Assembly: GCA_046754205.1 (NCBI GenBank)
Contig: JBHHVK010000002.1
Span: 1-34,146, forward strand
Direction: 5' to 3'
From: Thermodesulfobacteriota bacterium
GTDB lineage: Bacteria > Desulfobacterota > GWC2-55-46 > JBHHVK01
DNA: 34,146 nucleotides
How positions within the stretch are numbered: the stretch's first letter is position 1; every line of letters begins with the position of its first letter. The notes below the pieces were generated by a model. That model ran no database searches. It was not told where the DNA came from and saw only the letters and a list, made by a program, of their open reading frames with translations. This document shows, piece by piece, positions 1-34,146 of this stretch. A program made the position numbers and the translations under genes.

Positions 1-102
1 ACTCCGGGGAGCGCTTCATCGAAGTGTTCTTCGGCCTGCCCGCATGGGTCTGCGATAGAGGCGCGGCGGCCCCGAAGGGGGCCGCCGCCGAAAGATACCG
101 AA

Positions 103-140
103 TAGGCCCGCGGCATCCTGCCGCGGGCCTATTTTTATTT
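103..140 (+). terminator. Rho-independent terminator of an upstream, off-window + strand gene
   Basis: 13-bp perfect stem TAGGCCCGCGGCA / TGCCGCGGGCCTA (103-115, 119-131) with a 3-nt loop, followed by TTTTTATTT. A second GC hairpin CGGCGGCCCC-GAAG-GGGGCCGCCG lies at 64-87. Confidence 0.75.
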
Positions 141-205
141 CATTCCCGCCGGGGGGGGCGGGGGGTGCGGGGCATGGTTGCGCTGACGTTCGAGCAAGTA
201 CCCCC

Positions 206-234
206 TTGACAGCCGGCGTGAACCTGCGTATAAT
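206..234 (+). promoter_or_regulatory. Sigma-70-type promoter of lexA
   Basis: TTGACA (206-211), 17-bp spacer, TATAAT (229-234), both perfect consensus hexamers, about 40 nt upstream of the lexA ATG. Confidence 0.75.
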
Positions 235-252
235 GGGTAACAGATGTTACCC
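235..252. promoter_or_regulatory. Candidate LexA operator (SOS box), perfect 18-bp palindrome
   Basis: GGGTAAC-AGAT-GTTACCC abuts the -10 hexamer and covers the expected transcription start. The AAC-N4-GTT core resembles the Cheo-type GAAC-N4-GTTC box. Placement fits lexA autoregulation. Confidence 0.6.
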
Positions 253-274
253 ATATTCGCGCGGAGAGTAGCAT

Positions 275-946
275 ATGGCCAGAGGGCTTACGGATAGGCA
301 AAAAGACGTGCTTGACTTCATAGAGGGGTTCATGGCGGCTCACGGCTACCCTCCGTCGGTCCGCGAGGTCGCCGCGTCTCTCGGCATAAGCGGGGCCGCC
401 AACGCCGCCAAGCACCTCGCGGCGCTTGAAAGGAAGGGTTATCTGCGCCGCAGGCCGGGACTATCGAGGGCCATGGAGCTCGCCGGCCCGGTAGCCCTCG
501 GCCCCGCCGGAGGGGGCGAGGGGGTGCAGGGAGGCGCGCGCGCCCTGTCCATCCCCATAGCCGGACGGGTGCGGGCCGGCGAGCCCCACCTCGCCGTCGA
601 GGACGTCGTCGGCCGCGTGGTCCTCGACGAGAGGTTCTTTGGCTGCGCCGACGCCTTCATGCTCCAGGTGGAGGGCGAGTCCATGACCGGCGCCGGCATA
701 GACGACGGTGACTTCGTCATAGTAAGGCCCCAGCCCACGGCCGAGAGCGGCGACATCGTGGTGGCCCTCATCGGCGACGAGGCCACGGTAAAGAGGTTCA
801 TGAGGAAGGGGGCGGATATAATACTCAAGCCGGAAAACCCGGAGATGGAGCCGATAACGCTCGCCGGGGCGGGCGCGGACGGCGAAGGCGGGGAGGTCTC
901 CATAATAGGTCGGGTAATATCGGTCATAAAGCGTGTGGAGAGGTGA
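275..946 (+). CDS. lexA: LexA repressor (winged-helix DNA-binding domain plus S24 autopeptidase)
   Basis: N-terminus LTDRQKDVLDFI...GYPPSVREVA. Ala-Gly cleavage context GRVRAGEP. Catalytic Ser in GESM and Lys in VKRF. GGAGAG RBS 7 nt upstream of the ATG. Confidence 0.93.
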   Translation: MARGLTDRQKDVLDFIEGFMAAHGYPPSVREVAASLGISGAANAAKHLAALERKGYLRRRPGLSRAMELAGPVALGPAGGGEGVQGGARALSIPIAGRVRAGEPHLAVEDVVGRVVLDERFFGCADAFMLQVEGESMTGAGIDDGDFVIVRPQPTAESGDIVVALIGDEATVKRFMRKGADIILKPENPEMEPITLAGAGADGEGGEVSIIGRVISVIKRVER

Positions 947-950
947 GGGG

Positions 951-979
951 GACGGGGGACAGGGGGCCTGTCCCCCGTC
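951..979 (+). terminator. Strong GC hairpin just after the lexA stop, with no U-tract
   Basis: GACGGGGGACAGG (951-963) pairs with CCTGTCCCCCGTC (967-979) around a GGG loop. It is not followed by a T-run, so it may be a stabiliser or a partial terminator. Confidence 0.4.
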
Positions 980-1277
980 CGGGAGAGGGCTCAGGCCGGG
1001 CGGCCGCCTGCAAGCTCGTAGCTTACCCTGCGCCCCATAGGGCGCTTTGGTGTATGGGCCTTGCGGGGCGGGGGACTTCCCCTGCCCGCAAGGCCGCCCC
1101 GGAAGCCATCCCGCTTAACCGCTTCGCTTCTCCGCCTCGATGGCTTCCCCGCCCCCCTGCGGGCCCGCTCTTTACGCCCCGCAGAGCCCCATACACCGGG
1201 TGTTGTTCTTAAAAACAGAACCCGGAGGGCGGCCCCGCTCGCGGCTCCGGCCTCCATCCCTACGCCCGCTTTACCCG

Positions 1278-1296
1278 ACACCCCGGGGGTGTTTTT
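1278..1296 (+). terminator. Terminator-like palindrome with a T-run, closing the structured lexA-downstream region
   Basis: ACACCCC/GGGGGTGT near-palindrome followed by TTTTT (1292-1296). A related motif ACACCGGGTGT plus GTTCT-TAAAAAC-AGAAC lies about 90 nt upstream. Confidence 0.4.
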
Positions 1297-1408
1297 AAAA
1301 GGCAAGGACTGCCTTTGATTACTTTTCCGTCCTGCCAGGATGGTCAGGCGGGCCTCGATCCATGTGTTTTAATTGCGGCCTGTTGAATCGATCCTGAAAA
1401 GTCGAGAC

Positions 1409-1425
1409 GCTGAACTATATTCAGC
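1409..1425. promoter_or_regulatory. Inverted repeat overlapping a -10-like hexamer upstream of the small ORF and dinB
   Basis: GCTGAA-CTATA-TTCAGC. TATATT (1416-1421) sits inside it and CTGAAA lies 16 bp upstream. The geometry differs from the lexA palindrome. Confidence 0.4.
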
Positions 1426-1444
1426 ATGACAAAAACGGTGTCAC

Positions 1445-1735
1445 GTGGAATTTATTTCAGGGTCTGAATATCCTTTCGCCAACGGGACGTGCCTTATGCC
1501 TGTCACCATAAAAGACCCCATAGACGTAGTGGCCGTCTTCGACCGCGGCCTGAGGCCCGTCAAGTTCAAATGGAGGGGGAGGGTGCACGCGATCTCCGAG
1601 ATAACCTACAGGTGGAGTACCAGGGAGGGGGCAACTGCCGTGCTCCACTTCTCGGTCACGGACGGGGCGGCCCTCTATGAGCTCGCCTGCAACACCTCCA
1701 CCCTCAGGTGGACCCTGGAGAGGGTCGAGGCGTGA
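1445..1735 (+). CDS. Small hypothetical protein directly upstream of dinB
   Basis: ORF track 96 aa with a GTG start. An alternative ATG at 1496 gives 79 aa (MPVTIKDPIDVVAVF...). Non-repetitive, balanced composition, unlike the Pro/Arg/Gly shadow ORFs. Stop lies 50 nt before the dinB ATG. No family recognised. Confidence 0.5.
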   Translation: MEFISGSEYPFANGTCLMPVTIKDPIDVVAVFDRGLRPVKFKWRGRVHAISEITYRWSTREGATAVLHFSVTDGAALYELACNTSTLRWTLERVEA

Positions 1736-1785
1736 GGGGACCGGGGGGCAAATCGGGCGGCGGGGGGGATAAGCGGCGGGTCGTG

Positions 1786-2994
1786 ATGCTCCTCGACATG
1801 GACGCCTTCTTCGCCTCCGTGGAGCAGAGGACCGCCCCGGCCCTTCGGGGCAGGCCCATAGCCGTCGTGGGCTCGGCCGAAAGGACCGTCGTGACCACGG
1901 CGAGCTACGAGGCGCGAGCCTGGGGCGTAAAGACGGGCATGAACAAGTTCGAGGCAAAAAGGCTCTGCCCGCAGCTCATCTTCGTCGTGGGGAACAACCA
2001 GAAGTACATGGATACCTCCATGCGGGTGCTCGGCATCCTCAAGAGGTACTCCCCGCTCGTCGAGGTCTACTCCATAGACGAGGCCTTCGTGGAGCTCACC
2101 GGCACCGGGGGGCTCCTCGGCCCCCCCGGGGCCGTGGCCATGGAGATAAAGGAGAGGATCCGGGGAGACCTGGGCCTTACCTGCTCGGTGGGCATAGCGC
2201 CGAACAAGCTCCTGGCCAAGCTCGCCGCCGGCATGGATAAGCCCGACGGCCTCGTGGAGATAGGCCCCGGGGACGCGGCCGGGGTGCTCGAAGACCTCCC
2301 CGTGGGCGAGCTCTGGGGCATAGGCCCGCGCCTCGTCGCCCACCTCGGGGCCATGGGCGTTAAGACCTGCGGCCAGCTCGGCAGGTTTCCCGCAAGCCTC
2401 CTCAGAAAGAGGTTCGGGATAATAGGCGAGAGGCTCAAGCTCATGGGCCTCGGCGTCGACCACGCCCCGGTCGTCCCCGAGGGCGAGGCCGAAGAGGTCA
2501 GGAGCGTGGGACACTCGACCACGCTCCCGGCGGACGTATCGGACAGGGGTGAGATAAACAGGTACATACTAAAACTCTCCGAGAAGGTCGCCGCGAGGGC
2601 CAGGAGGCACGGCCTTGCCGGGACCACGATCTCCGTTACGGTCAGGTACCCGGACTTCCATACCTTCGGGCGGACGAAGACCCTCGCCGTCCCGACGAGC
2701 GATACCAGGGTCATCTACCGCACGGCCCTCGACATAGTCGGCTCCATACGCCTCAGGTCGGCGGTCAGGCTCCTCGGGGTGTGCCTCTCCGGAATAACCA
2801 GGGGGCCTCTCCAGATGCGGCTCTTCGAGGAGGACAGGCAGAGGGAGGCGCTCCTCGGGGCCCTGGACTCGATCAACGGCCTCTACGGCGAGCGGACGCT
2901 CTCCTGGGCCACGCTCTTCGACCGCGAGGACGGCCCGGGGGTGATCTCCCCGTCGTGGAGGCCGGCGGGGGCCAGGCGGGTGGATGTGAAGTAG
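1786..2994 (+). CDS. dinB: DNA polymerase IV (Y-family translesion polymerase)
   Basis: MLLDMDAFFASVEQR and SIDEAFVEL catalytic motifs, and LPVGELWGIGP. Start placed at the ATG at 1786, where Y-family N-termini begin, not at the upstream ORF-track start at 1708. Confidence 0.92.
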   Translation: MLLDMDAFFASVEQRTAPALRGRPIAVVGSAERTVVTTASYEARAWGVKTGMNKFEAKRLCPQLIFVVGNNQKYMDTSMRVLGILKRYSPLVEVYSIDEAFVELTGTGGLLGPPGAVAMEIKERIRGDLGLTCSVGIAPNKLLAKLAAGMDKPDGLVEIGPGDAAGVLEDLPVGELWGIGPRLVAHLGAMGVKTCGQLGRFPASLLRKRFGIIGERLKLMGLGVDHAPVVPEGEAEEVRSVGHSTTLPADVSDRGEINRYILKLSEKVAARARRHGLAGTTISVTVRYPDFHTFGRTKTLAVPTSDTRVIYRTALDIVGSIRLRSAVRLLGVCLSGITRGPLQMRLFEEDRQREALLGALDSINGLYGERTLSWATLFDREDGPGVISPSWRPAGARRVDVK

Positions 2995-3307
2995 CCCCGC
3001 CCGCGCGGGGGAAGGGAAAAGATGGTCCCTCTAATAATCTTCTAATATTCAGTTCCCTATAATGGCGGCATTGGATAAAGGCGCGCCGCCCAGGCCCGAA
3101 GAACGTGCAAGCAGTATAAGCCATCCCTTCCGTCCCGCCGGGACGGATACCATAGCAACGGCACCAGAGCCCGCCAACCATCCGCTTCTCCATCCTCCAT
3201 CCGGGAGGCCCTCTACCGAGGGCCTCCCGGCCTTGCATCCGCCGGAACGCCGCGGGGCGGGTCCTGCCGGAAAGATGGATAAGAGTCCCGTCGGCGCCTT
3301 TTCGTCT

Positions 3308-3325
3308 ACTGTAAACATTTACAGT
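3308..3325. promoter_or_regulatory. CTGT-N8-ACAG-type palindrome in the helicase leader
   Basis: ACTGTAAA-CA-TTTACAGT with 8-bp arms, 83 nt upstream of the ATG at 3408. It matches the gammaproteobacterial LexA-box outline CTGT-N8-ACAG but not the palindrome at lexA itself. Confidence 0.35.
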
Positions 3326-3407
3326 TGGTAAGCGGCGGGCCTTTGTGTTATCATTCGCCGTCATCAATCGAGGAAAAGGAGAGATACAGGCATTGGCAGA
3401 CCAGAGC

Positions 3408-5018
3408 ATGAACTTCGGCGACCTCGGGTTGAGCCCCGAGCTCTTGAGGGCCGTAACGGAAATGGGCTTCGAGGAGCCCACGCCCATCCAGAGAGAGGCC
3501 GTCCCGGTGCTGCTCGCCGGGAGCGACCTGATAGGACAGGCCCAGACGGGCACGGGAAAGACCGCGGCCTTCGGCATCCCCATCGTCGAGGGCATAGAGC
3601 CGGGGGCGCGGGGCGTGCAGGCCTTAGTGCTGACACCCACGCGCGAGCTCGCCGTACAGGTCTCCGAGGAGGTTAACAGGCTCGGGTGCTTCAAGCGCCT
3701 CCATGCGCTCGCCGTCTACGGCGGGACGTCCATCGAAAGGCAGATAAAGAGGCTCGAAAGGGGCGTGCACATGGTCGTTGGAACCCCGGGGCGAGTCCTT
3801 GACCACCTGTCGAGAAAGACGCTCGACCTCTCGGCCGTGCGGTTCCTGGTCCTCGACGAGGCGGACGAGATGCTCGACATGGGCTTTATCGACGACATAA
3901 AAAAGATACTGGCCCGGGCCCCGGAGGCCAGGCAGACGATGCTCTTTTCCGCCACCATGCCCCCGGAGATAATGAAAATAGCCCGGCTCCACATGAAGTC
4001 CCCGGCCAACGTCCGCGTGAGGAGCGATTCGCTCACCGCCTCTAAGATCAACCAGGTCTTCTACGAGGTCCGGGAGTCGGAAAAACTCAACACGCTGTGC
4101 AAGCTCATAGACTCCGACGCCGACGGCGTCTTTCTCGTCTTCTGCCACACCAGGCAGGATACCGACGACGTAACGAGCCACCTCAAGATGCGTGGATACG
4201 ACGCCGAGGCCATCCACGGCGACTTCGACCAGTCAAGGCGCGAGGCGGTGCTCCGCAAGTTCAGGCGCGAGGCCATAGACGTGCTCGTAGCCACCGACGT
4301 CGCGGCCCGGGGGCTCGACATAACGAGCATCACCCACGTGGTGAACTACTCCATCCCCCAGAACCCGGAAAGCTACGTCCACAGGATAGGCAGGACCGGG
4401 AGGGCGGGACGCCAGGGGGCCGCCATAACCTTCGTCACGCCCCGGGAGCAGAAACAGCTCCGGCTGATAAAGAAGGTCTCACGGGCCGACATACGGAGGG
4501 GGAAGCTCCCCACGGAGGAAGAGATAAGAGAGGTGAGGCTAGCCAACCTGAAGGAGAAGGTGACCGAGTTCGCCGGGGGCGAGCGTTACGACGACTTCCT
4601 CGAGCTCGCCGCCGGGTTCACCGCCGACATCGACCCCCTCGGGGCGGTGGCGGCGCTCCTGAAGTTCCACCTTGAGGGCGTGCGGAACGAGGCGGAGAGG
4701 AGCGCCGACCCGGCCCTCGACGAGACCGGGGCCCCTCCGGGCATGGCCAGGCTCTTCATCACCATAGGCCGAGAGCAGGGCGTAAGCGCCATGGACCTCG
4801 CCGAGACCATCTCGGACAGGGCCGGGCTCCCGAGAAATTCCATAAAGGGTGTGAACCTCTTCGACAGCTTCGCCTTCGTCGAGGTGCCGAGAGACGGCGC
4901 CGAGAAGGTCATCGAGCGCATGCACAGGAGCGTGATCTCGGGGCGCAAGGTGGTGGTGGCCCCGGCCAGACCACGCTCCGCGCCATTTCCTGGCCACAGG
5001 GCGCCGCTCGGGAAATGA
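3408..5018 (+). CDS. deaD: DEAD-box ATP-dependent RNA helicase with a C-terminal DbpA-type RNA-binding domain (DeaD/CsdA-like)
   Basis: FEEPTPIQ, AQTGTGKT, VLDEADEML (DEAD), SAT and HRIGRTGRAG motifs, and a C-terminal RLFITIGREQGV...FAFVEV domain. The ATG at 3408 gives the usual MNFGDLGL N-terminus. TTG 3393 and GTG 3345 are alternative starts. Confidence 0.9.
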   Translation: MNFGDLGLSPELLRAVTEMGFEEPTPIQREAVPVLLAGSDLIGQAQTGTGKTAAFGIPIVEGIEPGARGVQALVLTPTRELAVQVSEEVNRLGCFKRLHALAVYGGTSIERQIKRLERGVHMVVGTPGRVLDHLSRKTLDLSAVRFLVLDEADEMLDMGFIDDIKKILARAPEARQTMLFSATMPPEIMKIARLHMKSPANVRVRSDSLTASKINQVFYEVRESEKLNTLCKLIDSDADGVFLVFCHTRQDTDDVTSHLKMRGYDAEAIHGDFDQSRREAVLRKFRREAIDVLVATDVAARGLDITSITHVVNYSIPQNPESYVHRIGRTGRAGRQGAAITFVTPREQKQLRLIKKVSRADIRRGKLPTEEEIREVRLANLKEKVTEFAGGERYDDFLELAAGFTADIDPLGAVAALLKFHLEGVRNEAERSADPALDETGAPPGMARLFITIGREQGVSAMDLAETISDRAGLPRNSIKGVNLFDSFAFVEVPRDGAEKVIERMHRSVISGRKVVVAPARPRSAPFPGHRAPLGK

Positions 5019-5094
5019 CGCGTCCACTCGGGAGCGAGCGACGCCGGACTCGTTGAAATCCCCAAAATCCCGTTGATATCCTTAAAGAATTCCC

Positions 5095-5122
5095 TTGACA
5101 CCGGGCCGCTTTATGGTAAAAT
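5095..5122 (+). promoter_or_regulatory. Promoter for tRNA-Val (and possibly thrS)
   Basis: TTGACA (5095-5100), 16-bp spacer ending in an extended -10 TG (5114-5115), TAAAAT (5117-5122). Confidence 0.6.
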
Positions 5123-5215
5123 TTTTACACTCCGGCACCGTCGGTGTATACATTCGTGTGTAATCGTACGGGCATCGTAACCCTTCGGGGTTTTTATGTT
5201 TTTACAGAGGACTGA

Positions 5216-5290
5216 AGGCGCGTAGCTCAGTGGGAGAGCGCTACCTTGACACGGTAGAGGTCGGCGGTTCGAAACCGCCCGTGCCTACCA
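5216..5290 (+). tRNA. tRNA-Val (anticodon GAC)
   Basis: Hand-folded cloverleaf. Acceptor AGGCGCG/CGTGCCT with one G-U pair. D arm GCTC-AGTGGGA-GAGC. Anticodon arm CTACC-TTGACAC-GGTAG. T arm GGCGG-TTCGAAA-CCGCC. Discriminator A and encoded CCA. Confidence 0.93.
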
Positions 5291-5495
5291 TCATACGTTG
5301 AATACGTCCGCCGGGGCCGACAGGACTCTCGGGGCCGTACCCCTCCGCCCGGCTTTCTCCGGCGGAGCGGAACCGATTAAAGGCGCAGGCGCGGCTTGAG
5401 GGCCGCTCAAGACGTATCCGCTTTTATCTCCCCGCCTCCTGGAAAGGGTCTTCCCGGAGGCGGCTTTGCATACTGAGGGGCTTACGACTGACCGA

Positions 5496-7421
5496 ATGAA
5501 ACATGTTATCTTTCCCGAGGGCACGGAAAAGAGCTTCGTAGCCGGCTCGACCATCTTCGATGTCATAAAGGACGAGTACAAGGGCGGGGCCGGCGCGGTG
5601 GTCGCCGCCCGGGTCGATGGCGACCTCGTCGACCTGAGGCTCCGGTTGGCGGACTTCGCCGCCGACCCGCTCCGCGTGGACCCGGTGACGGCCGACTCCC
5701 CCGAGGGGCTCGAGGTCTACCGCCACACCACGAGCCACGTCATGGCCCAGGCGGTCAAGTCGCTCTTCGGCGAGGCCAGGGTCGCCATAGGACCGGCCAT
5801 AGAGGACGGCTTCTACTACGACTTCGACATCGACCATAACTTCACCCCCGAGGACCTCGCGCGGATCGAGGCCCGGATGAAGGAGATAGTAAAGGCCAAC
5901 CACCGGATCCTGCGCGAAGAGATAGGAAAAGACGAGGCCATAGCCCTCTTCCGCGAGATGGGCGAGGACTACAAGGTCGAGCTCATCGAGGAGATCCCCG
6001 ACGACCGCGTCTCGGTCTACAGGCAGGACGGCTTCGTCGACCTCTGCAGGGGGCCGCACCTGGCGAGCACTGGCCGCATAAAGGCCTTCAAGCTCACCGG
6101 CGTGGCCGGGGCCTACTGGAGGGGTGACGAGCACAACAAGATGCTCCAGCGCATCTACGGCACCGCCTTCCCCACAAGGGAGAGGCTCAAGGAGCACCTG
6201 GCCCGGATAGAGGAGGCCAAAAGGCGGGACCACAGGAGGCTCGGCCGGGAGCTCGACCTCTTCTCCACAAAGGAGGAGATCGGCGCGGGCCTCGTCCTCT
6301 GGCACCCCAGGGGGGCCGCGGTACGGACCATCATAGAGGACTTCTGGAGAGGGGAGCACGCAAGGCACGACTACCAGATAATCTACTCGCCCCACATAGC
6401 CCACGTGGGGCTCTGGAAGACGAGCGGCCATTGGGACTTCTACCGCGAGAACCTCTTCAGCCCCATGGACGTGGAGGGCACGGACTTCATCGTAAAGCCG
6501 ATGAACTGCCCCTTCCACATCCAGATATACAAGAGCAGGCTCAGGAGCTACCGCGACCTGCCCATAAGGTACGCCGAGCTCGGCACCGTCTACAGGTATG
6601 AACGTTCCGGGGTGCTCCACGGGCTCCTGCGCGTAAGGGGCTTTACCCAGGACGACGCGCACATCTTCATGGTCCCGGCGCAGCTGACCGGCGAGATCGC
6701 CGGGGTGCTGAAATTTACGCTTTACATATTAAAGTCTTTCGGCTTTAATGAATTCGAGGTATATCTCTCCACGAGGCCCGAGAAGTACGTGGGGGACCTC
6801 GGCAACTGGGCCTCCGCCGAGGCGGCTCTCAAGGCCGCCCTCGAATCGGAGGGTATCGACTACCGGATAGACCCGGGCGAAGGCGTTTTCTACGGCCCGA
6901 AGATAGACATAAAGATAAAGGACTCTCTCGGAAGGAGTTGGCAGTGCTCCACCATACAGGTGGACTTCAACCTCCCCGAGAGGTTCGACGTAACGTACAG
7001 GGACGAGAACGGCGAAGAGGCCCGTCCCATTATGATACACCGCGCGCTCATGGGCTCGCTCGAGCGTTTCTTCGGCTGCCTTGTCGAGCACTACGCGGGC
7101 GCCTTTCCCGTCTGGCTCGCGCCGGTCCAGGCCGTGGTCCTCACCGTAACCGACAGGGTCCGGGACTACGGCCTGCAGGTCTGCCAGAGGCTCAGGGATG
7201 CCGGACTCAGGGCGGAGCTCGACGGCAGGAACGAAAAGCTCGGCCTCAAGATAAGGGAAGCGCAACTCAAGAAAATCCCCTACCAGCTCGTAGTGGGGGA
7301 CAGGGAAGAGGAAATGGGCCAGGTGGCCCCGAGGCTCATGGGCGGCAAGAGCCTTGAGCCCATGGACGTAGACGGGCTCATAGAACGCATCAGGCGGGAA
7401 AATAAGCCTCAAGGGGGGTGA
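5496..7421 (+). CDS. thrS: Threonyl-tRNA synthetase
   Basis: TGS-type N-terminus MKHVIFPEG, HTTSHVMAQA editing-domain motif, class II core FHIQIYKSRLRSYRDLP...RVRGFTQDDAHIF, and an anticodon-binding C-terminus. Start set at the ATG at 5496 rather than the TTG at 5466. Confidence 0.95.
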   Translation: MKHVIFPEGTEKSFVAGSTIFDVIKDEYKGGAGAVVAARVDGDLVDLRLRLADFAADPLRVDPVTADSPEGLEVYRHTTSHVMAQAVKSLFGEARVAIGPAIEDGFYYDFDIDHNFTPEDLARIEARMKEIVKANHRILREEIGKDEAIALFREMGEDYKVELIEEIPDDRVSVYRQDGFVDLCRGPHLASTGRIKAFKLTGVAGAYWRGDEHNKMLQRIYGTAFPTRERLKEHLARIEEAKRRDHRRLGRELDLFSTKEEIGAGLVLWHPRGAAVRTIIEDFWRGEHARHDYQIIYSPHIAHVGLWKTSGHWDFYRENLFSPMDVEGTDFIVKPMNCPFHIQIYKSRLRSYRDLPIRYAELGTVYRYERSGVLHGLLRVRGFTQDDAHIFMVPAQLTGEIAGVLKFTLYILKSFGFNEFEVYLSTRPEKYVGDLGNWASAEAALKAALESEGIDYRIDPGEGVFYGPKIDIKIKDSLGRSWQCSTIQVDFNLPERFDVTYRDENGEEARPIMIHRALMGSLERFFGCLVEHYAGAFPVWLAPVQAVVLTVTDRVRDYGLQVCQRLRDAGLRAELDGRNEKLGLKIREAQLKKIPYQLVVGDREEEMGQVAPRLMGGKSLEPMDVDGLIERIRRENKPQGG

Positions 7422-7439
7422 CTCTTTATAGCCAGGGAT

Positions 7440-7946
7440 ATTACGAGAGTAAACAAGATGATAAGGGTCTCGGAGGTGCGCGTGGTCGACACCGAGGGCG
7501 AACAGCTCGGGATAATGCCCACGCATGAAGCCTTAAACGTCGCCGGGGACCGCGGACTCGACCTCGTGGAGGTGGCGCCTCAGGCCAAGCCGCCCGTCTG
7601 CCGCATCATGGACTACGGGAAGTACAAGTACCAGATGAGCAAGAAGGCGCGGGACGCCCGCAAGCGCCAGACGGTCATCCTCCTGAAGGAGGTCAAGTTC
7701 AAGACCCGCACCGACGAGCACGACTTCCAGTTCAAGCTCAGGAACATCAAGAGGTTCCTGAAGGACGGCAACAAGGTTAAGGTTACCGTCATGTTCAGGG
7801 GCCGGGAGATAACGCACCCGGAGATAGCCAGGAACATCCTCGAGCGCGTCGTGGAGGAGATAAAGGACGAGGCTGTAATCGAGGCCAAACCCAGGCTCGA
7901 AGGCCGCTTCATGACGATGTTCGCGGCGCCCCACCAGCCGAAGTAA
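7440..7946 (+). CDS. infC: Translation initiation factor IF-3, probable non-AUG (ATT) start
   Basis: ORF-track protein MIRVSEVRVVDTEGEQLGI...PPVCRIMDYGKYKYQ. The in-frame upstream extension ATT ACG AGA GTA AAC AAG encodes ITRVNK and completes the conserved RINxxIR N-terminus. The frame is open back to the thrS stop. Confidence 0.8.
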   Translation: MTRVNKMIRVSEVRVVDTEGEQLGIMPTHEALNVAGDRGLDLVEVAPQAKPPVCRIMDYGKYKYQMSKKARDARKRQTVILLKEVKFKTRTDEHDFQFKLRNIKRFLKDGNKVKVTVMFRGREITHPEIARNILERVVEEIKDEAVIEAKPRLEGRFMTMFAAPHQPK

Positions 7947-7976
7947 CCGGCCCCGGGGGGCCGGTTGCCGGTTATC

Positions 7977-8004
7977 GGTCAACGGATAACGGTCAACGGA
8001 TAAC
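7977..8004 (+). repeat. Perfect 14-bp tandem direct repeat in the infC-rpmI spacer
   Basis: GGTCAACGGATAAC x2. The upstream segment CCGGTTATCGG (7968-7978) can pair with the CGGATAACGG part of either copy. Confidence 0.8.
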
Positions 8005-8028
8005 GGAATAGAAGGAGCGTAAGAGAAG

Positions 8029-8226
8029 ATGCCTAAGATAAAGACGAACAGGGGCGCGGCCAAGAGGTTCAAGATTACGGCCACGGGAAAGATAAAGATG
8101 AAGAGGGCCGGGATGAGGCACATCCTAACCTCAAAGGCCACGGGCACAAAGAGGGTGCTCCGCAAGGGCTCGCTCGTGGACTCGGCGGACGTGAAGGCCG
8201 TAAGGAGAATGCTCCCCAACGGCTGA
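8029..8226 (+). CDS. rpmI: 50S ribosomal protein L35
   Basis: [23 protein letters not shown]..., 65 aa, GAAGGAG RBS upstream, canonical position after infC. Confidence 0.95.
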
Positions 8227-8445
8227 CCCACGGGGGCCCATCGCGTGGTCGCCGGGGTAGGGGTGGCCTTCCGTCCTCCCGTCAGCACCTCTTCCCGTCA
8301 AGACTGAAAATTTTTAAACAGGCCCCGAAGGGAGCCGGCCTTTTAACCACGCCGCTCCCCGCCGGGGGCGTCCTTTCCGGGACGCCGGCGCGCTCCGGCC
8401 CAATTGGCCGGGCGGCGGGGTTTTCACTCGAAAGGAGCAGCACAC

Positions 8446-8805
8446 ATGCCGAGGGTCAAAAGAGGCGTTCACGCCAAGAAGAAGAGAAAGAAGATTCTCA
8501 AGGCCGCCAAGGGCTACCGCGCCGGCAAATCGAAGCTCTACCGCATAGCCACCGAGGCCGTGGACAGGGCCGGCCAGTTCGCCTACCGGGACCGCAAGAA
8601 CAGGAAACGCGAGTTCAGAAGGCTCTGGATAGCGCGCATAAACGCCGCGGCGAGGGCCAATGACATTACCTACTCGAGGCTCGTCGAAGGGCTCACAAAG
8701 GCCGACGTCGCGGTGGACCGCAAGGTGCTCGCAGACCTCGCTGTGCGGGACCCCAAAGGCTTCACGAAGATAGTCGATATCGCAAGGACAACGCTCGCCG
8801 CATGA
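8446..8805 (+). CDS. rplT: 50S ribosomal protein L20
   Basis: [26 protein letters not shown]... begins at the ATG at 8446 behind an AAAGGAG RBS. The ORF-track start at 8404 adds 14 non-conserved residues. Confidence 0.95.
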
Positions 8806-9818
8806 AGGAGAGGCTCGAAAAGCTCTTGAGCCGGGCCCTCGCGGAGCTCGACTCCGCGGGCTCGCTCGAGGCCGTCGAGGGCATCAAGGCCAGGTATCTC
8901 GGCAGAAAGGGAGAACTGGCCTCTTTTTTTAGGGAGCTCGCTGGACTCCCGGCCGAGGACAGGCGCGAGGCGGGCGCCGCGATAAACGCCGCCAAGGAAA
9001 GCCTTGCAGCCCGGATAGAGGGCCGCATCGCCTCGTTCACCGAAAGCGGCAGGGCCGAAAGGCTCGCCGCCGAGAGGATAGACGTAACGCTGCCCGGCAG
9101 AAGACCCCCCCGCGGCGGACTCCACCCGGTAACGAGGGTGCTCGACACCATCGAGGAGATATTCTACGGCCTCGGCTTCGACGTGGCCGAAGGCCCGGAG
9201 GTCGAGCTCGACTACTACAACTTCGAGGCCCTCAACATCCCCGCCGACCACCCGGCCCGCGACATGCAGGACACCTTCTACGTGGGCCCCGAGGTCCTCC
9301 TGAGGACCCACACCTCGCCCGTGCAGATACGGGTGATGGAGAACAGAAAACCTCCCATCAAGATAATCGCGCCGGGCACCGTCTACAGGCGCGACTCGGA
9401 CATCACACACACACCCATGTTCCACCAGGTCGAGGGGTTCATGGTCGACACCTCCGTGAGGATGAGCGACCTGAAGGGGGTGCTTACCCACTTCCTACAC
9501 AGCCTCTTCGGCGAGGGCACGGAGATCCGCTTCCGCCCGAGCTTCTTCCCCTTCGTCGAGCCCGGGGCAGAGATGGACATCCGCTGCGTCATATGCGGCG
9601 GCTCCGGGTGCAGGGTCTGCAAGGGCACGGGGTGGCTCGAAATACTCGGCGCGGGCATGATACACCCCAACGTCCTCGCCGCCGTCAACTACGACCCCGG
9701 CGAGGTCTCGGGCTTCGCCTTCGGCATGGGCGTGGAGAGAATCGCCATGCTCAAGTACGGCATAGACGACCTGAGGCTCTTCTTCGAAAACGACCTGAGG
9801 TTCCTCGCGCAGTTTTAA
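8802..9818 (+). CDS. pheS: Phenylalanyl-tRNA synthetase alpha subunit
   Basis: ATGA start/stop overlap with rplT. Motifs [22 protein letters not shown] and [15 protein letters not shown]. Confidence 0.95.
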
Positions 9819-9837
9819 ACCCCAAAGGCGTGTTCAG

Positions 9838-12255
9838 ATGCTCTTCAGCTACGACTGGCTCAGAGAATACATAGACGAGCTCCCCTCTCCAGGGGTCCTC
9901 TCCGAGCGCCTGACCATGACCGGCACCGAGGTGGAGAGCGTGGCAGGCGGGGCCGAGTCCCCCACGGGCGTCGTCACCGCAGAGGTCCTGTCCGTCGAAG
10001 CTCACCCCAACGCCGACCGCCTCTCCCTCTGCGAGGTCCGCACCGACACCGGGAGCCACTCCATAGTCTGCGGCGCGACGAACATGAAGCCCGGAGACCG
10101 CGTGGCCCTCGCCCTGCCCGGGGCGGTCCTCCCCGGGGGGCACAGGATAAAAAAGTCAAAGATACGCGGCGTAACCTCCGAGGGGATGATGTGCTCCGAG
10201 GTCGAGCTCGCCCTCGCCGACACCTCGGACGGCATTATGATACTCCCCGCCGACACGCCGCTCGGCGTGGACGTAAACGATGTGCTCGTCCGGGACGTCG
10301 TCCTCGAGGCGTCCGTCACCCCGAACCGCGCCGACCTCCTGAGCATACGCGGCATCGCCCGCGAGATAGCCGCCGTCGTCGGCGGGACCTTCAGGGACAG
10401 GTCCCCGGAGGTCGCCGAAGAGGGCCCCGACATAAAGGGCCTCGTGGACGTTGCGGTCGAGGACGCTGAGCGGTGCCCCAGGTACTCGGCCCGCGTCATA
10501 GAGGGCGTCAGGATCGCCCCCTCGCCCGAGCCCATCGTAAAGAGGCTCGAAGCCCTCGGCGTAAGGCCCGTAAACAACGTTGTGGACGTCACCAACTACG
10601 TCCTCCTCGGCCTCGGCCAGCCGCTGCACGCCTTCGACCTCGACAGGCTCGCCGGCCGCAGGATAGTCGTAAGGCCCGCGCGCGCCGGCGAGCGGATAGA
10701 GACCATCGACGGAAAGACCCGCGACCTGCCCGAAGGCGCCCTCGTCATAGCGGACTCCGCATCCCCCGTTGCCCTGGCCGGGGTCATGGGCGGCAAGGCC
10801 ACCGAGGTCGGCGACGGGACCACCGACGTGCTCATCGAGTCCGCCTGGTTCGAGCCTTCGGCCGTGCGCAGGAGCTCGAAGGAGGCCGCGCTGTCTACGG
10901 ATTCGTCCTACAGGTTCGAGCGCGGGGTCGACATAGAGGGGGTCACCCTCGCCCTCGACACGGCGGCCGCCATGATAACCGAAATAGCCGGCGGCCGCGT
11001 GGCAAGGGGCTCTATCGACGTCTACCCCGAGCCTAAGGTACCGGCCGCGATCGAGCTGGACCCGTCGAGGGTCGGGGCCCTGCTCGGAATAGAGCTCGAA
11101 GACGACGAGGTCCTGCGCATCCTCAAGGGCCTCGGCATAAAGACAAGGACGGCCCCGGGGCGCGGCGCCGAGAGCCTCATCGAGGCCGTCCCGCCATCCT
11201 ACAGGCTCGACATCACCGGAGAGGTGGACCTCATCGAAGAGGTGGCGCGGGTGGCCGGCTACGACAGGATCCCCGCCACGCTCCCCGCCACCGGGCTCGT
11301 CCCCGGCGCAAGGTCCGCCCATCACGAGGCGCGCGGTCTCATAAGAGACCTCCTCGCGGGCTCCGGCTTCTTCGAGGTCGTCAACTACAGCTTCATCTCC
11401 AGGGACCTCTACGCCGTGACGGCCCACGGAGTGGACGAAGGGGTCGCGATCCTCAACCCCCTCAGCGAGGATCAGGCGCTCCTGAGGGCGTCGCTCGTCC
11501 CTTCTCTCGTCGACAACCTCAGGAAAAACATCCAGAAGGGCAGCGACGACGTAAGGATATTCGAGCTCTCCACCGTCTTCATCCCGCGCCCGGAGCGCTC
11601 TGTTCCCCATGAGGGCTGGAGGGTGGCCGGGCTCCTCTACGGACGCAGGTGGGCGGAGGCGTGGAACATGCCCGCCGACCCGGTGGACTTCTTCGACGTC
11701 AAGGGCGCGGTCGAGTCCATAATCGACGTCCTCGGCCCCACAGGAGAGGTCGTCTTCGAGCCCCTCGGCGACGGCTCCGGCGGCGCCCTGCATCCGGGAA
11801 AGTCCGCGCGGGCGCTCGTTTCAGGCGCCGAGGTCGGCATACTCGGCGAGACACACCCGGACCTGGACGAGTCCTTCGGCCTGAGGGCCCCCGCTTACGT
11901 CTTCGAGCTCGACCTCGACATACTCCTCGATGTTTCGGGCAGAGAGAAGACCTACACCCGGCTTGCGAGGTTCCCGTCCTCGGCGAGGGACGTCGCCTTC
12001 GTGGTGGACGATTCCATCCCCTACGGGGAAATTCACCGCGCAATTACCGGTTTGGACACAAAACTTATTGAAACCATTGAACTGTTTGATGTATACTATG
12101 GTGGCTCCATCCCCGAGGGTAAAAGGAGCCTCGCCCTAAGGGTGGTTTGCAGGTCGCCCGAGAGGACGCTCAAACAGGCCGAGGTGGACAGGGTCTGCTC
12201 CAGGGTGGTAAAGACGCTCACCCGGAGGTTCGGCGCCGAGGTACGCGGCGAGTAG
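9838..12255 (+). CDS. pheT: Phenylalanyl-tRNA synthetase beta subunit
   Basis: 805 aa. N-terminus MLFSYDWLREYI, tRNA-binding domain, B3/4 and B5 domains, and a C-terminal FDVYYGGSIPEGKRSLA ferredoxin-fold anticodon-binding domain. Confidence 0.95.
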   Translation: MLFSYDWLREYIDELPSPGVLSERLTMTGTEVESVAGGAESPTGVVTAEVLSVEAHPNADRLSLCEVRTDTGSHSIVCGATNMKPGDRVALALPGAVLPGGHRIKKSKIRGVTSEGMMCSEVELALADTSDGIMILPADTPLGVDVNDVLVRDVVLEASVTPNRADLLSIRGIAREIAAVVGGTFRDRSPEVAEEGPDIKGLVDVAVEDAERCPRYSARVIEGVRIAPSPEPIVKRLEALGVRPVNNVVDVTNYVLLGLGQPLHAFDLDRLAGRRIVVRPARAGERIETIDGKTRDLPEGALVIADSASPVALAGVMGGKATEVGDGTTDVLIESAWFEPSAVRRSSKEAALSTDSSYRFERGVDIEGVTLALDTAAAMITEIAGGRVARGSIDVYPEPKVPAAIELDPSRVGALLGIELEDDEVLRILKGLGIKTRTAPGRGAESLIEAVPPSYRLDITGEVDLIEEVARVAGYDRIPATLPATGLVPGARSAHHEARGLIRDLLAGSGFFEVVNYSFISRDLYAVTAHGVDEGVAILNPLSEDQALLRASLVPSLVDNLRKNIQKGSDDVRIFELSTVFIPRPERSVPHEGWRVAGLLYGRRWAEAWNMPADPVDFFDVKGAVESIIDVLGPTGEVVFEPLGDGSGGALHPGKSARALVSGAEVGILGETHPDLDESFGLRAPAYVFELDLDILLDVSGREKTYTRLARFPSSARDVAFVVDDSIPYGEIHRAITGLDTKLIETIELFDVYYGGSIPEGKRSLALRVVCRSPERTLKQAEVDRVCSRVVKTLTRRFGAEVRGE

Positions 12256-12352
12256 GCAGGGTGGCAGGGTGGCAGGGGGGGGCAGCTGGGAGCATGGGGC
12301 CCTGGGGTGCGCGTAGCGGACGAAGAGGGGGGGGGCCGGGGGGGCGGCGGGC
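12255..12352 (+). repeat. G-run spacer starting at the pheT stop codon
   Basis: GGCAGGGT GGCAGGGT GGCAGGGGGGGGCAG ... GGGG ... GGGG ... G9 CC G7 CGGCGGGCG. More than four G3+ runs separated by short loops. Confidence 0.7.
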
Positions 12353-12440
12353 GCTCACATGAAAAACCCTGAAGGTTTGAGCACTTTAGTCACCAGTAAC
12401 CGGCGGTTCTAAAGAGTCTTTTTATCCACGGGAGGAAGGT

Positions 12441-12737
12441 ATGACTAAGGCTGATATCGTAGAGGTGGTCTTTCAGAAGGTCGGTTTTTCAAAAAAGGAC
12501 ATCGCCGCCGTCGTCGAGGAGATATTCGAGTCCATCAAGGCCGCCCTCGAGGACGACGAGAAGGTGAAGATATCCGGTTTCGGAAACTTCACCATCCGGC
12601 AGAAGAGGGCGCGGCGGGGCAGGAACCCGCAGACCGGCACGGAGATCACTATCGACGAACGGAAGGTCATGACCTTCAAGGCCAGCCAGCTCCTCAAAAA
12701 GCATATCAACTCTCCCGGGCCCGGCGCGGCGACCTGA
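12441..12737 (+). CDS. ihfA: Integration host factor alpha subunit (HU/IHF family)
   Basis: GFGNFTIRQKRARRGRNPQTGTEITIDERKVMTFKAS beta-arm motif. GGGAGGAAGG RBS. Conserved position after pheT, as in E. coli himA. Confidence 0.85.
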   Translation: MTKADIVEVVFQKVGFSKKDIAAVVEEIFESIKAALEDDEKVKISGFGNFTIRQKRARRGRNPQTGTEITIDERKVMTFKASQLLKKHINSPGPGAAT

Positions 12738-12838
12738 CGCCGTCATCCGTTATCGGCTACCGGCCGACGGGCAACCGGCAGCCACGTCGCCTCTACCGCA
12801 GAGGCCAATCCCGACGGACCCTGAAACGCGAGGCCCTC

Positions 12839-13189
12839 ATGGCTCAGATACCAGACAAGCTCTACTTCAAGATCGGTGAGGTGGCCGGGGTCACCAAGGT
12901 AAAGCCTCACGTGCTCAGGTACTGGGAAAGCGAGTTCAAGATTATCACCCCCAGGAAGTCCGTGGCCCGGCAGAGGGTCTATACGAGGAAAGACATAGAG
13001 CTGATCCTCGAAATCAAAAGACTACTCTACAAGGAAAAATACACGCTCGAGGGGGCGAAGAAACGGGTCAAGGAGCTCAGGAACAAGAGCCCGCAGATGG
13101 ACCTGAGCCTATCCGGCGACAAGTTTCAGGGCTCGCTCAAGTCCATGAGGAAGGAACTTGCCTCGCTTAAAAAGCTCCTCAAGGACTAG
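12839..13189 (+). CDS. MerR-family transcriptional regulator (small, HTH plus coiled coil)
   Basis: YFKIGEVAGVTKVKPHVLRYWESEF MerR-type HTH and VYTRKDIELILEIKRLL. 116 aa. Confidence 0.8.
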   Translation: MAQIPDKLYFKIGEVAGVTKVKPHVLRYWESEFKIITPRKSVARQRVYTRKDIELILEIKRLLYKEKYTLEGAKKRVKELRNKSPQMDLSLSGDKFQGSLKSMRKELASLKKLLKD

Positions 13190-13255
13190 GGGGGGCGGTT
13201 TAAAGAGAGGGCTTAAGGGGGTCATGTACTGGTTGGCAGCGGCGAATTAAAACCC

Positions 13256-13283
13256 TTGACTTTATAGGCGGTTCTAATAGAAT
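13256..13283 (+). promoter_or_regulatory. Promoter of tRNA-Pro
   Basis: TTGACT (13256-13261), 16-bp spacer, TAGAAT (13278-13283), about 19 nt before the tRNA 5' end. Confidence 0.6.
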
Positions 13284-13301
13284 ATTCCTAAACGGTTTTT
13301 T

Positions 13302-13378
<77 letters not shown>

Positions 13379-13394
13379 GTTTTGTGATTGAAAA

Positions 13395-13430
13395 GGGGGC
13401 CGGCTCAGATGAGCCGGCCCCCTTTTCTTT
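13395..13430. terminator. Strong intrinsic terminator after tRNA-Pro (A-tract upstream, T-tract downstream)
   Basis: AAAA GGGGGCCGGCTC-AGAT-GAGCCGGCCCCC TTTTCTTT. The 12-bp arms are identical to those of the hairpin at 15942-15969. Confidence 0.85.
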
Positions 13431-13498
13431 GACCTCTTCGCCTATGCCGCGGCCCGCCCGGCCGTTGCCGCAACTCAAGAATTCTCCTGCCGCTCTTC

Positions 13499-13527
13499 TT
13501 GACAAAGGAGAAAAGAAAAACTATTAT
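13499..13527 (+). promoter_or_regulatory. Promoter of the H-NOX / HD-GYP operon
   Basis: TTGACA (13499-13504), 17-bp A-rich spacer, TATTAT (13522-13527). It predicts a leader of about 150 nt before the ATG at 13683, which has a GGAAGGAG RBS. Confidence 0.55.
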
Positions 13528-13682
13528 CTACTGAGAAGAGCCCTTCTGCGATTGAAGATCCATCAGAGTCTTTATTCCAACTCCATTCGGACATATCCTT
13601 CTCCGACACTCACCACGGCAAAGTCGAACCTTATTGGAACGCCGCCGGAAACCCCGGCACGACCCGATGGAAGGAGTGCGAT

Positions 13683-14246
13683 ATGAAGGGGATTATCTTT
13701 AACCTCCTGGAGCGGTTCATCGTGGAGAACCTGGGCGAGGAGAAGTATGAAGAGATACTGTCTCACTGTACCCTGAAGACGAAGGAACCCTTCGTGGGGC
13801 CCGGCTCCTATCCCGATGAGGACCTCATGGCCATTGTTGCGAGGGCCGTCGAGACGATGGGCATAACGCTCCCCGAGGCGCTCCGGGCCTTCGGCAGGTT
13901 CTGCCTCCCGAAATTCGCCGAGAGGTTCCCTGAATTCATGACGCCCTACGACCACCCCAAAGAGTTCCTCATGACCGTCGATTCCGTCATCCATGTGGAG
14001 GTGGAAAAACTCTATCCGGACGCCCAGACACCCTCTCTGGTTTACGAAGACCCGGCCCCGGACCGTCTTGTCATCCGCTACGAATCGAGGAGGAAGCTCT
14101 GTCACCTCTTCGAGGGGTTGATAGACGGGGTCGCCGATTACTACGGCTCCCCCATAGAATACGGACAGAGAACATGCATGCTCGAAGGCGCCAGGGCGTG
14201 CGAATTCGAGCTTGCATTCCCGAGCGAAGGAGAGGCCTCCCGATGA
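13683..14246 (+). CDS. H-NOX (haem-NO/O2-binding, HNOB) sensor protein
   Basis: MKGIIFNLLE N-terminus, proximal His in DSVIHVEVEKLYP, and the Y-x-S-x-R haem-propionate motif (IRYESRR). 187 aa stand-alone domain. Confidence 0.88.
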   Translation: MKGIIFNLLERFIVENLGEEKYEEILSHCTLKTKEPFVGPGSYPDEDLMAIVARAVETMGITLPEALRAFGRFCLPKFAERFPEFMTPYDHPKEFLMTVDSVIHVEVEKLYPDAQTPSLVYEDPAPDRLVIRYESRRKLCHLFEGLIDGVADYYGSPIEYGQRTCMLEGARACEFELAFPSEGEASR

Positions 14247-15829
14247 ATAGAGGGCTCTTGGAGAGAAAGCTCGAAAGGGAGCGCCGAAAGGTCGACGTCC
14301 TTGAAAGGATGATAGAGGACAGCGCGCGCGACCTCTACCTCTCCAGGGAGCAGGTCGAGAGGCAGAACAAGTTCCTCAAGGCCGTGATGGAGTCCGTCAC
14401 CGACCCCTTCTATGTCATAGACGCAGATGATTATACGATAAAGATGGCGAACTCGGCGGCCCGTGCAGCCGACCTCTCGAAAGGCCTGACCTCTCACGAA
14501 CTGACCTGTGAAAAGAGCGGACCCTGTGACCGTCCGGAAGGCCACTGTCCGCTGAAGAGGGTGAAAGAAACCAAGAAGTCCATTGTGATGGAGCATGTCC
14601 ATTACGATAAAGATGGAAACGTCAGGAATTATGAGCTCCGTTGCTACCCCATCTTCAACGCCAACGGGGACGTCGCTCAGGTGATTGAAAACGTACAGGA
14701 CATCACTGAGCGGAAGGCCGCCGAAGAGCTTGTCGGCCATCAGCTGGAGCGGCTCAAGGCCCTGCGCTCCATCGACAGGGCGATAGTGGGGAGCCTGGAC
14801 CCCGCCATTACCCTGGACATCATAAGCGAGCAGGCGATAAGCAATTTGAGGGTTGACGCCGCCGACATCCTGCTATACAGGCCCCATCTCGGCTTGCTCG
14901 AATTCGCCGCCGGGCGCGGTTTCAAGACCCGGGCCCTCCGGTACACGAGGCTCAAGATAGGGAGCAGCCACGCGGGCCGGGCGGCCCGCGAGCGCGCCAC
15001 GGTCCACATCCCGGATATAAGGGAGAGCGGAGAGGGGTTCGAGCGCTCCAGCCTCCTGCCCGAAGAGGGGTTTATCTCCTATTACGCCGCCCCACTGATC
15101 GCCAAGGGCTCCATAAAGGGGGTACTCGAGGTCTTCAGCCGCAGCCTCCATGAGCGCGACCGGGACTGGGTGGACTTCCTCGAGGCCCTGGCCGGACAGG
15201 CCGCCATAGCCATAGACAACGCCACGCTCTTCGATGAGCTGCAGCGCGCCAACATGAACCTGACGCTCTCCTACGACGAAACGATAGAGGGCTGGTCCAG
15301 GGCCCTGGACCTCCGGGACAGGGAGACCGAGGGCCACAGCCGGCGCGTTACGGACCTGACGCTCAGGGTCGCCGGTGAAATGGGCGTGAGAGAGGAGGAG
15401 CATATCCATATGCGCCGGGGCGCCCTGCTCCATGACATCGGCAAGATGGGCATCCCCGACAGGATACTCCTCAAGCCCGGCCCCCTCGATGACGAGGAAT
15501 GGGAGGTCATGCGGCGGCACCCCGTGATCGCCTATGAGCTCCTTTCGCCCATCGTCTTTCTCAGGCCAGCCCTCGACATCCCGTACTGCCACCACGAGAA
15601 ATGGGACGGCACCGGCTATCCGCGCTGCCTCAAGGGGGAGGGGATACCCCTGGCGGCCCGAATATTCGCCGTGGTGGACATCTACGACGCCCTCTGCTCC
15701 GAACGGCCCTACCGTCCGCCGTGGCCGAGAAAAAAGGTGCTGGAGCATATACGCTCGCTTTCAGGCGCCCACCTCGACCCGAAGGTGGCGGAGGTCTTCC
15801 TTCAGATGGACAGCGAGGCCCTGACATGA
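14243..15829 (+). CDS. Coiled-coil / PAS / GAF / HD-GYP protein (predicted c-di-GMP phosphodiesterase)
   Basis: ATGA overlap with the H-NOX stop. PAS region ending VIENVQDITERK. GAF region. HD-GYP core HSRRV...LLHDIGK...HHEKWDGTGYP...VVDIYDAL. Confidence 0.88.
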   Translation: MNRGLLERKLERERRKVDVLERMIEDSARDLYLSREQVERQNKFLKAVMESVTDPFYVIDADDYTIKMANSAARAADLSKGLTSHELTCEKSGPCDRPEGHCPLKRVKETKKSIVMEHVHYDKDGNVRNYELRCYPIFNANGDVAQVIENVQDITERKAAEELVGHQLERLKALRSIDRAIVGSLDPAITLDIISEQAISNLRVDAADILLYRPHLGLLEFAAGRGFKTRALRYTRLKIGSSHAGRAARERATVHIPDIRESGEGFERSSLLPEEGFISYYAAPLIAKGSIKGVLEVFSRSLHERDRDWVDFLEALAGQAAIAIDNATLFDELQRANMNLTLSYDETIEGWSRALDLRDRETEGHSRRVTDLTLRVAGEMGVREEEHIHMRRGALLHDIGKMGIPDRILLKPGPLDDEEWEVMRRHPVIAYELLSPIVFLRPALDIPYCHHEKWDGTGYPRCLKGEGIPLAARIFAVVDIYDALCSERPYRPPWPRKKVLEHIRSLSGAHLDPKVAEVFLQMDSEALT

Positions 15830-15941
15830 GCCGGTCCCATCGGCGCCGGGGCCTCTTCGTCGCCGCGCTCCTCGCGGTGTCCCCGAAGGCGCGCCCCCGC
15901 CGGTGACGCCCGACTCGCTCCCGCCCCGGTCAAATACATAA

Positions 15942-15978
15942 GGGGGCCGGCTCGTTGGAGCCGGCCCCCTTTATCTTT
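15942..15978. terminator. Bidirectional terminator between the convergent HD-GYP and PEP-CTERM genes
   Basis: GGGGGCCGGCTC-GTTG-GAGCCGGCCCCC followed by TTTATCTTT. The arms are identical to those of the 13395-13422 hairpin. Confidence 0.8.
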
Positions 15979-16000
15979 GACTGCGATATGTCCCCCTGGC

Positions 16001-16687
16001 TCAAGCCTTCCGCGCCTTGAGCCTTCTTCTGATGAAACCGAGACCGGTAAGGCCGGAGCCGAGGAGGAGAAGGGTCCCCGGCTCTGGCACCGCCGTGACC
16101 ACCCTTACCTGGTCCAGGGACCATGAAAGGACCGCCATCTGCAGGGTCAGGGTGCGCCTGTCCGCTGAGATGGTTATGAATTCGCTCGGGCTGTCGAGGG
16201 TGCCGGTTCCGTTCATGGTTGTCGGGTACGTCGTCGACGTGTGGGGGCTGAAGATGCTGCTGCTGTAGATGACGTCGTTGGAGAGCATGATCACCCCGAG
16301 GATGTCGTAGTCGAAGGTGACCGAGCCGCCGAGGCGCGTGGTGCCCGTGCTCGTCGACAGCGCGTCGAGGTGCAGGAAGTAGGTGTTTACCCGGGTGCCC
16401 GCCGATATGGATCCGGGCGTCAGGCCGCTCCTGACCACCGGCGGAGGGGTCGTCGAGACGACCGAAGCGGTCCCCGGGGAGGTCATGTTCACGTTGAGGT
16501 CAGCGCCGAGCGTGAAGTTCTGGACCTCGCCGAAGACCTTTATCTTGGTGCTGTCCTCAAGGGCGCCCTCCTTGACGGAGGTGGGAGGGGAAATATAAGA
16601 GATGTCCCCGGTAACGCTCAGGGCGTGGGAGGGGGCCGCCCAGAGCGCCACGATCAGCGCTGACAACAAAGGGATTATCTTTTTCAT
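16001..16687 (-). CDS. Secreted PEP-CTERM sorting-domain protein (predicted exosortase substrate)
   Basis: Signal peptide MKKIIPLLSALIVALWAAPSHA. Ser/Thr-rich body. C-terminus VPEPGTLLLLGSGLTGLGFIRRRLKARKA, that is PEP motif, TM helix and Arg cluster. GAGGAGAAG RBS. Confidence 0.88.
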   Translation of the reverse strand: MKKIIPLLSALIVALWAAPSHALSVTGDISYISPPTSVKEGALEDSTKIKVFGEVQNFTLGADLNVNMTSPGTASVVSTTPPPVVRSGLTPGSISAGTRVNTYFLHLDALSTSTGTTRLGGSVTFDYDILGVIMLSNDVIYSSSIFSPHTSTTYPTTMNGTGTLDSPSEFITISADRRTLTLQMAVLSWSLDQVRVVTAVPEPGTLLLLGSGLTGLGFIRRRLKARKA

Positions 16688-16752
16688 GGTTCTTCTCCTC
16701 GGGTCTACCGTTAAATAGGGTGTAATTATCAGAGGATGCTAATAAAATATTA

Positions 16753-16767
16753 GCAAAACCTGTGCCA
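16753..16767 (-). promoter_or_regulatory. Sigma-54 (-24/-12) promoter of the PEP-CTERM gene
   Basis: The minus strand reads TGGCAC-AGGTT-TTGC-T, an exact match to TGGCAC-N5-TTGCW, about 65 nt upstream of the ATG. An IHF-like AATCAGGAGGTTA preceded by an A/T tract lies just upstream (+ coordinates 16785-16812). Confidence 0.75.
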
Positions 16768-17133
16768 CGGCAGGTCTCTGCCTGTAACCTCCTGATTTAT
16801 TAAAATAAAATGCAACCGGGCCGCATCCTCCCCGCCGCATGTTGTAAAGATGTTTTACGCAGGATGGGGCCTGAAGCCCCGTACTCCTATAAAAAGCCAG
16901 ATAAATTAATCGGTTGGGAGGCGCACGGGGTGTAAAGAAATTATACGGCAACGTCGAGGACCCTGGCCGCGAGGTCCTCATGCCGCACAGCCCGTTCGCC
17001 GTCCGCACCTTTGAGGCGATCGTCCCCGCCTCCGGGCGCCCTGCCGGCCCCCGCGGTTGCGCTTCCGGGTTTTCCTGTTAGACTTGTAATTATGGGCGGC
17101 ATTGCACGCGGTCTTCAGGGGGCCGGATTGAAA

Positions 17134-17964
17134 ATGCTTTACGAAGGCAAAGAGGTATCGAGACTCCTGGGGGTATCCGAGAGCCAGATCCGCTACTGGG
17201 ACGCCACGGGGCTCATCCCCGGGGCCGAGAAGAAGGGGGCTTCGGTTTTCTTCGACAGCCGCGCCCTGATAGCGCTCCGCGCCGCAAGGGAGCTCCGCGA
17301 AAGAGGGGTCTCCCTGTGCAGGATAAAGAAGTCCCTCGAGGCCCTCGCCTCCACCTGCCCGGACGTGGAATCCCTCATGAAGGCCACCATATCCCTTCAG
17401 GGGTCGAGGGTGGTCATAACCTGTGACGGCCCGGACTTCACCCCCGGGGGGCGGTTCGTCGTCGACCTCTCCGGCGACCCCGTGCCTTCTCCTCCCCTGG
17501 CAAGCGACGACAGGGAGGCGCTCTTCTTCCGGGCCATCGAGCTCGAGGAGCAGGGCCGCCTCGACGTGGCCCTGAGGCTGTACCTGGAGGTGCTGGCCCT
17601 GGACCCCTGCAACGCCGACGCCCTGGTAAACGTCGGGAACATCGAGTACGTCCTCGAATGCCCGGAGAAGGCGGAGCACTGCTACAGGGAGGCGCTCCTG
17701 GCCGACCCGGACCACATAGAGGCCAACTACAACCTCGCCGCCATACTCTCGGAGCAGGGGGACCTCGTCAACGCGGTCATCTTCTACAGGAAGGCCCTCC
17801 ACGAGGACGAGGACTTCGCCAACGCCCACTTCAACATCGCCAGGGCCTTCGAGGAGCTCGGCTTGAGGAACAAGGCGCTCGACCACTGGGGCCGGTACCT
17901 CCAGCTCGACCCGGACGGCAGATGGGCGGACTTCGTAAGAAACCTCCTCGAGGGGAGGGAATAG
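17134..17964 (+). CDS. MerR-type HTH fused to TPR repeats
   Basis: N-terminus KEVSRLLGVSESQIRYWDATGLIP is a MerR-like HTH. The C-terminal half holds repeated TPR units (ALRLYLEVLALDPCNADALVNVG..., EANYNLAAIL..., NAHFNIARAF...). The start at the ATG at 17134 is preferred over the Pro/Ala-rich extension from 17011. Confidence 0.65.
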   Translation: MLYEGKEVSRLLGVSESQIRYWDATGLIPGAEKKGASVFFDSRALIALRAARELRERGVSLCRIKKSLEALASTCPDVESLMKATISLQGSRVVITCDGPDFTPGGRFVVDLSGDPVPSPPLASDDREALFFRAIELEEQGRLDVALRLYLEVLALDPCNADALVNVGNIEYVLECPEKAEHCYREALLADPDHIEANYNLAAILSEQGDLVNAVIFYRKALHEDEDFANAHFNIARAFEELGLRNKALDHWGRYLQLDPDGRWADFVRNLLEGRE

Positions 17965-17966
17965 AC

Positions 17967-18017
17967 GCCCCCCCGCCCCCCCCGGCCCTCCCCGCCGGGC
18001 CCCCTGCCTCTTCCTCC
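17967..18017 (+). repeat. C-run tract (G-runs on the minus strand) right after the MerR-TPR stop
   Basis: CGCCCCCCCGCCCCCCCCGGCCCTCCCCGCCGGGCCCCCTGCCTCTTCCTCC. Confidence 0.6.
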
Positions 18018-18056
18018 TTGAAAAGACCACCCATTTCAAAGTAAAATATCCTTCTT

Positions 18057-19400
18057 ATGGTACAGAGCGGGAGAACGAGAGTATGTCTCACGAGCCTCGG
18101 GTGCCCCAAGAACCTCGTGGACTCCGAGGTGATGCTCGGCATCCTCGAGGAGTCGGGCTTCGAGATAACGAGCGACGAGTCCGGGGCCGAGGTGCTCGTC
18201 GTCAACACCTGCGGCTTTGTCGGTGACGCCAAGGAGGAGTCGATTGCCGAGATATTGAGGCTCGCCGACTACAAGAAGACGGGGGCGTGCAGGCGGCTCG
18301 TCGTCACCGGGTGCCTGTCGCAGAGGTACGCCCGTGAGCTCGCCGGCGAGATGCCCGAGGTGGACTGCTTCGTCGGCACCGGAGAGTACGCCCGGATAGC
18401 CGAGGCCGCAGGCCGCGGCTTCGGCGGCAGGGTCCTCGTCGGCGCGCCCACCTACATACACGACTACGACACCCCGAGGATACTCTCCACACCGGGCTTC
18501 TACGCGTACGTAAAGGTCGCCGAGGGTTGCAGTAATCACTGCTCCTACTGCTCCATACCGGCCATAAGGGGGGAGTTCAGAAGCAGGGCCGCCGGGAGCG
18601 TGGCAAGGGAGGTGGCCTCGCTCGCCTCCCGGGGTGTGCGCGAGATAAACCTCGTCGCCCAGGACACCACCAGCTACGGGGCCGACAGGGGGGCGGAAGA
18701 AAGACTCCCGGCGCTCCTCAAGAGGCTCGTTACAGTCGAGGGTGTGGAGTGGATAAGGCTCCTGTACCTCTATCCGGGCAGACTCACCGAAGAGCTCATG
18801 GACCTCATCGCCGGAGAGGAGAAGGTCCTCGGCTACGTGGACCTGCCGCTCCAGCACATAAGCGGCCCGGTGCTCCGGGCCATGAACAGGCGCTACGACC
18901 GCGCCGTGGTCGCCGAGGAAATCGGAAGACTCCGGGAGAGGGTCCCCGGGGTGGTGCTCCGTACTTCTCTCATCGTCGGCTTTCCCGGTGAGACCGATAG
19001 CGACTTCGCCGGGCTCATGGACTTCATAAGCCGGACGCGCTTCGACCGTCTCGGCGTATTCAGGTATTCCCGGGAGGAGTCCACCGCGGCCTATGACATG
19101 GGAGGCCAGGTCCCGGAGAGCGTCAAGACCGAGAGGATGAACGCGGTGATGGAGGCCCAGAGGGTCATATCCCTTGAGAAGAACAGCTCGCTTGTGGGCG
19201 CGGAGCTCCGGGTCCTCGTGGAAGGCGCCGCCGACGACGAGGGTTTCCCCCTGAAGGGGAGGGCATGGTCCCAGGCCCCGGAGGTGGACGGCTGCGTCTA
19301 CATAACCGGGTCCTCGGCCCGGCCGGGAGACATTATCACGGTGAGGGTCACCGAGGCGTGGGACTACGACCTCGTGGGCGTCGAGTCCGGGCGGCCCTGA
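18057..19400 (+). CDS. rimO: Ribosomal protein S12 methylthiotransferase RimO (radical SAM MTTase)
   Basis: UPF0004 domain LGCPKNLVDSE...VVNTCGF. Radical SAM motif CSNHCSYCSIP. C-terminal TRAM domain (VLVEG...GRAWSQAPEVDG). Confidence 0.9.
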   Translation: MVQSGRTRVCLTSLGCPKNLVDSEVMLGILEESGFEITSDESGAEVLVVNTCGFVGDAKEESIAEILRLADYKKTGACRRLVVTGCLSQRYARELAGEMPEVDCFVGTGEYARIAEAAGRGFGGRVLVGAPTYIHDYDTPRILSTPGFYAYVKVAEGCSNHCSYCSIPAIRGEFRSRAAGSVAREVASLASRGVREINLVAQDTTSYGADRGAEERLPALLKRLVTVEGVEWIRLLYLYPGRLTEELMDLIAGEEKVLGYVDLPLQHISGPVLRAMNRRYDRAVVAEEIGRLRERVPGVVLRTSLIVGFPGETDSDFAGLMDFISRTRFDRLGVFRYSREESTAAYDMGGQVPESVKTERMNAVMEAQRVISLEKNSSLVGAELRVLVEGAADDEGFPLKGRAWSQAPEVDGCVYITGSSARPGDIITVRVTEAWDYDLVGVESGRP

Positions 19401-19449
19401 AGACCCCCGGGGTTCGGAGGAAAAACCCTCTTGCGAAAGGCGACCCCCT

Positions 19450-19797
19450 TTGACCCCTGAACGGACAGTCCGGCAGATGATCATCGAGGCCCTCAGGGCC
19501 GGGATGATGACCGCCGTGGAAATCTCCGGCGCCGTCGGCATATCCGAGAAGGAGGTCTACGAGCACCTGCCGCACGTGGCCCGCTCGGTGGGGCACTCGG
19601 GGGACGGCGGCAAGGGCCGGGGGGGCCGGGGGGGCCGGGGGGGGCGGGGGCGCCTGAGGTTCGTCGTCGAACCCCCGCTCTGCGGCGGCTGCGGTTTTGC
19701 CTTCAGGAAGAGGGACCGCTTCAAGACCCCGGCGCGGTGCCCGCTCTGCCGATCGGGGCAGATAAGGGAGACCCGGTTCGGGATTATAGAGGAGTGA
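19450..19797 (+). CDS. HTH domain fused to a C-terminal Zn-ribbon (COG3357-like predicted regulator) with an internal RGG repeat
   Basis: IIEALRAGMMTAVEISGAVGISEKEVYEHLPHVARS, then GKGRGGRGGRGGRGR, then CGGCGFAF...ARCPLCRS (CxxC...CxxC). TTG start, with an alternative ATG at 19477. Confidence 0.65.
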   Translation: MTPERTVRQMIIEALRAGMMTAVEISGAVGISEKEVYEHLPHVARSVGHSGDGGKGRGGRGGRGGRGRLRFVVEPPLCGGCGFAFRKRDRFKTPARCPLCRSGQIRETRFGIIEE

Positions 19798-20804
19798 GTC
19801 CCCCCTTGCGCACAAGAGCCGTCTTTCATCCAATCCGCGGCGTCGGTCTCGTCCTCGCCCTCGTCCTCTTTTCGCTCGTCGCGCTCCAATGCCGGTCCGC
19901 GTCGGCGGCGGAGCGCCCTGCGCCCGCGCCCGGCCCGGCGCGCCCCCTTGAGCTCACCCTCTCAACGGGCATAAGGACGGACGACCTCGACTGGAGCATA
20001 GCCGGCAACACGGCCGGGGCAAACCCCAACATCCTCTCCGAGCTTACCTGGAGGGACGTCGAGAGCGTCTACCTCAAGGGCTCGGGCAGGGTCCACATCG
20101 CCGCGGGTTACTGGCTCAGGGGCTCGGTGGACTGGGGCTCCATCTACAGCGGTTCGAACCAGGACTCGGACTTCGCCGGAGACGACAGGACGCTCGAGTG
20201 GTCCCGCTCGGAAAACAACGCCGGCGATGGGAACCTCTGGGACCTCTCGGCGGCCCTCGAGTCTCCCGGCTGGAGGCCGGCGCCGTGGCTCACCGTCACG
20301 CCTCTCCTCGGCTTTTCCTACCACAGGCAGAACCTCTCCATAACCGACGGCCTCCAGACCGTCTCCAGGCCGTCGATCAACCCGAAGGTCGCCCCCCTGG
20401 GTCCTATAGCCGGTCTTGACAGCCGGTACTCGGCCTGGTGGTTCGGCCCCTGGAGCGGCGCGGAGGTCCGGCTCTCGGGCGGAGCGGTCTCCATTACGGG
20501 CTCCTTTGAGTACCACTATGCGTATTACAGGGCAGAGGCGGACTGGAACCTCAGAACGGACCTCGCCCACCCCGTGAGCTTCGAGCACACGGCCGAAGGC
20601 TACGGGCTTGTCTTTTCGGTCGGGGCGGACTATAATTTCACCAGCCGCCTTAGTGCGGGACTTGCGGCCGACGCGCACCACTGGCGCGCAACGGACGGCA
20701 TCGACAGGATTAACTCCGCCGTCGGCGGCTCGTCCGATACGCGCCTGAACGAGGTCAACTGGAGCTCTTACGCCGTCCTGGCCGGTATCACCTATACCTT
20801 CTGA
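19794..20804 (+). CDS. Outer-membrane beta-barrel protein with omptin-like sequence features
   Basis: Signal peptide ...GLVLALVLFSLVALQCRSASA. LSELTWRD, NQDSDF and LLGFSYHRQ segments line up with OmpT LSQLDWK, DQDWM and MAGYQESRY. Terminal ITYTF barrel signature. The start is uncertain: GTG 19794 overlaps the upstream stop as GTGA, and TTG 19806 is an alternative. Confidence 0.55.
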   Translation: MSPPLRTRAVFHPIRGVGLVLALVLFSLVALQCRSASAAERPAPAPGPARPLELTLSTGIRTDDLDWSIAGNTAGANPNILSELTWRDVESVYLKGSGRVHIAAGYWLRGSVDWGSIYSGSNQDSDFAGDDRTLEWSRSENNAGDGNLWDLSAALESPGWRPAPWLTVTPLLGFSYHRQNLSITDGLQTVSRPSINPKVAPLGPIAGLDSRYSAWWFGPWSGAEVRLSGGAVSITGSFEYHYAYYRAEADWNLRTDLAHPVSFEHTAEGYGLVFSVGADYNFTSRLSAGLAADAHHWRATDGIDRINSAVGGSSDTRLNEVNWSSYAVLAGITYTF

Positions 20805-20826
20805 GCCCGGACCGGGGAGATAAGCG

Positions 20827-21237
20827 ATGAGAAACTTCATATCACGGGGCGGTACCGCTCCGTTCGCCGCCGCAGTGGTCTTCTTCGTTATCCTTCTATT
20901 CCATCCCGCGGGCGCTTCGTCCGGGGGTTCCTTCACCCTCGACCCCGAGTCCGCCTCCTGCGTCGGGTGCCACGGCGCCGAGGCCGACCCTGCCTCCGGC
21001 GCTCCCGGTCACCCGGGACGCACCAGCCACCCCGTGGGCATGGACTACGCTGCAGCCGCGGCCCGCGACCGCTCGCTCGCGCCGCCCGCGGACCTCGACC
21101 CGAGGCTCGTGCTCGCCGATGGCAGGGTCGGCTGCGCGACCTGCCATCTGCCCTACTCGAAGGCGAGCCACGCCGGCCCCATGCTCGTCATCGACAACGC
21201 CGGCAGCCGCCTCTGCCTCGCCTGCCACAGGAAGTAG
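20827..21237 (+). CDS. Small secreted or membrane-anchored tri-haem c-type cytochrome
   Basis: N-terminal hydrophobic segment AAAVVFFVILLF. Three CXXCH motifs: CVGCH, CATCH and CLACH. 136 aa. Starts 23 nt after the barrel gene. Confidence 0.8.
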   Translation: MRNFISRGGTAPFAAAVVFFVILLFHPAGASSGGSFTLDPESASCVGCHGAEADPASGAPGHPGRTSHPVGMDYAAAAARDRSLAPPADLDPRLVLADGRVGCATCHLPYSKASHAGPMLVIDNAGSRLCLACHRK

Positions 21238-21264
21238 GCCCTCCGGCGCAACCATAAAAAAGGC

Positions 21265-21294
21265 TTGACAATAGTCCTCGATATATACTATAAG
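21265..21294 (+). promoter_or_regulatory. Promoter of the riboswitch-controlled sulfur operon
   Basis: TTGACA (21265-21270), 18-bp spacer, TATAAG (21289-21294), about 30 nt before the riboswitch P1 helix. Confidence 0.55.
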
Positions 21295-21321
21295 TTAACC
21301 TACAACTTAATATTTCACGGA

Positions 21322-21500
21322 CTTCTTATCGAGAGTGGCAGAGGGACTGGCCCGATGAAGCCACAGCAACCGGTCCGCCTCAGGGCGTGATGTCAGGTGC
21401 TAATTCCAGCAAGGCCGTGGGAGACGTCATGTACCGTGCCGGGCGTCGCAACCCGTACCCCCAGGGGGGCTCGGGTTTCCCAGGACTTGGAAGATAAGGA
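21322..21500 (+). promoter_or_regulatory. SAM-I (S-box) riboswitch aptamer
   Basis: CTTATC-GAGAG-TGGCAGAGGGACTGGCCCGATGAAGCCAC-AGCAACC...GGTGCTAATTCCAGCAAGG...GGAAGATAAGG. It matches the S-box consensus in P1, the P2 kink-turn, the GCAACC / GGTGCTAA junctions and the closing GATAAG. The P4 arm is unusually long. Confidence 0.9.
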
Positions 21501-21508
21501 AAGGTTAC

Positions 21509-21548
21509 CGCCTCTTCTTAGCTTCGGAAAATAAGAAGGGGCTTTTTT
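21509..21548 (+). terminator. Riboswitch expression-platform terminator
   Basis: CCTCTTCTTA (21511-21520) pairs with TAAGAAGGGG (21532-21541), followed by CTTTTTT. The 3' P1 strand GATAAGGAAAGG can alternatively pair with CCTCTTCTTA as an antiterminator. Confidence 0.8.
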
Positions 21549-21683
21549 AATGCCCTTTCCATCCCCCCGACCCTCAGGCCCCGCCTTGATAACGAAAAGC
21601 CCTTGAAAGACGTCATCCGTTAAAAAACGGCGCGAAGACCCGCGGGCCCCGTTCCGCCGGGCAAACGAAGAGGAGGAGAGTGT

Positions 21684-22931
21684 ATGAATTGCATGAAGGG
21701 GTTGAGGTGCAGGGAGTGCGGCAAGGAGTACCCGCACGAGGCCCTGCACGTCTGCGAGCTCTGTTTCGGCCCTCTCGAAGTCCACTACGACTACGATAGG
21801 ATAAAGGAGGTCCTCACCAGGGAGACCATCGAGTCGAGGCAGCCGAACATGTGGCGGTACAGGGAGCTGCTCCCCCTCGATGGAGACCCCTCCGTCGGGG
21901 GCCAGGTGGGGTTCACCCCTCTTATAAGGGCGAGAAACCTCGAAAAGGTCCTCGGGGTGCGCGAGCTCTACCTGAAGAACGACGCCGTCAACTACCCCAC
22001 GCTCTCCTTCAAGGACCGCGTCGTCTCCGTGGCCATATCCCGCGCCCGCGAGATGGGCTTTGACACCGTGGCCTGCGCGTCCACGGGAAACCTGGCCAAC
22101 TCCGTGGCGGCCAACGCCGCCGCCTGCGGGATGAAGAGCTACGTCTTCATCCCCTACGACCTCGAGCAGACCAAGATAACGGGCACGCTCGTCTACGGGG
22201 CCAAGGTCGTGGGCATCAAGGGCGCCTACGACGAGGTCAACCGCCTCTGCTCGGAGATAGCCGGAAAGTACGGCTGGGCCTTCGTCAACATAAACATACG
22301 CCCCTACTACGCCGAGGGCTCGAAGACCTTCGGCCACGAGATAGCCGAGCAGCTCGGCTGGAGGCTCCCGAAGCACGTGGTGGTGCCCATGGCCGGGGGC
22401 TCCCTCATAACCAAGATATGGAAGGCCTTCGAGGAGTTCAAGAAGCTCGGCCTGGTGGAGGACACCGGGACCAGCGTCTACGGGGCGCAGGCCGCCGGGT
22501 GCGCGCCCATCGTCACCGCCGTCAAGGAGGGCAGTGAGCTCATCCGCCCGGTCAAGGCCAGGACCATAGCCAAGTCGCTGGCCATAGGCAACCCCGCCGA
22601 CGGATACTACTCCGCAAAGACCATCCGCGAGAGCGGAGGCTGGGGCGAGGACGTCACCGACGCCGAGATAGTGGACGCCATGAAGATGCTCGCCGAGACC
22701 GAGGGCGTCTTCGCCGAGACCGCCGGGGGCGTGACCTTCGGAGTGGCCAAAAAACTCATCGAGCAGGGCCGCATCCCCACCGACGAGTCCATAGTGATAT
22801 CCATAACCGGAAACGGCCTCAAGACGCAGGAGGCCCTGAACGGCTCGATCGAGCCCCCGGTGGTCATAGACGCCAGGCTCGGGGAGTTCGACGCCCTGGT
22901 CAGGGCAGAGGAAAAAGAGCTCGCCCTTTGA
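21684..22931 (+). CDS. Threonine-synthase-family PLP enzyme with an N-terminal Zn-ribbon (candidate O-phosphohomoserine-dependent homocysteine synthase)
   Basis: CRECGKEY...CELCFGPL zinc ribbon. PLP-lysine motif PTLSFKDRVVS. ASTGNLANS and MAGGSL. GAGGAGGAGAG RBS. Sits behind a SAM riboswitch. Confidence 0.8.
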   Translation: MNCMKGLRCRECGKEYPHEALHVCELCFGPLEVHYDYDRIKEVLTRETIESRQPNMWRYRELLPLDGDPSVGGQVGFTPLIRARNLEKVLGVRELYLKNDAVNYPTLSFKDRVVSVAISRAREMGFDTVACASTGNLANSVAANAAACGMKSYVFIPYDLEQTKITGTLVYGAKVVGIKGAYDEVNRLCSEIAGKYGWAFVNINIRPYYAEGSKTFGHEIAEQLGWRLPKHVVVPMAGGSLITKIWKAFEEFKKLGLVEDTGTSVYGAQAAGCAPIVTAVKEGSELIRPVKARTIAKSLAIGNPADGYYSAKTIRESGGWGEDVTDAEIVDAMKMLAETEGVFAETAGGVTFGVAKKLIEQGRIPTDESIVISITGNGLKTQEALNGSIEPPVVIDARLGEFDALVRAEEKELAL

Positions 22932-23132
22932 CCCCGGCCGGGCCGGAAGGCCGCGGACCGGGCGCCGGGGCCTTAAAAAAACTCTCTCAAATCGGCCGGA
23001 TTTCTGGTATCATAAAAAGATATGGTCTTGCGTCCGGCCCGGCCGCGCCGGCGGCCTCTTTACGCCCGCCCAGGGGCGCCGCGCCGGGAACGGACGAAAT
23101 TGATGATGATATGGAAGGGAGCGATCTGAACC

Positions 23133-24119
23133 ATGACGGACCACTTCATAGAGGACAAGAGGCACAAGGTCGACGTCGCCCTCGAAGGCGTAGGCCACGG
23201 CAAGGTGGACTTTGGCGACCTCAAGTCCGGCGGCTTCATAAAGCAGCGCCAGAAGGACCTCTTCACCGTGCGCCTCAGGTGCCCCGGCGGGAGGATGGAG
23301 ACTAAAAAGCTCGTTGAGATATCCAAGATAGCCGACAAGTACAGCAAAAAGGGGGTGGTGCACTTCAGCTACCGCCAGTCCCTCGAGATACTCTACGTCG
23401 ACTACAACGAGTTCAACAACATAGTCGCGGAGCTTGAAAAGATCGGCCAGAAGGTCGCCTCCTGCGGACCCAGGGTCCGCGTGCCCACGGCCTGCGGGGG
23501 CTGCGAGTACAACCCCAACGGGCTCATCGACACCCAGGCGCTCGCCGCGATGGTCGACGAGAAGTTCTTCGGCACGCCCACGCCCCACAAGTTCAAGACC
23601 TGCTTTTCAGGCTGCCCCATAGACTGCTCCCGGAGCAAGGAGATGGACCTCGGCTTCCAGGGCGTCGTCGAGCCCGAGTGGGACAAGCCGCTCTGCACGG
23701 GCTGCACCATCTGCGCGGAGGCCTGCAAGGAGGACGCCATAGAGAGCGACTCGGAGACGGGCATGCCCTACTTCGACCCGAAAAAATGCATCTACTGCGG
23801 CGACTGCATCCGCGCCTGCCCGACCGAGGCCTGGAAGGTCAAGAGGTATGGCCACACCGTAAGGATAGGCGGCAAGCACGGACGGCACCCCATGGAGTCG
23901 GTCGAGGTGGCCAACTTCATACCCGACGACAGGGTCGCCGCGGTAATAGAAAAGACCGTCGAGTGGTACAACGCCAACGGAGACCGCTTCGAGAGGATAG
24001 GCAACACCTTAAAGCGCGTCGGGCTCGACAAGTACATCGAGTTCATGGGTCCGCTGCTCGTCACCGAGCCCGCGGCGGAGTCGGGGGGCTATAAGAAACC
24101 GACCGAGAAGGCGGGTTGA
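23133..24119 (+). CDS. Small Dsr-like / assimilatory-type sulfite reductase (sirohaem-[4Fe-4S] domain with an inserted 2x[4Fe-4S] ferredoxin domain)
   Basis: Sirohaem-cluster Cys pattern TACGGCEY...CFSGCPIDC. Ferredoxin motifs CTGCTICAEAC and CIYCGDCIRACP. 328 aa. Confidence 0.7.
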   Translation: MTDHFIEDKRHKVDVALEGVGHGKVDFGDLKSGGFIKQRQKDLFTVRLRCPGGRMETKKLVEISKIADKYSKKGVVHFSYRQSLEILYVDYNEFNNIVAELEKIGQKVASCGPRVRVPTACGGCEYNPNGLIDTQALAAMVDEKFFGTPTPHKFKTCFSGCPIDCSRSKEMDLGFQGVVEPEWDKPLCTGCTICAEACKEDAIESDSETGMPYFDPKKCIYCGDCIRACPTEAWKVKRYGHTVRIGGKHGRHPMESVEVANFIPDDRVAAVIEKTVEWYNANGDRFERIGNTLKRVGLDKYIEFMGPLLVTEPAAESGGYKKPTEKAG

Positions 24120-24152
24120 CGATACCGAACGAACAGGAAGAGAGTTCCCCTT

Positions 24153-24392
24153 ATGAGTGAAATCAAACCCGATGTCTCCCTCGACCTGCGGGGAGTGATG
24201 TGCCCCACGAACTTCGTCAAGGCAAAGCTGAAGTTAGAGATGATGGAAGAGGGCCAGGTCTTAGAGCTCGTCCTCGACAGCGGCGAGCCTATCGCGAACG
24301 TGCCCAAGTCCATAAAGGAGGAGGGGCACAGGGTCGTGGAGGTGAAGAGGGAGGACGACCACTTCCGCCTCAAGGTCCGCAAGGAGGCTTAG
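24153..24392 (+). CDS. TusA/SirA-family sulfur-carrier-like protein
   Basis: 79 aa. LDLRGVMCPTNFVKAKLKL holds the conserved active-site Cys-Pro of the TusA fold. Confidence 0.75.
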   Translation: MSEIKPDVSLDLRGVMCPTNFVKAKLKLEMMEEGQVLELVLDSGEPIANVPKSIKEEGHRVVEVKREDDHFRLKVRKEA

Positions 24393-24548
24393 GGGGGTAG
24401 GGGGTTTAGGGAGTGTAGGGGGCTTAGGGTGACGCTCTCCCCCCCCCGGCGGACGTGTCCGGCCTGTAAATGGGGCTCAGGGGGGCAGGGGGGCGAGGGG
24501 GGCGAGGCATGGGACAGCCATAGGTGGCGGGGGGGGCGAGGCAGGGGC
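24392..24548 (+). repeat. Two G-quadruplex-type tracts starting at the tusA-like stop codon
   Basis: TAGGGGGGTAGGGGGTTTAGGGAGTGTAGGGGGCTTAGGGTG (five TAGGG-type runs), then a C8 run, then GGGGCTCAGGGGGGCAGGGGGGCGAGGGGGGCGAGG...GGCGGGGGGGGCGAGGCAGGGG. Confidence 0.75.
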
Positions 24549-24567
24549 CGTAAGGCTCCCCTTTTTT
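24544..24567 (+). terminator. Weak intrinsic terminator or attenuator between the tusA-like and thiS-like genes
   Basis: GGGGCC-GTAA-GGCTCCCC, a 6-bp stem with one bulge, followed by TTTTTT. Confidence 0.35.
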
Positions 24568-24628
24568 ACCCCCTTTGCACAGACCGGGTTCAGGATTAAA
24601 AAAAGCGGATATATTCAGGAGGTGCGCG

Positions 24629-24910
24629 ATGTCAGTCAAGGTGAGGATACCCACACCGCTCAGGAAGATTACCAATAACTCCGATGAGGTAGCCGCCGAG
24701 GGGACGAACGTCGGGCAGGTTATAGAGGACCTCGAGAAGAACTACCCGGGCATCAAGGAGAGGATCTGCGAGGAGGACGGCAGGCTCAGGCGCTTCGTGA
24801 ACCTCTACCTCAACGACGAGGACATCAGGTTCATGAACAACCTCGATACCGAGCTCAAGGACGGCGACGAGCTTTCCATCATCCCAGCCATAGCCGGAGG
24901 GTCCCGGTGA
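24629..24910 (+). CDS. ThiS/MoaD-family ubiquitin-like sulfur carrier ending GG-Ser-Arg
   Basis: 93 aa from the ATG at 24629 behind an AGGAGG RBS. DGDELSIIPAIAGGSR* is the beta-grasp C-terminus, with a Gly-Gly followed by two extra residues. Confidence 0.8.
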   Translation: MSVKVRIPTPLRKITNNSDEVAAEGTNVGQVIEDLEKNYPGIKERICEEDGRLRRFVNLYLNDEDIRFMNNLDTELKDGDELSIIPAIAGGSR

Positions 24911-25143
24911 AGAAGAGGGTCTACCTTACATACCCGAAGGAGCAGGTGAAGGAACCGCTCCTCTACCAGTGCGGCAAGCTCTGCGGCGTGGCCTTCAACA
25001 TCAGGCAGGCGAGCGTGTCGGACGCGGTGGGGCTCGTGGCGCTCGAGCTCGAAGGGGAGCCCGAGGAGATAGACAGGGCCATCGACTTCTTTATCAGCAA
25101 GGGCGTCAAGGTCGAGCCCATAGAGCTCGATATCATCGAGTGA
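24907..25143 (+). CDS. Stand-alone NIL-domain protein (ferredoxin-like fold, as at the MetN C-terminus)
   Basis: GTGA start/stop overlap with the carrier gene. 78 aa. YLTYPKEQVKEPLLYQ...FNIRQASVS...GLVALELEG...FFISKGVKVEPI matches the NIL-domain pattern. Confidence 0.65.
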   Translation: MKKRVYLTYPKEQVKEPLLYQCGKLCGVAFNIRQASVSDAVGLVALELEGEPEEIDRAIDFFISKGVKVEPIELDIIE

Positions 25144-25216
25144 CCCCTGCGGCCGCCGCCCGCCCATCCCCTTGTCCCCGCTGCCGGGGGTTGAGACGGC
25201 GATTGCGCATACAAGG

Positions 25217-25244
25217 ACCCCCGTCGCCCGGCGGGGGTTTTTTT
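25217..25244 (+). terminator. Intrinsic terminator ending the riboswitch-led unit
   Basis: ACCCCCG-TCGCCCGG-CGGGGGT followed by a T7 run. Confidence 0.75.
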
Positions 25245-25355
25245 GTCCTGCCCGCCGCGCCCGGCCCGCCGCGCAGGGGGGGGCTGACCCCTCGAATACC
25301 TTAAAAAATGTAAGGTTTTTAAGGGTTTGAATTTGCCGTTCGGTGGTAAAATATC

Positions 25356-25382
25356 TTGACAAAAGAACTAAGGTATTATAGT
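25356..25382 (+). promoter_or_regulatory. Candidate promoter of the cysM-JAMM-moeB unit
   Basis: TTGACA (25356-25361) with TATAGT (25377-25382) at a short 15-bp spacing. An AT-rich region with inverted repeat CCTTAAAAA-N8-TTTTTAAGG (25299-25324) lies upstream. Confidence 0.4.
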
Positions 25383-25551
25383 TTAAAAGTTGAGAAGTCT
25401 ACTAAGGTATTCTGCGGCGGCCTCGCCCGTTTCCGCCCGCCCTTTTCCGGATGGGCGCGCTTCAGGAAGAGGGCCCTATCCGGCCGCCGTGCAGGAGTCT
25501 GGTCGGCGTGTCCCTTCGGCAGGTCACGTAACCTTCGAGAGGTAATGGTTT

Positions 25552-26532
25552 ATGGGAGGACAGGGACGTAATCTCGCGGCCCCCGACCGCGAAGGCGCGG
25601 TTCTTCACACCTCCGGCGGGGCGAGGGTCGGCGCCTCGGTGCTCGAGCTCGTGGGCAACACACCCCTTGTGAGGATAAACAACATCACCAGGGGGCTGGC
25701 TCCCGGGGTGGATATCTACGCCAAGCTCGAGAGCTGCAACCCCGGGGGCTCGGTCAAGGACCGCGCGGCGCTCAGCATGATAGAGGACGCCGAAAATAGC
25801 GGCAGGTTCACGAAGGACAAGGTCCTTCTCGACTCCACCTCGGGCAACACCGGGATAGCCTACGCCTGGATATGCGCCGTCAAGGGGTACAAGGTAAGGC
25901 TCTGCGTGCCCGAGAACGTGAGCGAGGAGCGCAAGAAGACGCTCCGCGCCTTCGGCGCCGAGGTGGTCTTCAGCAACCCCCTCGAGGGCTCGGACGGCGC
26001 CATAAGGCTCGCCTGGAAGATATACGTTGAAAACCCGGAGATATACTGCAAGCTCGACCAGTACAACAACCCCTCCAACCCGATGGCCCATTACAAACAC
26101 ACGGGCCCGGAGATAATCGAGCAGACCGGGGGCAAGGTTACGCACCTCGTGGCCTCCATAGGCACCGGCGGGACCATAATGGGCACGGGCCGGAGCCTGA
26201 AGGAGTTCAACCCGGACATACAGGTCGTGGCGGTGGAGCCGGACAGCCCGCTGCACGGGCTCGAGGGCCTCAAGCACATGGCCTCCTCGATAGTGCCCGG
26301 CATTTACCACGCCGAGCAGCACGACAGCAAGGTGCCGGCCCCCACGGAGGAGTCCTACGACATGGCCAAGAGGCTCGCCCGCGAGGAGGGGCTCCTCGTG
26401 GGCCAGTCCTCGGGAGCGGCCATGTGGGGCGCTCTCGAGGTGGCCCGGAACCTCGACAGGGGGCTGGTGGTGGTCATCTTCCCCGACGGGGGCGACAAGT
26501 ACCTCTCCACCAGGCTCTGGGACGAGGCATAA
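25552..26532 (+). CDS. Cysteine synthase-family PLP enzyme (CysM/CysK-like)
   Basis: LVGNTPLVRIN, KLESCNPGGSVKDRAAL (PLP Lys), STSGNTGIAYA and GTGGTIMG. The N-terminal 25 or so residues are non-conserved, so the true start may be further downstream. Confidence 0.88.
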   Translation: MGGQGRNLAAPDREGAVLHTSGGARVGASVLELVGNTPLVRINNITRGLAPGVDIYAKLESCNPGGSVKDRAALSMIEDAENSGRFTKDKVLLDSTSGNTGIAYAWICAVKGYKVRLCVPENVSEERKKTLRAFGAEVVFSNPLEGSDGAIRLAWKIYVENPEIYCKLDQYNNPSNPMAHYKHTGPEIIEQTGGKVTHLVASIGTGGTIMGTGRSLKEFNPDIQVVAVEPDSPLHGLEGLKHMASSIVPGIYHAEQHDSKVPAPTEESYDMAKRLAREEGLLVGQSSGAAMWGALEVARNLDRGLVVVIFPDGGDKYLSTRLWDEA

Positions 26533-26534
26533 CG

Positions 26535-26612
26535 GCCGGGGAGGGGGCAGGGGGGGCAGGGGGAGGGCGAAGAGTGATTGGACGAGCGTGCGGGAGGGGT
26601 AGGGGGCAGGTG
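26535..26612 (+). repeat. G-run spacer directly after the cysM-like stop
   Basis: GGCCGGGGAGGGGGCAGGGGGGGCAGGGGGAGGGCG ... CGGGAGGGGTAGGGGGCAGG. Confidence 0.7.
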
Positions 26613-26707
26613 CGACAGGCAGGGCGATGGCGCGTTGGGCGCCGGGCCCGGGGGCGACCGCGGCCTGTACGTGAAATAAGCGATTTGAGGGGGCATGGGC
26701 TGAGTTT

Positions 26708-27151
26708 ATGATATTAGGCTTTGGCAAGAGCGCCATACACGTACCGAGGGCCGTATATGACGAGATTATAAACCACGCCAGGGACGCCTATCCCGACGAG
26801 TGCTGTGGTTTTCTCGTAGGCAAGGCCATAAGGGACAAGCGGGTCTGGCAGGTGGAGCGCGGCACGAACGCCAACACCGAGAGGTCCAGGGACAGGTACG
26901 TAATAGACCCGAAGGAGTATCACCTGACCGACAAGGTCGCCAGGACCCAGGGCCTCGACATCCTCGGCTTCTACCACTCCCACCCGGACCACCCCGACCG
27001 TCCCAGCGAGTTCGACCGCGCCGAGGGGCACCCGGGGTTCTCATACATCATTGTCTCCGTCCAGGGCGGAAAGACCGTCTCCGCCAGGAGTTGGATCTTC
27101 GACAAGGATGACGAGCCCTTCAGGGAAGAGAAGATAAAGATAGTCGACTGA
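26708..27151 (+). CDS. JAMM/MPN+ metallopeptidase (Mec+/HcyD/QbsD-like)
   Basis: ECCGFLVG Glu motif and the JAMM signature HSHPDHPDRPSEFD (H-x-H-x7-S-x2-D). 147 aa. Confidence 0.88.
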   Translation: MILGFGKSAIHVPRAVYDEIINHARDAYPDECCGFLVGKAIRDKRVWQVERGTNANTERSRDRYVIDPKEYHLTDKVARTQGLDILGFYHSHPDHPDRPSEFDRAEGHPGFSYIIVSVQGGKTVSARSWIFDKDDEPFREEKIKIVD

Positions 27152-27248
27152 TCTCGGCCGCGGGTGCGGGGCGGGCCTGAAGAGGGCCCGGGCGCACATC
27201 TTCACCCCGCGATGAGATTGCGGCAAGGAAGGGAGCTTTTTTGTTGAC

Positions 27249-28061
27249 ATGGACTTTACGGAAGAACAGATAGAGCGATACTCCAGGCACATCATACTCC
27301 CCGAGGTGGGCGGCCGTGGACAGGCCAAGCTCCTCAAGAGCCGGGTCTTCGTCCTCGGGGCCGGGGGGCTCGGCAGCCCGAGCCTCTTTTATCTCGCCGC
27401 CGCCGGCGTGGGCTCCATAGGCCTGGCCGACGGCGATTCCGTGGACGTCAGCAACCTCCAGCGCCAGATAATCCACACAAACTCGGATGTGGGCGCCCCC
27501 AAGGTCCACTCCGCCAGGGAATCCATCGAGGCCCTCAACCCTGACGTCAAGGTCGAGGCCTTCCACGGGCGGCTCACCGAGGAGAACATCCGCGAGGTGA
27601 TACGCCCATACGACGTAGTCCTCGACGGGTCGGACAACTTCCCCACCAGGTTCCTCGTCAACGACGCCTGCTTCTTCGAGCAAAAGACCCTCGTCTCGGG
27701 CTCCATGTTCAGGTTCGACGGCCAGGTCTCGGTCTTCAAGCCCCACGACGGCGGCCCCTGCTACAGGTGCCTCTATCCGGAGCCGCCCCCGAAGGGGCTC
27801 GTGCCGAGCTGCCAGGAGGCCGGGGTCCTCGGGGCGCTCGCCGGGGTAATCGGCGTCCTCCAGGCCGTGGAGGCCATTAAGGAGATACTCGGCATAGGAG
27901 AGTCGCTCGCCGGAAACCTCCTGATATTCGACGCCCTCAAGATGGGCTTCAGGAAGGTCAAGGTCAGGCGCGACCCCGAGTGCGCGCTCTGCGGGGGCAG
28001 CCCCACGATTACGGAACTCCGCGAGTACGAGCAGGAGGCCTGCGAGTGGAGCGCCGGCTGA
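27249..28061 (+). CDS. MoeB/ThiF-family E1-like adenylyltransferase (no rhodanese domain)
   Basis: RYSRHIILPEVG, the GAGGLGS nucleotide loop, SNLQRQ, and Zn-site pairs CYRC...CALC. 270 aa. Confidence 0.88.
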   Translation: MDFTEEQIERYSRHIILPEVGGRGQAKLLKSRVFVLGAGGLGSPSLFYLAAAGVGSIGLADGDSVDVSNLQRQIIHTNSDVGAPKVHSARESIEALNPDVKVEAFHGRLTEENIREVIRPYDVVLDGSDNFPTRFLVNDACFFEQKTLVSGSMFRFDGQVSVFKPHDGGPCYRCLYPEPPPKGLVPSCQEAGVLGALAGVIGVLQAVEAIKEILGIGESLAGNLLIFDALKMGFRKVKVRRDPECALCGGSPTITELREYEQEACEWSAG

Positions 28062-28101
28062 CGCCCGGAGCGTGCATCGCCCCTTCATAAAGGTTGCCGG
28101 C

Positions 28102-29313
28102 ATGAAGAACAACTACCTCGATAACCCCGGGGCCCTGAAGATAGACCTCATGCTCCAGGGCATCAGGATAGAGGACCCGGTGCTCAAGGCCTGGGCCTGC
28201 GGCGCCGACGGCATGGACATACTCTTGCCCATGGGCACGCTGGTCAACGTCCCCTGCAGCGACTACGTGGCCTCGACGTCGCCGTACGTCATAAAGAAGT
28301 CCGGCGATGGGCACGCCATAACCTTCGACGGGGCCGGCGAGGTGCCCGTGAGGTTCCTGCCCAAGCCCGAGTTCTACTACCGGAAGACCTCCACGGGGGT
28401 TCCCTTCTCGCGCATCGCCTCGGTCCACGGCAGCTACACCGTCATTACCCCGTCTCCGAGGTGCGAGTTCTTCAACCGGAAGGTCGAGTGCAAGTACTGC
28501 GCCGGCAACTTCGACGTCATCGGCGCGGACGAGACGGTCTTCTCCGTGGACGAGGTGCTCGAAACGGTCGCCGCGGTCCTGAAGGAGAAGGTCTCGGAGA
28601 TAATATACCTCTCGGTGGGGTTCAGCGAGGGGGACGACGGGGGTGTGGAGTTCCTCCGGCCCTACGTAAGGGCAATAAAGAAGCACTTCAACGTTCTGGT
28701 GGCCGTGGAGGCGCTGCCGCCGAAGGACAACCGCTGGATAGACAGGACCTACGCCATGGGGGCCGACTCGGTCCTCTACAACCTCGAGATATACGACCGC
28801 GAGCTCTTCGGGCTCATCTGCCCGGGCAGGGCCGAGCTCATAGGCTGGGAGAGGTACGCGGAGGCCCTCGGCTACGCCGCCGGCGTATTCCCCAACGGCA
28901 CCGTCGCCTCTCACCTCATCGTCGGGCTCGAGCCCCCGGGCTCCACTGTCCAGGGTATAGACTTTCTCGTCTCCATGGGGGTGGTGCCGATACTTCCGGT
29001 CATCAGGCCCACGAGGGACAGGTCGTACCACATTCACCCGCTCACTGCGGACGTCATAATCCCCGTATACAGGCACCTGTACAAGGCGCTCAAGGGGAGC
29101 GCGGTGAACTTCCGCTGGGTCCGCGACATCAGCATGGTCACCACCCCGGTGGAGGGAAGGCTCCTCGTGGACGAGGGCGGCCAGGGCGACAAGGCGACCC
29201 TCATGGAGAGTTTTTACGGGACGAGGCTCGGGCTCAAGGCCGCCTGGGGCCTTTCGACGATCAGGAGAAAGCTAAGGGTTAAGGAGGTCAAGGACCCCTC
29301 TGAGAACTCGTAA
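28102..29313 (+). CDS. Unassigned protein with a C-x8-C-x2-C motif (possible non-canonical radical SAM TIM-barrel enzyme)
   Basis: PRCEFFNRKVECKYCAGN cysteine triad, followed by IIYLSVGFSEGDDGG, which resembles a GGE-like motif. About 400 aa. The alternative GTG start at 28072 follows the moeB-like stop by 10 nt. Confidence 0.4.
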   Translation: MKNNYLDNPGALKIDLMLQGIRIEDPVLKAWACGADGMDILLPMGTLVNVPCSDYVASTSPYVIKKSGDGHAITFDGAGEVPVRFLPKPEFYYRKTSTGVPFSRIASVHGSYTVITPSPRCEFFNRKVECKYCAGNFDVIGADETVFSVDEVLETVAAVLKEKVSEIIYLSVGFSEGDDGGVEFLRPYVRAIKKHFNVLVAVEALPPKDNRWIDRTYAMGADSVLYNLEIYDRELFGLICPGRAELIGWERYAEALGYAAGVFPNGTVASHLIVGLEPPGSTVQGIDFLVSMGVVPILPVIRPTRDRSYHIHPLTADVIIPVYRHLYKALKGSAVNFRWVRDISMVTTPVEGRLLVDEGGQGDKATLMESFYGTRLGLKAAWGLSTIRRKLRVKEVKDPSENS

Positions 29314-29348
29314 CGACGGGCGGGGACCACTCTGCGGAGCCTACTCAA

Positions 29349-30779
29349 TTGAGCGTTGAGATAGACACAAGGCCCATATGGGTTATCCTTCTGCAGAGGT
29401 CCCTGAGGCCGGTCTTTTTCCTGGCCATGGCGCTGATCTTCTGGCTCGTCCTGGCCGTGCCGACCCCGGCCGGGTTGACGCCCGAGGGACAGAAGGCCAT
29501 AGCCGTCTTCGTCCTCTGCCTGGTGCTGTGGGTATCGGGCGCCGTGCCGCTCGCGATTACGTCGCTCTTCGCCATAGTGCTGGTGCCGGTGCTGGGGATA
29601 CTCCCCCACAAGGAGACCCTCGGGCTCTTCGGCAACGAGGCGGTCTTCTTCATACTCGGCGCGTTCATACTCGCCGGGGCGGTGATGCAGACGGGGCTCA
29701 GCAACCGCATCGCGCTCACCATACTCGACAGGTCGGGGTACTCGCCGAAAAGGCTCCTCATAAGCATCTTCCTCCTGGCGGCGTTCCTCTCCTTCTTCAT
29801 GAGCGAGCACGCCGTGGCGGCCATGCTCTTCCCCATAGTGCTCGAGATATCGAAGAGCCTGGGCCTCAGGCCGGGAAGGTCGAACTACGGCAAGCTCCTC
29901 TTCTTCGCGCTGGCCTGGGGGTGCGTAATAGGCGGCGTGGCGACATTCCTCGGCGGGGCCCGGGTGCCGCTCGCCATGGGCATCCTGAGCGAGACCACGG
30001 GCGAGACCATAGGTTTCCTCGACTACTCCATCGCCGTCTTCCCCGTGGTGGTGATACTCCTCGTCGTGGGGTATCTCCTTCTGACGAGGTTCTTCCCCGT
30101 GGACATAGACGGGGTGGACAGGGCGCGGGAAGTGCTCGACGCAAGGGTCAGGGCCCTCGGCAAGGTCTCCTTCAAGGAGTACTCCGTGGGCCTGCTCCTC
30201 GTCGCCACCATCCTCTGCTGGATACTCTTCGGCGGCAGGGTCGGGCTATCCACCATCGCGCTCTCCTCGGTGGTGGTGCTCTTCGTCTTCAGGCTCGTCC
30301 GGTGGAGGGACATAGAGGAGTACGTCAACTGGGGGATAATCCTCATGTACGGCGGGGCCATCATCCTGGGCACCGCCCTCGATAGATCCGGGGCGGCCGA
30401 GTGGCTCGTCGGCTCGGTCCTCGGCTCCTGGGCCACGGGGCCGATGCTGGTCATCGGGTTCATCTCGCTCCTCACGCTCCTTCTGACCGAGGCCATGAGC
30501 AACGCCGCGGTCATAGCCGTGCTCCTGCCCGTGGCCATGGGGCTGGCGGGAAAGCTCTCCATGGACCCTACGGTCATGACCTATGCCGTCGCCGTGCCTG
30601 CGGGACTTGCCTTCATGTTCCCCATGAGCACGCCGGCTAACGCGCTTGCGATATCGTCGAGCTACGTAAGCGTCCGCGACCTCATAAAGGGTGGCTTCAT
30701 CATGTTCATCACGGCATGGGTGGCCTTCAACCTGGTGGCCGCCTTCTGGTGGCCCCTCATAGGGCAGGGATACGGGTAG
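29349..30779 (+). CDS. SLC13/DASS-family anion permease (candidate sulfate or sulfur-oxyanion importer)
   Basis: 476 aa, polytopic membrane protein with duplicated hairpin motifs (FMSEHA...; EAMSNAAVIAVLLPV...; MSTPANA). TTG start. Confidence 0.7.
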   Translation: MSVEIDTRPIWVILLQRSLRPVFFLAMALIFWLVLAVPTPAGLTPEGQKAIAVFVLCLVLWVSGAVPLAITSLFAIVLVPVLGILPHKETLGLFGNEAVFFILGAFILAGAVMQTGLSNRIALTILDRSGYSPKRLLISIFLLAAFLSFFMSEHAVAAMLFPIVLEISKSLGLRPGRSNYGKLLFFALAWGCVIGGVATFLGGARVPLAMGILSETTGETIGFLDYSIAVFPVVVILLVVGYLLLTRFFPVDIDGVDRAREVLDARVRALGKVSFKEYSVGLLLVATILCWILFGGRVGLSTIALSSVVVLFVFRLVRWRDIEEYVNWGIILMYGGAIILGTALDRSGAAEWLVGSVLGSWATGPMLVIGFISLLTLLLTEAMSNAAVIAVLLPVAMGLAGKLSMDPTVMTYAVAVPAGLAFMFPMSTPANALAISSSYVSVRDLIKGGFIMFITAWVAFNLVAAFWWPLIGQGYG

Positions 30780-30803
30780 CAGCCCGGGAGCCGTTGTGGT
30801 AAA

Positions 30804-31271
30804 ATGAAAAATGTGCTCTTAGTCTTATCCACTTCGAGGACCTCCGAAGAGGTCCTCGGCTACGCCGTGGAAAAGGCCGCCGAGGCGGGCGTTAAGCTCG
30901 TGGCCCTCTACATCCTCGAAAAGGAGCTCGCCGAGGAGGTCTTCGACGCCTTTACGGACGTGGGCTTCATAGGCGACAGGCCATCGGTGCAGATAACCGA
31001 GTCGCTCATGAAGGAGTACCGCCAGAGGGGCTACGAGGAGCTCGGCCGTCTCCAGATAAGGACCATGGAGGCGGGCGTGGACTTCGACCCCCTGATGGAG
31101 GAGGGCGACTACGTCACCACCGTGCTCGACGCCATGGAGGGCCGGGACATAGGGCTCGCCGTCCTCATAAAGCGCAGGAAGAGGAGCTTTTTCAAGTACT
31201 TTTCAAAGTCCCTCGCCGAGGAGGTCAAGGAAAAGGCCCCCTGCGAGGTCGTCATATTCGAGGAAGAATGA
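30804..31271 (+). CDS. Universal stress protein-like (adenine-nucleotide alpha-hydrolase fold)
   Basis: MKNVLLVLSTSRTSEEVLGYAVEKA...KLVALYIL...APCEVVIFEE. 155 aa. Confidence 0.5.
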   Translation: MKNVLLVLSTSRTSEEVLGYAVEKAAEAGVKLVALYILEKELAEEVFDAFTDVGFIGDRPSVQITESLMKEYRQRGYEELGRLQIRTMEAGVDFDPLMEEGDYVTTVLDAMEGRDIGLAVLIKRRKRSFFKYFSKSLAEEVKEKAPCEVVIFEEE

Positions 31272-31293
31272 AGAGGCAAAGGGAGCATCTGCC

Positions 31294-31992
31294 ATGATAA
31301 GCGTTAAGGTCTGGACCGCCGAAGAGCTCGGCAAGGTGAACGATGAACTGGAGGGAAGCCCCCCCCAGGACGTGCTCCGCTGGGTCGTGGATAACTTCGC
31401 TCGCGAGGACTTCGCGCTCGCCTGCAGCTTCGGCGAGCCGGTCCTCGTGGACATGCTCGTCAAGATAAAGCCCGACGCCCGCATATTCTCTCTCGACACC
31501 GGGCTCCACTTCGCCGAGACCCTGGAGCTCAAGGACGAGATAGAGCGCAAGTACGGCATCAGGATAGAGATGTACAGGCCGAAGCTGACGCTCGATGAGA
31601 TGGAAAGGGAGTACGGTCCCGAGCTCTGGAAGCGTAATCCCGACGAGTGCTGCAGGATCCGCAAGGTCGAGCCCTTGAAAGAGGTCCTCTCCGGGCTCAA
31701 GGCCTGGATTACCGGCATCCGCAGGGACCAGTCCCCCACGAGGAAAAACGCCCCGGTGGTGGGCATCGACCCGAAGCACGGCCTCGTGAAGGTCAACCCG
31801 CTGGTCAACTGGACGTCGCGCGACGTCTGGGAGTACCTCGAGCGCAACGGCGTGCCCTACAACAGGCTCCTCGACCAGGCCTTCGCCTCCGTCGGGTGCG
31901 AGCCCTGCACCAGGCCGATAATCCCCGGCGAGGACGAGAGGGCGGGCCGCTGGGATGGTTTTGCGAAGACCGAGTGCGGGCTCCACAAATAA
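31294..31992 (+). CDS. cysH: Adenylylsulfate (APS)-type phosphoadenosine phosphosulfate reductase family enzyme
   Basis: ACSFG...SLDTG PP-loop-type motifs. The Cys pairs DECCRIRK and CEPC are typical of [4Fe-4S] APS reductases. C-terminal catalytic ECGLH. Confidence 0.88.
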   Translation: MISVKVWTAEELGKVNDELEGSPPQDVLRWVVDNFAREDFALACSFGEPVLVDMLVKIKPDARIFSLDTGLHFAETLELKDEIERKYGIRIEMYRPKLTLDEMEREYGPELWKRNPDECCRIRKVEPLKEVLSGLKAWITGIRRDQSPTRKNAPVVGIDPKHGLVKVNPLVNWTSRDVWEYLERNGVPYNRLLDQAFASVGCEPCTRPIIPGEDERAGRWDGFAKTECGLHK

Positions 31993-32162
31993 ACCTGTTG
32001 AATCCCGGCGAGAAAACCTTTAGAATACCCGTTTCCTCACCAGTCGGAAATACCGGACTCGAGGCCGCGCCCGCAGCCGCCTCTCCGTGCGCCTGACGTC
32101 CCGGCCCCGGCCCGGTGAAATAGAAATATATCTGGCTGGGGTCTTCCAGCGGGAGAGAGAGC

Positions 32163-33020
32163 GTGGCCGAAGGAACCGTCAAGGGGGGCGAGGGGGGGGG
32201 CGAGGGGGGGGGCGGGGGGTTGTCAGACGGCCTCGTCGGCGAGCTTTCCGCGCTCGCCGACGCCGCCGGAAGGGCGATACTCGAGATATACTCAGGGGCC
32301 GACTTCGGCACCACCTACAAGGACGACCGGAGCCCGCTGACCATGGCCGACGAGGCCTCAAACAGGGTCATCATCGCCGGGCTCGCCGACATCGCCCCGG
32401 GGATACCCGTCCTCTCCGAGGAGTCCGGGCAGGTCCCCTACGGCCGGAGAAGGGACTGGGAGAGGTTCTTCCTCGTCGACCCGCTCGACGGCACGAAGGA
32501 GTTCATCAAGCGTAACGGCGAGTTCACCGTCAATATCGCCCTCGTGGAAGGGGGCCGGCCCGTCGTCGGGGTGGTCCACTGCCCGGCTCTCGGGGTGACC
32601 TACTCGGGGGTTGCGGGCTCGGGCGCGAAGAAGGCCTCGAAAGGGGGTAGTATCGCGATAAGGGCCGGGGGCCCCGCTGGCGGCGCGCTCAAGGTCGTGG
32701 CCTCGAGGTCCCACAGGGGCGAGGCCACGGACAGGTTCGTCGAAAGGCTCCGCGCCGAGGGCCGCCAGGTCGAGTTCGTGGGCATGGGGAGCTCCTTGAA
32801 GCTCTGCCTCGTAGCCGAGGGGGCCGCCCACCTCTACCCGAGGTTCGGCCCCACCATGGAGTGGGATACCGCGGCGGCCCAGTGCGTGGTCGAGGCCGCG
32901 GGCGGCGCCGTCACCGACCTTGACGGGGCCCCGCTGGTGTACAACAAGGAGGACCTCTTAAACCCGTACTTCATGGTCGTGGGCGACCCGGCCTTCACAT
33001 GGCAACGGTACATCTACTGA
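32163..33020 (+). CDS. cysQ: 3'(2'),5'-bisphosphate nucleotidase
   Basis: SEESG, VDPLDGTKEF and WDTAAAQCVVEAAGG inositol-monophosphatase-family motifs. GTG 32163 has a GGGAGAGAGAG RBS but gives a Gly/Glu-rich N-terminus encoded by a G-run tract. TTG 32220 is an alternative start. Confidence 0.85.
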   Translation: MAEGTVKGGEGGGEGGGGGLSDGLVGELSALADAAGRAILEIYSGADFGTTYKDDRSPLTMADEASNRVIIAGLADIAPGIPVLSEESGQVPYGRRRDWERFFLVDPLDGTKEFIKRNGEFTVNIALVEGGRPVVGVVHCPALGVTYSGVAGSGAKKASKGGSIAIRAGGPAGGALKVVASRSHRGEATDRFVERLRAEGRQVEFVGMGSSLKLCLVAEGAAHLYPRFGPTMEWDTAAAQCVVEAAGGAVTDLDGAPLVYNKEDLLNPYFMVVGDPAFTWQRYIY

Positions 33021-33185
33021 GGGGCCGCAGGATTAATCTTAAAACCCGTACTTCATGGTCGTGGGCGACCCGGCCTTCACATGGCAACGGTACATCTACT
33101 GAGGGGCCGCAGGATTAATCTTAAAACCCGTACTTCATGGTAACGGGCGACCCGGCCTTCCCCTGGCGCGGATACATCGGCCGGG
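32961..33185 (+). repeat. 82-bp tandem repeat spanning the cysQ stop codon (two identical copies plus one diverged partial copy)
   Basis: 32961-33042 and 33043-33124 are identical base for base (AACCCGTACTTCATGGTCGTGGGCGACCCGGCCTTCACATGGCAACGGTACATCTACTGAGGGGCCGCAGGATTAATCTTAA). A third copy from 33125 shares the first 36 nt or so with three substitutions and then diverges. Confidence 0.95.
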
Positions 33186-33257
33186 GGGCGAGGGACATGA
33201 AAAACCTTTCTTCATAATACCACAAAGAGGATTACACGATAAGGAGGACGGCACAAG

Positions 33258-34146
33258 GTGACTAAGCTTATAGAGCCTCACGGAGGCGAACTCAAGGAAC
33301 TGATAGTGGCTGAAGCCGAGGCGGAGGCCCTCAAGGAAGAGGCACTGGGCCTCGTTTCATGGGACCTTACGGAGCGCCAGATGTGGGACGTGGAGATGCT
33401 CCTGAGCGGCGGGTTCAGCCCGCTCGAGGGTTTTCTCGGAAAGAAGGATTACGAGGCCGTCCTCGAAAAGATGAGGCTCGCCGACGGCACGATCTGGACC
33501 ATGCCCATAACCCTCGACGTGACCGCGGAGTTCGCCGAAGGCGTAAAGGAGGGTGACCGCGTGGCGCTGCGCGACCCCGAGGGGGTCCTCATGGCGGTCC
33601 TCACGGTTTCGGACAAATGGACCCCGGACAAAAAGAACGAGGCCGAGAAGGTCTTCGGCAGCGACGATACGGTGCACCCCGGCATCAACTACCTCCTTAA
33701 CATGGCAGGCCCCGTGTACCTCGGCGGGAGGCTCGAAGGCGTAGAGGCCCCGCGCCACTACGACTTCAAGGAGCTCCGCTACACCCCCAGGCAGTTGAGG
33801 GAGAAGTTCGAGCGCCTCGGCTGGCGCAAGATCGTCGCCTTCCAGACCCGAAACCCCATGCACCGGGCGCACCAGGAGCTGACCTTCCGCGCCGCCCAGA
33901 ACACCGAGGCGAACCTGTTGATCCACCCGGTCGTCGGCATGACCAAGCCCGGTGACATCGACCATTACTCGAGGATCCGCTGCTACGAGCACCTGATAGC
34001 CCACTACCCCGAGCAGTCCACGGCGCTTTCCCTCCTGCCGCTCGCCATGAGGATGGGCGGGCCCAGGGAGGCCGTGTGGCACGCCATAATCAGGAAGAAC
34101 TTCGGCTGCACCCACTTCATCGTGGGAAGGAACCACGCCGACCCGG
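33258..34146 (+). CDS. sat: Sulfate adenylyltransferase (ATP sulfurylase), 3' end outside the window
   Basis: Not in the ORF track because no stop lies in the window. My own translation from GTG 33258 (AAGGAGGA RBS 9 nt upstream) gives [17 protein letters not shown]...[11 protein letters not shown]...[16 protein letters not shown]...[12 protein letters not shown]...[10 protein letters not shown]. Confidence 0.88.

Follow-up and report, generated by a model that had tools for sequence, protein, structure and literature searches.

We find that a 13-kb array in a Thermodesulfobacteriota bacterium (JBHHVK010000002.1; GCA_046754205.1), with all components on the + strand, probably encodes an assimilatory sulfur module in which sulfate would be reduced to sulfide and the sulfur loaded on a shared carrier protein that feeds a homocysteine branch and a cysteine branch. 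The array fills positions 21265–34146 of the window—i.e. the whole 34,146-nt stretch of DNA that was analyzed. Family and profile searches recovered all genes listed in the original prediction, as well as its SAM-I riboswitch, with slightly corrected coordinates, and the gene identities are borne out by domain and family matches. The gene content also agrees with its central claim of a ubiquitin-like sulfur-carrier system encoded with a complete sulfate-to-sulfide set, and the protein-thiocarboxylate chemistry for cysteine and homocysteine appears to be of a known kind.

What is observed directly comprises the gene identities, their homologies and synteny, together with the riboswitch and the patterns of gene fusion and TGA codons; from these we infer all substrates and reactions of the locus. 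Sulfate would enter through a DASS-family symporter and be activated by Sat, with CysQ clearing PAP; an APS-type CysH would then reduce it to sulfite, and a sulfite reductase akin to the C-terminal part of Fsr would produce sulfide. A JAMM peptidase would first trim the two residues that follow the Gly-Gly of the carrier, and a rhodanese-less E1 would then adenylate the exposed Gly-Gly end. Sulfur delivered as sulfide, or via TusA and Cys188 of the E1, would yield the carrier thiocarboxylate. From this thiocarboxylate and O-phosphohomoserine, a ThrC-like enzyme would form homocysteine (MetM/MetO type), under repression by SAM through the riboswitch. A CysM-like enzyme would most likely take the same thiocarboxylate to form a carrier-cysteine adduct, which the JAMM peptidase would hydrolyze (CysO/CysM/Mec type).

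The genes for sulfate reduction were identified by their family matches. The small NIR_SIR sulfite reductase (23133–24119; Pfam NIR_SIR_ferr, NIR_SIR, and Fer4) carries a 2x[4Fe-4S] ferredoxin insert and resembles the catalytic C-terminal half of Fsr, its best PDB match being residues 329–615 of 7np8 (E = 3.9e-44). The DASS-family anion symporter (29349–30779; Na_sulph_symp, 5e-63) scores 264 bits against TIGR00785 (cutoff 198.6) and is presumed to act in sulfate uptake. It is followed by a gene of the universal stress protein family (30804–31271; Pfam Usp, 4.3e-11) that is syntenic within the lineage, and by the assimilatory APS-type reductase CysH (31294–31992), which passes TIGR02055 (240.3 bits vs 235.3) and has all of the CC, CxxC, and ECGLH motifs. 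The 3'(2'),5'-bisphosphate nucleotidase CysQ (32163–33020; TIGR01331, 290 bits vs 228.8) matches its model over residues 27–273, and its true start probably lies 3' of a G-rich repeat at 32183–32219. Sulfate adenylyltransferase (Sat) starts with GTG at 33258 and runs off the window at 34146; its N-terminal 296 aa match the bifunctional Sat/APS-kinase family best.

The sulfur carrier (24629–24910) is a CysO/MetO-type ThiS/MoaD protein of 93 aa, as assigned by family matches, with its start corrected to the ATG at 24629 and its C-terminus, AIAGG-SR, ending at 24910. It matches M. tuberculosis CysO over its full length (E = 9.1e-25, ~50% identity), and Foldseek aligns it with CysO of M. tuberculosis and A. 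orientalis at TM 0.90–0.93 and 49–53% identity. Its stop codon is overlapped by the GTG start of a stand-alone NIL domain protein (24907–25143; 78 aa; Pfam NIL, 1.9e-15), and in 16 loci and >120 database clusters NIL is fused to the carrier, after the Gly-Gly. In these fusions, PA[IV]AGG is invariant and the linker to NIL is variable; an AF2 model of one places the GG in an exposed, low-confidence linker, and its NIL half superposes on the methionine-binding C2 domain of MetNI (3tuz, 3dhw, and 3dhx; Foldseek), although NIL has no PDB match at the sequence level. Carriers with a C-terminus blocked by a tail or a fusion have a JAMM gene nearby in 20 of 24 loci, compared with 2 of 16 for those with a free GG (counts uncorrected for phylogeny). 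This co-occurrence implies pro-carrier cleavage, in which the JAMM peptidase would remove the tail or the NIL fusion. NIL itself is associated with both the ThrC-like enzyme and the carrier, and we predict that it is a partner of the two, either as a C-terminal pro-domain or cap, or as a methionine-type ligand sensor.

The TusA-family protein (24153–24392; Cys17-Pro; Pfam TusA, 7.5e-21) is a candidate for the sulfur relay because its distribution is complementary to that of rhodanese-bearing E1s. Specifically, TusA is absent near E1s that carry a rhodanese domain at the N-terminus (9 loci, and 8 with a double-rhodanese protein; uncorrected for phylogeny), whereas loci with a rhodanese-less E1 have it. 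The MoeB/ThiF-type E1 of this array (27249–28061; 270 aa; ThiF, 2.3e-83) is of the latter kind, since its alignment to PRK08762 and PRK07878 is confined to their MoeB portion, and TusA probably relays sulfur to this enzyme and the carrier. In the loci of 9 relatives, a TGA (selenocysteine) codon occupies the position of E1 Cys188, and the frame is conserved beyond it. The view that TusA and NIL have no role in any described version of these pathways was too strong, as both now have a proposed role. A third protein that had been left without a role (28102–29313) has a variant radical-SAM fold (NF045502, 182.7 bits vs a cutoff of 125), an invariant C121-x8-C130-x2-C133 motif, and a beta-rich N-terminal domain of ~110 aa. 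Its AF2 model (mean pLDDT 79.7) matches PylB, LipA, BioB, and NifB at TM ~0.45 in Foldseek. The protein is rare but conserved. A second architecture also links it with the carrier and the DASS permease, and we regard it as a putative accessory.

The searches (tblastn; Pfam on small ORFs) found only a single copy each of carrier, E1, and JAMM within the 13 kb, as originally proposed, and we infer that the carrier is common to both PLP enzymes. The CysM-like enzyme (25552–26532) passes the cysKM subfamily model (355 bits vs a cutoff of 344) and falls below the cutoff of the cysM model (369.8 vs 394 bits). It is followed by the JAMM/MPN metallopeptidase (26708–27151; Prok-JAB, 2.3e-27), which has an intact motif (E31, H90-S-H92-x7-S101-xx-D104). 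Ordinary sulfide-using CysM/CysK (E. coli CysM, 4e-71) resemble the CysM-like protein more than M. tuberculosis CysM does; the latter is absent from the 60 best PDB matches of the protein, and for this reason the cysteine branch may use free sulfide instead. The carrier would then serve the homocysteine branch only, the CysM-like protein would be an ordinary O-acetylserine/O-phosphoserine sulfhydrylase that is clustered here because all of these genes belong to sulfur assimilation, and the JAMM peptidase would mature the carrier and perhaps release homocysteine. This alternative, which we consider rather unlikely, is favored by the sulfide made by the cluster itself and by three loci (L033, L036, and L038) that have the ThrC-like enzyme, a carrier–NIL, E1, and JAMM in the absence of CysM. 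By contrast, the carrier is a homologue of CysO, and in 33 of 34 loci, covering three gene orders, a CysM of this subfamily (≥50% identity) is found no more than 252 nt from JAMM, wherever E1 and carrier sit (again uncorrected for phylogeny); this adjacency mirrors mec-cysO-cysM of M. tuberculosis. In addition, the carrier follows CysM-JAMM, and not the ThrC-like gene, in L047, L059, and L069. We thus retain the shared carrier with two branches as the preferred reading.

The whole order of 13–14 genes is found again in ~25 species-level genomes of a single uncultured Thermodesulfobacteriota lineage, and this strong synteny in relatives argues against a chance arrangement of the array. The original prediction thereby withstands its own check on whether the co-localization is conserved. 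The adjacency of the ThrC-like gene, carrier, and NIL extends to Thermodesulfobacteriota, Verrucomicrobiota, Planctomycetota, Armatimonadota, and others, with no E1 or JAMM near the Verrucomicrobiota trio. The core of riboswitch, ThrC-like enzyme, and carrier, usually with NIL, is present in at least 6 phyla, including an actinomycete. The composition is therefore lineage-specific as a full order only, and its core is widespread and not unique.

The array is made up of two units. The first closes with an intrinsic-terminator-like hairpin and U7 3' of NIL (25213–25245; fold energy ~−24 kcal/mol), and hairpins resembling this CCCCCG...CGGGGGTT structure are present in several relatives. A second promoter-like AT-rich island (25330–25551; TTGACA at 25356–25361) with a ~160-nt leader precedes CysM. 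This leader has no Rfam match, no block conserved across 20 relatives, and no sulfur- or SAM-responsive element recognizable from either. It is very unlikely, in our view, that the units are independent neighbors—i.e. a SAM-controlled methionine operon and a sulfate/cysteine operon whose order is a lineage-specific accident. The strong terminator and second island between them, the restriction of the full order to one lineage, and a NIL-CysM spacer that ranges from ~100 to >1100 nt among relatives are consistent with such independence. However, the first unit has the carrier and lacks E1 and JAMM, while the second has E1 and JAMM and lacks a carrier, so the units need each other; the same components also recur in altered orders in distant phyla (L067, Armatimonadota; L071, Planctomycetota; and L069).

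The first unit opens with a candidate promoter, TTGACA-N18-TATAAG, in an AT-rich island (21265–21294). Both candidate promoters were read by eye from TTGACA boxes in such islands, and a consensus scan called neither. The SAM-I riboswitch aptamer (21323–21500) scores 60.7 bits against RF00162 (gathering score 44.4) and 96.1 bits over its length, with P1 intact, against a covariance model that we derived from 8 orthologous leaders. Its end was set at 21500 on account of a ~70-nt insertion in P4 and the position of the P1 3' strand (GAUAAG, ~21493–21498). An expression-platform terminator with an 11-bp stem and U6 follows (21510–21549; −16 kcal/mol). Further downstream, a G-rich repeat spacer (24382–24569) with a terminator-like hairpin at 24544–24569 separates TusA from the carrier, and its length varies among relatives.

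The ThrC-like PLP enzyme (21684–22931; PALP, 4e-70) has an N-terminal CxxC...CxxC zinc ribbon, and we propose that it is a MetM-like, O-phosphohomoserine-dependent homocysteine synthase. A carrier gene adjoins the ThrC-like gene in >60 genomes, and the predicted link of this pair to methionine is strengthened by SAM-I riboswitches, which directly precede the ThrC-like operon here and in 62 of 83 related loci spread over several phyla, and by the same module in an actinomycete. The least probable reading is that the enzyme is a true threonine synthase, or makes cystathionine from O-phosphohomoserine and cysteine (plant-type transsulfuration), with the carrier serving some other purpose (e.g. 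thiolation of cofactors or tRNA, or protein conjugation): the protein passes TIGR00260 (277.8 bits vs 167) and, barely, NF006050 (thrC; 309.5 vs 303), and all public records label it threonine synthase, but a SAM riboswitch, as present in these loci and in the actinomycete, would be unexpected on a threonine gene, the carrier gene lies directly 3' in at least 6 phyla, no array examined has a cystathionine beta-lyase, the Verrucomicrobiota modules have no CysM for local cysteine supply, and family searches found no Moco, thiamin, or tRNA-thiolation genes in the window.

Several known systems share parts of this array. In Streptomyces, MetM/MetO reportedly use a ThrC homologue and a thiocarboxylated carrier to convert O-phospho-L-homoserine to homocysteine, and the arrangement is the same: a SAM-I riboswitch leads a ThrC-family PLP enzyme, which is directly followed by a ~91-aa ThiS/MoaD carrier with a GG terminus. 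The actinomycete module, from Nonomuraea, is presumably of this published type, and consists only of the riboswitch, a ThrC-like protein (55% identical to ours), and a carrier (52% identical), with no E1, JAMM, CysM, variant radical-SAM, or sulfate-pathway genes nearby. Here, by contrast, the carrier ends in GG-SR and its gene overlaps that of NIL, the genes for the sulfite reductase and TusA lie between those for the enzyme and the carrier, and the locus also encodes E1, JAMM, CysM, the variant radical-SAM protein, and the sulfate pathway.

The cysteine pathway of M. tuberculosis (CysO/CysM/Mec+/MoeZ) likewise has a carrier ~50% identical to ours, a CysM-family enzyme adjoining a JAMM gene, and an E1 of the MoeB/MoeZ family. 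It differs in that the E1 here has no rhodanese domain, with TusA encoded instead, the CysM-like protein shows no special similarity to M. tuberculosis CysM, and the carrier gene sits beside the ThrC-like enzyme rather than CysM.

Methanogens and other anaerobes synthesize homocysteine with COG1900 (DUF39) and NIL-ferredoxin proteins, and a NIL protein dedicated to homocysteine formation in anaerobes would be common to both routes. However, this locus has no COG1900 protein, and its NIL, which lacks a ferredoxin domain, is linked with a ThiS-type carrier or fused to one. In the MetNI importer, the C2 (NIL) domain of MetN binds methionine for trans-inhibition; here, NIL is stand-alone or carrier-fused instead of being part of an ABC ATPase, and methionine binding is putative.

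The homocysteine pathway of Wolinella succinogenes (HcyS/HcyD/HcyF/MetY) is said to be clustered with a sulfite reductase and sulfate-assimilation genes. Both systems have carrier residues after GG that JAMM must remove, a rhodanese-less E1, and sulfate-to-sulfide genes in the cluster, and homocysteine is the likely product here as well. The sulfur acceptor, however, is a fold-type II ThrC homologue here and the fold-type I MetY in Wolinella, and the presumed substrate is O-phosphohomoserine, not O-acetylhomoserine; NIL, TusA, the variant radical-SAM protein, and the CysM branch are further additions of the present array.

Downstream of the riboswitch, the array comprises 14 co-directional genes on the + strand. 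The gene inventory of the original prediction is correct, as the riboswitch and all 14 genes are recovered by searches against families of the Rfam, Pfam, and NCBIfam type. The first unit encodes the ThrC-like enzyme, a sulfite reductase, TusA, the ThiS/MoaD-like carrier, and a NIL protein, and ends in a strong terminator-like hairpin; an additional hairpin of this kind lies between the TusA and carrier genes. The second unit encodes a CysM-like enzyme, a JAMM metallopeptidase, a MoeB/ThiF-type adenylyltransferase (E1), a CX8CX2C protein, a DASS permease, Usp, CysH, CysQ, and Sat. CysH is of the APS type (motifs CC, CxxC, and ECGLH are present), and only the first 296 residues of Sat fall inside the window. 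A TTGACA box within an AT-rich island can be read 5' of the CysM-like gene. A consensus promoter and terminator scan of the window called neither of the two promoters proposed by eye nor the two main terminators; RNA folding instead supports both terminators, while the promoters are plausible by eye only. The leader of the second unit (25143–25552) has no match to an Rfam family even at E ≤ 1, and a comparison of 20 orthologous NIL–CysM spacers found no conserved block except the NIL terminator hairpin; on these grounds a riboswitch in this leader is rejected for now.

The co-localization on which the original prediction depends is kept in relatives. Scanning the alignment of the ThrC-like protein against one genome per species returned 80 loci, which were annotated by tblastn with the window proteins. 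The full array—i.e. ThrC-like enzyme, sulfite reductase, TusA, and carrier, followed by CysM, JAMM, E1, CX8CX2C protein, DASS, Usp, CysH, (CysQ), and Sat—occurs in the window's lineage, in about 25 genomes at species level. The nearest homologues come from metagenome-assembled genomes of uncultured "Deltaproteobacteria"/Thermodesulfobacteriota, and the whole gene order is repeated in contigs with a ThrC-like protein 75–86% identical to that of the window, including the complete genome CP129479.1. An intermediate module of ThrC-like enzyme, carrier, NIL, E1, JAMM, and CysM is present, in differing gene orders, in other MAGs of the Thermodesulfobacteriota/Syntrophaceae type, in Armatimonadota, and in Planctomycetota. 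Many Verrucomicrobiota carry the minimal trio of ThrC-like enzyme, carrier, and NIL alone.

Several features of the surrounding DNA were also recorded. Directly 5' of the riboswitch (19737–21237) lie genes for an outer-membrane protein of the Pom family and for a small protein bearing a paired-CXXCH (cytochrome-like) motif, and their synteny is kept in three related loci (L003, L004, and L006). Positions 1–16700 are ordinary chromosomal housekeeping DNA (lexA, dinB, deaD, two tRNAs, thrS, infC, pheST, and rimO) together with genes for a MerR regulator, an H-NOX protein, a PAS-HD-GYP protein, and a PEP-CTERM protein, and annotation of this upstream region found no further Met or Cys genes. Short G-rich repeats (TTAGGGGGT, GGGGGGCGAGGG, and GGGGGCAGG) occur at 24382–24507, 26543–26563, and 32183–32219, within array spacers and where cysQ is annotated to start; they could be G-quadruplexes or a genome-wide repeat, and the true cysQ start is probably 3' of the third. 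An 82-bp tandem repeat (32956–33167; 2.6 copies, 95% identity) extends from the 3' end of cysQ into the cysQ–sat spacer.

The window holds one SAM-I riboswitch by Rfam RF00162 (21323–21430; 60.7 bits vs. a gathering score of 44.4), although the P1 stem of this match alone is poor. A custom covariance model based on eight orthologous leaders lengthens the match to 21323–21500, with a clean P1 in which CUUAUC pairs with GAUAAG, a P4 insertion of ~70 nt, and the conserved four-way-junction core. Directly 3' of the aptamer, folding predicts a terminator hairpin with an 11-bp stem and U6 (21510–21549). Its score, closed P1, and junction core place the element in the family as a predicted SAM-I riboswitch. 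The custom model places a SAM-I riboswitch directly 5' of the ThrC-like operon in the window, and does so in 62 of 83 related loci as well; Rfam's own model recovers it in 7 of the 16 loci tested.

The ThrC-like enzyme is a PLP-family protein whose N terminus carries a CxxC...CxxC zinc ribbon, a feature missing from solved threonine synthases. Its gene is followed in the unit by that of the ThiS/MoaD carrier, which has a C-terminal Gly-Gly and, in the window, a two-residue tail beyond it. Searching the plasmid collection PLSDB at the protein level gave a reduced version of this pairing, in an 11.85-Mb record of Nonomuraea gerenzanensis (NZ_LT559118.1, locus L088) that is filed as a plasmid but is evidently a mis-typed chromosome. 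Here, a SAM-I riboswitch (68.7 bits) precedes a ThrC-like gene 55% identical to that of the window and a carrier gene 52% identical, whose product has 91 aa and ends in AVAGG; 3' of the carrier gene come a hairpin and the unrelated genes cspA and groEL. The other matches in the plasmid collection are only distant haloarchaeal thrC genes (33–40% identity). The Nonomuraea arrangement may be that of MetM/MetO in Streptomyces, where a ThrC homologue reportedly turns O-phosphohomoserine and a thiocarboxylated carrier into homocysteine. Because a SAM-I riboswitch heads the operon in the window and in most related loci, and because of the Nonomuraea module, we conclude that the ThrC-like enzyme probably belongs to methionine, not threonine, metabolism, with substrates that are predicted. 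Six related loci (L046, L047, L055, L058, L059, and L069) have a further gene between the SAM riboswitch and the ThrC-like gene. Its product is 37–43% identical to the window CysM and has 2egu as best PDB match; by PDB search, this paralogue in loci of the L047 type is an ordinary CysK-type cysteine synthase.

The carrier (93 aa, ending AIAGG-SR) matches M. tuberculosis CysO over its full length in sequence searches (3dwg_C; E 9.1e-25). The NIL protein has 78 aa and no Fe-S domain, and the GTG start of its gene overlaps the carrier stop. Across the loci, the carrier C-terminus is found in three states. It is a free ...AIAGG, mostly in Verrucomicrobiota; it is GG followed by 1–9 variable residues, the carrier stop being overlapped by the NIL gene, as in the window's lineage; or, in 16 loci, it continues through a variable Lys-rich linker into NIL in one polypeptide of 167–187 aa. 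The protein database has many such fusions: the best 120 matches to one of them all combine ThiS and NIL domains, and the sole names given to these matches are "MoaD family" or the like. When 31 fusions are aligned, PA[IV]AGG is invariant and the linker varies in both length and sequence. The AlphaFold2 model of a fusion has two confident domains with a low-confidence joint exactly at the GG. Its N-terminal half superposes on CysO (Foldseek TM 0.90–0.93, 49–53% identity) and its C-terminal half on the C2/NIL domain with which the MetNI importer binds methionine, a likeness found only by this fold comparison, since NIL has no match in the PDB by sequence. The Thermus thermophilus "MoaD related protein" (1v8c; 165 aa, two domains) aligns over both halves of the model and also has a sequence match to the carrier (E 1e-11); it is possibly a relative of the fusion with a solved structure.

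A JAMM gene is nearby in 20 of 24 loci with a blocked carrier end (tail or fusion) vs. 2 of 16 loci with a free GG (Fisher P = 1.3e-5, for loci with enough flank and with phylogeny ignored). The metal-site motif of the window JAMM is intact (E31, H90xH92x7S101xxD104). The simplest reading is that the predicted JAMM would cut after Gly-Gly and free the carrier, a cleavage for which HcyD/HcyS and QbsD/QbsE offer precedent, and that NIL is a physically associated partner or pro-domain of the carrier. A role of NIL as a sulfur relay is unlikely, since the window protein and the 31 aligned fusions have no conserved cysteine; ligand sensing or docking is a candidate role.

The second PLP enzyme looks like an ordinary CysK/CysM-family protein. 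Its similarity to E. coli CysM exceeds that to the M. tuberculosis enzyme, which is not among its best 60 PDB matches, and because of this proximity to ordinary CysM/CysK its sequence alone fails to indicate dependence on a carrier. Its genomic context is more informative. In loci where CysM is at least 50% identical to that of the window, a JAMM gene lies within 252 nt in 33 of 34, the sole exception being a truncated contig. The adjacency is found in three gene orders (CysM-JAMM-E1, E1-...-JAMM-CysM, and CysM-JAMM-carrier), and in one related locus (L069) the stops and starts overlap along CysK-ThrCL-NIL-CysM-JAMM-carrier-vrSAM-DASS, where ThrCL is the ThrC-like gene and vrSAM encodes the CX8CX2C protein. 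This adjacency argues for a coupling of the CysM-like enzyme to the carrier system. Only one carrier is encoded in the 13 kb of the window array and in related arrays, and the small ORFs considered as a possible second carrier (26424–26711, 24200–24400, and 25356–25571) have no Pfam domain. As this single carrier is encoded in the first unit, and the E1 and JAMM in the second, the most economical model is that one CysO-like carrier would serve both PLP enzymes.

The predicted siroheme sulfite reductase (328 aa) has a NIR_SIR_ferr and NIR_SIR core with an inserted 2×[4Fe-4S] ferredoxin; the cysteines are present, with CxxCxxCxxxC occurring twice, and among solved structures it is nearest to the catalytic C-terminal half of F420-dependent Fsr (7np8; E 4e-44). 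The window E1 (270 aa) lacks a rhodanese domain and aligns only to the adenylyltransferase part of MoeZ/MoeB models. By contrast, nine loci of the fusion type have an E1 with an N-terminal rhodanese domain; TusA is nearby in none of these nine, and a double-rhodanese protein is encoded in eight. Where the E1 is rhodanese-less, TusA is close by; such loci include those of the window's lineage and five others (L032, L043, L058, L067, and L071). The rhodanese-bearing E1 genes (L039, 12272–13520, with equivalents in L041, L044, L045, L048, L050, L051, L054, and L063) also have a TGA in frame at precisely the codon that corresponds to window Cys188, within LVPS[C/U]QEAGVLG. The reading frame stays conserved for ~87 residues beyond the TGA, which we therefore read as a selenocysteine signature, and these nine E1s are probably selenocysteine-containing enzymes. 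Given the complementarity of TusA and rhodanese and the TGA at Cys188, TusA may stand in for rhodanese as sulfur relay, and Cys188 may be the residue that passes sulfur to the adenylated carrier. It is equally possible that the adenylated carrier takes sulfide directly from the neighboring sulfite reductase, with no relay involved.

The CX8CX2C protein matches the NCBIfam variant_rSAM family (182.7 bits vs. a cutoff of 125), and its motif C121-x8-C130-x2-C133 is invariant in 29 homologues. The canonical radical-SAM CX3CX2C motif is absent and the Pfam Radical_SAM match is below cutoff (22.9 vs. 29.5). The AlphaFold2 model (mean pLDDT 79.7) has a beta-rich N-terminal domain of ~110 aa and a barrel of the radical-SAM type. 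Its best Foldseek matches are PylB, LipA, BioB, NifB, and HydG (E about 1e-5, with low TM of 0.42–0.47), and the protein is thus predicted to have a partial TIM-barrel radical-SAM fold; these matches are generic to radical-SAM proteins and point to no specific function. The family is small: of 1.84 billion representatives, 101 match at E ≤ 1e-30 and 733 at E ≤ 1e-10. We find that the protein is a genuine recurrent accessory of the carrier system, and in L069 its gene lies between those of the carrier and DASS. At another related locus (L032, 14021–21221), the ThrCL-carrier-NIL-E1-CysM-JAMM module is followed by five DsrE/DsrH-like genes, TusA, a GcvH-like protein, two radical SAM proteins, a lipoate-protein ligase, another TusA, and, after this one at the end of the block, a homologue 38% identical to the window protein. 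This neighborhood resembles lipoate-binding-protein sulfur-oxidation and lipoate-assembly clusters. Together with a weak LipS2 match (21 bits), it gives a hint, but too little to assign a function. An Fe-S-based role in sulfur handling is improbable.

A more elaborate reading joins the accessory proteins, although we consider it rather doubtful. NIL would be a removable ligand-sensing cap, as a carrier-GG-NIL pro-protein or a translationally coupled NIL, and JAMM cleavage or NIL binding governed by Met, Hcy, or SAM would gate the access of Gly-Gly to the E1, with the CX8CX2C protein as a new Fe-S enzyme passing sulfur to the activated carrier. If true, ubiquitin-style pro-protein processing would here serve as metabolic feedback. 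The original interpretation, in which some of the partners were unassigned, is supported in part, and the comparative evidence adds testable hypotheses: NIL as pro-domain or partner of the carrier, TusA as a stand-in for the missing rhodanese, Cys188 in sulfur transfer, and one carrier for two PLP enzymes. A small uncharacterized variant radical-SAM family also gains a functional neighborhood.

Cysteine and homocysteine synthesis by way of a protein thiocarboxylate is known from a few model organisms. Our findings suggest that a ThrC-like (MetM-type) route is widespread in uncultured anaerobes of several phyla. Its genes are annotated everywhere as "threonine synthase" and "MoaD"; if the route is real, metabolic reconstructions of such organisms mis-assign methionine and threonine synthesis.

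With the CysO/CysM/Mec+/MoeZ system of M. tuberculosis, the window shares a CysO-type carrier and a JAMM with an intact metal site; however, MoeZ is an E1 fused to rhodanese, unlike the window E1. With HcyS/HcyD/HcyF/MetY of Wolinella, it shares a carrier tail beyond the GG and a JAMM, but the acceptor in that system, the fold-type I O-acetylhomoserine sulfhydrylase MetY, is not among the 14 genes of the array. The methanogen route uses COG1900/DUF39 and a NIL-ferredoxin, whereas the locus has no COG1900 and its NIL carries no ferredoxin. The likeness to the MetM/MetO type lies in the pairing of a ThrC-family enzyme with a Gly-Gly carrier, and homocysteine would be the product here as well. 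Functionally, the locus would join three described themes: CysO/CysM/Mec, tail trimming of the HcyS type alongside clustered sulfate reduction, and a ThrC homologue of the MetM/MetO type.

Follow-up and report, generated by a model that had tools for sequence, protein, structure and literature searches.

The window, that is the whole stretch of 34,146 nt from a Thermodesulfobacteriota bacterium that was analysed, carries on its forward strand a SAM riboswitch, a gene for a threonine synthase (ThrC)-like enzyme and, in a single string with it, genes for a sulfur carrier, a CysM-type enzyme and sulfate assimilation. The features are listed below; L001 (CP129479.1) and L003 are two related loci, which share the window's gene order between 28072 and 33020.

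21265-21294, + strand: promoter-like site, predicted (-35 TTGACA at 21265-21270, 18-nt spacer, -10 TATAAG at 21289-21294)
21323-21500, + strand: SAM-I (S-box) aptamer (Rfam RF00162, own covariance model, folds, three-way alignment)
21490-21525, + strand: anti-terminator hairpin (fold of 21485-21530, -15 kcal/mol)
21511-21548, + strand: intrinsic terminator, read from the sequence (10-bp stem, then C and U6)
21684-22931, + strand: candidate MetM-type homocysteine synthase, 415 aa, a PLP enzyme of the ThrC fold with Schiff-base Lys110 and zinc ribbon C9/C12/C24/C27
23133-24119, + strand: Fsr-like small siroheme-type sulfite reductase with a 2x[4Fe-4S] ferredoxin insert (PF01077, PF03460, Fer4)
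24153-24392, + strand: TusA-family sulfur-transfer protein (PF01206, 7.5e-21)
24544-24569, + strand: terminator-like hairpin and T-run after tusA (analogous T-run hairpin in L003)
24629-24910, + strand: CysO/MetO-type sulfur carrier, ThiS/MoaD fold, 93 aa (PF02597, 2e-19)
24907-25143, + strand: NIL-domain protein, 78 aa (PF09383, 1.9e-15)
25217-25244, + strand: terminator-like hairpin and T-run after the NIL gene, predicted
25356-25411, + strand: promoter region before cysM with a candidate operator (TTGACA and two ACTAAGGTATT copies; conserved in L001 and L003)
25552-26532, + strand: CysM/CysK-type cysteine synthase (TIGR01136 cysKM, 355 bits, cut-off 344)
26708-27151, + strand: JAMM/MPN+ metalloprotease, Mec/HcyD-like (PF14464, 2.3e-27)
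27249-28061, + strand: ThiF/MoeB-type E1 adenylyltransferase (PF00899, 2e-83; NF004281 MoeB, 319.5 bits, cut-off 266)
28072-29313, + strand: variant radical SAM protein
29349-30779, + strand: DASS anion symporter
30804-31271, + strand: Usp
31294-31992, + strand: (P)APS reductase CysH
32163-33020, + strand: CysQ

The leader RNA matches RF00162 at 21323-21430 (+) with 60.7 bits (E 6.9e-12), above the gathering score of 44.4, and our own covariance model gives the window aptamer 72 bits. It has the P1-P4 four-helix junction and an expression platform with terminator and anti-terminator, both features of SAM-I. In the P1 helix placed by cmscan four of the eight pairs are non-standard, because an insertion of about 66 nt in P4 (about 21417-21482) leads to misplacement of the 3' strand; GAUAAGGA (21493-21500) pairs with UUCUUAUC (21323-21330) at all eight positions. 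On the basis of the folds and of the alignment with L001 and L003, the 3' aptamer end given by Rfam (21430) was dropped for 21500; at the insertion site of P4 the three-way alignment shows a shorter insertion in L003 and none in L001. A regular expression for the SAM-I core was also tried and was rejected for the covariance model, it recognized only 21 of the 85 related loci described below and missed a match confirmed by Rfam. The promoter scan did not flag 21265-21294, because its -10 hexamer ends in G.

The terminator stem is formed by CCUCUUCUUA (21511-21520) and UAAGAAGGGG (21532-21541), and the U6 tract ends at 21548. L001 and L003 also have a terminator hairpin followed by a T-run, nearly identical in sequence in L003 and diverged in L001. 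The anti-terminator (21490-21505 paired with 21510-21525) takes up both the 3' strand of P1 and the terminator's 5' half, and is mutually exclusive with P1 and with the terminator. As judged from these pairings, the riboswitch would be an OFF switch, in which SAM binding ends transcription early: since P1 stabilised by SAM would free the 5' half of the terminator, high SAM would turn homocysteine synthesis off. This direction fits an enzyme of the methionine pathway. Between the terminator and the start codon of 21684-22931, which is preceded by GAGGAGGAG, there are about 135 nt without an intervening ORF. The RNA elements which an earlier note on this DNA had described are thus present, only its wording that they "directly" precede the gene was loose.

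The enzyme gene is followed by the genes for the sulfite reductase and the TusA protein. The best PDB match of the former is the F420-dependent sulfite reductase 7np8 (residues 329-615, E 4e-44), and the protein resembles the C-terminal half of Fsr. The hairpin at 24544-24569 is the probable end of the riboswitch-controlled transcript. The carrier gene lies beyond this hairpin, 1.7 kb downstream of the enzyme gene on the same strand, and because of this position the carrier may be outside riboswitch control; no second riboswitch was found 5' of the carrier or cysM genes at E values up to 1. The best PDB match of the carrier is M. tuberculosis CysO (3dwg_C, E 9e-25), and its ATG at 24629 is backed by 93-aa gene calls in L001 and L003. 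Because its C-terminus reads ...AIAGG-SR, two residues would have to be trimmed to expose the Gly-Gly. The start of the NIL gene overlaps the stop codon of the carrier gene by 4 nt. The ACTAAGGTATT copies before cysM are at 25367-25377 and 25401-25411, two against 0.06 expected by chance. The PDB matches of the cysM product are cysteine synthases; its real start codon may be further downstream than 25552. The JAMM protein resembles desampylase NF041370 with a score (88 bits) under the cut-off.

The earlier note had described the riboswitch-linked ORF as a ThrC-family enzyme of 415 aa with an N-terminal CxxC...CxxC ribbon, and we found the same: the protein matches PF00291 (PALP) at 4e-70, and the cysteines C9, C12, C24 and C27 do not vary in an alignment of 12 family members. 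In the AF2 model, which has a pLDDT of 88.6 as a whole, the ribbon region is at 87-95, and the model has a TM-score of 0.86 to the ThrC structure 2zsj. The Schiff-base lysine in SFK110DR aligns with Lys61 of Thermus ThrC. The protein passes the cut-offs of two NCBIfam thrC models, TIGR00260 (277.8 bits, cut-off 167.1) and NF006050 (309.5 bits, cut-off 303), neither of which separates the MetM-like clade described below from canonical ThrC. We considered whether NF006050 (PRK08197) is a hidden MetM model and rejected this, MetM-like, canonical and third-subfamily proteins all score between 259 and 309 bits. The zinc ribbon was rejected as a MetM marker on two grounds. It occurs in P0265, a protein with the canonical ThrC signature whose neighbours are homoserine dehydrogenase, aspartate kinase and GHMP kinase, and three of its four cysteines are missing from the MetM-like protein of Microcystis aeruginosa.

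The name MetM comes from a pathway first reported in 2024 for Streptomyces albulus, MetM/MetO (Hasebe et al. 2024, Appl Environ Microbiol 90:e01247-24, as cited in PMC12172450); the earlier note had mentioned MetM-like enzymes, but only as a set for comparison. According to the citing papers, MetM converts O-phosphohomoserine and MetO-thiocarboxylate to homocysteine (10.1101/2024.10.14.618325; 10.64898/2026.09.15.751699), and metM of S. albulus has an upstream SAM riboswitch (PMC12172450). The GapMind 2026 preprint (10.1101/2024.10.14.618325) gives MetO, Mec, MoeZ and MetM as the components of the pathway. A M. aeruginosa gene labelled 'thrC (metM)', which lies beside a MetO-like gene, codes for a protein 51.6% identical to S. 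albulus MetM (PMC12172450). The window protein shares 59% identity with this M. aeruginosa protein over 381 ungapped residues, 34% with the canonical ThrC of the same organism, and 52% (49-50% in two further alignments) with a riboswitch-linked homologue of the same clade from Micromonosporaceae.

The proposal that the enzyme is not ThrC was followed up by phylogeny and by comparison of active sites, and both support it. In a neighbor-joining tree the clade of the window protein stands apart from the structurally characterised ThrCs of the PDB. With clade HMMs that were built without its close relatives, the window protein scores 725 bits on the MetM-clade model versus 255 bits on the ThrC model, a difference of 470. 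The clade signature is PT[LHF]SFKDRVV / STGNL / N-x-N-x-R-P-Y-Y-x-EG[SA]KT / P-M-A-G-G-S-L, its canonical counterpart is PTGSFKDRGM / STGNT / NSVNPxRxEGQKT / PVGNAGN. SFKDRVV is found in 77 of the 85 relatives and SYKDRVV in three more, and STGNL in 83; these motifs played no part in choosing the loci. In the alignment T88, S155, R160 and N188 of Thermus ThrC, which we take to be its phosphate contacts, are replaced by L137, N204, Y209 and G238. The S155N change comes with a one-residue insertion, and an arginine (R206) occupies the position of N157 (N157R); changes relative to the Thermus enzyme further include G64V, M65V and Q164S. The active-site replacements are kept across the clade. Two representatives fall outside the clade or at its margin: P0191 is no member and lies beside an amino-acid kinase and another PALP gene, and P0135, which has the signature, belongs to a divergent branch and lies beside a methyltransferase. 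Sulfur genes and riboswitches are absent from both loci.

The relatives were collected by a scan of species-representative genomes, from which the best 80 loci were taken, and the counts given here refer to 85 related loci. In this one scan the clade covers at least ten phyla, with Thermodesulfobacteriota/Deltaproteobacteria MAGs as the closest named relatives of the window protein; there was no Streptomyces among the best 80 loci. A ThiS/CysO-type carrier gene is close by on the strand of the enzyme gene in 80 of the 85 loci, and many of the carrier-linked loci have no CysM (e.g. the cyanobacterial loci, L016, L018 and L005). Other neighbours are NIL (38 loci), E1 (33) and JAMM (19). NIL is fused to the carrier in a single ORF in nine loci (e.g. 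L011), where it sits behind the Gly-Gly, and is separate in 29. SAM-I was found upstream of the enzyme gene in 35 of the 85 loci, in Thermodesulfobacteriota, Planctomycetota, Verrucomicrobiota, Acidobacteriota, Chloroflexota, Sumerlaeota, Micromonosporaceae and others, with a median of 125 nt from the aptamer end to the gene start. The related loci (1.24 Mb) and the window together gave 36 SAM-I matches, all of them upstream of the homologous gene and on its coding strand, and there was none at any other place in the 1.24 Mb. The association of riboswitch and gene is not due to chance.

Several of these loci have a canonical thrC as well (L041, L032, L025, L070 and L074), and M. aeruginosa possesses both paralogs. 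In L041 the order is metM-like gene, carrier, NIL, thrC (TIGR00260, 333 bits), HomK (TIGR02535, 578 bits) and aspartate kinase; in L042 it is SAM-I, metM-like gene, carrier and thrB (TIGR00191, 241 bits). In two relatives the enzyme gene is thus co-located with a gene for homoserine kinase (HomK or ThrB). The earlier note had conceded that its idea would fail if this were the only thrC homologue of an organism that is a threonine prototroph. The five loci and M. aeruginosa remove this objection for the relatives, though not for the source organism; inside the 34,146 nt of the window we found no other thrC.

What was directly observed are the RNA elements, the domains, the separation of the clade, the linkage of the genes and the paralogy with ThrC, and on these grounds we consider it very likely that 21684-22931 encodes a MetM-type homocysteine synthase with a threonine-synthase fold. 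The passed thrC equivalog cut-offs and, in the window, the non-adjacent carrier gene count against this assignment. The substrate, the sulfur donor and the product are those which we infer for a MetM-type enzyme. The substrate would be O-phospho-L-homoserine, from which the enzyme would eliminate phosphate, and a sulfur nucleophile would then attack C-gamma, instead of water adding at C-beta as in the formation of threonine. This nucleophile is most likely a thiocarboxylate at the C-terminus of the CysO/MetO-type carrier (24629-24910). The carrier would be made with its GG-SR tail, or in some relatives as a carrier-NIL fusion, trimmed by the JAMM protease (26708-27151) and adenylated by the E1 protein (27249-28061). 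Its sulfur would derive from sulfate by way of the DASS transporter, CysH, the Fsr-like sulfite reductase and possibly TusA. The CysO/CysM/Mec+ route serves as a model for the last steps: by analogy with it, the carrier-homocysteine adduct would rearrange and the JAMM protease would release the product. The same carrier probably also supplies CysM for cysteine synthesis, and the SAM-I riboswitch would govern the transcript of the metM-like, sulfite reductase and tusA genes by transcription termination.

The enzyme might instead make homocysteine from O-phosphohomoserine with free sulfide from the Fsr-like reductase, the carrier, JAMM, E1 and CysM serving cysteine only. The gene order of the window lends itself to this idea: the enzyme gene is co-transcribed with the sulfite reductase and tusA genes and not with the carrier gene, from which the terminator-like hairpin separates it, and the CysM, JAMM and E1 genes downstream of the carrier recall the CysO-CysM-Mec cluster of M. 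tuberculosis. Nevertheless, we regard it as improbable, because among the relatives the carrier gene nearly always adjoins the enzyme gene, in many loci without CysM, and because the S. albulus enzyme, according to the citing papers, uses MetO-thiocarboxylate.

It would be considerably more surprising if the enzyme were a genuine threonine synthase, with its expression coupled to SAM so that the O-phosphohomoserine branch point stays balanced. Plants do couple threonine synthase to SAM; an OFF switch, however, would lower ThrC at high SAM, the reverse of the situation in plants. The thrC cut-offs and the similarity to 2zsj are what one would expect of a true ThrC, and a member of the clade, the M. 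aeruginosa protein, is reported to form threonine from O-phosphohomoserine and to deaminate threonine (PMC12172450), a report which counts against the MetM reading. In the same study overexpression of this protein did not raise methionine, its Vmax was very low (0.018 umol/mg/min), and sulfur donors received little attention (PMC12172450). Against a threonine synthase stand the canonical thrC genes beside the enzyme gene in five relatives and the two paralogs of M. aeruginosa, the replaced residues of the presumed phosphate site, the distance between the clade HMMs, and the nearly universal linkage to a sulfur carrier.

Just as hard to believe is that an enzyme of this fold carries out a different sulfur-related replacement, acting on O-phosphoserine by beta-replacement (cysteine- or cysteate-type) or on another homoserine ester. 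In its favour, cysteate synthesis is a known case in which the ThrC fold was recruited, TIGR03844 aligns over the full length, CapA2 (9k3c) is among the structural neighbours, sulfite-handling genes are co-transcribed with the enzyme gene and the altered phosphate site could mean a different leaving group. Against it, the TIGR03844 score is only 62 bits (cut-off 325), cysteine is already covered by a separate CysM, the neighbours of the enzyme gene in relatives include homoserine kinase genes and none of the serine pathway was found there, and SAM-I control points to methionine.

The arrangement of the window invites a wider scheme, which we offer tentatively and would not be surprised to see fail: one carrier feeding cysteine synthesis by CysM as well as homocysteine synthesis by the MetM-type enzyme, the NIL protein as an unrecognised component, and SAM gating sulfite reduction. 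NIL, whose gene is translationally coupled to that of the carrier in the window, could be a cleavable pro-domain, or it could sense methionine or sulfur and thereby gate the JAMM step or the loading of the carrier. Should the riboswitch gate also the Fsr-like reductase and TusA, the sulfur supply itself would be under SAM control.

The earlier note had also predicted that automated annotation would mislabel the enzyme as threonine synthase. This is what happens: besides the passed cut-offs, all named database homologues are called 'threonine synthase', and the GapMind 2026 preprint states that MetM is often misannotated in this way (10.1101/2024.10.14.618325). NCBIfam release 20 has no MetM model, therefore members of the clade all pass the thrC equivalog cut-off. 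Because of this systematic misannotation, metabolic reconstructions of these organisms will contain one threonine synthase too many and will seem to lack a step of methionine synthesis. Together, the clade HMM and the signature residues offer a practical classifier for MetM-type enzymes versus ThrC. The Nitrospirota relatives, in which the enzyme gene, thrC and homK adjoin on one strand, are suited to the study of how O-phosphohomoserine is partitioned between the enzymes.

It is instructive to compare the window system with those already known. Canonical ThrCs (TIGR00260; 2zsj, 1uim, 6cgq, 2d1f) share with the window enzyme the PLP lysine, the STGN loop and 34-38% identity, and probably the substrate; the window enzyme differs in belonging to a separate clade, in its additional N-terminal zinc ribbon, and in a context of sulfur genes instead of hom/thrB. 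The CysO-CysM-Mec+ system of M. tuberculosis combines a phosphorylated amino acid with a protein thiocarboxylate, a logic which our proposal has in common with it, and the window likewise contains a CysO-matching carrier, a JAMM protease, an E1 and a CysM-type PLP enzyme. Unlike CysM, the window enzyme has the ThrC fold and would carry out gamma-replacement on O-phosphohomoserine, not beta-replacement on O-phosphoserine. In Wolinella succinogenes HcyS-HcyD-HcyF-MetY form a protein-thiocarboxylate route to homocysteine. The window resembles it in a carrier with a C-terminal extension for a JAMM protease to cleave off, in the E1 and sulfite reductase genes nearby, and in homocysteine as the proposed product, but the PLP enzyme of W. 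succinogenes is MetY, of fold type I and acting on O-acetylhomoserine, whereas the window has a fold type II ThrC homologue which probably acts on O-phosphohomoserine. A further homocysteine pathway, with DUF39 and NIL-ferredoxin proteins, starts from aspartate semialdehyde and reportedly occurs in methanogens and Desulfovibrio, according to work ascribed to Rauch and colleagues in 2014 and Price and colleagues in 2018. There too, homocysteine synthesis in anaerobes has a genetic link to a NIL-domain protein; the window, however, has no DUF39, and its NIL protein lacks a ferredoxin domain and is coupled, in some relatives fused, to a ubiquitin-like sulfur carrier.

The closest parallel is the MetM/MetO pathway of S. 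albulus as the citing papers describe it. Both systems have a ThrC-homologous PLP enzyme behind a SAM riboswitch, usually labelled threonine synthase, and a ThiS/MoaD-type carrier which depends on a JAMM protease (Mec) and on an E1 of the MoeZ/MoeB type. The proposed reaction, homocysteine from O-phosphohomoserine and the thiocarboxylated carrier, is shared too. With respect to what those papers report, the window system differs in its phylum, in a carrier gene that is not adjacent, with the Fsr-like reductase and TusA genes lying in between and sharing the riboswitch, in a NIL protein coupled to the carrier, and in the arrangement of the whole set in a single string with CysM and sulfate-assimilation genes. 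The idea of the earlier note is supported but was already known: the pathway itself has been described (Hasebe et al. 2024, through the citing papers), and the window very probably holds a further case of it.

The open reading frame following the SAM riboswitch encodes a predicted member of the MetM family of homocysteine synthases, and this membership is well supported because both the genomic context and indirect sequence links point to it. The earlier note had proposed, from the sequence, a riboswitch-controlled ThrC homologue that is probably a homocysteine synthase, and we judge that proposal right. The observation behind it was correct as well, since riboswitch, ORF, family match and all four zinc-ribbon cysteines were found. 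Rfam places a SAM-I element (RF00162) at 21323-21430 on the + strand (60.7 bits, gathering score 44.4, E 6.9e-12), the sole riboswitch that it detects within the window. The protein has the PALP fold (4e-70), and its N-terminal C9-x2-C12...C24-x2-C27 cysteines do not vary across 12 aligned family members and lie in a region modelled with a pLDDT of 87-95. The ribbon was rejected as a diagnostic marker of MetM, as it occurs together with the canonical ThrC signature in P0265, a representative homologue whose gene neighbours encode homoserine dehydrogenase, aspartate kinase and a GHMP kinase. The enzyme gene and the genes downstream of it are arranged as follows.

21684-22931, + strand: enzyme ORF, 415 aa, ATG start, preceded by GAGGAGGAG; next ORF on the strand after SAM-I
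23133-24119, + strand: small sulfite reductase with ferredoxin insert; best PDB match the C-terminal half of Fsr (7np8, 4e-44)
24153-24392, + strand: TusA
24544-24569, + strand: terminator-like hairpin
24629-24910, + strand: ThiS/MoaD-type carrier ending AIAGG-SR; best PDB match Mtb CysO (3dwg_C, 9e-25)
24907-25143, + strand: NIL-domain protein, with a 4-nt overlap with the carrier's stop codon
about 25217-25244, + strand: second terminator-like hairpin
25356-25411, + strand: promoter conserved in L001 and L003, with two ACTAAGGTATT repeats
25552-26532, + strand: CysM
26708-27151, + strand: JAMM protease
27249-28061, + strand: MoeB/ThiF E1
28072-33020, + strand: variant radical SAM protein, DASS symporter, Usp, CysH, CysQ

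The gene order matches that of two relatives, L001 (the complete Thermodesulfobacteriota genome CP129479.1, enzyme 79% identical) and L003 (86% identical), both of which have the riboswitch. The promoter before cysM contains TTGACA and, at a spacing of 34 nt, two exact copies of ACTAAGGTATT (0.06 copies expected by chance), and the repeat pair looks like a candidate operator; the leader of about 140 nt that follows has no Rfam match. The spacer between tusA and the carrier gene (24390-24545, + strand) is dense in repeated G-tracts, from GGGGG to GGGGGGGG, just ahead of the terminator-like hairpin, and is not conserved in L001 or L003. The variant radical SAM protein (28072-29313; NF045502, 183 bits), encoded between the E1 and DASS genes, has the same position in both relatives, with further matches in L011, L013 and L015.

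The anatomy of the riboswitch was corrected by folding and by alignment with the two syntenic relatives. In the P1 stem drawn by cmscan, four of the eight pairs are non-standard; in the corrected stem GAUAAGGA (21493-21500, the 3' strand) pairs 8/8 with UUCUUAUC (21323-21330). P4 is formed by 21410-16 and 21483-89, and its tip holds an insertion of about 66 nt (21417-21482), because of which both Rfam and our own covariance model stop at 21430-21431 with a poor P1. The same site has an insertion of about 50 nt in L003 and none in L001. An anti-terminator can form by the alternative pairing of 21490-21505 with 21510-21525, and a terminator by that of 21511-21520 with 21532-21541, followed by C and U6. 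About 135 nt separate the terminator from the start codon. The leader is, as predicted from these pairings, a classical S-box OFF switch, in which SAM binding would favour P1 and thereby allow the terminator to form. Three genes precede it (19450-21237), encoding a PF0610-like HTH and zinc-ribbon protein, a Pom-family outer-membrane protein and a small CXXCH cytochrome; the first of these proteins may act as a local regulator. Both L001 and L003 show synteny for the HTH and Pom genes, and in L003 an uncharacterised gene of 139 aa takes the cytochrome's position.

The PDB ThrCs score just 157-190 bits against the window protein (34-38% identity); the best 150 representatives from a library of 1.8 billion proteins all exceed 253 bits, and the N-terminal extension is found in most of those that are full-length. 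Active-site residues were placed on Thermus ThrC numbering by alignment, which reproduced Lys61.

Active-site motifs of canonical ThrC and of the window protein's clade
PLP-lysine motif: canonical PTGSFK61DRGM; clade PT[LHF]SFKDRVV
STGN loop: canonical S84TGNT88; clade STGNL
Phosphate loop: canonical N154S155VNPxR160xEGQKT; clade N-I-N-x-R-P-Y-Y-A-EG-S-KT
Glycine-rich loop: canonical PVGN188AGN; clade PMAGGSL

The substitutions are G64V, M65V, T88L, S155N (with a one-residue insertion), N157R, R160Y, Q164S and N188G. In Thermus ThrC the substrate phosphate is presumably held by T88, N154, S155, R160 and N188, and the retained phosphate serves as the base for water addition. If these roles are as we take them to be, the changes to the site would eliminate the reaction step by which threonine synthesis is defined. 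In a neighbour-joining tree the signature-bearing proteins form one clade, which includes neither the PDB ThrCs nor the other zinc-ribbon subfamilies. Clade HMMs were built with close relatives of the window protein left out; on these it scored 725 bits (clade model) vs 255 (ThrC model), and Thermus ThrC 231 vs 558. The earlier claim that the enzyme is probably not ThrC is supported by tree, scores and signature residues, and both comparisons suggested at the time, the phylogeny and that of the active sites, separate it from the characterised ThrCs.

MetM of Streptomyces albulus (Hasebe et al. 2024) is described as a ThrC homologue that converts O-phosphohomoserine and thiocarboxylated MetO to homocysteine (GapMind 2026 preprint; PMC12172450; 10.64898/2026.09.15.751699), with Mec and MoeZ as accessory enzymes (GapMind 2026 preprint) and a SAM riboswitch upstream of metM (PMC12172450). 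The link to our enzyme runs through the 'thrC (metM)' of M. aeruginosa (thrC_1, BH695_RS11850), which according to its authors is 51.6% identical to MetM and adjoins a MetO-like gene (PMC12172450). It has the complete signature of the MetM clade, and its gap-free alignment with the window protein, 381 residues long, shows 59% identity; for the canonical ThrC of M. aeruginosa the figure is only 34%. A Micromonosporaceae homologue (52% identity in the library search, 49-50% in two alignments) has SAM-I directly upstream.

The M. aeruginosa protein was reported to have threonine synthase and threonine deaminase activity, and its induction brought no rise in methionine (PMC12172450). As support for a ThrC role this result is weakened by the very low Vmax (0.018 umol/mg/min), by the use of Na2S as sole sulfur donor, with no thiocarboxylated carrier, and by a product near the methionine peak that the authors saw and did not assign (PMC12172450). 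We regard it as weak evidence against the MetM reading: the threonine synthase activity may reflect a side activity and is so low that the true co-substrate of this 'moonlighting threonine synthase' may have been missing from the assay.

In a scan of species-representative genomes at least 600 stretches matched, from which the best 80 loci were taken. Their enzymes are 57-80% identical to the window protein and come from Thermodesulfobacteriota, Planctomycetota, Verrucomicrobiota, Nitrospirota, Nitrospinota, Cyanobacteria, Acidobacteriota, Chloroflexota, Actinomycetota and others. With five loci found earlier (85 in all), a ThiS-family gene lies nearby on the same strand in 80; NIL occurs in 38, E1 in 33 and JAMM in 19, and 31 loci contain a gene of CysM type, which in a few cases is canonical thrC. 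Our covariance model, built from 15 of the related leaders, identified 36 SAM-I elements across 1.24 Mb (related loci and window), all of them preceding the enzyme gene on its coding strand, in one case with an E1 gene in between; the median distance from aptamer end to gene start is 125 nt. It found no match in the true-ThrC locus L006, in L007 and L008, or in the Cyanobacteria and Nitrospirota loci of the set. Canonical thrC (450-495 bits to Thermus ThrC) is also present in L041, L032, L025, L070 and L074. Such gene strings belong to Nitrospirota MAGs; in L041 (a Thermodesulfovibrio MAG, 148-6032) the order is enzyme, carrier, NIL, thrC, the non-orthologous homoserine kinase HomK (TIGR02535, 578 bits), which makes O-phosphohomoserine (GapMind 2026 preprint, 10.1101/2024.10.14.618325), and aspartate kinase; in L042 (an Acidobacteriota MAG, 7733-10597) SAM-I is followed by enzyme, carrier and thrB. 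The enzyme is thus linked with a sulfur carrier and with the supply of O-phosphohomoserine, repeatedly under SAM control, and these linkages, with the co-occurrence of thrC, indicate a paralog that co-exists with ThrC.

The window and 28 further loci encode carrier and NIL separately, with a 4-nt overlap of the two genes in the window, L001 and L003. In nine relatives, L011 (9158-9787), L012, L014, L015, L017, L027, L030, L031 and L035, they form one ORF, in which some 2 to 30 linker residues separate ...AIAGG from NIL. It follows from the fusion that release of the carrier must fall to the JAMM protease; the fusion also links the NIL domain to the carrier in function. No published role of the pair is known to us.

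MetM 'is often misannotated' as threonine synthase (GapMind 2026 preprint), and the mislabelling expected in the earlier note does occur. The window protein passes both NCBIfam 'threonine synthase' equivalogs (TIGR00260, 277.8 bits, cut-off 167; NF006050, 309.5 bits, cut-off 303), MetM-like proteins reach 236-337 bits on TIGR00260, and all named homologues in protein databases are labelled 'threonine synthase'; NCBIfam release 20 has no model for the MetM-like clade. The pathway is already known, and the enzyme fits MetM/MetO rather than a new kind of system. Our results go slightly beyond the published description in showing a broad family with a usable residue signature, Nitrospirota loci in which thrC and homK are co-oriented neighbours of the enzyme gene, a riboswitch that in the window lineage also covers the Fsr-like sulfite reductase and TusA, and a NIL domain that is coupled to the carrier and, in the nine relatives, part of one fusion with it.

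Follow-up and report, generated by a model that had tools for sequence, protein, structure and literature searches.

What does a free 78-residue NIL-domain protein do when its gene starts inside the last codons of a gene for a ubiquitin-like sulfur carrier, and why does that carrier run two residues past its Gly-Gly motif? Both questions are raised by the window, the whole stretch of 34,146 nucleotides from a Thermodesulfobacteriota bacterium that was analysed here and whose coordinates are used throughout. A sequence-only reading had described a carrier ending in IPAIAGGSR, a GTGA overlap and a 78-aa NIL ORF, each of which lies where it was placed; the JAMM gene that it put about 1.6 kb downstream is a Prok-JAB gene beginning 1565 nt past the NIL stop codon. 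The carrier-NIL unit comprises the following features:

24629-24910, + strand: ThiS-family sulfur carrier, CysO/MetO-like, 93 aa (PF02597, E=1.2e-19)
24896-24900, + strand: GGAGG made by the Gly-Gly codons, probable Shine-Dalgarno sequence for the NIL gene (sequence; 6 nt before the NIL start)
24907-24910, + strand: GTGA start/stop overlap, probable translational coupling (sequence; NTGA in 44/76 loci, a raw count)
24907-25143, + strand: stand-alone NIL-domain protein, 78 aa (PF09383, E=1.9e-15)
25216-25245, + strand: predicted intrinsic terminator closing the unit (RNAfold: 10-bp G+C-rich hairpin, then U7)

The carrier matches the NCBIfam models SAMP1 and MoaD_arch, both above cut-off, and its family finds its best counterpart, by structure and by profile alike, in CysO of M. 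tuberculosis (Foldseek TM 0.93, 48% identity), which a profile of the carrier's fused relatives reaches with E=1.6e-29. The AIAGG motif is invariant in this family, and the window carrier has Ser-Arg beyond it, so that a free Gly-Gly terminus would need proteolysis. The second ORF scores 56.9 bits against Pfam PF09383 (cut-off 24), and its earliest possible start is the GTG at 24907-24909, which overlaps the carrier's TGA at 24908-24910. A programmed frameshift joining the two proteins was considered and rejected: the NIL ORF lies in the -1 frame, the junction GGG TCC CGG TGA contains no slippery heptamer, and a +1 slip at the common junction GCG TTT TGA would, by inspection, give the wrong frame.

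To place this arrangement among related genomes, a NIL profile was scanned against one genome per species, yielding 80 loci, in 76 of which both carrier and NIL could be placed. Whether adjacency and overlap coupling recur had been posed as a question for such a survey, and they do: the identical four-nucleotide overlap (NTGA) is kept in 44 of the 76 loci, a raw count uncorrected for shared ancestry. The other spacings are in-frame fusion (four loci), a gap of 0-137 nt or a 1-nt overlap (14), a gap of 415 nt (one) and the insertion of cysM alone between carrier and NIL (13). The NIL start codon is TTG in 51 cases, GTG in 6 and ATG in 2, and the carrier-NIL arrangement is not due to chance.

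The fused form is far more widespread than these four loci. Over 120 clusters of proteins, drawn from several phyla, combine carrier and NIL in a single polypeptide, laid out as AIAGG, a linker of 3-12 aa and then the KKKVYLT start of the NIL domain; fusions account for four of the 80 loci in the genome scan and for every one of the best 120 database matches (167-189 aa, PF02597 plus PF09383). Locus L091 has the window's synteny with the carrier-NIL gene fused. In a midpoint-rooted neighbour-joining tree of about 78 columns, both split clades nest within the fused diversity, which defines two independent split lineages, each retaining NIL, and given this rooting and length only suggests the direction of change. 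Read in this way, the sequences suggest that the two ORFs of the window derive from one ThiS-NIL fusion protein that came apart, the change running from fused to split. Sequencing artefacts were suspected for locus L047 (its contig has low coverage and a run of A at the junction) and rejected, since its 90% cluster holds six other members from separate samples, while three other genome loci and the more than 120 clusters carry unrelated linker sequences. Whether MetO of Streptomyces might itself be a ThiS-NIL fusion was approached with an actinobacterial fusion as query; the best 120 matches all come from metagenomes or MAGs, none of them named Streptomyces.

The pairing had been called undescribed. 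None was found in NCBIfam or in the searched literature, a scope outside which the primary MetM/MetO paper lies; in sequence databases, by contrast, it is abundant as the fusion, labelled only "MoaD family protein". It amounts to a variant of a known thiocarboxylate pathway with an added NIL partner, and one that is apparently unstudied. A protein of T. thermophilus related to MoaD, in which an extra domain follows Gly-Gly (1v8c), was tried as a solved precedent and rejected: its extra domain is not a NIL, being absent among the best 50 structural matches of NIL alone.

Which pathway the pair serves is indicated by its neighbours, which are arranged as follows:

21323-21430, + strand: SAM (S-box) riboswitch at the head of the operon (Rfam RF00162, score 60.7 bits, gathering threshold 44.4)
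21684-22931, + strand: PLP-dependent ThrC-like enzyme, zinc ribbon at its N-terminus, probably a homocysteine synthase of MetM type (PALP, E=4e-70; NinF-type ribbon)
23133-24119, + strand: small sulfite reductase carrying a 2x[4Fe-4S] ferredoxin domain as an insertion (NIR_SIR, NIR_SIR_ferr, Fer4)
24153-24392, + strand: TusA/SirA-type sulfurtransferase (PF01206, E=7.5e-21)
25552-26532, + strand: CysM-type cysteine synthase (TIGR01138 cysM, E=1e-110; PDB matches are cysteine synthases)
26708-27151, + strand: JAMM/Mec-type metallopeptidase (Prok-JAB, E=2.3e-27)
27249-28061, + strand: MoeB/ThiF-type E1 adenylyltransferase, 270 aa, without a rhodanese domain (ThiF, E=2.3e-83)
28072-29313, + strand: variant radical-SAM protein, co-conserved (NF045502, E=9e-54)
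29349-30779, + strand: DASS-family anion (sulfate-type) symporter, co-conserved (Na_sulph_symp, E=5e-63)

This ten-gene order recurs in about 60 loci of uncultured genomes. Of nine related loci tested, seven have a SAM riboswitch ahead of the cluster, and in the window the ThrC-like gene directly follows the riboswitch; a search of positions 24300-25650 for a second riboswitch or leader, with Rfam at permissive E-values, gave sub-threshold noise alone. Wherever the flank is long enough, the ThrC-like gene is found next to the carrier; the E1 is conserved within the cluster across loci, and the variant radical-SAM gene follows the E1 in both cluster layouts. The JAMM translation shows an intact HSHPDHPDRPSEFD motif (E..HSH-x7-S-xx-D). 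A grouping of ThiS, JAB, rhodanese-less E1, SirA and sulfite reductase in one operon was catalogued as a type in 2006 (PMC1779556). Taken together, the gene content probably corresponds to homocysteine synthesis by the MetM/MetO thiocarboxylate route, to which a CysM branch has been added. The ThrC-like enzyme has threonine synthases as its best PDB matches, and the annotation "threonine synthase" here probably denotes a homocysteine synthase.

As summarized in 10.1101/2024.10.14.618325 and PMC12172450, the MetM/MetO system of Streptomyces albulus shares with the window a ThrC homologue beside a ThiS-family carrier, a SAM riboswitch preceding metM (PMC12172450), maturation by Mec and a MoeZ/MoeB-type E1. 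These published summaries mention no NIL partner, whereas the window operon has one; relative to the system they describe, the window E1 lacks a rhodanese domain, and the operon adds CysM, sulfite reductase, TusA, the variant radical-SAM protein and the DASS transporter. In the MetM/MetO pathway, O-phosphohomoserine and the carrier thiocarboxylate are converted into homocysteine. The ThrC-like enzyme is probably comparable to S. albulus MetM, a likeness drawn from gene context, riboswitch and description. The CysO-CysM-Mec-MoeZ system of M. tuberculosis likewise has a CysO-like carrier with CysM and JAMM in the same cluster, but its CysO ends exactly at Gly-Gly in the alignment and has no NIL, where the window carrier has both Ser-Arg and NIL, and its MoeZ carries the rhodanese domain that the window E1 lacks. 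The CysO cluster is not known to include a ThrC-like enzyme or a riboswitch. We regard the split-fusion architecture and the pathway assignment, as one joint claim, as very probable.

The second question concerns the tail. It had been proposed that the carrier is a pro-form needing JAMM maturation, and the variable tails of 0-6 residues, the JAMM gene in the operon and the position of NIL after Gly-Gly in the fusions support this. Among relatives, the residues that follow AIAGG are not conserved in sequence. Every type-1 locus that extends far enough has a JAMM gene in its operon; in type-2 clusters and some fused loci none lies nearby, and some carriers there are still tailed, which implies either a JAMM elsewhere in the genome or another protease. 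In the fusions, where a whole NIL domain follows Gly-Gly, cleavage would be obligatory, and an AlphaFold2 model of one of them shows two confidently predicted domains joined by an IAGG junction with pLDDT below 50 (overall pTM 0.53), suggesting an exposed hinge between carrier and NIL. Trimming of the carrier tail by JAMM is thus likely. Residues beyond Gly-Gly are reportedly removed by a JAMM enzyme in the QbsE/QbsD system of Pseudomonas as well. MetO is described as matured by the JAMM enzyme Mec (GapMind 2026 preprint 10.1101/2024.10.14.618325, citing Hasebe 2024), and in the HcyS/HcyD/HcyF system of Wolinella succinogenes a JAMM is described as removing carrier residues beyond Gly-Gly (Krishnamoorthy & Begley 2011, cited in PMC5764234). 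The HcyS/QbsE systems share with the window a short extension after Gly-Gly and the combination of JAMM, rhodanese-less E1, sulfite reductase and SirA/TusA in one operon (type 4e, PMC1779556); they differ in having an O-acetylhomoserine sulfhydrylase (MetY) or a siderophore product, are not known to include a NIL gene, and have an extension without the link to the start of an overlapping next gene that the window tail shows.

This tie bears on what the tail is for. Read earlier as a two-residue mask, Ser-Arg is better understood as a vestigial linker that now spaces GGAGG from the NIL start than as a purpose-built mask. The Gly-Gly codons read GGAGG, six bases ahead of where NIL begins, and the tail would thus probably provide the spacing for a Shine-Dalgarno sequence. 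The tail is two residues long in 40 of the 59 type-1 loci, and the first of the two Gly codons likewise reads GGA in 40 of the 59, compared with 14% GGA among the Gly codons of the cluster genes, a codon bias given as raw counts uncorrected for shared ancestry.

Could NIL then be a leftover pro-domain that once capped Gly-Gly, with a tail and an overlap that have no function beyond gene packing? NIL does physically mask Gly-Gly in the fused forms, and four-base overlaps are common in compact operons. After separation, however, NIL remains 64-83% identical over about 60 genomes, at a level like that of the catalytic enzymes and above that of JAMM: median identity to the window protein is 72% for NIL, 78-82% for the carrier, ThrC-like enzyme, CysM and E1, and 54% for JAMM. 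NIL is as conserved as the cluster enzymes, and the 120 listed of its 520 homologues are 72-96% identical. It has moreover been retained in two independent split lineages, it occurs fused to JAMM (P0281 and P0288) and in tandem, and conservation extends to the overlap and to the use of TTG as a rare start codon, which together make a leftover cap very improbable. The alternative that NIL is a stoichiometric partner, as had been put forward, gains support from the conserved overlap, the Rosetta-stone fusions to carrier and JAMM, and co-conservation.

To characterize this partner, a structural model of the stand-alone NIL protein was generated with AlphaFold2 (pLDDT 89, pTM 0.77), giving a beta-alpha-beta-beta-alpha-beta fold. 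The NIL sequence alone retrieved no match from the PDB, for which a profile was required; with Foldseek, the best 11 matches are all MetN C2/NIL domains, led by 3tui_C (TM 0.83, rmsd 1.3 A). Residues N31 and A35 are invariant and align with N295 and A299 of MetN, and the equivalent Asn and Ala (N124 and A128) are conserved in the ThiS-NIL fusions. In MetN, the N295A substitution abolishes L-Met binding, and pairing of the A299-A299 strands is the hallmark of the Met-locked dimer (PMC6233128). The window NIL thus shares with MetN C2 of the MetNI importer its Pfam family, its fold and the Asn and Ala of the methionine-locked dimer, but the MetN domain is attached to an ABC ATPase, whereas the NIL considered here stands alone as 78 residues or is joined to a ubiquitin-like carrier or to JAMM. 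The window protein is indeed without an ABC ATPase: its TIGR02314 match covers model positions 271-338 only, at 16.6 bits against a cut-off of 499.7. In comparison with MetN C2, the beta2-beta3 hairpin is four residues shorter and invariant R33/Q34 replace I297/S298, so that the NIL ligand could differ from that of MetN. On the strength of the N295/A299 equivalents, methionine sensing is the favoured candidate function for NIL.

A second proposal makes NIL an adaptor that delivers sulfide or persulfide to the E1, which has no rhodanese domain, by analogy with the methanogen NIL-ferredoxin subunit. The missing rhodanese domain speaks for it, as does the genetic requirement of NIL-ferredoxin proteins for homocysteine synthesis in Desulfovibrio and methanogens (PMC5764234). 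Yet the invariant columns of the stand-alone and fused NIL families include no cysteine, and a Pfam scan of the NIL ORF finds no Fer4 or other Fe-S domain; on these grounds the sulfide-delivery option, raised in the sequence-only reading, is disfavoured. The TusA protein and sulfite reductase of the cluster already fit this task, the 2006 survey having given a rhodanese-like role to SirA (PMC1779556), and in MA1822 it is the ferredoxin and COG1900 parts, and not NIL, that are credited with the electron and sulfur chemistry, NIL being treated there as a Met-binding regulatory domain in an assumed role (PMC12068725). The chances of the proposal therefore appear very slim. The NIL-ferredoxin proteins (MA1822, DvMF_0262) of the COG1900/DUF39 pathway have in common with the window the placement of NIL within a homocysteine-synthesis system of anaerobes, but the window has neither their ferredoxin domain nor a COG1900 partner, COG1900/DUF39 being absent from the ten cluster genes and the ten other large window ORFs scanned. 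The chemistry would differ as well: thiocarboxylate and a phosphorylated amino acid here, reductive sulfuration of aspartate semialdehyde there. The database names "MetN" and "FeS-binding protein" for the stand-alone NIL family are misannotations.

A third proposal dispenses with the ligand: NIL would be a non-sensing structural adaptor or escort that docks the carrier or its C-terminus on JAMM, the ThrC-like enzyme, CysM or E1, as MoaE does with MoaD. Its fusion to varied pathway proteins (carrier, JAMM and possibly the ThrC-like enzyme) is in keeping with this, although such fusions are also typical of ACT-like regulatory modules. The genes for the carrier and the ThrC-like enzyme are also always its neighbours, down to loci of two genes and for distant NILs; of two distant stand-alone NILs on contigs shorter than 1 kb, one stands beside a carrier ending in AIAGG and the other has the C-terminus of a ThrC-like protein and a cysteine desulfurase in its flanks. 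ThiS and MoaD are likewise fused to their functional partners ThiG and MoaE (PMC1779556). Against docking, the residues that NIL conserves correspond to the interface of the methionine-dependent MetN dimer, and the AlphaFold2 fusion model shows no confident docking of NIL on the carrier (pTM 0.53). We consider a purely structural adaptor unlikely, while granting it more weight than sulfide delivery.

Our overall explanation, held with slightly better than even confidence, is that the window contains the split halves of a ThiS-NIL protein in a SAM-riboswitch operon for thiocarboxylate-dependent homocysteine and cysteine synthesis, operating in five steps. The carrier would be made with a Ser-Arg tail that is a remnant of the former interdomain linker. 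With GGAGG in the Gly-Gly codons and the tail as a six-nucleotide spacer to the overlapping GTG, ribosomes ending the carrier would restart on NIL, a reinitiation that would keep carrier and NIL near 1:1, as in the fused ancestor. The operon JAMM would then trim the tail to expose Gly-Gly-COOH, and the same enzyme would have to cut both carrier-GG-Cys and carrier-GG-Hcy in every catalytic cycle. The rhodanese-less E1 would adenylate the carrier, and a thiocarboxylate formed from sulfite-reductase sulfide or TusA-relayed sulfur would be used by both PLP enzymes. NIL would act as a MetN-C2-type ligand-binding module that probably dimerises with methionine or homocysteine at its centre; as an equimolar subunit it would exert feedback control on the carrier, JAMM and PLP-enzyme machinery and would not carry sulfur. 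This last step, NIL as a Met/Hcy-sensing regulator, is tentative and falls somewhat short of an even chance.

Fusion partners placed directly after Gly-Gly are known elsewhere. MoaX, a MoaD-MoaE fusion, is cleaved at Gly-Gly. MoaD-MoaE and ThiS-ThiG proteins (PMC1779556), like the eukaryotic ubiquitin-fusion precursors, share with ThiS-NIL another domain right after Gly-Gly, a need for proteolysis and a fused domain that is a functional partner; here, in contrast to MoaX and ThiS-ThiG, the partner is a putative ligand-binding regulatory domain instead of a sulfur-accepting enzyme, and the window would represent a post-fission state. A bolder extension, which we rate as decidedly improbable, would make ThiS-NIL a bacterial counterpart of ubiquitin-fusion precursors whose processing is itself regulated. 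A single JAMM cut at Gly-Gly would both activate the carrier and free a Met/Hcy sensor, with abundant methionine a Met-bound NIL dimer like that of MetN C2 would block access of JAMM or E1 to the carrier C-terminus, end-product feedback would thereby fall on carrier maturation and recycling, and the split operon would keep the 1:1 ratio through termination-reinitiation.

The CysO, HcyS and MetO thiocarboxylate routes are known, and none has been described with a dedicated small-molecule-sensing subunit. Across several phyla, many uncultured lineages tie a NIL domain to the carrier, by fusion behind Gly-Gly or by probable translational coupling, and this domain represents a conserved added component of these pathways. 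The labels "MetN", "FeS-binding protein" and "molybdopterin synthase sulfur carrier" on the carrier and NIL families are wrong or uninformative. The locus also offers a case of dual-use sequence, in which essential Gly-Gly codons probably double as the ribosome-binding site of the next gene, and the 78-aa soluble NIL with its defined partners provides a simple system for the role of NIL in anaerobic homocysteine synthesis (MA1822/DUF39). The fused forms would be natural ubiquitin-like polyproteins cut by JAMM or an equivalent, and as such bear on the prokaryotic origins of ubiquitin processing.

The carrier and NIL genes share four nucleotides, the TGA stop codon of the former (24908-24910) overlapping the GTG start codon of the latter. 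The carrier belongs to the ThiS family (PF02597, E=1.2e-19 in Pfam; NCBIfam MoaD_arch and SAMP1 over their cut-offs), with M. tuberculosis CysO nearest to its family (profile E=1.6e-29, 48% identity, TM 0.93), and the second frame encodes nothing but a NIL domain (PF09383, scoring 56.9 bits where the cut-off is 24). A Prok-JAB (JAMM) peptidase with an intact HSH-x7-S-xx-D motif begins 1565 nt past the NIL stop codon. The carrier terminus, the stop/start overlap, the NIL frame and a JAMM gene about 1.6 kb downstream all agree with the sequence-only reading. The features of the window are as follows:

5216-5287 and 13302-13375 (within 1-21000): two tRNAs
21323-21430, + strand: SAM riboswitch (S-box; RF00162, 60.7 bits), heading the gene row
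after the riboswitch, + strand: ThrC-like PLP enzyme with an N-terminal zinc ribbon, co-directional with the carrier-NIL pair
after the ThrC-like gene, + strand: small sulfite reductase with an inserted ferredoxin domain
between sulfite reductase and carrier, + strand: TusA
24629-24910, + strand: carrier, 93 aa, C-terminus ...IPAIAGGSR
24896-24900, + strand: GGAGG, ahead of the NIL start at 24907
24907-25143, + strand: NIL, 78 aa, GTG (24907-24909) being the first possible start
25216-25245, + strand: strong intrinsic terminator 3' of NIL
3' of the terminator, + strand: CysM, then JAMM, then a rhodanese-less MoeB/ThiF-type E1
28072-29313, + strand: variant radical-SAM protein (NF045502, MSMEG_0568-like), 3' of E1
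29349-30779, + strand: DASS anion (sulfate-type) symporter, 3' of the radical-SAM gene
32163-33020, + strand: inositol-monophosphatase-family gene, just downstream of the cluster

Right after the riboswitch comes a gene to which automated annotation would give the name threonine synthase; because a SAM riboswitch suits the methionine pathway and not threonine synthase, the position of the riboswitch implies that this gene would encode a methionine-pathway (MetM-like) enzyme. Of nine related loci tested, seven have a SAM riboswitch ahead of the cluster. Operons combining ThiS/MoaD, JAB, rhodanese-less E1, SirA and sulfite reductase were catalogued in 2006 as a sulfur-assimilation type (PMC1779556). 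A 2024 study, as cited in 10.1101/2024.10.14.618325, reported that MetM, a ThrC homologue, uses the MetO thiocarboxylate to convert O-phosphohomoserine to homocysteine, and that maturation of the MetO terminus requires Mec, a JAMM enzyme; a SAM riboswitch upstream of metM is reported in PMC12172450. The window resembles this system in its ThrC homologue, carrier, JAMM and upstream SAM riboswitch.

Several neighbouring features were also recorded. The tusA-carrier spacer (24393-24628, + strand; 236 nt) is unusually long and extremely rich in G-tracts (GGGGG..GGGGG..GGGGGG..GGGGGGGG), contains a terminator-like hairpin with a T-run at 24544-24568 and gave no Rfam match; it may serve as an attenuator or as a leader that folds into a G-quadruplex, and the gap is much shorter in most related loci. 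The radical-SAM and DASS genes follow E1 in both cluster layouts, across phyla, and we know of no role assigned to the radical-SAM protein in any described thiocarboxylate pathway. The inositol-monophosphatase family includes CysQ, the PAP phosphatase of sulfate assimilation, and a gene of this type also lies near the fused cluster of locus L087. The remainder of the window (1-21000) is taken up by housekeeping genes, namely those for a DinB-type polymerase, DeaD helicase, ThrRS, PheRS alpha and beta, the two tRNAs, an HD-GYP/PAS/GAF protein, a MiaB/RimO-type methylthiotransferase, a Pom-family porin and a small multihaem cytochrome.

A NIL profile run against one genome per species picked up 80 loci, all counts below being made irrespective of kinship among them. 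A search for NIL homologues gave 520 hits; those listed (120) show 72-96% identity and, with few exceptions, measure exactly 78 aa. About 60 of the 80 loci, from MAGs labelled Deltaproteobacteria or Thermodesulfobacteriota, repeat the whole gene order of the window (type 1). Type 2 comprises 16 loci from MAGs labelled Myxococcales and Binatia, with the order E1, ThrC-like, carrier, CysM, NIL, degenerate ThiF-like, radical-SAM, DASS. Carrier and NIL were both placeable in 76 loci: carrier-NIL adjacency with the identical 4-nt overlap recurs in 44, a gap of 0-137 nt or a 1-nt overlap occurs in 14 and a 415-nt gap in one, only cysM intervenes in 13, and four are in-frame fusions. At the overlap, NIL starts with TTG in 51 loci, with GTG in six and with ATG in two; a weak start codon kept on the upstream stop is the pattern that termination-reinitiation coupling would be expected to leave. 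NIL conservation is on par with that of the cluster enzymes: compared with the window proteins, the median identity is 72% for NIL, 78-82% for carrier, ThrC-like, CysM and E1, 64% for radical-SAM and 54% for JAMM.

No JAMM gene was found near the 16 type-2 clusters, nor is one encoded nearby in the fusion loci L081, L082 and L091. A ClpP-family protease gene lies directly 3' of E1 in L082 (10132-10719) and L084 (2230-2817), within a fusion cluster that lacks JAMM; the protease may stand in as the processing enzyme, or its presence may be coincidental, and ClpS was noted in actinobacterial CysO operons in the 2006 survey (PMC1779556). The degenerate ThiF-like protein (162-226 aa, with the ThiF match confined to the first ~50 residues) is encoded right after NIL or the fusion in L071 (8262-8750), L082 (8559-9239) and other type-2 loci; these loci also encode a full-length E1, and the protein may be a non-catalytic E1 paralogue.

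The residues after the invariant AIAGG differ freely (for example AF, AA, AS, RS, RC, MC, KF, SI; F, L, M, R, V, GKP, GGL, TRSLS, or none), and the tail is two residues long in 40 of the 59 type-1 loci. The first Gly codon of the GG pair is GGA in 40 of 59 loci, against a background of 14% of cluster-gene Gly codons (binomial p=6e-21 for the 59 type-1 loci, in a test that ignores shared ancestry). GGA GGN spells GGAGG, and a two-codon tail sets this motif 6 nt upstream of the start of NIL; the tail therefore makes most sense as a putative spacer between a Shine-Dalgarno sequence and that start. Such a tail would be tolerated because JAMM must in any case cut the carrier-GG-Cys and carrier-GG-Hcy bonds, as the published hydrolysis chemistry of CysO/Mec and HcyS/HcyD suggests.

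Carrier and NIL form one reading frame in L047, L064, L067 and L075, joined by differing linkers (GG-AIE-KKR, GG-VPATKKETV-R, GG-ARGKV-KKK and GG-MEY-KKK). A database search with one fusion gave 2461 matches, the best 120 of which are all 167-189 aa with PF02597 plus PF09383, from MAGs labelled Deltaproteobacteria, Nitrospirota, Limnocylindrales (Chloroflexota), Acidulodesulfobacterium and an actinomycete. Linkers span 3-12 residues, are often Lys-rich and mostly begin with Ala, Ser or Thr. Fusion loci carry the same pathway genes: L081 has ThrC-like and fusion alone; L085, L087 and L089 have ThrC-like, CysM, JAMM, fusion and E1, with DsrE, TusA, DASS and ATP sulfurylase close by; and L091 (ThrC-like, SiR, TusA, fusion, CysM, E1, radical-SAM, DASS) reproduces the window synteny with the two genes joined. 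Stand-alone NILs of type 1 and of type 2 fall into two distinct clades in a short NJ tree of 201 NIL domains, and each clade sits inside fused sequences, which suggests that an ancestral fusion split twice. A single-base insertion turning an ...ATA GAA AAA... linker into ...ATA GAT TGA AAA... would create stop, overlap and TTG start together (L047 versus L029). AlphaFold2 predicts two confident domains for a fusion (mean pLDDT 90) with no evidence of contact between them; because the IAGG junction is disordered (pLDDT < 50) and pTM is 0.53, the junction is modelled as an exposed hinge between domains without fixed packing. A solved carrier with a domain-sized extension is the Thermus thermophilus 'MoaD related protein' (PDB 1v8c, 168 aa; Gly-Gly at about residue 88, then a domain of ~78 aa), whose extra domain is not NIL-like, judging by the 50 best structural matches listed for NIL.

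The window NIL is modelled as beta-alpha-beta-beta-alpha-beta (pLDDT 89), and the 11 structures that match it best are MetN C2/NIL domains without exception (TM up to 0.83); ACT and PII-type regulatory domains come next. Its invariant N31 and A35 align by profile with E. coli MetN N295 and A299, and the fusions keep the equivalent Asn throughout and the Ala almost throughout. NIL is also fused to JAMM in P0281 and P0288, occurs in tandem in P0241 and is possibly fused to a ThrC-like enzyme in P0330, which may be an artefact; distant stand-alone NILs directly follow a carrier ending AIAGG* or a ThrC-like gene. ACT-like feedback modules usually behave in this way, being joined to different members of a single pathway. 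The JAMM-NIL proteins measure 237 (P0281; L092 5692-6405) and 249 aa (P0288), L092 also has PAPS reductase and a separate 91-aa ThiS, and P0346 is a NIL-thioesterase fragment. In MetN, the methionine ligand forms a hydrogen bond with N295 of the opposite C2 domain, N295A makes L-methionine binding undetectable, and the methionine-locked dimer is characterised by A299-A299 strand pairing (PMC6233128). The NIL of the methanogen homocysteine enzyme, which parallels the window in placing NIL within a homocysteine system, is assumed to be a methionine-binding regulator (PMC12068725), a role still unproven (PMC5764234). Because of the MetN-type fold and residues, the pathway-wide attachments and the methanogen parallel, we tentatively favour an equimolar regulatory subunit that would sense methionine or homocysteine. 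A ligand-independent adaptor ranks second with a rather low probability, and a mere leftover cap is unlikely. Sulfur delivery, the sulfide-delivery adaptor also raised from the sequence, is unlikely too: neither the stand-alone nor the fusion alignment holds a conserved Cys, and there is no Fe-S domain, which disfavours a covalent sulfur relay.

Residues beyond GG, JAMM maturation, the thiocarboxylate route to Cys/Hcy and SAM-riboswitch control are known kinds of feature. The ThiS-NIL association, as had been proposed, appears not to have been described previously: a ThiS/MoaD-NIL pairing was not found in the literature searched, which excludes the primary MetM/MetO paper, the 2006 survey of prokaryotic ubiquitin-like systems mentions neither NIL nor MetN (PMC1779556), and NCBIfam holds no model for the fusion. 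Among the matches listed, fusions are annotated solely as 'MoaD family protein' or, misleadingly, 'molybdopterin synthase sulfur carrier subunit', and public NIL names transferred from multidomain relatives mislead likewise ('FeS-binding protein', 'Methionine import ATP-binding protein MetN', 'L-aspartate semialdehyde sulfurtransferase ferredoxin'). In the window, this large fused family is present in split form, its two genes being probably coupled in translation.

Follow-up and report, generated by a model that had tools for sequence, protein, structure and literature searches.

A predicted radical-SAM-like protein encoded beside, or fused to, a DASS-family transporter in ThiS-containing sulfate-assimilation gene clusters

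The gene cluster and the radical-SAM-like gene

Within the window, by which we mean the whole 34,146-nt stretch of DNA analysed here, a SAM-I riboswitch heads a gene cluster on the forward strand that contains the radical-SAM-like gene under study (hereafter rSAM).

21323..21430, + strand: SAM-I riboswitch, head of the gene cluster
21684..22931, + strand: threonine-synthase-like (ThrC-like) PLP enzyme
23133..24119, + strand: small sulfite reductase (NIR_SIR plus ferredoxin insert)
24153..24392, + strand: TusA-like sulfur transfer protein
24575..24910, + strand: ThiS/MoaD-type sulfur carrier ending in ...AIAGG-SR, likely start ATG 24629
24907..25143, + strand: stand-alone NIL domain protein
25552..26532, + strand: CysK/CysM-type cysteine synthase
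26708..27151, + strand: Prok-JAB (JAMM) peptidase
27249..28061, + strand: ThiF/MoeB-type E1 without a rhodanese domain
28102..29313, + strand: variant radical-SAM-fold Fe-S protein, predicted from the ORF, HMM, homologue alignment and AF2/Foldseek (rSAM)
29349..30779, + strand: DASS family anion symporter (Na_sulph_symp; TIGR00785, 264 bits)
30804..31271, + strand: universal stress protein (Usp), usually found after the DASS gene
31294..31992, + strand: thioredoxin-dependent APS/PAPS reductase, CysH (TIGR02055, 240.3 bits against a cutoff of 235.3)
32163..33020, + strand: CysQ 3'(2'),5'-bisphosphate nucleotidase
33258..34146, + strand: ATP sulfurylase, partial, running past the window end

The predicted products thus include a GG-tailed ThiS-like carrier, a ThiF-type E1, a JAMM peptidase, and CysK/M-like and ThrC-like PLP enzymes, the last of which is, from its context, a candidate MetM-type thiocarboxylate-dependent homocysteine synthase. 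Conserved ACTAAGGTATT repeats lie 5' of cysM. An earlier reading of the sequence alone had placed rSAM at the close of the operon; this has to be revised, as the DASS, Usp, APS reductase, CysQ and partial ATP sulfurylase genes continue on the same strand, and no terminator-like site was found in the short gaps between ThiF, rSAM and DASS. The NIL protein was set aside as a functional partner, since NIL co-occurs with the ThrC-like gene and not with rSAM, and a ThiH-like role in thiazole synthesis was set aside since thiG is absent from every locus.

The SAM-I riboswitch heads the cluster here and in 6/7 related loci, from at least three lineages, and on this basis SAM is, judged from the nucleotide sequence, the signal that regulates the locus. 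Loci of the window's clade carry, between the riboswitch and rSAM, a terminator-like hairpin as well as an internal promoter-like element. Between 24350 and 25700, an E-value scan picked up no credible second riboswitch.

The open reading frame at 28072..29313 (+) is real, as first proposed, with its start 10 to 40 nt after the stop of the ThiF/MoeB-like gene at 28061: the mechanical ORF begins with GTG 10 nt past that stop and encodes 413 aa, and an in-frame ATG at 28102 lies 40 nt past it. The gene is most likely 28102..29313, encoding 403 aa, because the ATG is preceded by aaagg and agrees with the starts of homologues (MKKNYL; ~400 aa; alignment from residue 11). Public databases currently give these proteins no other name than ‘radical SAM protein’ or ‘hypothetical protein’, and call the fused forms described below ‘DASS family symporter’. 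The gene occurs in uncultured Thermodesulfobacteriota-like MAGs, in Binatia and in Zetaproteobacteria, and its presence in cultured iron-oxidising Mariprofundus strains opens it to experiment.

Fold, cysteine triad and members that have lost it

By profile and by predicted structure, the protein is a non-canonical (Cx8CxxC) member of the radical SAM superfamily. It scores 182.7 bits over aa 66-334 with the NCBIfam model NF045502 ‘variant_rSAM’ (cutoff 125), so that a family name exists for a protein to which the sequence-only reading could give none. With TIGR04043 (MSMEG_0568 family) it reaches 124.6 bits, below the cutoff of 303.7, and its gene neighbourhood is one of sulfur assimilation. 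Its score with Pfam PF04055 Radical_SAM, 22.9 bits, falls under the gathering threshold of 29.5, which the subfamily relatives P0133 (32.1 bits) and P0165 (31.7 bits) pass; the LipS2 model matches it weakly (21.4 bits vs 270). The AF2 model (pTM 0.78) and Foldseek indicate a partial or full (beta/alpha) TIM-barrel core, and all of the top 26 Foldseek matches of that model in the PDB are radical SAM enzymes; the best of them (ThiH, LipA, HydE, BioB, HydG, PylB) have E-values of 2e-7 to 1e-5 and TM scores of about 0.41-0.64 at a sequence identity of 15-18%. The structural comparison that the earlier reading had suggested thus returned a radical SAM barrel, and together with the NF045502 score it bears out that reading's guess of a non-canonical radical SAM protein. 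At the sequence level neither the protein nor profile A1 had a meaningful match in the PDB, and profile A2 gave only marginal matches to ThiH, BioB and LipA, along with DASS matches due to a fused member. In hhalign, comparison with the canonical MiaB/RimO-like radical SAM gene of the window gave a probability of <1% and a weak in-register match at the last two cysteines.

In the numbering of the 413-aa ORF, which is used throughout, a beta-rich N-terminal domain (~11-120) precedes the radical SAM barrel (~120-320) and a helical C-terminal region. Three segments stand out in the alignments.

28462..28500, + strand: PRCEFFNRKVECKYCAGN, C131-x8-C140-x2-C143, presumed [4Fe-4S] ligands, invariant in alignment A1
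28618..28644, + strand: GFSEGDDGG, residues 183-191 (alignment)
29263..29280, + strand: RRKLRV, C-terminal motif and subfamily marker, residues 398-403 (alignment)

The C-x8-C-x2-C triad and the GFSEGDDGG segment downstream of it had both been picked out from the sequence, and the triad is no chance feature. All three cysteines, with their spacing, are invariant in 120/120 listed homologues (60-96% identity); a second clade retains them in 117/118 members and the fused Zetaproteobacterial forms, spaced Cx9CxxC, in 118/119, and the x8 spacing occurs in 81/150 representatives of the NF045502 family. In the AF2 model the triad loop follows the first barrel strand (E122-125), and its spacing is non-canonical when set against CxxxCxxC. 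By inspection, G183 follows barrel strand 2, at a position where distant relatives have SGGS or SGGT, a GGE-like SAM motif, and the family-specific D-x-G (D189, G191) is retained even in members lacking the cysteines. Where the other SAM-binding motifs (ribose motif, GxIxGxxE) were sought, N237-x-E239 follows strand 4 and SHLIVGLE lies on strand 5. The subfamily is further marked by an N-terminal NPGxLK(L/I)xL segment (NPGALKIDL here, residues 18-26) and by the C-terminal signature R[RK]xL[RK][VI], of which RRKLRV is the window protein's version. Its proteins contain 3-8 cysteines in total. No auxiliary-cluster cysteines were found, the single further conserved cysteine of the clade, C250, not being kept in distant members; in this the window protein differs from the sulfur-inserting radical SAM enzymes (LipA, BioB, MiaB, LipS2), whose auxiliary Fe-S cluster has conserved cysteines of its own.

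Ten full-length representatives at 50% identity carry the C-terminal motif of the subfamily and no Cys triad; in a rough neighbour-joining tree they are distributed over about seven separate branches. They retain the family-specific motifs, and both of those whose loci were examined (n=2) adjoin DASS. Because triad-less members persist with these motifs and this neighbour, a cluster-independent role of the protein is suggested.

Partners in the genome and the roles they allow

The subfamily sits in sulfate-assimilation clusters with a ThiS-like carrier, nearly always right before a DASS gene or fused to it, and the steadiest partner of rSAM is the DASS transporter, to which the earlier reading had given no thought, rather than the carrier. 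The DASS gene of the window begins 35 nt beyond the rSAM stop. Within the window's clade DASS lies directly 3' of rSAM in 60/62 species-level loci, and it does so, in a metagenome scan with a profile from alignment A3, in 43/48 more distant loci with a different surrounding gene order. Throughout Zetaproteobacteria (Mariprofundus, Ghiorsea) the two are fused into one protein of ~875 aa, represented by 119 protein clusters (59-95% identity); all taxonomically named clusters are Zetaproteobacterial, cultured Mariprofundus and Ghiorsea included. In Binatia-type loci stop and start codons overlap, in L083 by 4 nt between the second ThiF gene and rSAM and by 1 nt between rSAM and DASS, and elsewhere the pair is found away from carrier genes, as TauE-rSAM-DASS (L141) and Rrf2-Sat-rSAM-DASS (L165). 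About 10% of the distant loci, namely marine ThiS-JAB-rSAM cassettes, have no DASS gene nearby. The RRxLRV motif of fused proteins lies ~25-35 residues ahead of the first transporter helix; as a docking signal for DASS alone it was rejected, since it is kept in cassettes with no nearby DASS gene. The DASS substrate is probably sulfate, going only by the neighbouring sat, cysH and cysDN genes, one or another of which adjoins it and rSAM in most loci, and these clusters contain no gene for a further sulfate transporter.

Linkage to the sulfur-carrier genes, which the sequence-only reading had proposed as a check, also holds across lineages. ThiF, ThiS and JAB are usually near rSAM, and within the window's clade ThiF lies 5' of it in 60/60 loci, outside that clade in 38/58, the window ThiF being orthologous to the rSAM-adjacent copy of other lineages. 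In Binatia a second ThiF copy adjoins rSAM and has lost its nucleotide-binding motifs, which makes it a pseudo-E1 that could serve as a scaffold. One JAB-rSAM fusion was found, and there are some three-gene ThiS-JAB-rSAM cassettes, with overlapping stop and start codons. JAB is absent from the operons of Zetaproteobacteria and Binatia, and TusA from the Binatia operons examined; the window and several other architectures do contain TusA. Sulfite reductase and TusA occur near rSAM-DASS in many loci, and neither sulfite reductase nor CysH was found near rSAM in Binatia and marine loci.

This linkage would suit a sulfur relay, in which the unique iron of a three-Cys [4Fe-4S] cluster picks up the sulfide that sulfite reductase makes and passes it to the acyl-adenylate of ThiS on the rhodanese-less ThiF, yielding ThiS-COSH and substituting for the rhodanese domain of MoeZ-type E1s. 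Such a relay accords with a window E1 that consists of a ThiF domain alone, with the ThiF gene immediately 5' of rSAM, with a pseudo-E1 kept beside rSAM in Binatia, whose operons have no TusA, and with the ThiS-JAB-rSAM cassettes and JAB fusion. We nevertheless consider it unlikely: triad-less members would be incapable of it and yet persist, rSAM-DASS pairs occur without nearby carrier genes, TusA is at hand in the window and other architectures, and the transporter fusion is left unexplained. Free sulfide is, moreover, reportedly sufficient in vitro in the Wolinella HcyS system.

Distinctly improbable, in our estimate, is a genuine radical SAM enzyme acting in the carrier pathway, an idea that goes back to the earlier reading. 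Such an enzyme would employ 5'-deoxyadenosyl radical chemistry in one of two ways: to make a C-S bond, with ThiS-COSH donating the sulfur and JAB releasing the adduct, or to modify the C-terminus of the carrier. The fold and the conserved triad are those expected of such an enzyme, its nearest structural neighbours (ThiH, HydG, BioB, LipA) act on amino acids or insert sulfur, LipS2 matches weakly, and the overlapping codons of the cassettes and the JAB-rSAM fusion tie it to the carrier. Cysteine and homocysteine are, however, already served by the CysM-like and ThrC-like enzymes of the same operon, JAB is missing from the Zetaproteobacteria and Binatia operons, and the near-universal DASS adjacency or fusion goes unexplained. 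Loss of the triad in ten representatives on about seven branches and the lack of auxiliary-cluster cysteines together argue against an obligatory role in radical C-S bond formation or sulfur insertion.

The transporter association itself would be accounted for if DASS imported a sulfonated or other sulfur anion (a sulfo-carboxylate or thiosulfate) that the radical SAM domain cleaves or converts, for instance to sulfite for the sulfite reductase. A TauE/SafE family permease adjoins the pair in L141, many loci have sulfite reductase and TusA close by, and, by sequence inspection, the first hairpin motif of these transporters is SEH or PEH, unlike the SNT found at that position in dicarboxylate DASS proteins such as VcINDY. 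The Sat, CysH or CysDN genes adjoining the pair in most loci point instead to sulfate itself, the clusters encode no other transporter for it, and triad-less members persist, so that we regard import-coupled chemistry of this kind as very improbable. That rSAM matures or repairs some pathway enzyme's cofactor, for example siroheme or an Fe-S centre in sulfite reductase or APS reductase, has only the slightest chance of being the answer, for although radical SAM enzymes often build cofactors and the TIGR04043 relatives are presumably biosynthetic, Binatia and marine loci have rSAM without nearby sulfite reductase or CysH, and a permanent transporter fusion would be unexpected for a one-off maturase.

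A transporter-linked role and its relation to known systems

The reading we favour, tentatively and at somewhat less than even chances, is that the rSAM protein is a dedicated cytoplasmic subunit of a DASS importer, probably of sulfate, that links uptake to ThiS/ThiF sulfur incorporation, probably through sensing at an Fe-S/SAM site rather than through C-S bond formation. It would physically couple uptake to the ThiF/ThiS (and JAB) machinery that charges the carrier. Its site-differentiated [4Fe-4S] cluster, probably with SAM bound, would chiefly sense whether sulfur, Fe-S or SAM is sufficient and would gate uptake or hand-off, and not serve as a radical C-S bond-forming catalyst; in lineages without the three cysteines, the scaffolding role alone would remain. 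It should be noted that the near-perfect Cys conservation of the big clades fits a true enzyme equally well. AF2 predicts the natural Mariprofundus fusion with confident domains (pLDDT 86.8), a pTM of only 0.61 and no defined domain interface, and this low pTM, the DASS-less marine cassettes, a DASS substrate judged only from neighbouring genes, and the hairpin and promoter-like element between riboswitch and rSAM in the window's clade all count against the favoured reading. To our knowledge there is no precedent for a radical-SAM-fold sensor.

More broadly, we regard it as possible, if some way short of probable, that a secondary sulfate transporter has the radical-SAM-fold [4Fe-4S] domain as an integral working component, either as a SAM/Fe-S-gated valve that matches uptake to sulfur end-products or as a catalytic module at the transporter exit that passes sulfur chemistry to the ubiquitin-like carrier via a pseudo-E1 scaffold. 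Radical SAM proteins are known as soluble enzymes, and one that is fused to or encoded beside an anion transporter, and repeatedly kept after loss of its ligands, points to a non-classical role as sensor, scaffold or agent of import-coupled chemistry. The subfamily may fill a gap in protein-thiocarboxylate-dependent sulfate assimilation. In literature searches that covered the Cys spacing, radical SAM with thiocarboxylate, Nit1C, Binatia, Zetaproteobacteria/DASS and MetM/MetO, neither a paper on it nor any description of the radical-SAM-like/DASS pairing came up.

Among radical SAM proteins, the closest relatives by profile (NF045502/TIGR04043) share an N-terminal domain and a barrel in which Cx8-10CxxC replaces CxxxCxxC. 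Those of TIGR04043, which we take to be the radical SAM gene of the Nit1C nitrilase cluster with Nit1C-type neighbours, differ in their length of ~365 aa, in their 9-16 cysteines, C-terminal clusters included, and in lacking the RRxLRV tail, and they sit with ATP-grasp domains whereas the window's subfamily sits with DASS/ThiS genes. The best fold matches (ThiH, HydG, HydE, BioB, LipA, PylB) have a strand-5 motif that SHLIVGLE resembles by inspection; the window protein departs from them in its Cys spacing, its extra N-terminal domain and the lack of an auxiliary cluster.

At the level of the locus, the type 4e systems of Iyer et al. (2006) and the CysO, HcyS and MetO/MetM systems share with the window a GG-tailed carrier, rhodanese-less E1, JAB, TusA/SirA and sulfite reductase, as well as APS/PAPS reductase, ATP sulfurylase, cysteine synthase and a ThrC-like enzyme. 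The described ThiS/JAB/E1 sulfate-assimilation operons have ABC-type sulfate transporters and no radical SAM gene (PMC1779556), and we agree with the earlier reading, on the descriptions there and in the GapMind preprint, that they include no such protein. Where the type 4e, CysO, HcyS and MetO systems have ABC-type transporters, the window locus has DASS and its radical-SAM-like partner.

Two further systems lie outside these operons. The tRNA thiolases TtuA/Ncs6 combine a three-Cys [4Fe-4S] cluster that has a free iron site with a ThiS-like thiocarboxylate, and in pairing such a cluster with a ubiquitin-like sulfur carrier they resemble the sulfur relay considered above; unlike rSAM, they have a PP-loop ATPase fold, a tRNA substrate and no transporter link. 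In plant SULTR sulfate transporters (SLC26) the cytoplasmic STAS domain binds cysteine synthase, and this domain, as we propose for the importer subunit, connects uptake to an assimilation enzyme from the cytoplasmic side of a sulfate transporter, albeit with an unrelated fold, no Fe-S cluster and an SLC26 rather than a DASS transporter. If rSAM does prove to be part of the transporter, as valve or as catalytic module, no radical SAM domain before it would have been shown to act as a transporter subunit.

The reading frame and its fold

The open reading frame picked out by the sequence-only reading is real: it spans 28072..29313 (+), with a GTG start 10 nt past the stop of the ThiF/MoeB-like gene. 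Because an in-frame ATG at 28102 is preceded by aaagg and matches the point at which the ~400-aa homologues begin, the gene most likely occupies 28102..29313 and encodes 403 aa. The two motifs named from the sequence were borne out as C131-x8-C140-x2-C143 and GFSEGDDGG at residues 183-191 (413-aa numbering), and the three cysteines are invariant in 120/120 listed homologues (60-96% identity). The gene had also been taken to close its operon, which was mistaken, as it is followed in the same orientation by the DASS anion symporter gene and the genes after that, and nothing resembling a terminator was found between ThiF, the radical SAM-like gene and DASS.

Features of the window's locus (upstream is relative to the radical SAM-like gene)
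21323-21430, +: SAM-I riboswitch (RF00162), cluster head
upstream, +: threonine-synthase-like PLP enzyme, candidate MetM-type homocysteine synthase
upstream, +: small sulfite reductase
upstream, +: TusA
upstream, +: ThiS-like carrier, end AIAGG-SR
upstream, +: NIL-domain protein
upstream, +: CysK/M-type synthase
upstream, +: JAB peptidase
directly upstream, +: rhodanese-less ThiF
29349-30779, +: DASS anion symporter, downstream
after DASS, +: Usp protein, APS reductase, CysQ and partial ATP sulfurylase

At 32960-33205, three tandem 82-nt copies (two 100% identical, the third 68%) run from the 3' end of cysQ into the sequence after it, and represent either a real gene-end duplication or an assembly artefact.

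The guess of a non-canonical radical SAM protein held at the superfamily level, while the statement that no family could be named did not, since a curated name exists: the protein clearly passed NCBIfam NF045502 'variant_rSAM' (182.7 bits vs 125), a family name without assigned function. It was sub-threshold for Pfam Radical_SAM (22.9 bits vs 29.5) and failed the related model TIGR04043 (MSMEG_0568 family; 124.6 bits vs 303.7). A canonical MiaB/RimO-type methylthiotransferase encoded 9 kb upstream in the window (18057-19400, +; UPF0004, Radical_SAM at 81.9 bits, TRAM) provides a contrast to the 22.9 bits. A sequence search of the PDB detected no solved structure; an AlphaFold model from 24 homologues (pLDDT 77.7, pTM 0.78), when searched against the PDB, gave top matches that were all radical SAM enzymes, i.e. 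ThiH, LipA, HydE, BioB, HydG, PylB and NifB (E-values 2e-7 to 1e-4, TM-scores ~0.4-0.6). The model places the loop with the cysteines after barrel strand 1, its usual position in the radical SAM superfamily. An exhaustive profile search returned 1664 cluster representatives at E<=1e-3, 201 of them at E<=1e-30. In the family the cysteines are most often spaced Cx8CxxC, with x9-x11 as further variants.

Genomic company across lineages

Orthologues were found in 74 species-level MAG loci (47-70% identity), all labelled Deltaproteobacteria or Thermodesulfobacteriota, which form the window's clade. The supposed association with ThiS/MoaD, JAMM and E1 genes holds: where flanks suffice, ThiF lies directly upstream in 60/60 loci of this clade, and in a set of 80 metagenome loci the gene on that side is ThiF (38 loci), Sat (5), JAB (at least 3) or, in the remainder, something else. 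DASS lies directly downstream in 60/62 of the clade's loci whose flanks reach far enough (of the two that deviate, one crosses an assembly gap) and is the downstream neighbour in 43/48 of the metagenome set. Loci inside one clade are non-independent samples, so the argument rests chiefly on the fusion and on the recurrence of the pair in no fewer than four lineages that differ in gene arrangement.

Binatia-type loci read ThiF1-ThrC-ThiS-CysM-NIL-ThiF2-rSAM-DASS-Usp/Sat, with overlapping stop and start codons around the radical SAM-like gene (rSAM) and without JAB, TusA or sulfite reductase. In many of their ThiS proteins the GG is followed by a single further C-terminal residue (A, R, V or H; e.g. 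L083 7820-8095 and L148 5903-6175), although the operon encodes no JAB. A third arrangement is CysH-TusA-Sat-rSAM-DASS-Usp-CysM...JAB, and on one contig, where the reachable flanks hold no carrier genes, the rSAM-DASS pair adjoins a TauE permease. A minimal cassette, ThiS-JAB-rSAM, occurs on marine contigs, where neither DASS nor ThiF is nearby; on one marine contig (L097 7243-9359), a MoxR-like AAA ATPase and a VWA (CoxE-like) protein take the place of DASS after JAB-rSAM.

The family representatives include two rSAM-DASS fusions and one JAB-rSAM fusion, and more distant members bear ATP-grasp domains. A search with an rSAM-DASS fusion returned 119 clusters of ~875-aa proteins (59-95% identity), labelled 'DASS family sodium-coupled anion symporter' by NCBI, of which 117 retain Cx9CxxC; all named clusters are Zetaproteobacterial (Mariprofundus ferrooxydans, M. 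micogutta, M. ferrinatatus, M. erugo and Ghiorsea bivora). In M. ferrinatatus, whose genome is complete, the locus reads ThrC-ThiS-NIL-CysM-ThiF-[SiR-TusA]-[rSAM-DASS]-CysH-CysD-CysN. Given these clusters and this genome, the fusion has been stable across a class-level lineage, cultured strains included. AlphaFold folded the domains of a natural fusion well, and at a pTM of 0.61 no interface is predicted. Directly upstream of the fusion, a sulfite reductase carries TusA as a fused C-terminal domain (781 aa; L167, M. ferrinatatus CP018800.1, 7626-9971; also L080 2-484). The JGI name 'solute carrier family 13' for some radical-SAM-like proteins of 407-410 aa that stand alone was probably transferred from fused forms.

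Within the subfamily marked by a C-terminal R[RK]xL[RK][VI] motif, the cysteine triad is absent in ten of ~50 full-length 50%-identity representatives, which fall in about seven separate places of a rough neighbour-joining tree and keep NPGxLK, DxG, PYxxAIK, WIDxxYAxGxD, FPxG, GVVP and RRxLRV. Both Cys-less members with readable contigs adjoin DASS (NIL-CysM-JAB-ThiS-[Cys-less]-DASS and Rrf2-Sat-[Cys-less]-DASS). No auxiliary-cluster motif was found in subfamily members, which have only 3-8 cysteines as against 9-16 in distant MSMEG_0568-like relatives.

ThiF2, the copy adjacent to rSAM in Binatia-type loci, is a predicted pseudo-E1, because its nucleotide-binding GxGGxG and SNLxRQ segments are lost in several loci (L082 9275-9994 and L083 9351-10004; compare L081 9270-10043). 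An intact ThiF stands at the operon head, and the window's ThiF is the orthologue of ThiF2.

Regulatory elements of the cluster

In the window, the ThiS-type sulfate-assimilation cluster begins with a SAM-I riboswitch (RF00162), as it does in 6/7 related loci. These come from the window's clade, from Binatia, from a further metagenomic lineage and from Mariprofundus. The exception is the group-3 locus L106, which also lacks a ThrC-like gene.

SAM-I riboswitches in related loci
L001: 3369-3482
L005: 3732-3849
L081: 5481-5591
L083: 5621-5733
L098: 2428-2539
L167: 3412-3546

This recurrence shows SAM to be the signal under which the locus is regulated. Between NIL and cysM lie a terminator-like hairpin with a T-run (25222-25245) and, after it, a conserved promoter-like element (TTGACA) with two exact copies of ACTAAGGTATT (25367-25377 and 25401-25411; region 25356-25411), both invariant across six loci of the window's clade. 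This intergenic element matched no Rfam family and is probably an internal promoter with a putative operator for a regulator; the radical SAM-like gene may thus be transcribed separately from the riboswitch in this clade. A second such hairpin (24544-24569, +), between TusA and the ThiS start, suggests that more than one transcript may come from the cluster.

Possible role and known systems

Three facts need to be covered: the fold and cluster ligands are strongly conserved in large clades; the gene's most constant companion is DASS, up to permanent fusion; and the ligands have repeatedly been lost while the gene and its DASS companionship were kept. The reading that covers all three, and which we favour for that reason, is that the protein would be a dedicated cytoplasmic subunit of the DASS importer, that it would also dock the ThiF/ThiS/JAB machinery, which fits the retained pseudo-E1 and the JAB fusion, and that sensing would be the main job of its Fe-S/SAM site. 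We infer function throughout and hold this combined reading tentatively, as possible but somewhat short of probable; its transporter-partner part is firmer than its sensor part. The imported substrate is probably sulfate, judged only from gene context, namely from sat, cysH and cysDN alongside.

Were the protein a sulfide relay onto ThiS-AMP, its links to ThiF and ThiS would make sense, as would the lack of a rhodanese domain, but the DASS companionship and the repeated ligand loss would stay unaccounted for. A C-S bond-forming or sulfur-inserting radical enzyme is less likely, as it covers only the conserved fold and ligands, leaves those same two facts unaccounted for, has no auxiliary cluster and would act in an operon that already encodes CysM-like and ThrC-like enzymes.

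The radical SAM superfamily and the variant family are already known to databases; in the searchable literature we did not find the subfamily's fixed DASS pairing, its place in ThiS-dependent sulfate assimilation, its pseudo-E1 neighbour or its recurrent Cys-less forms. The interest of the subfamily lies mainly in how unexpected a transporter with a built-in radical SAM domain is, and in its presence in cultured Mariprofundus strains. The Binatia pair of intact and degenerate ThiF recalls active/inactive E1 heterodimers. The window's locus belongs to the sulfur-assimilation class of ThiS/JAB/E1 neighbourhoods of Iyer et al. 2006 (PMC1779556); whereas that class, by its description, uses ABC transporters for sulfate and lacks a radical SAM gene, the window has a DASS symporter paired with a radical SAM-like protein.
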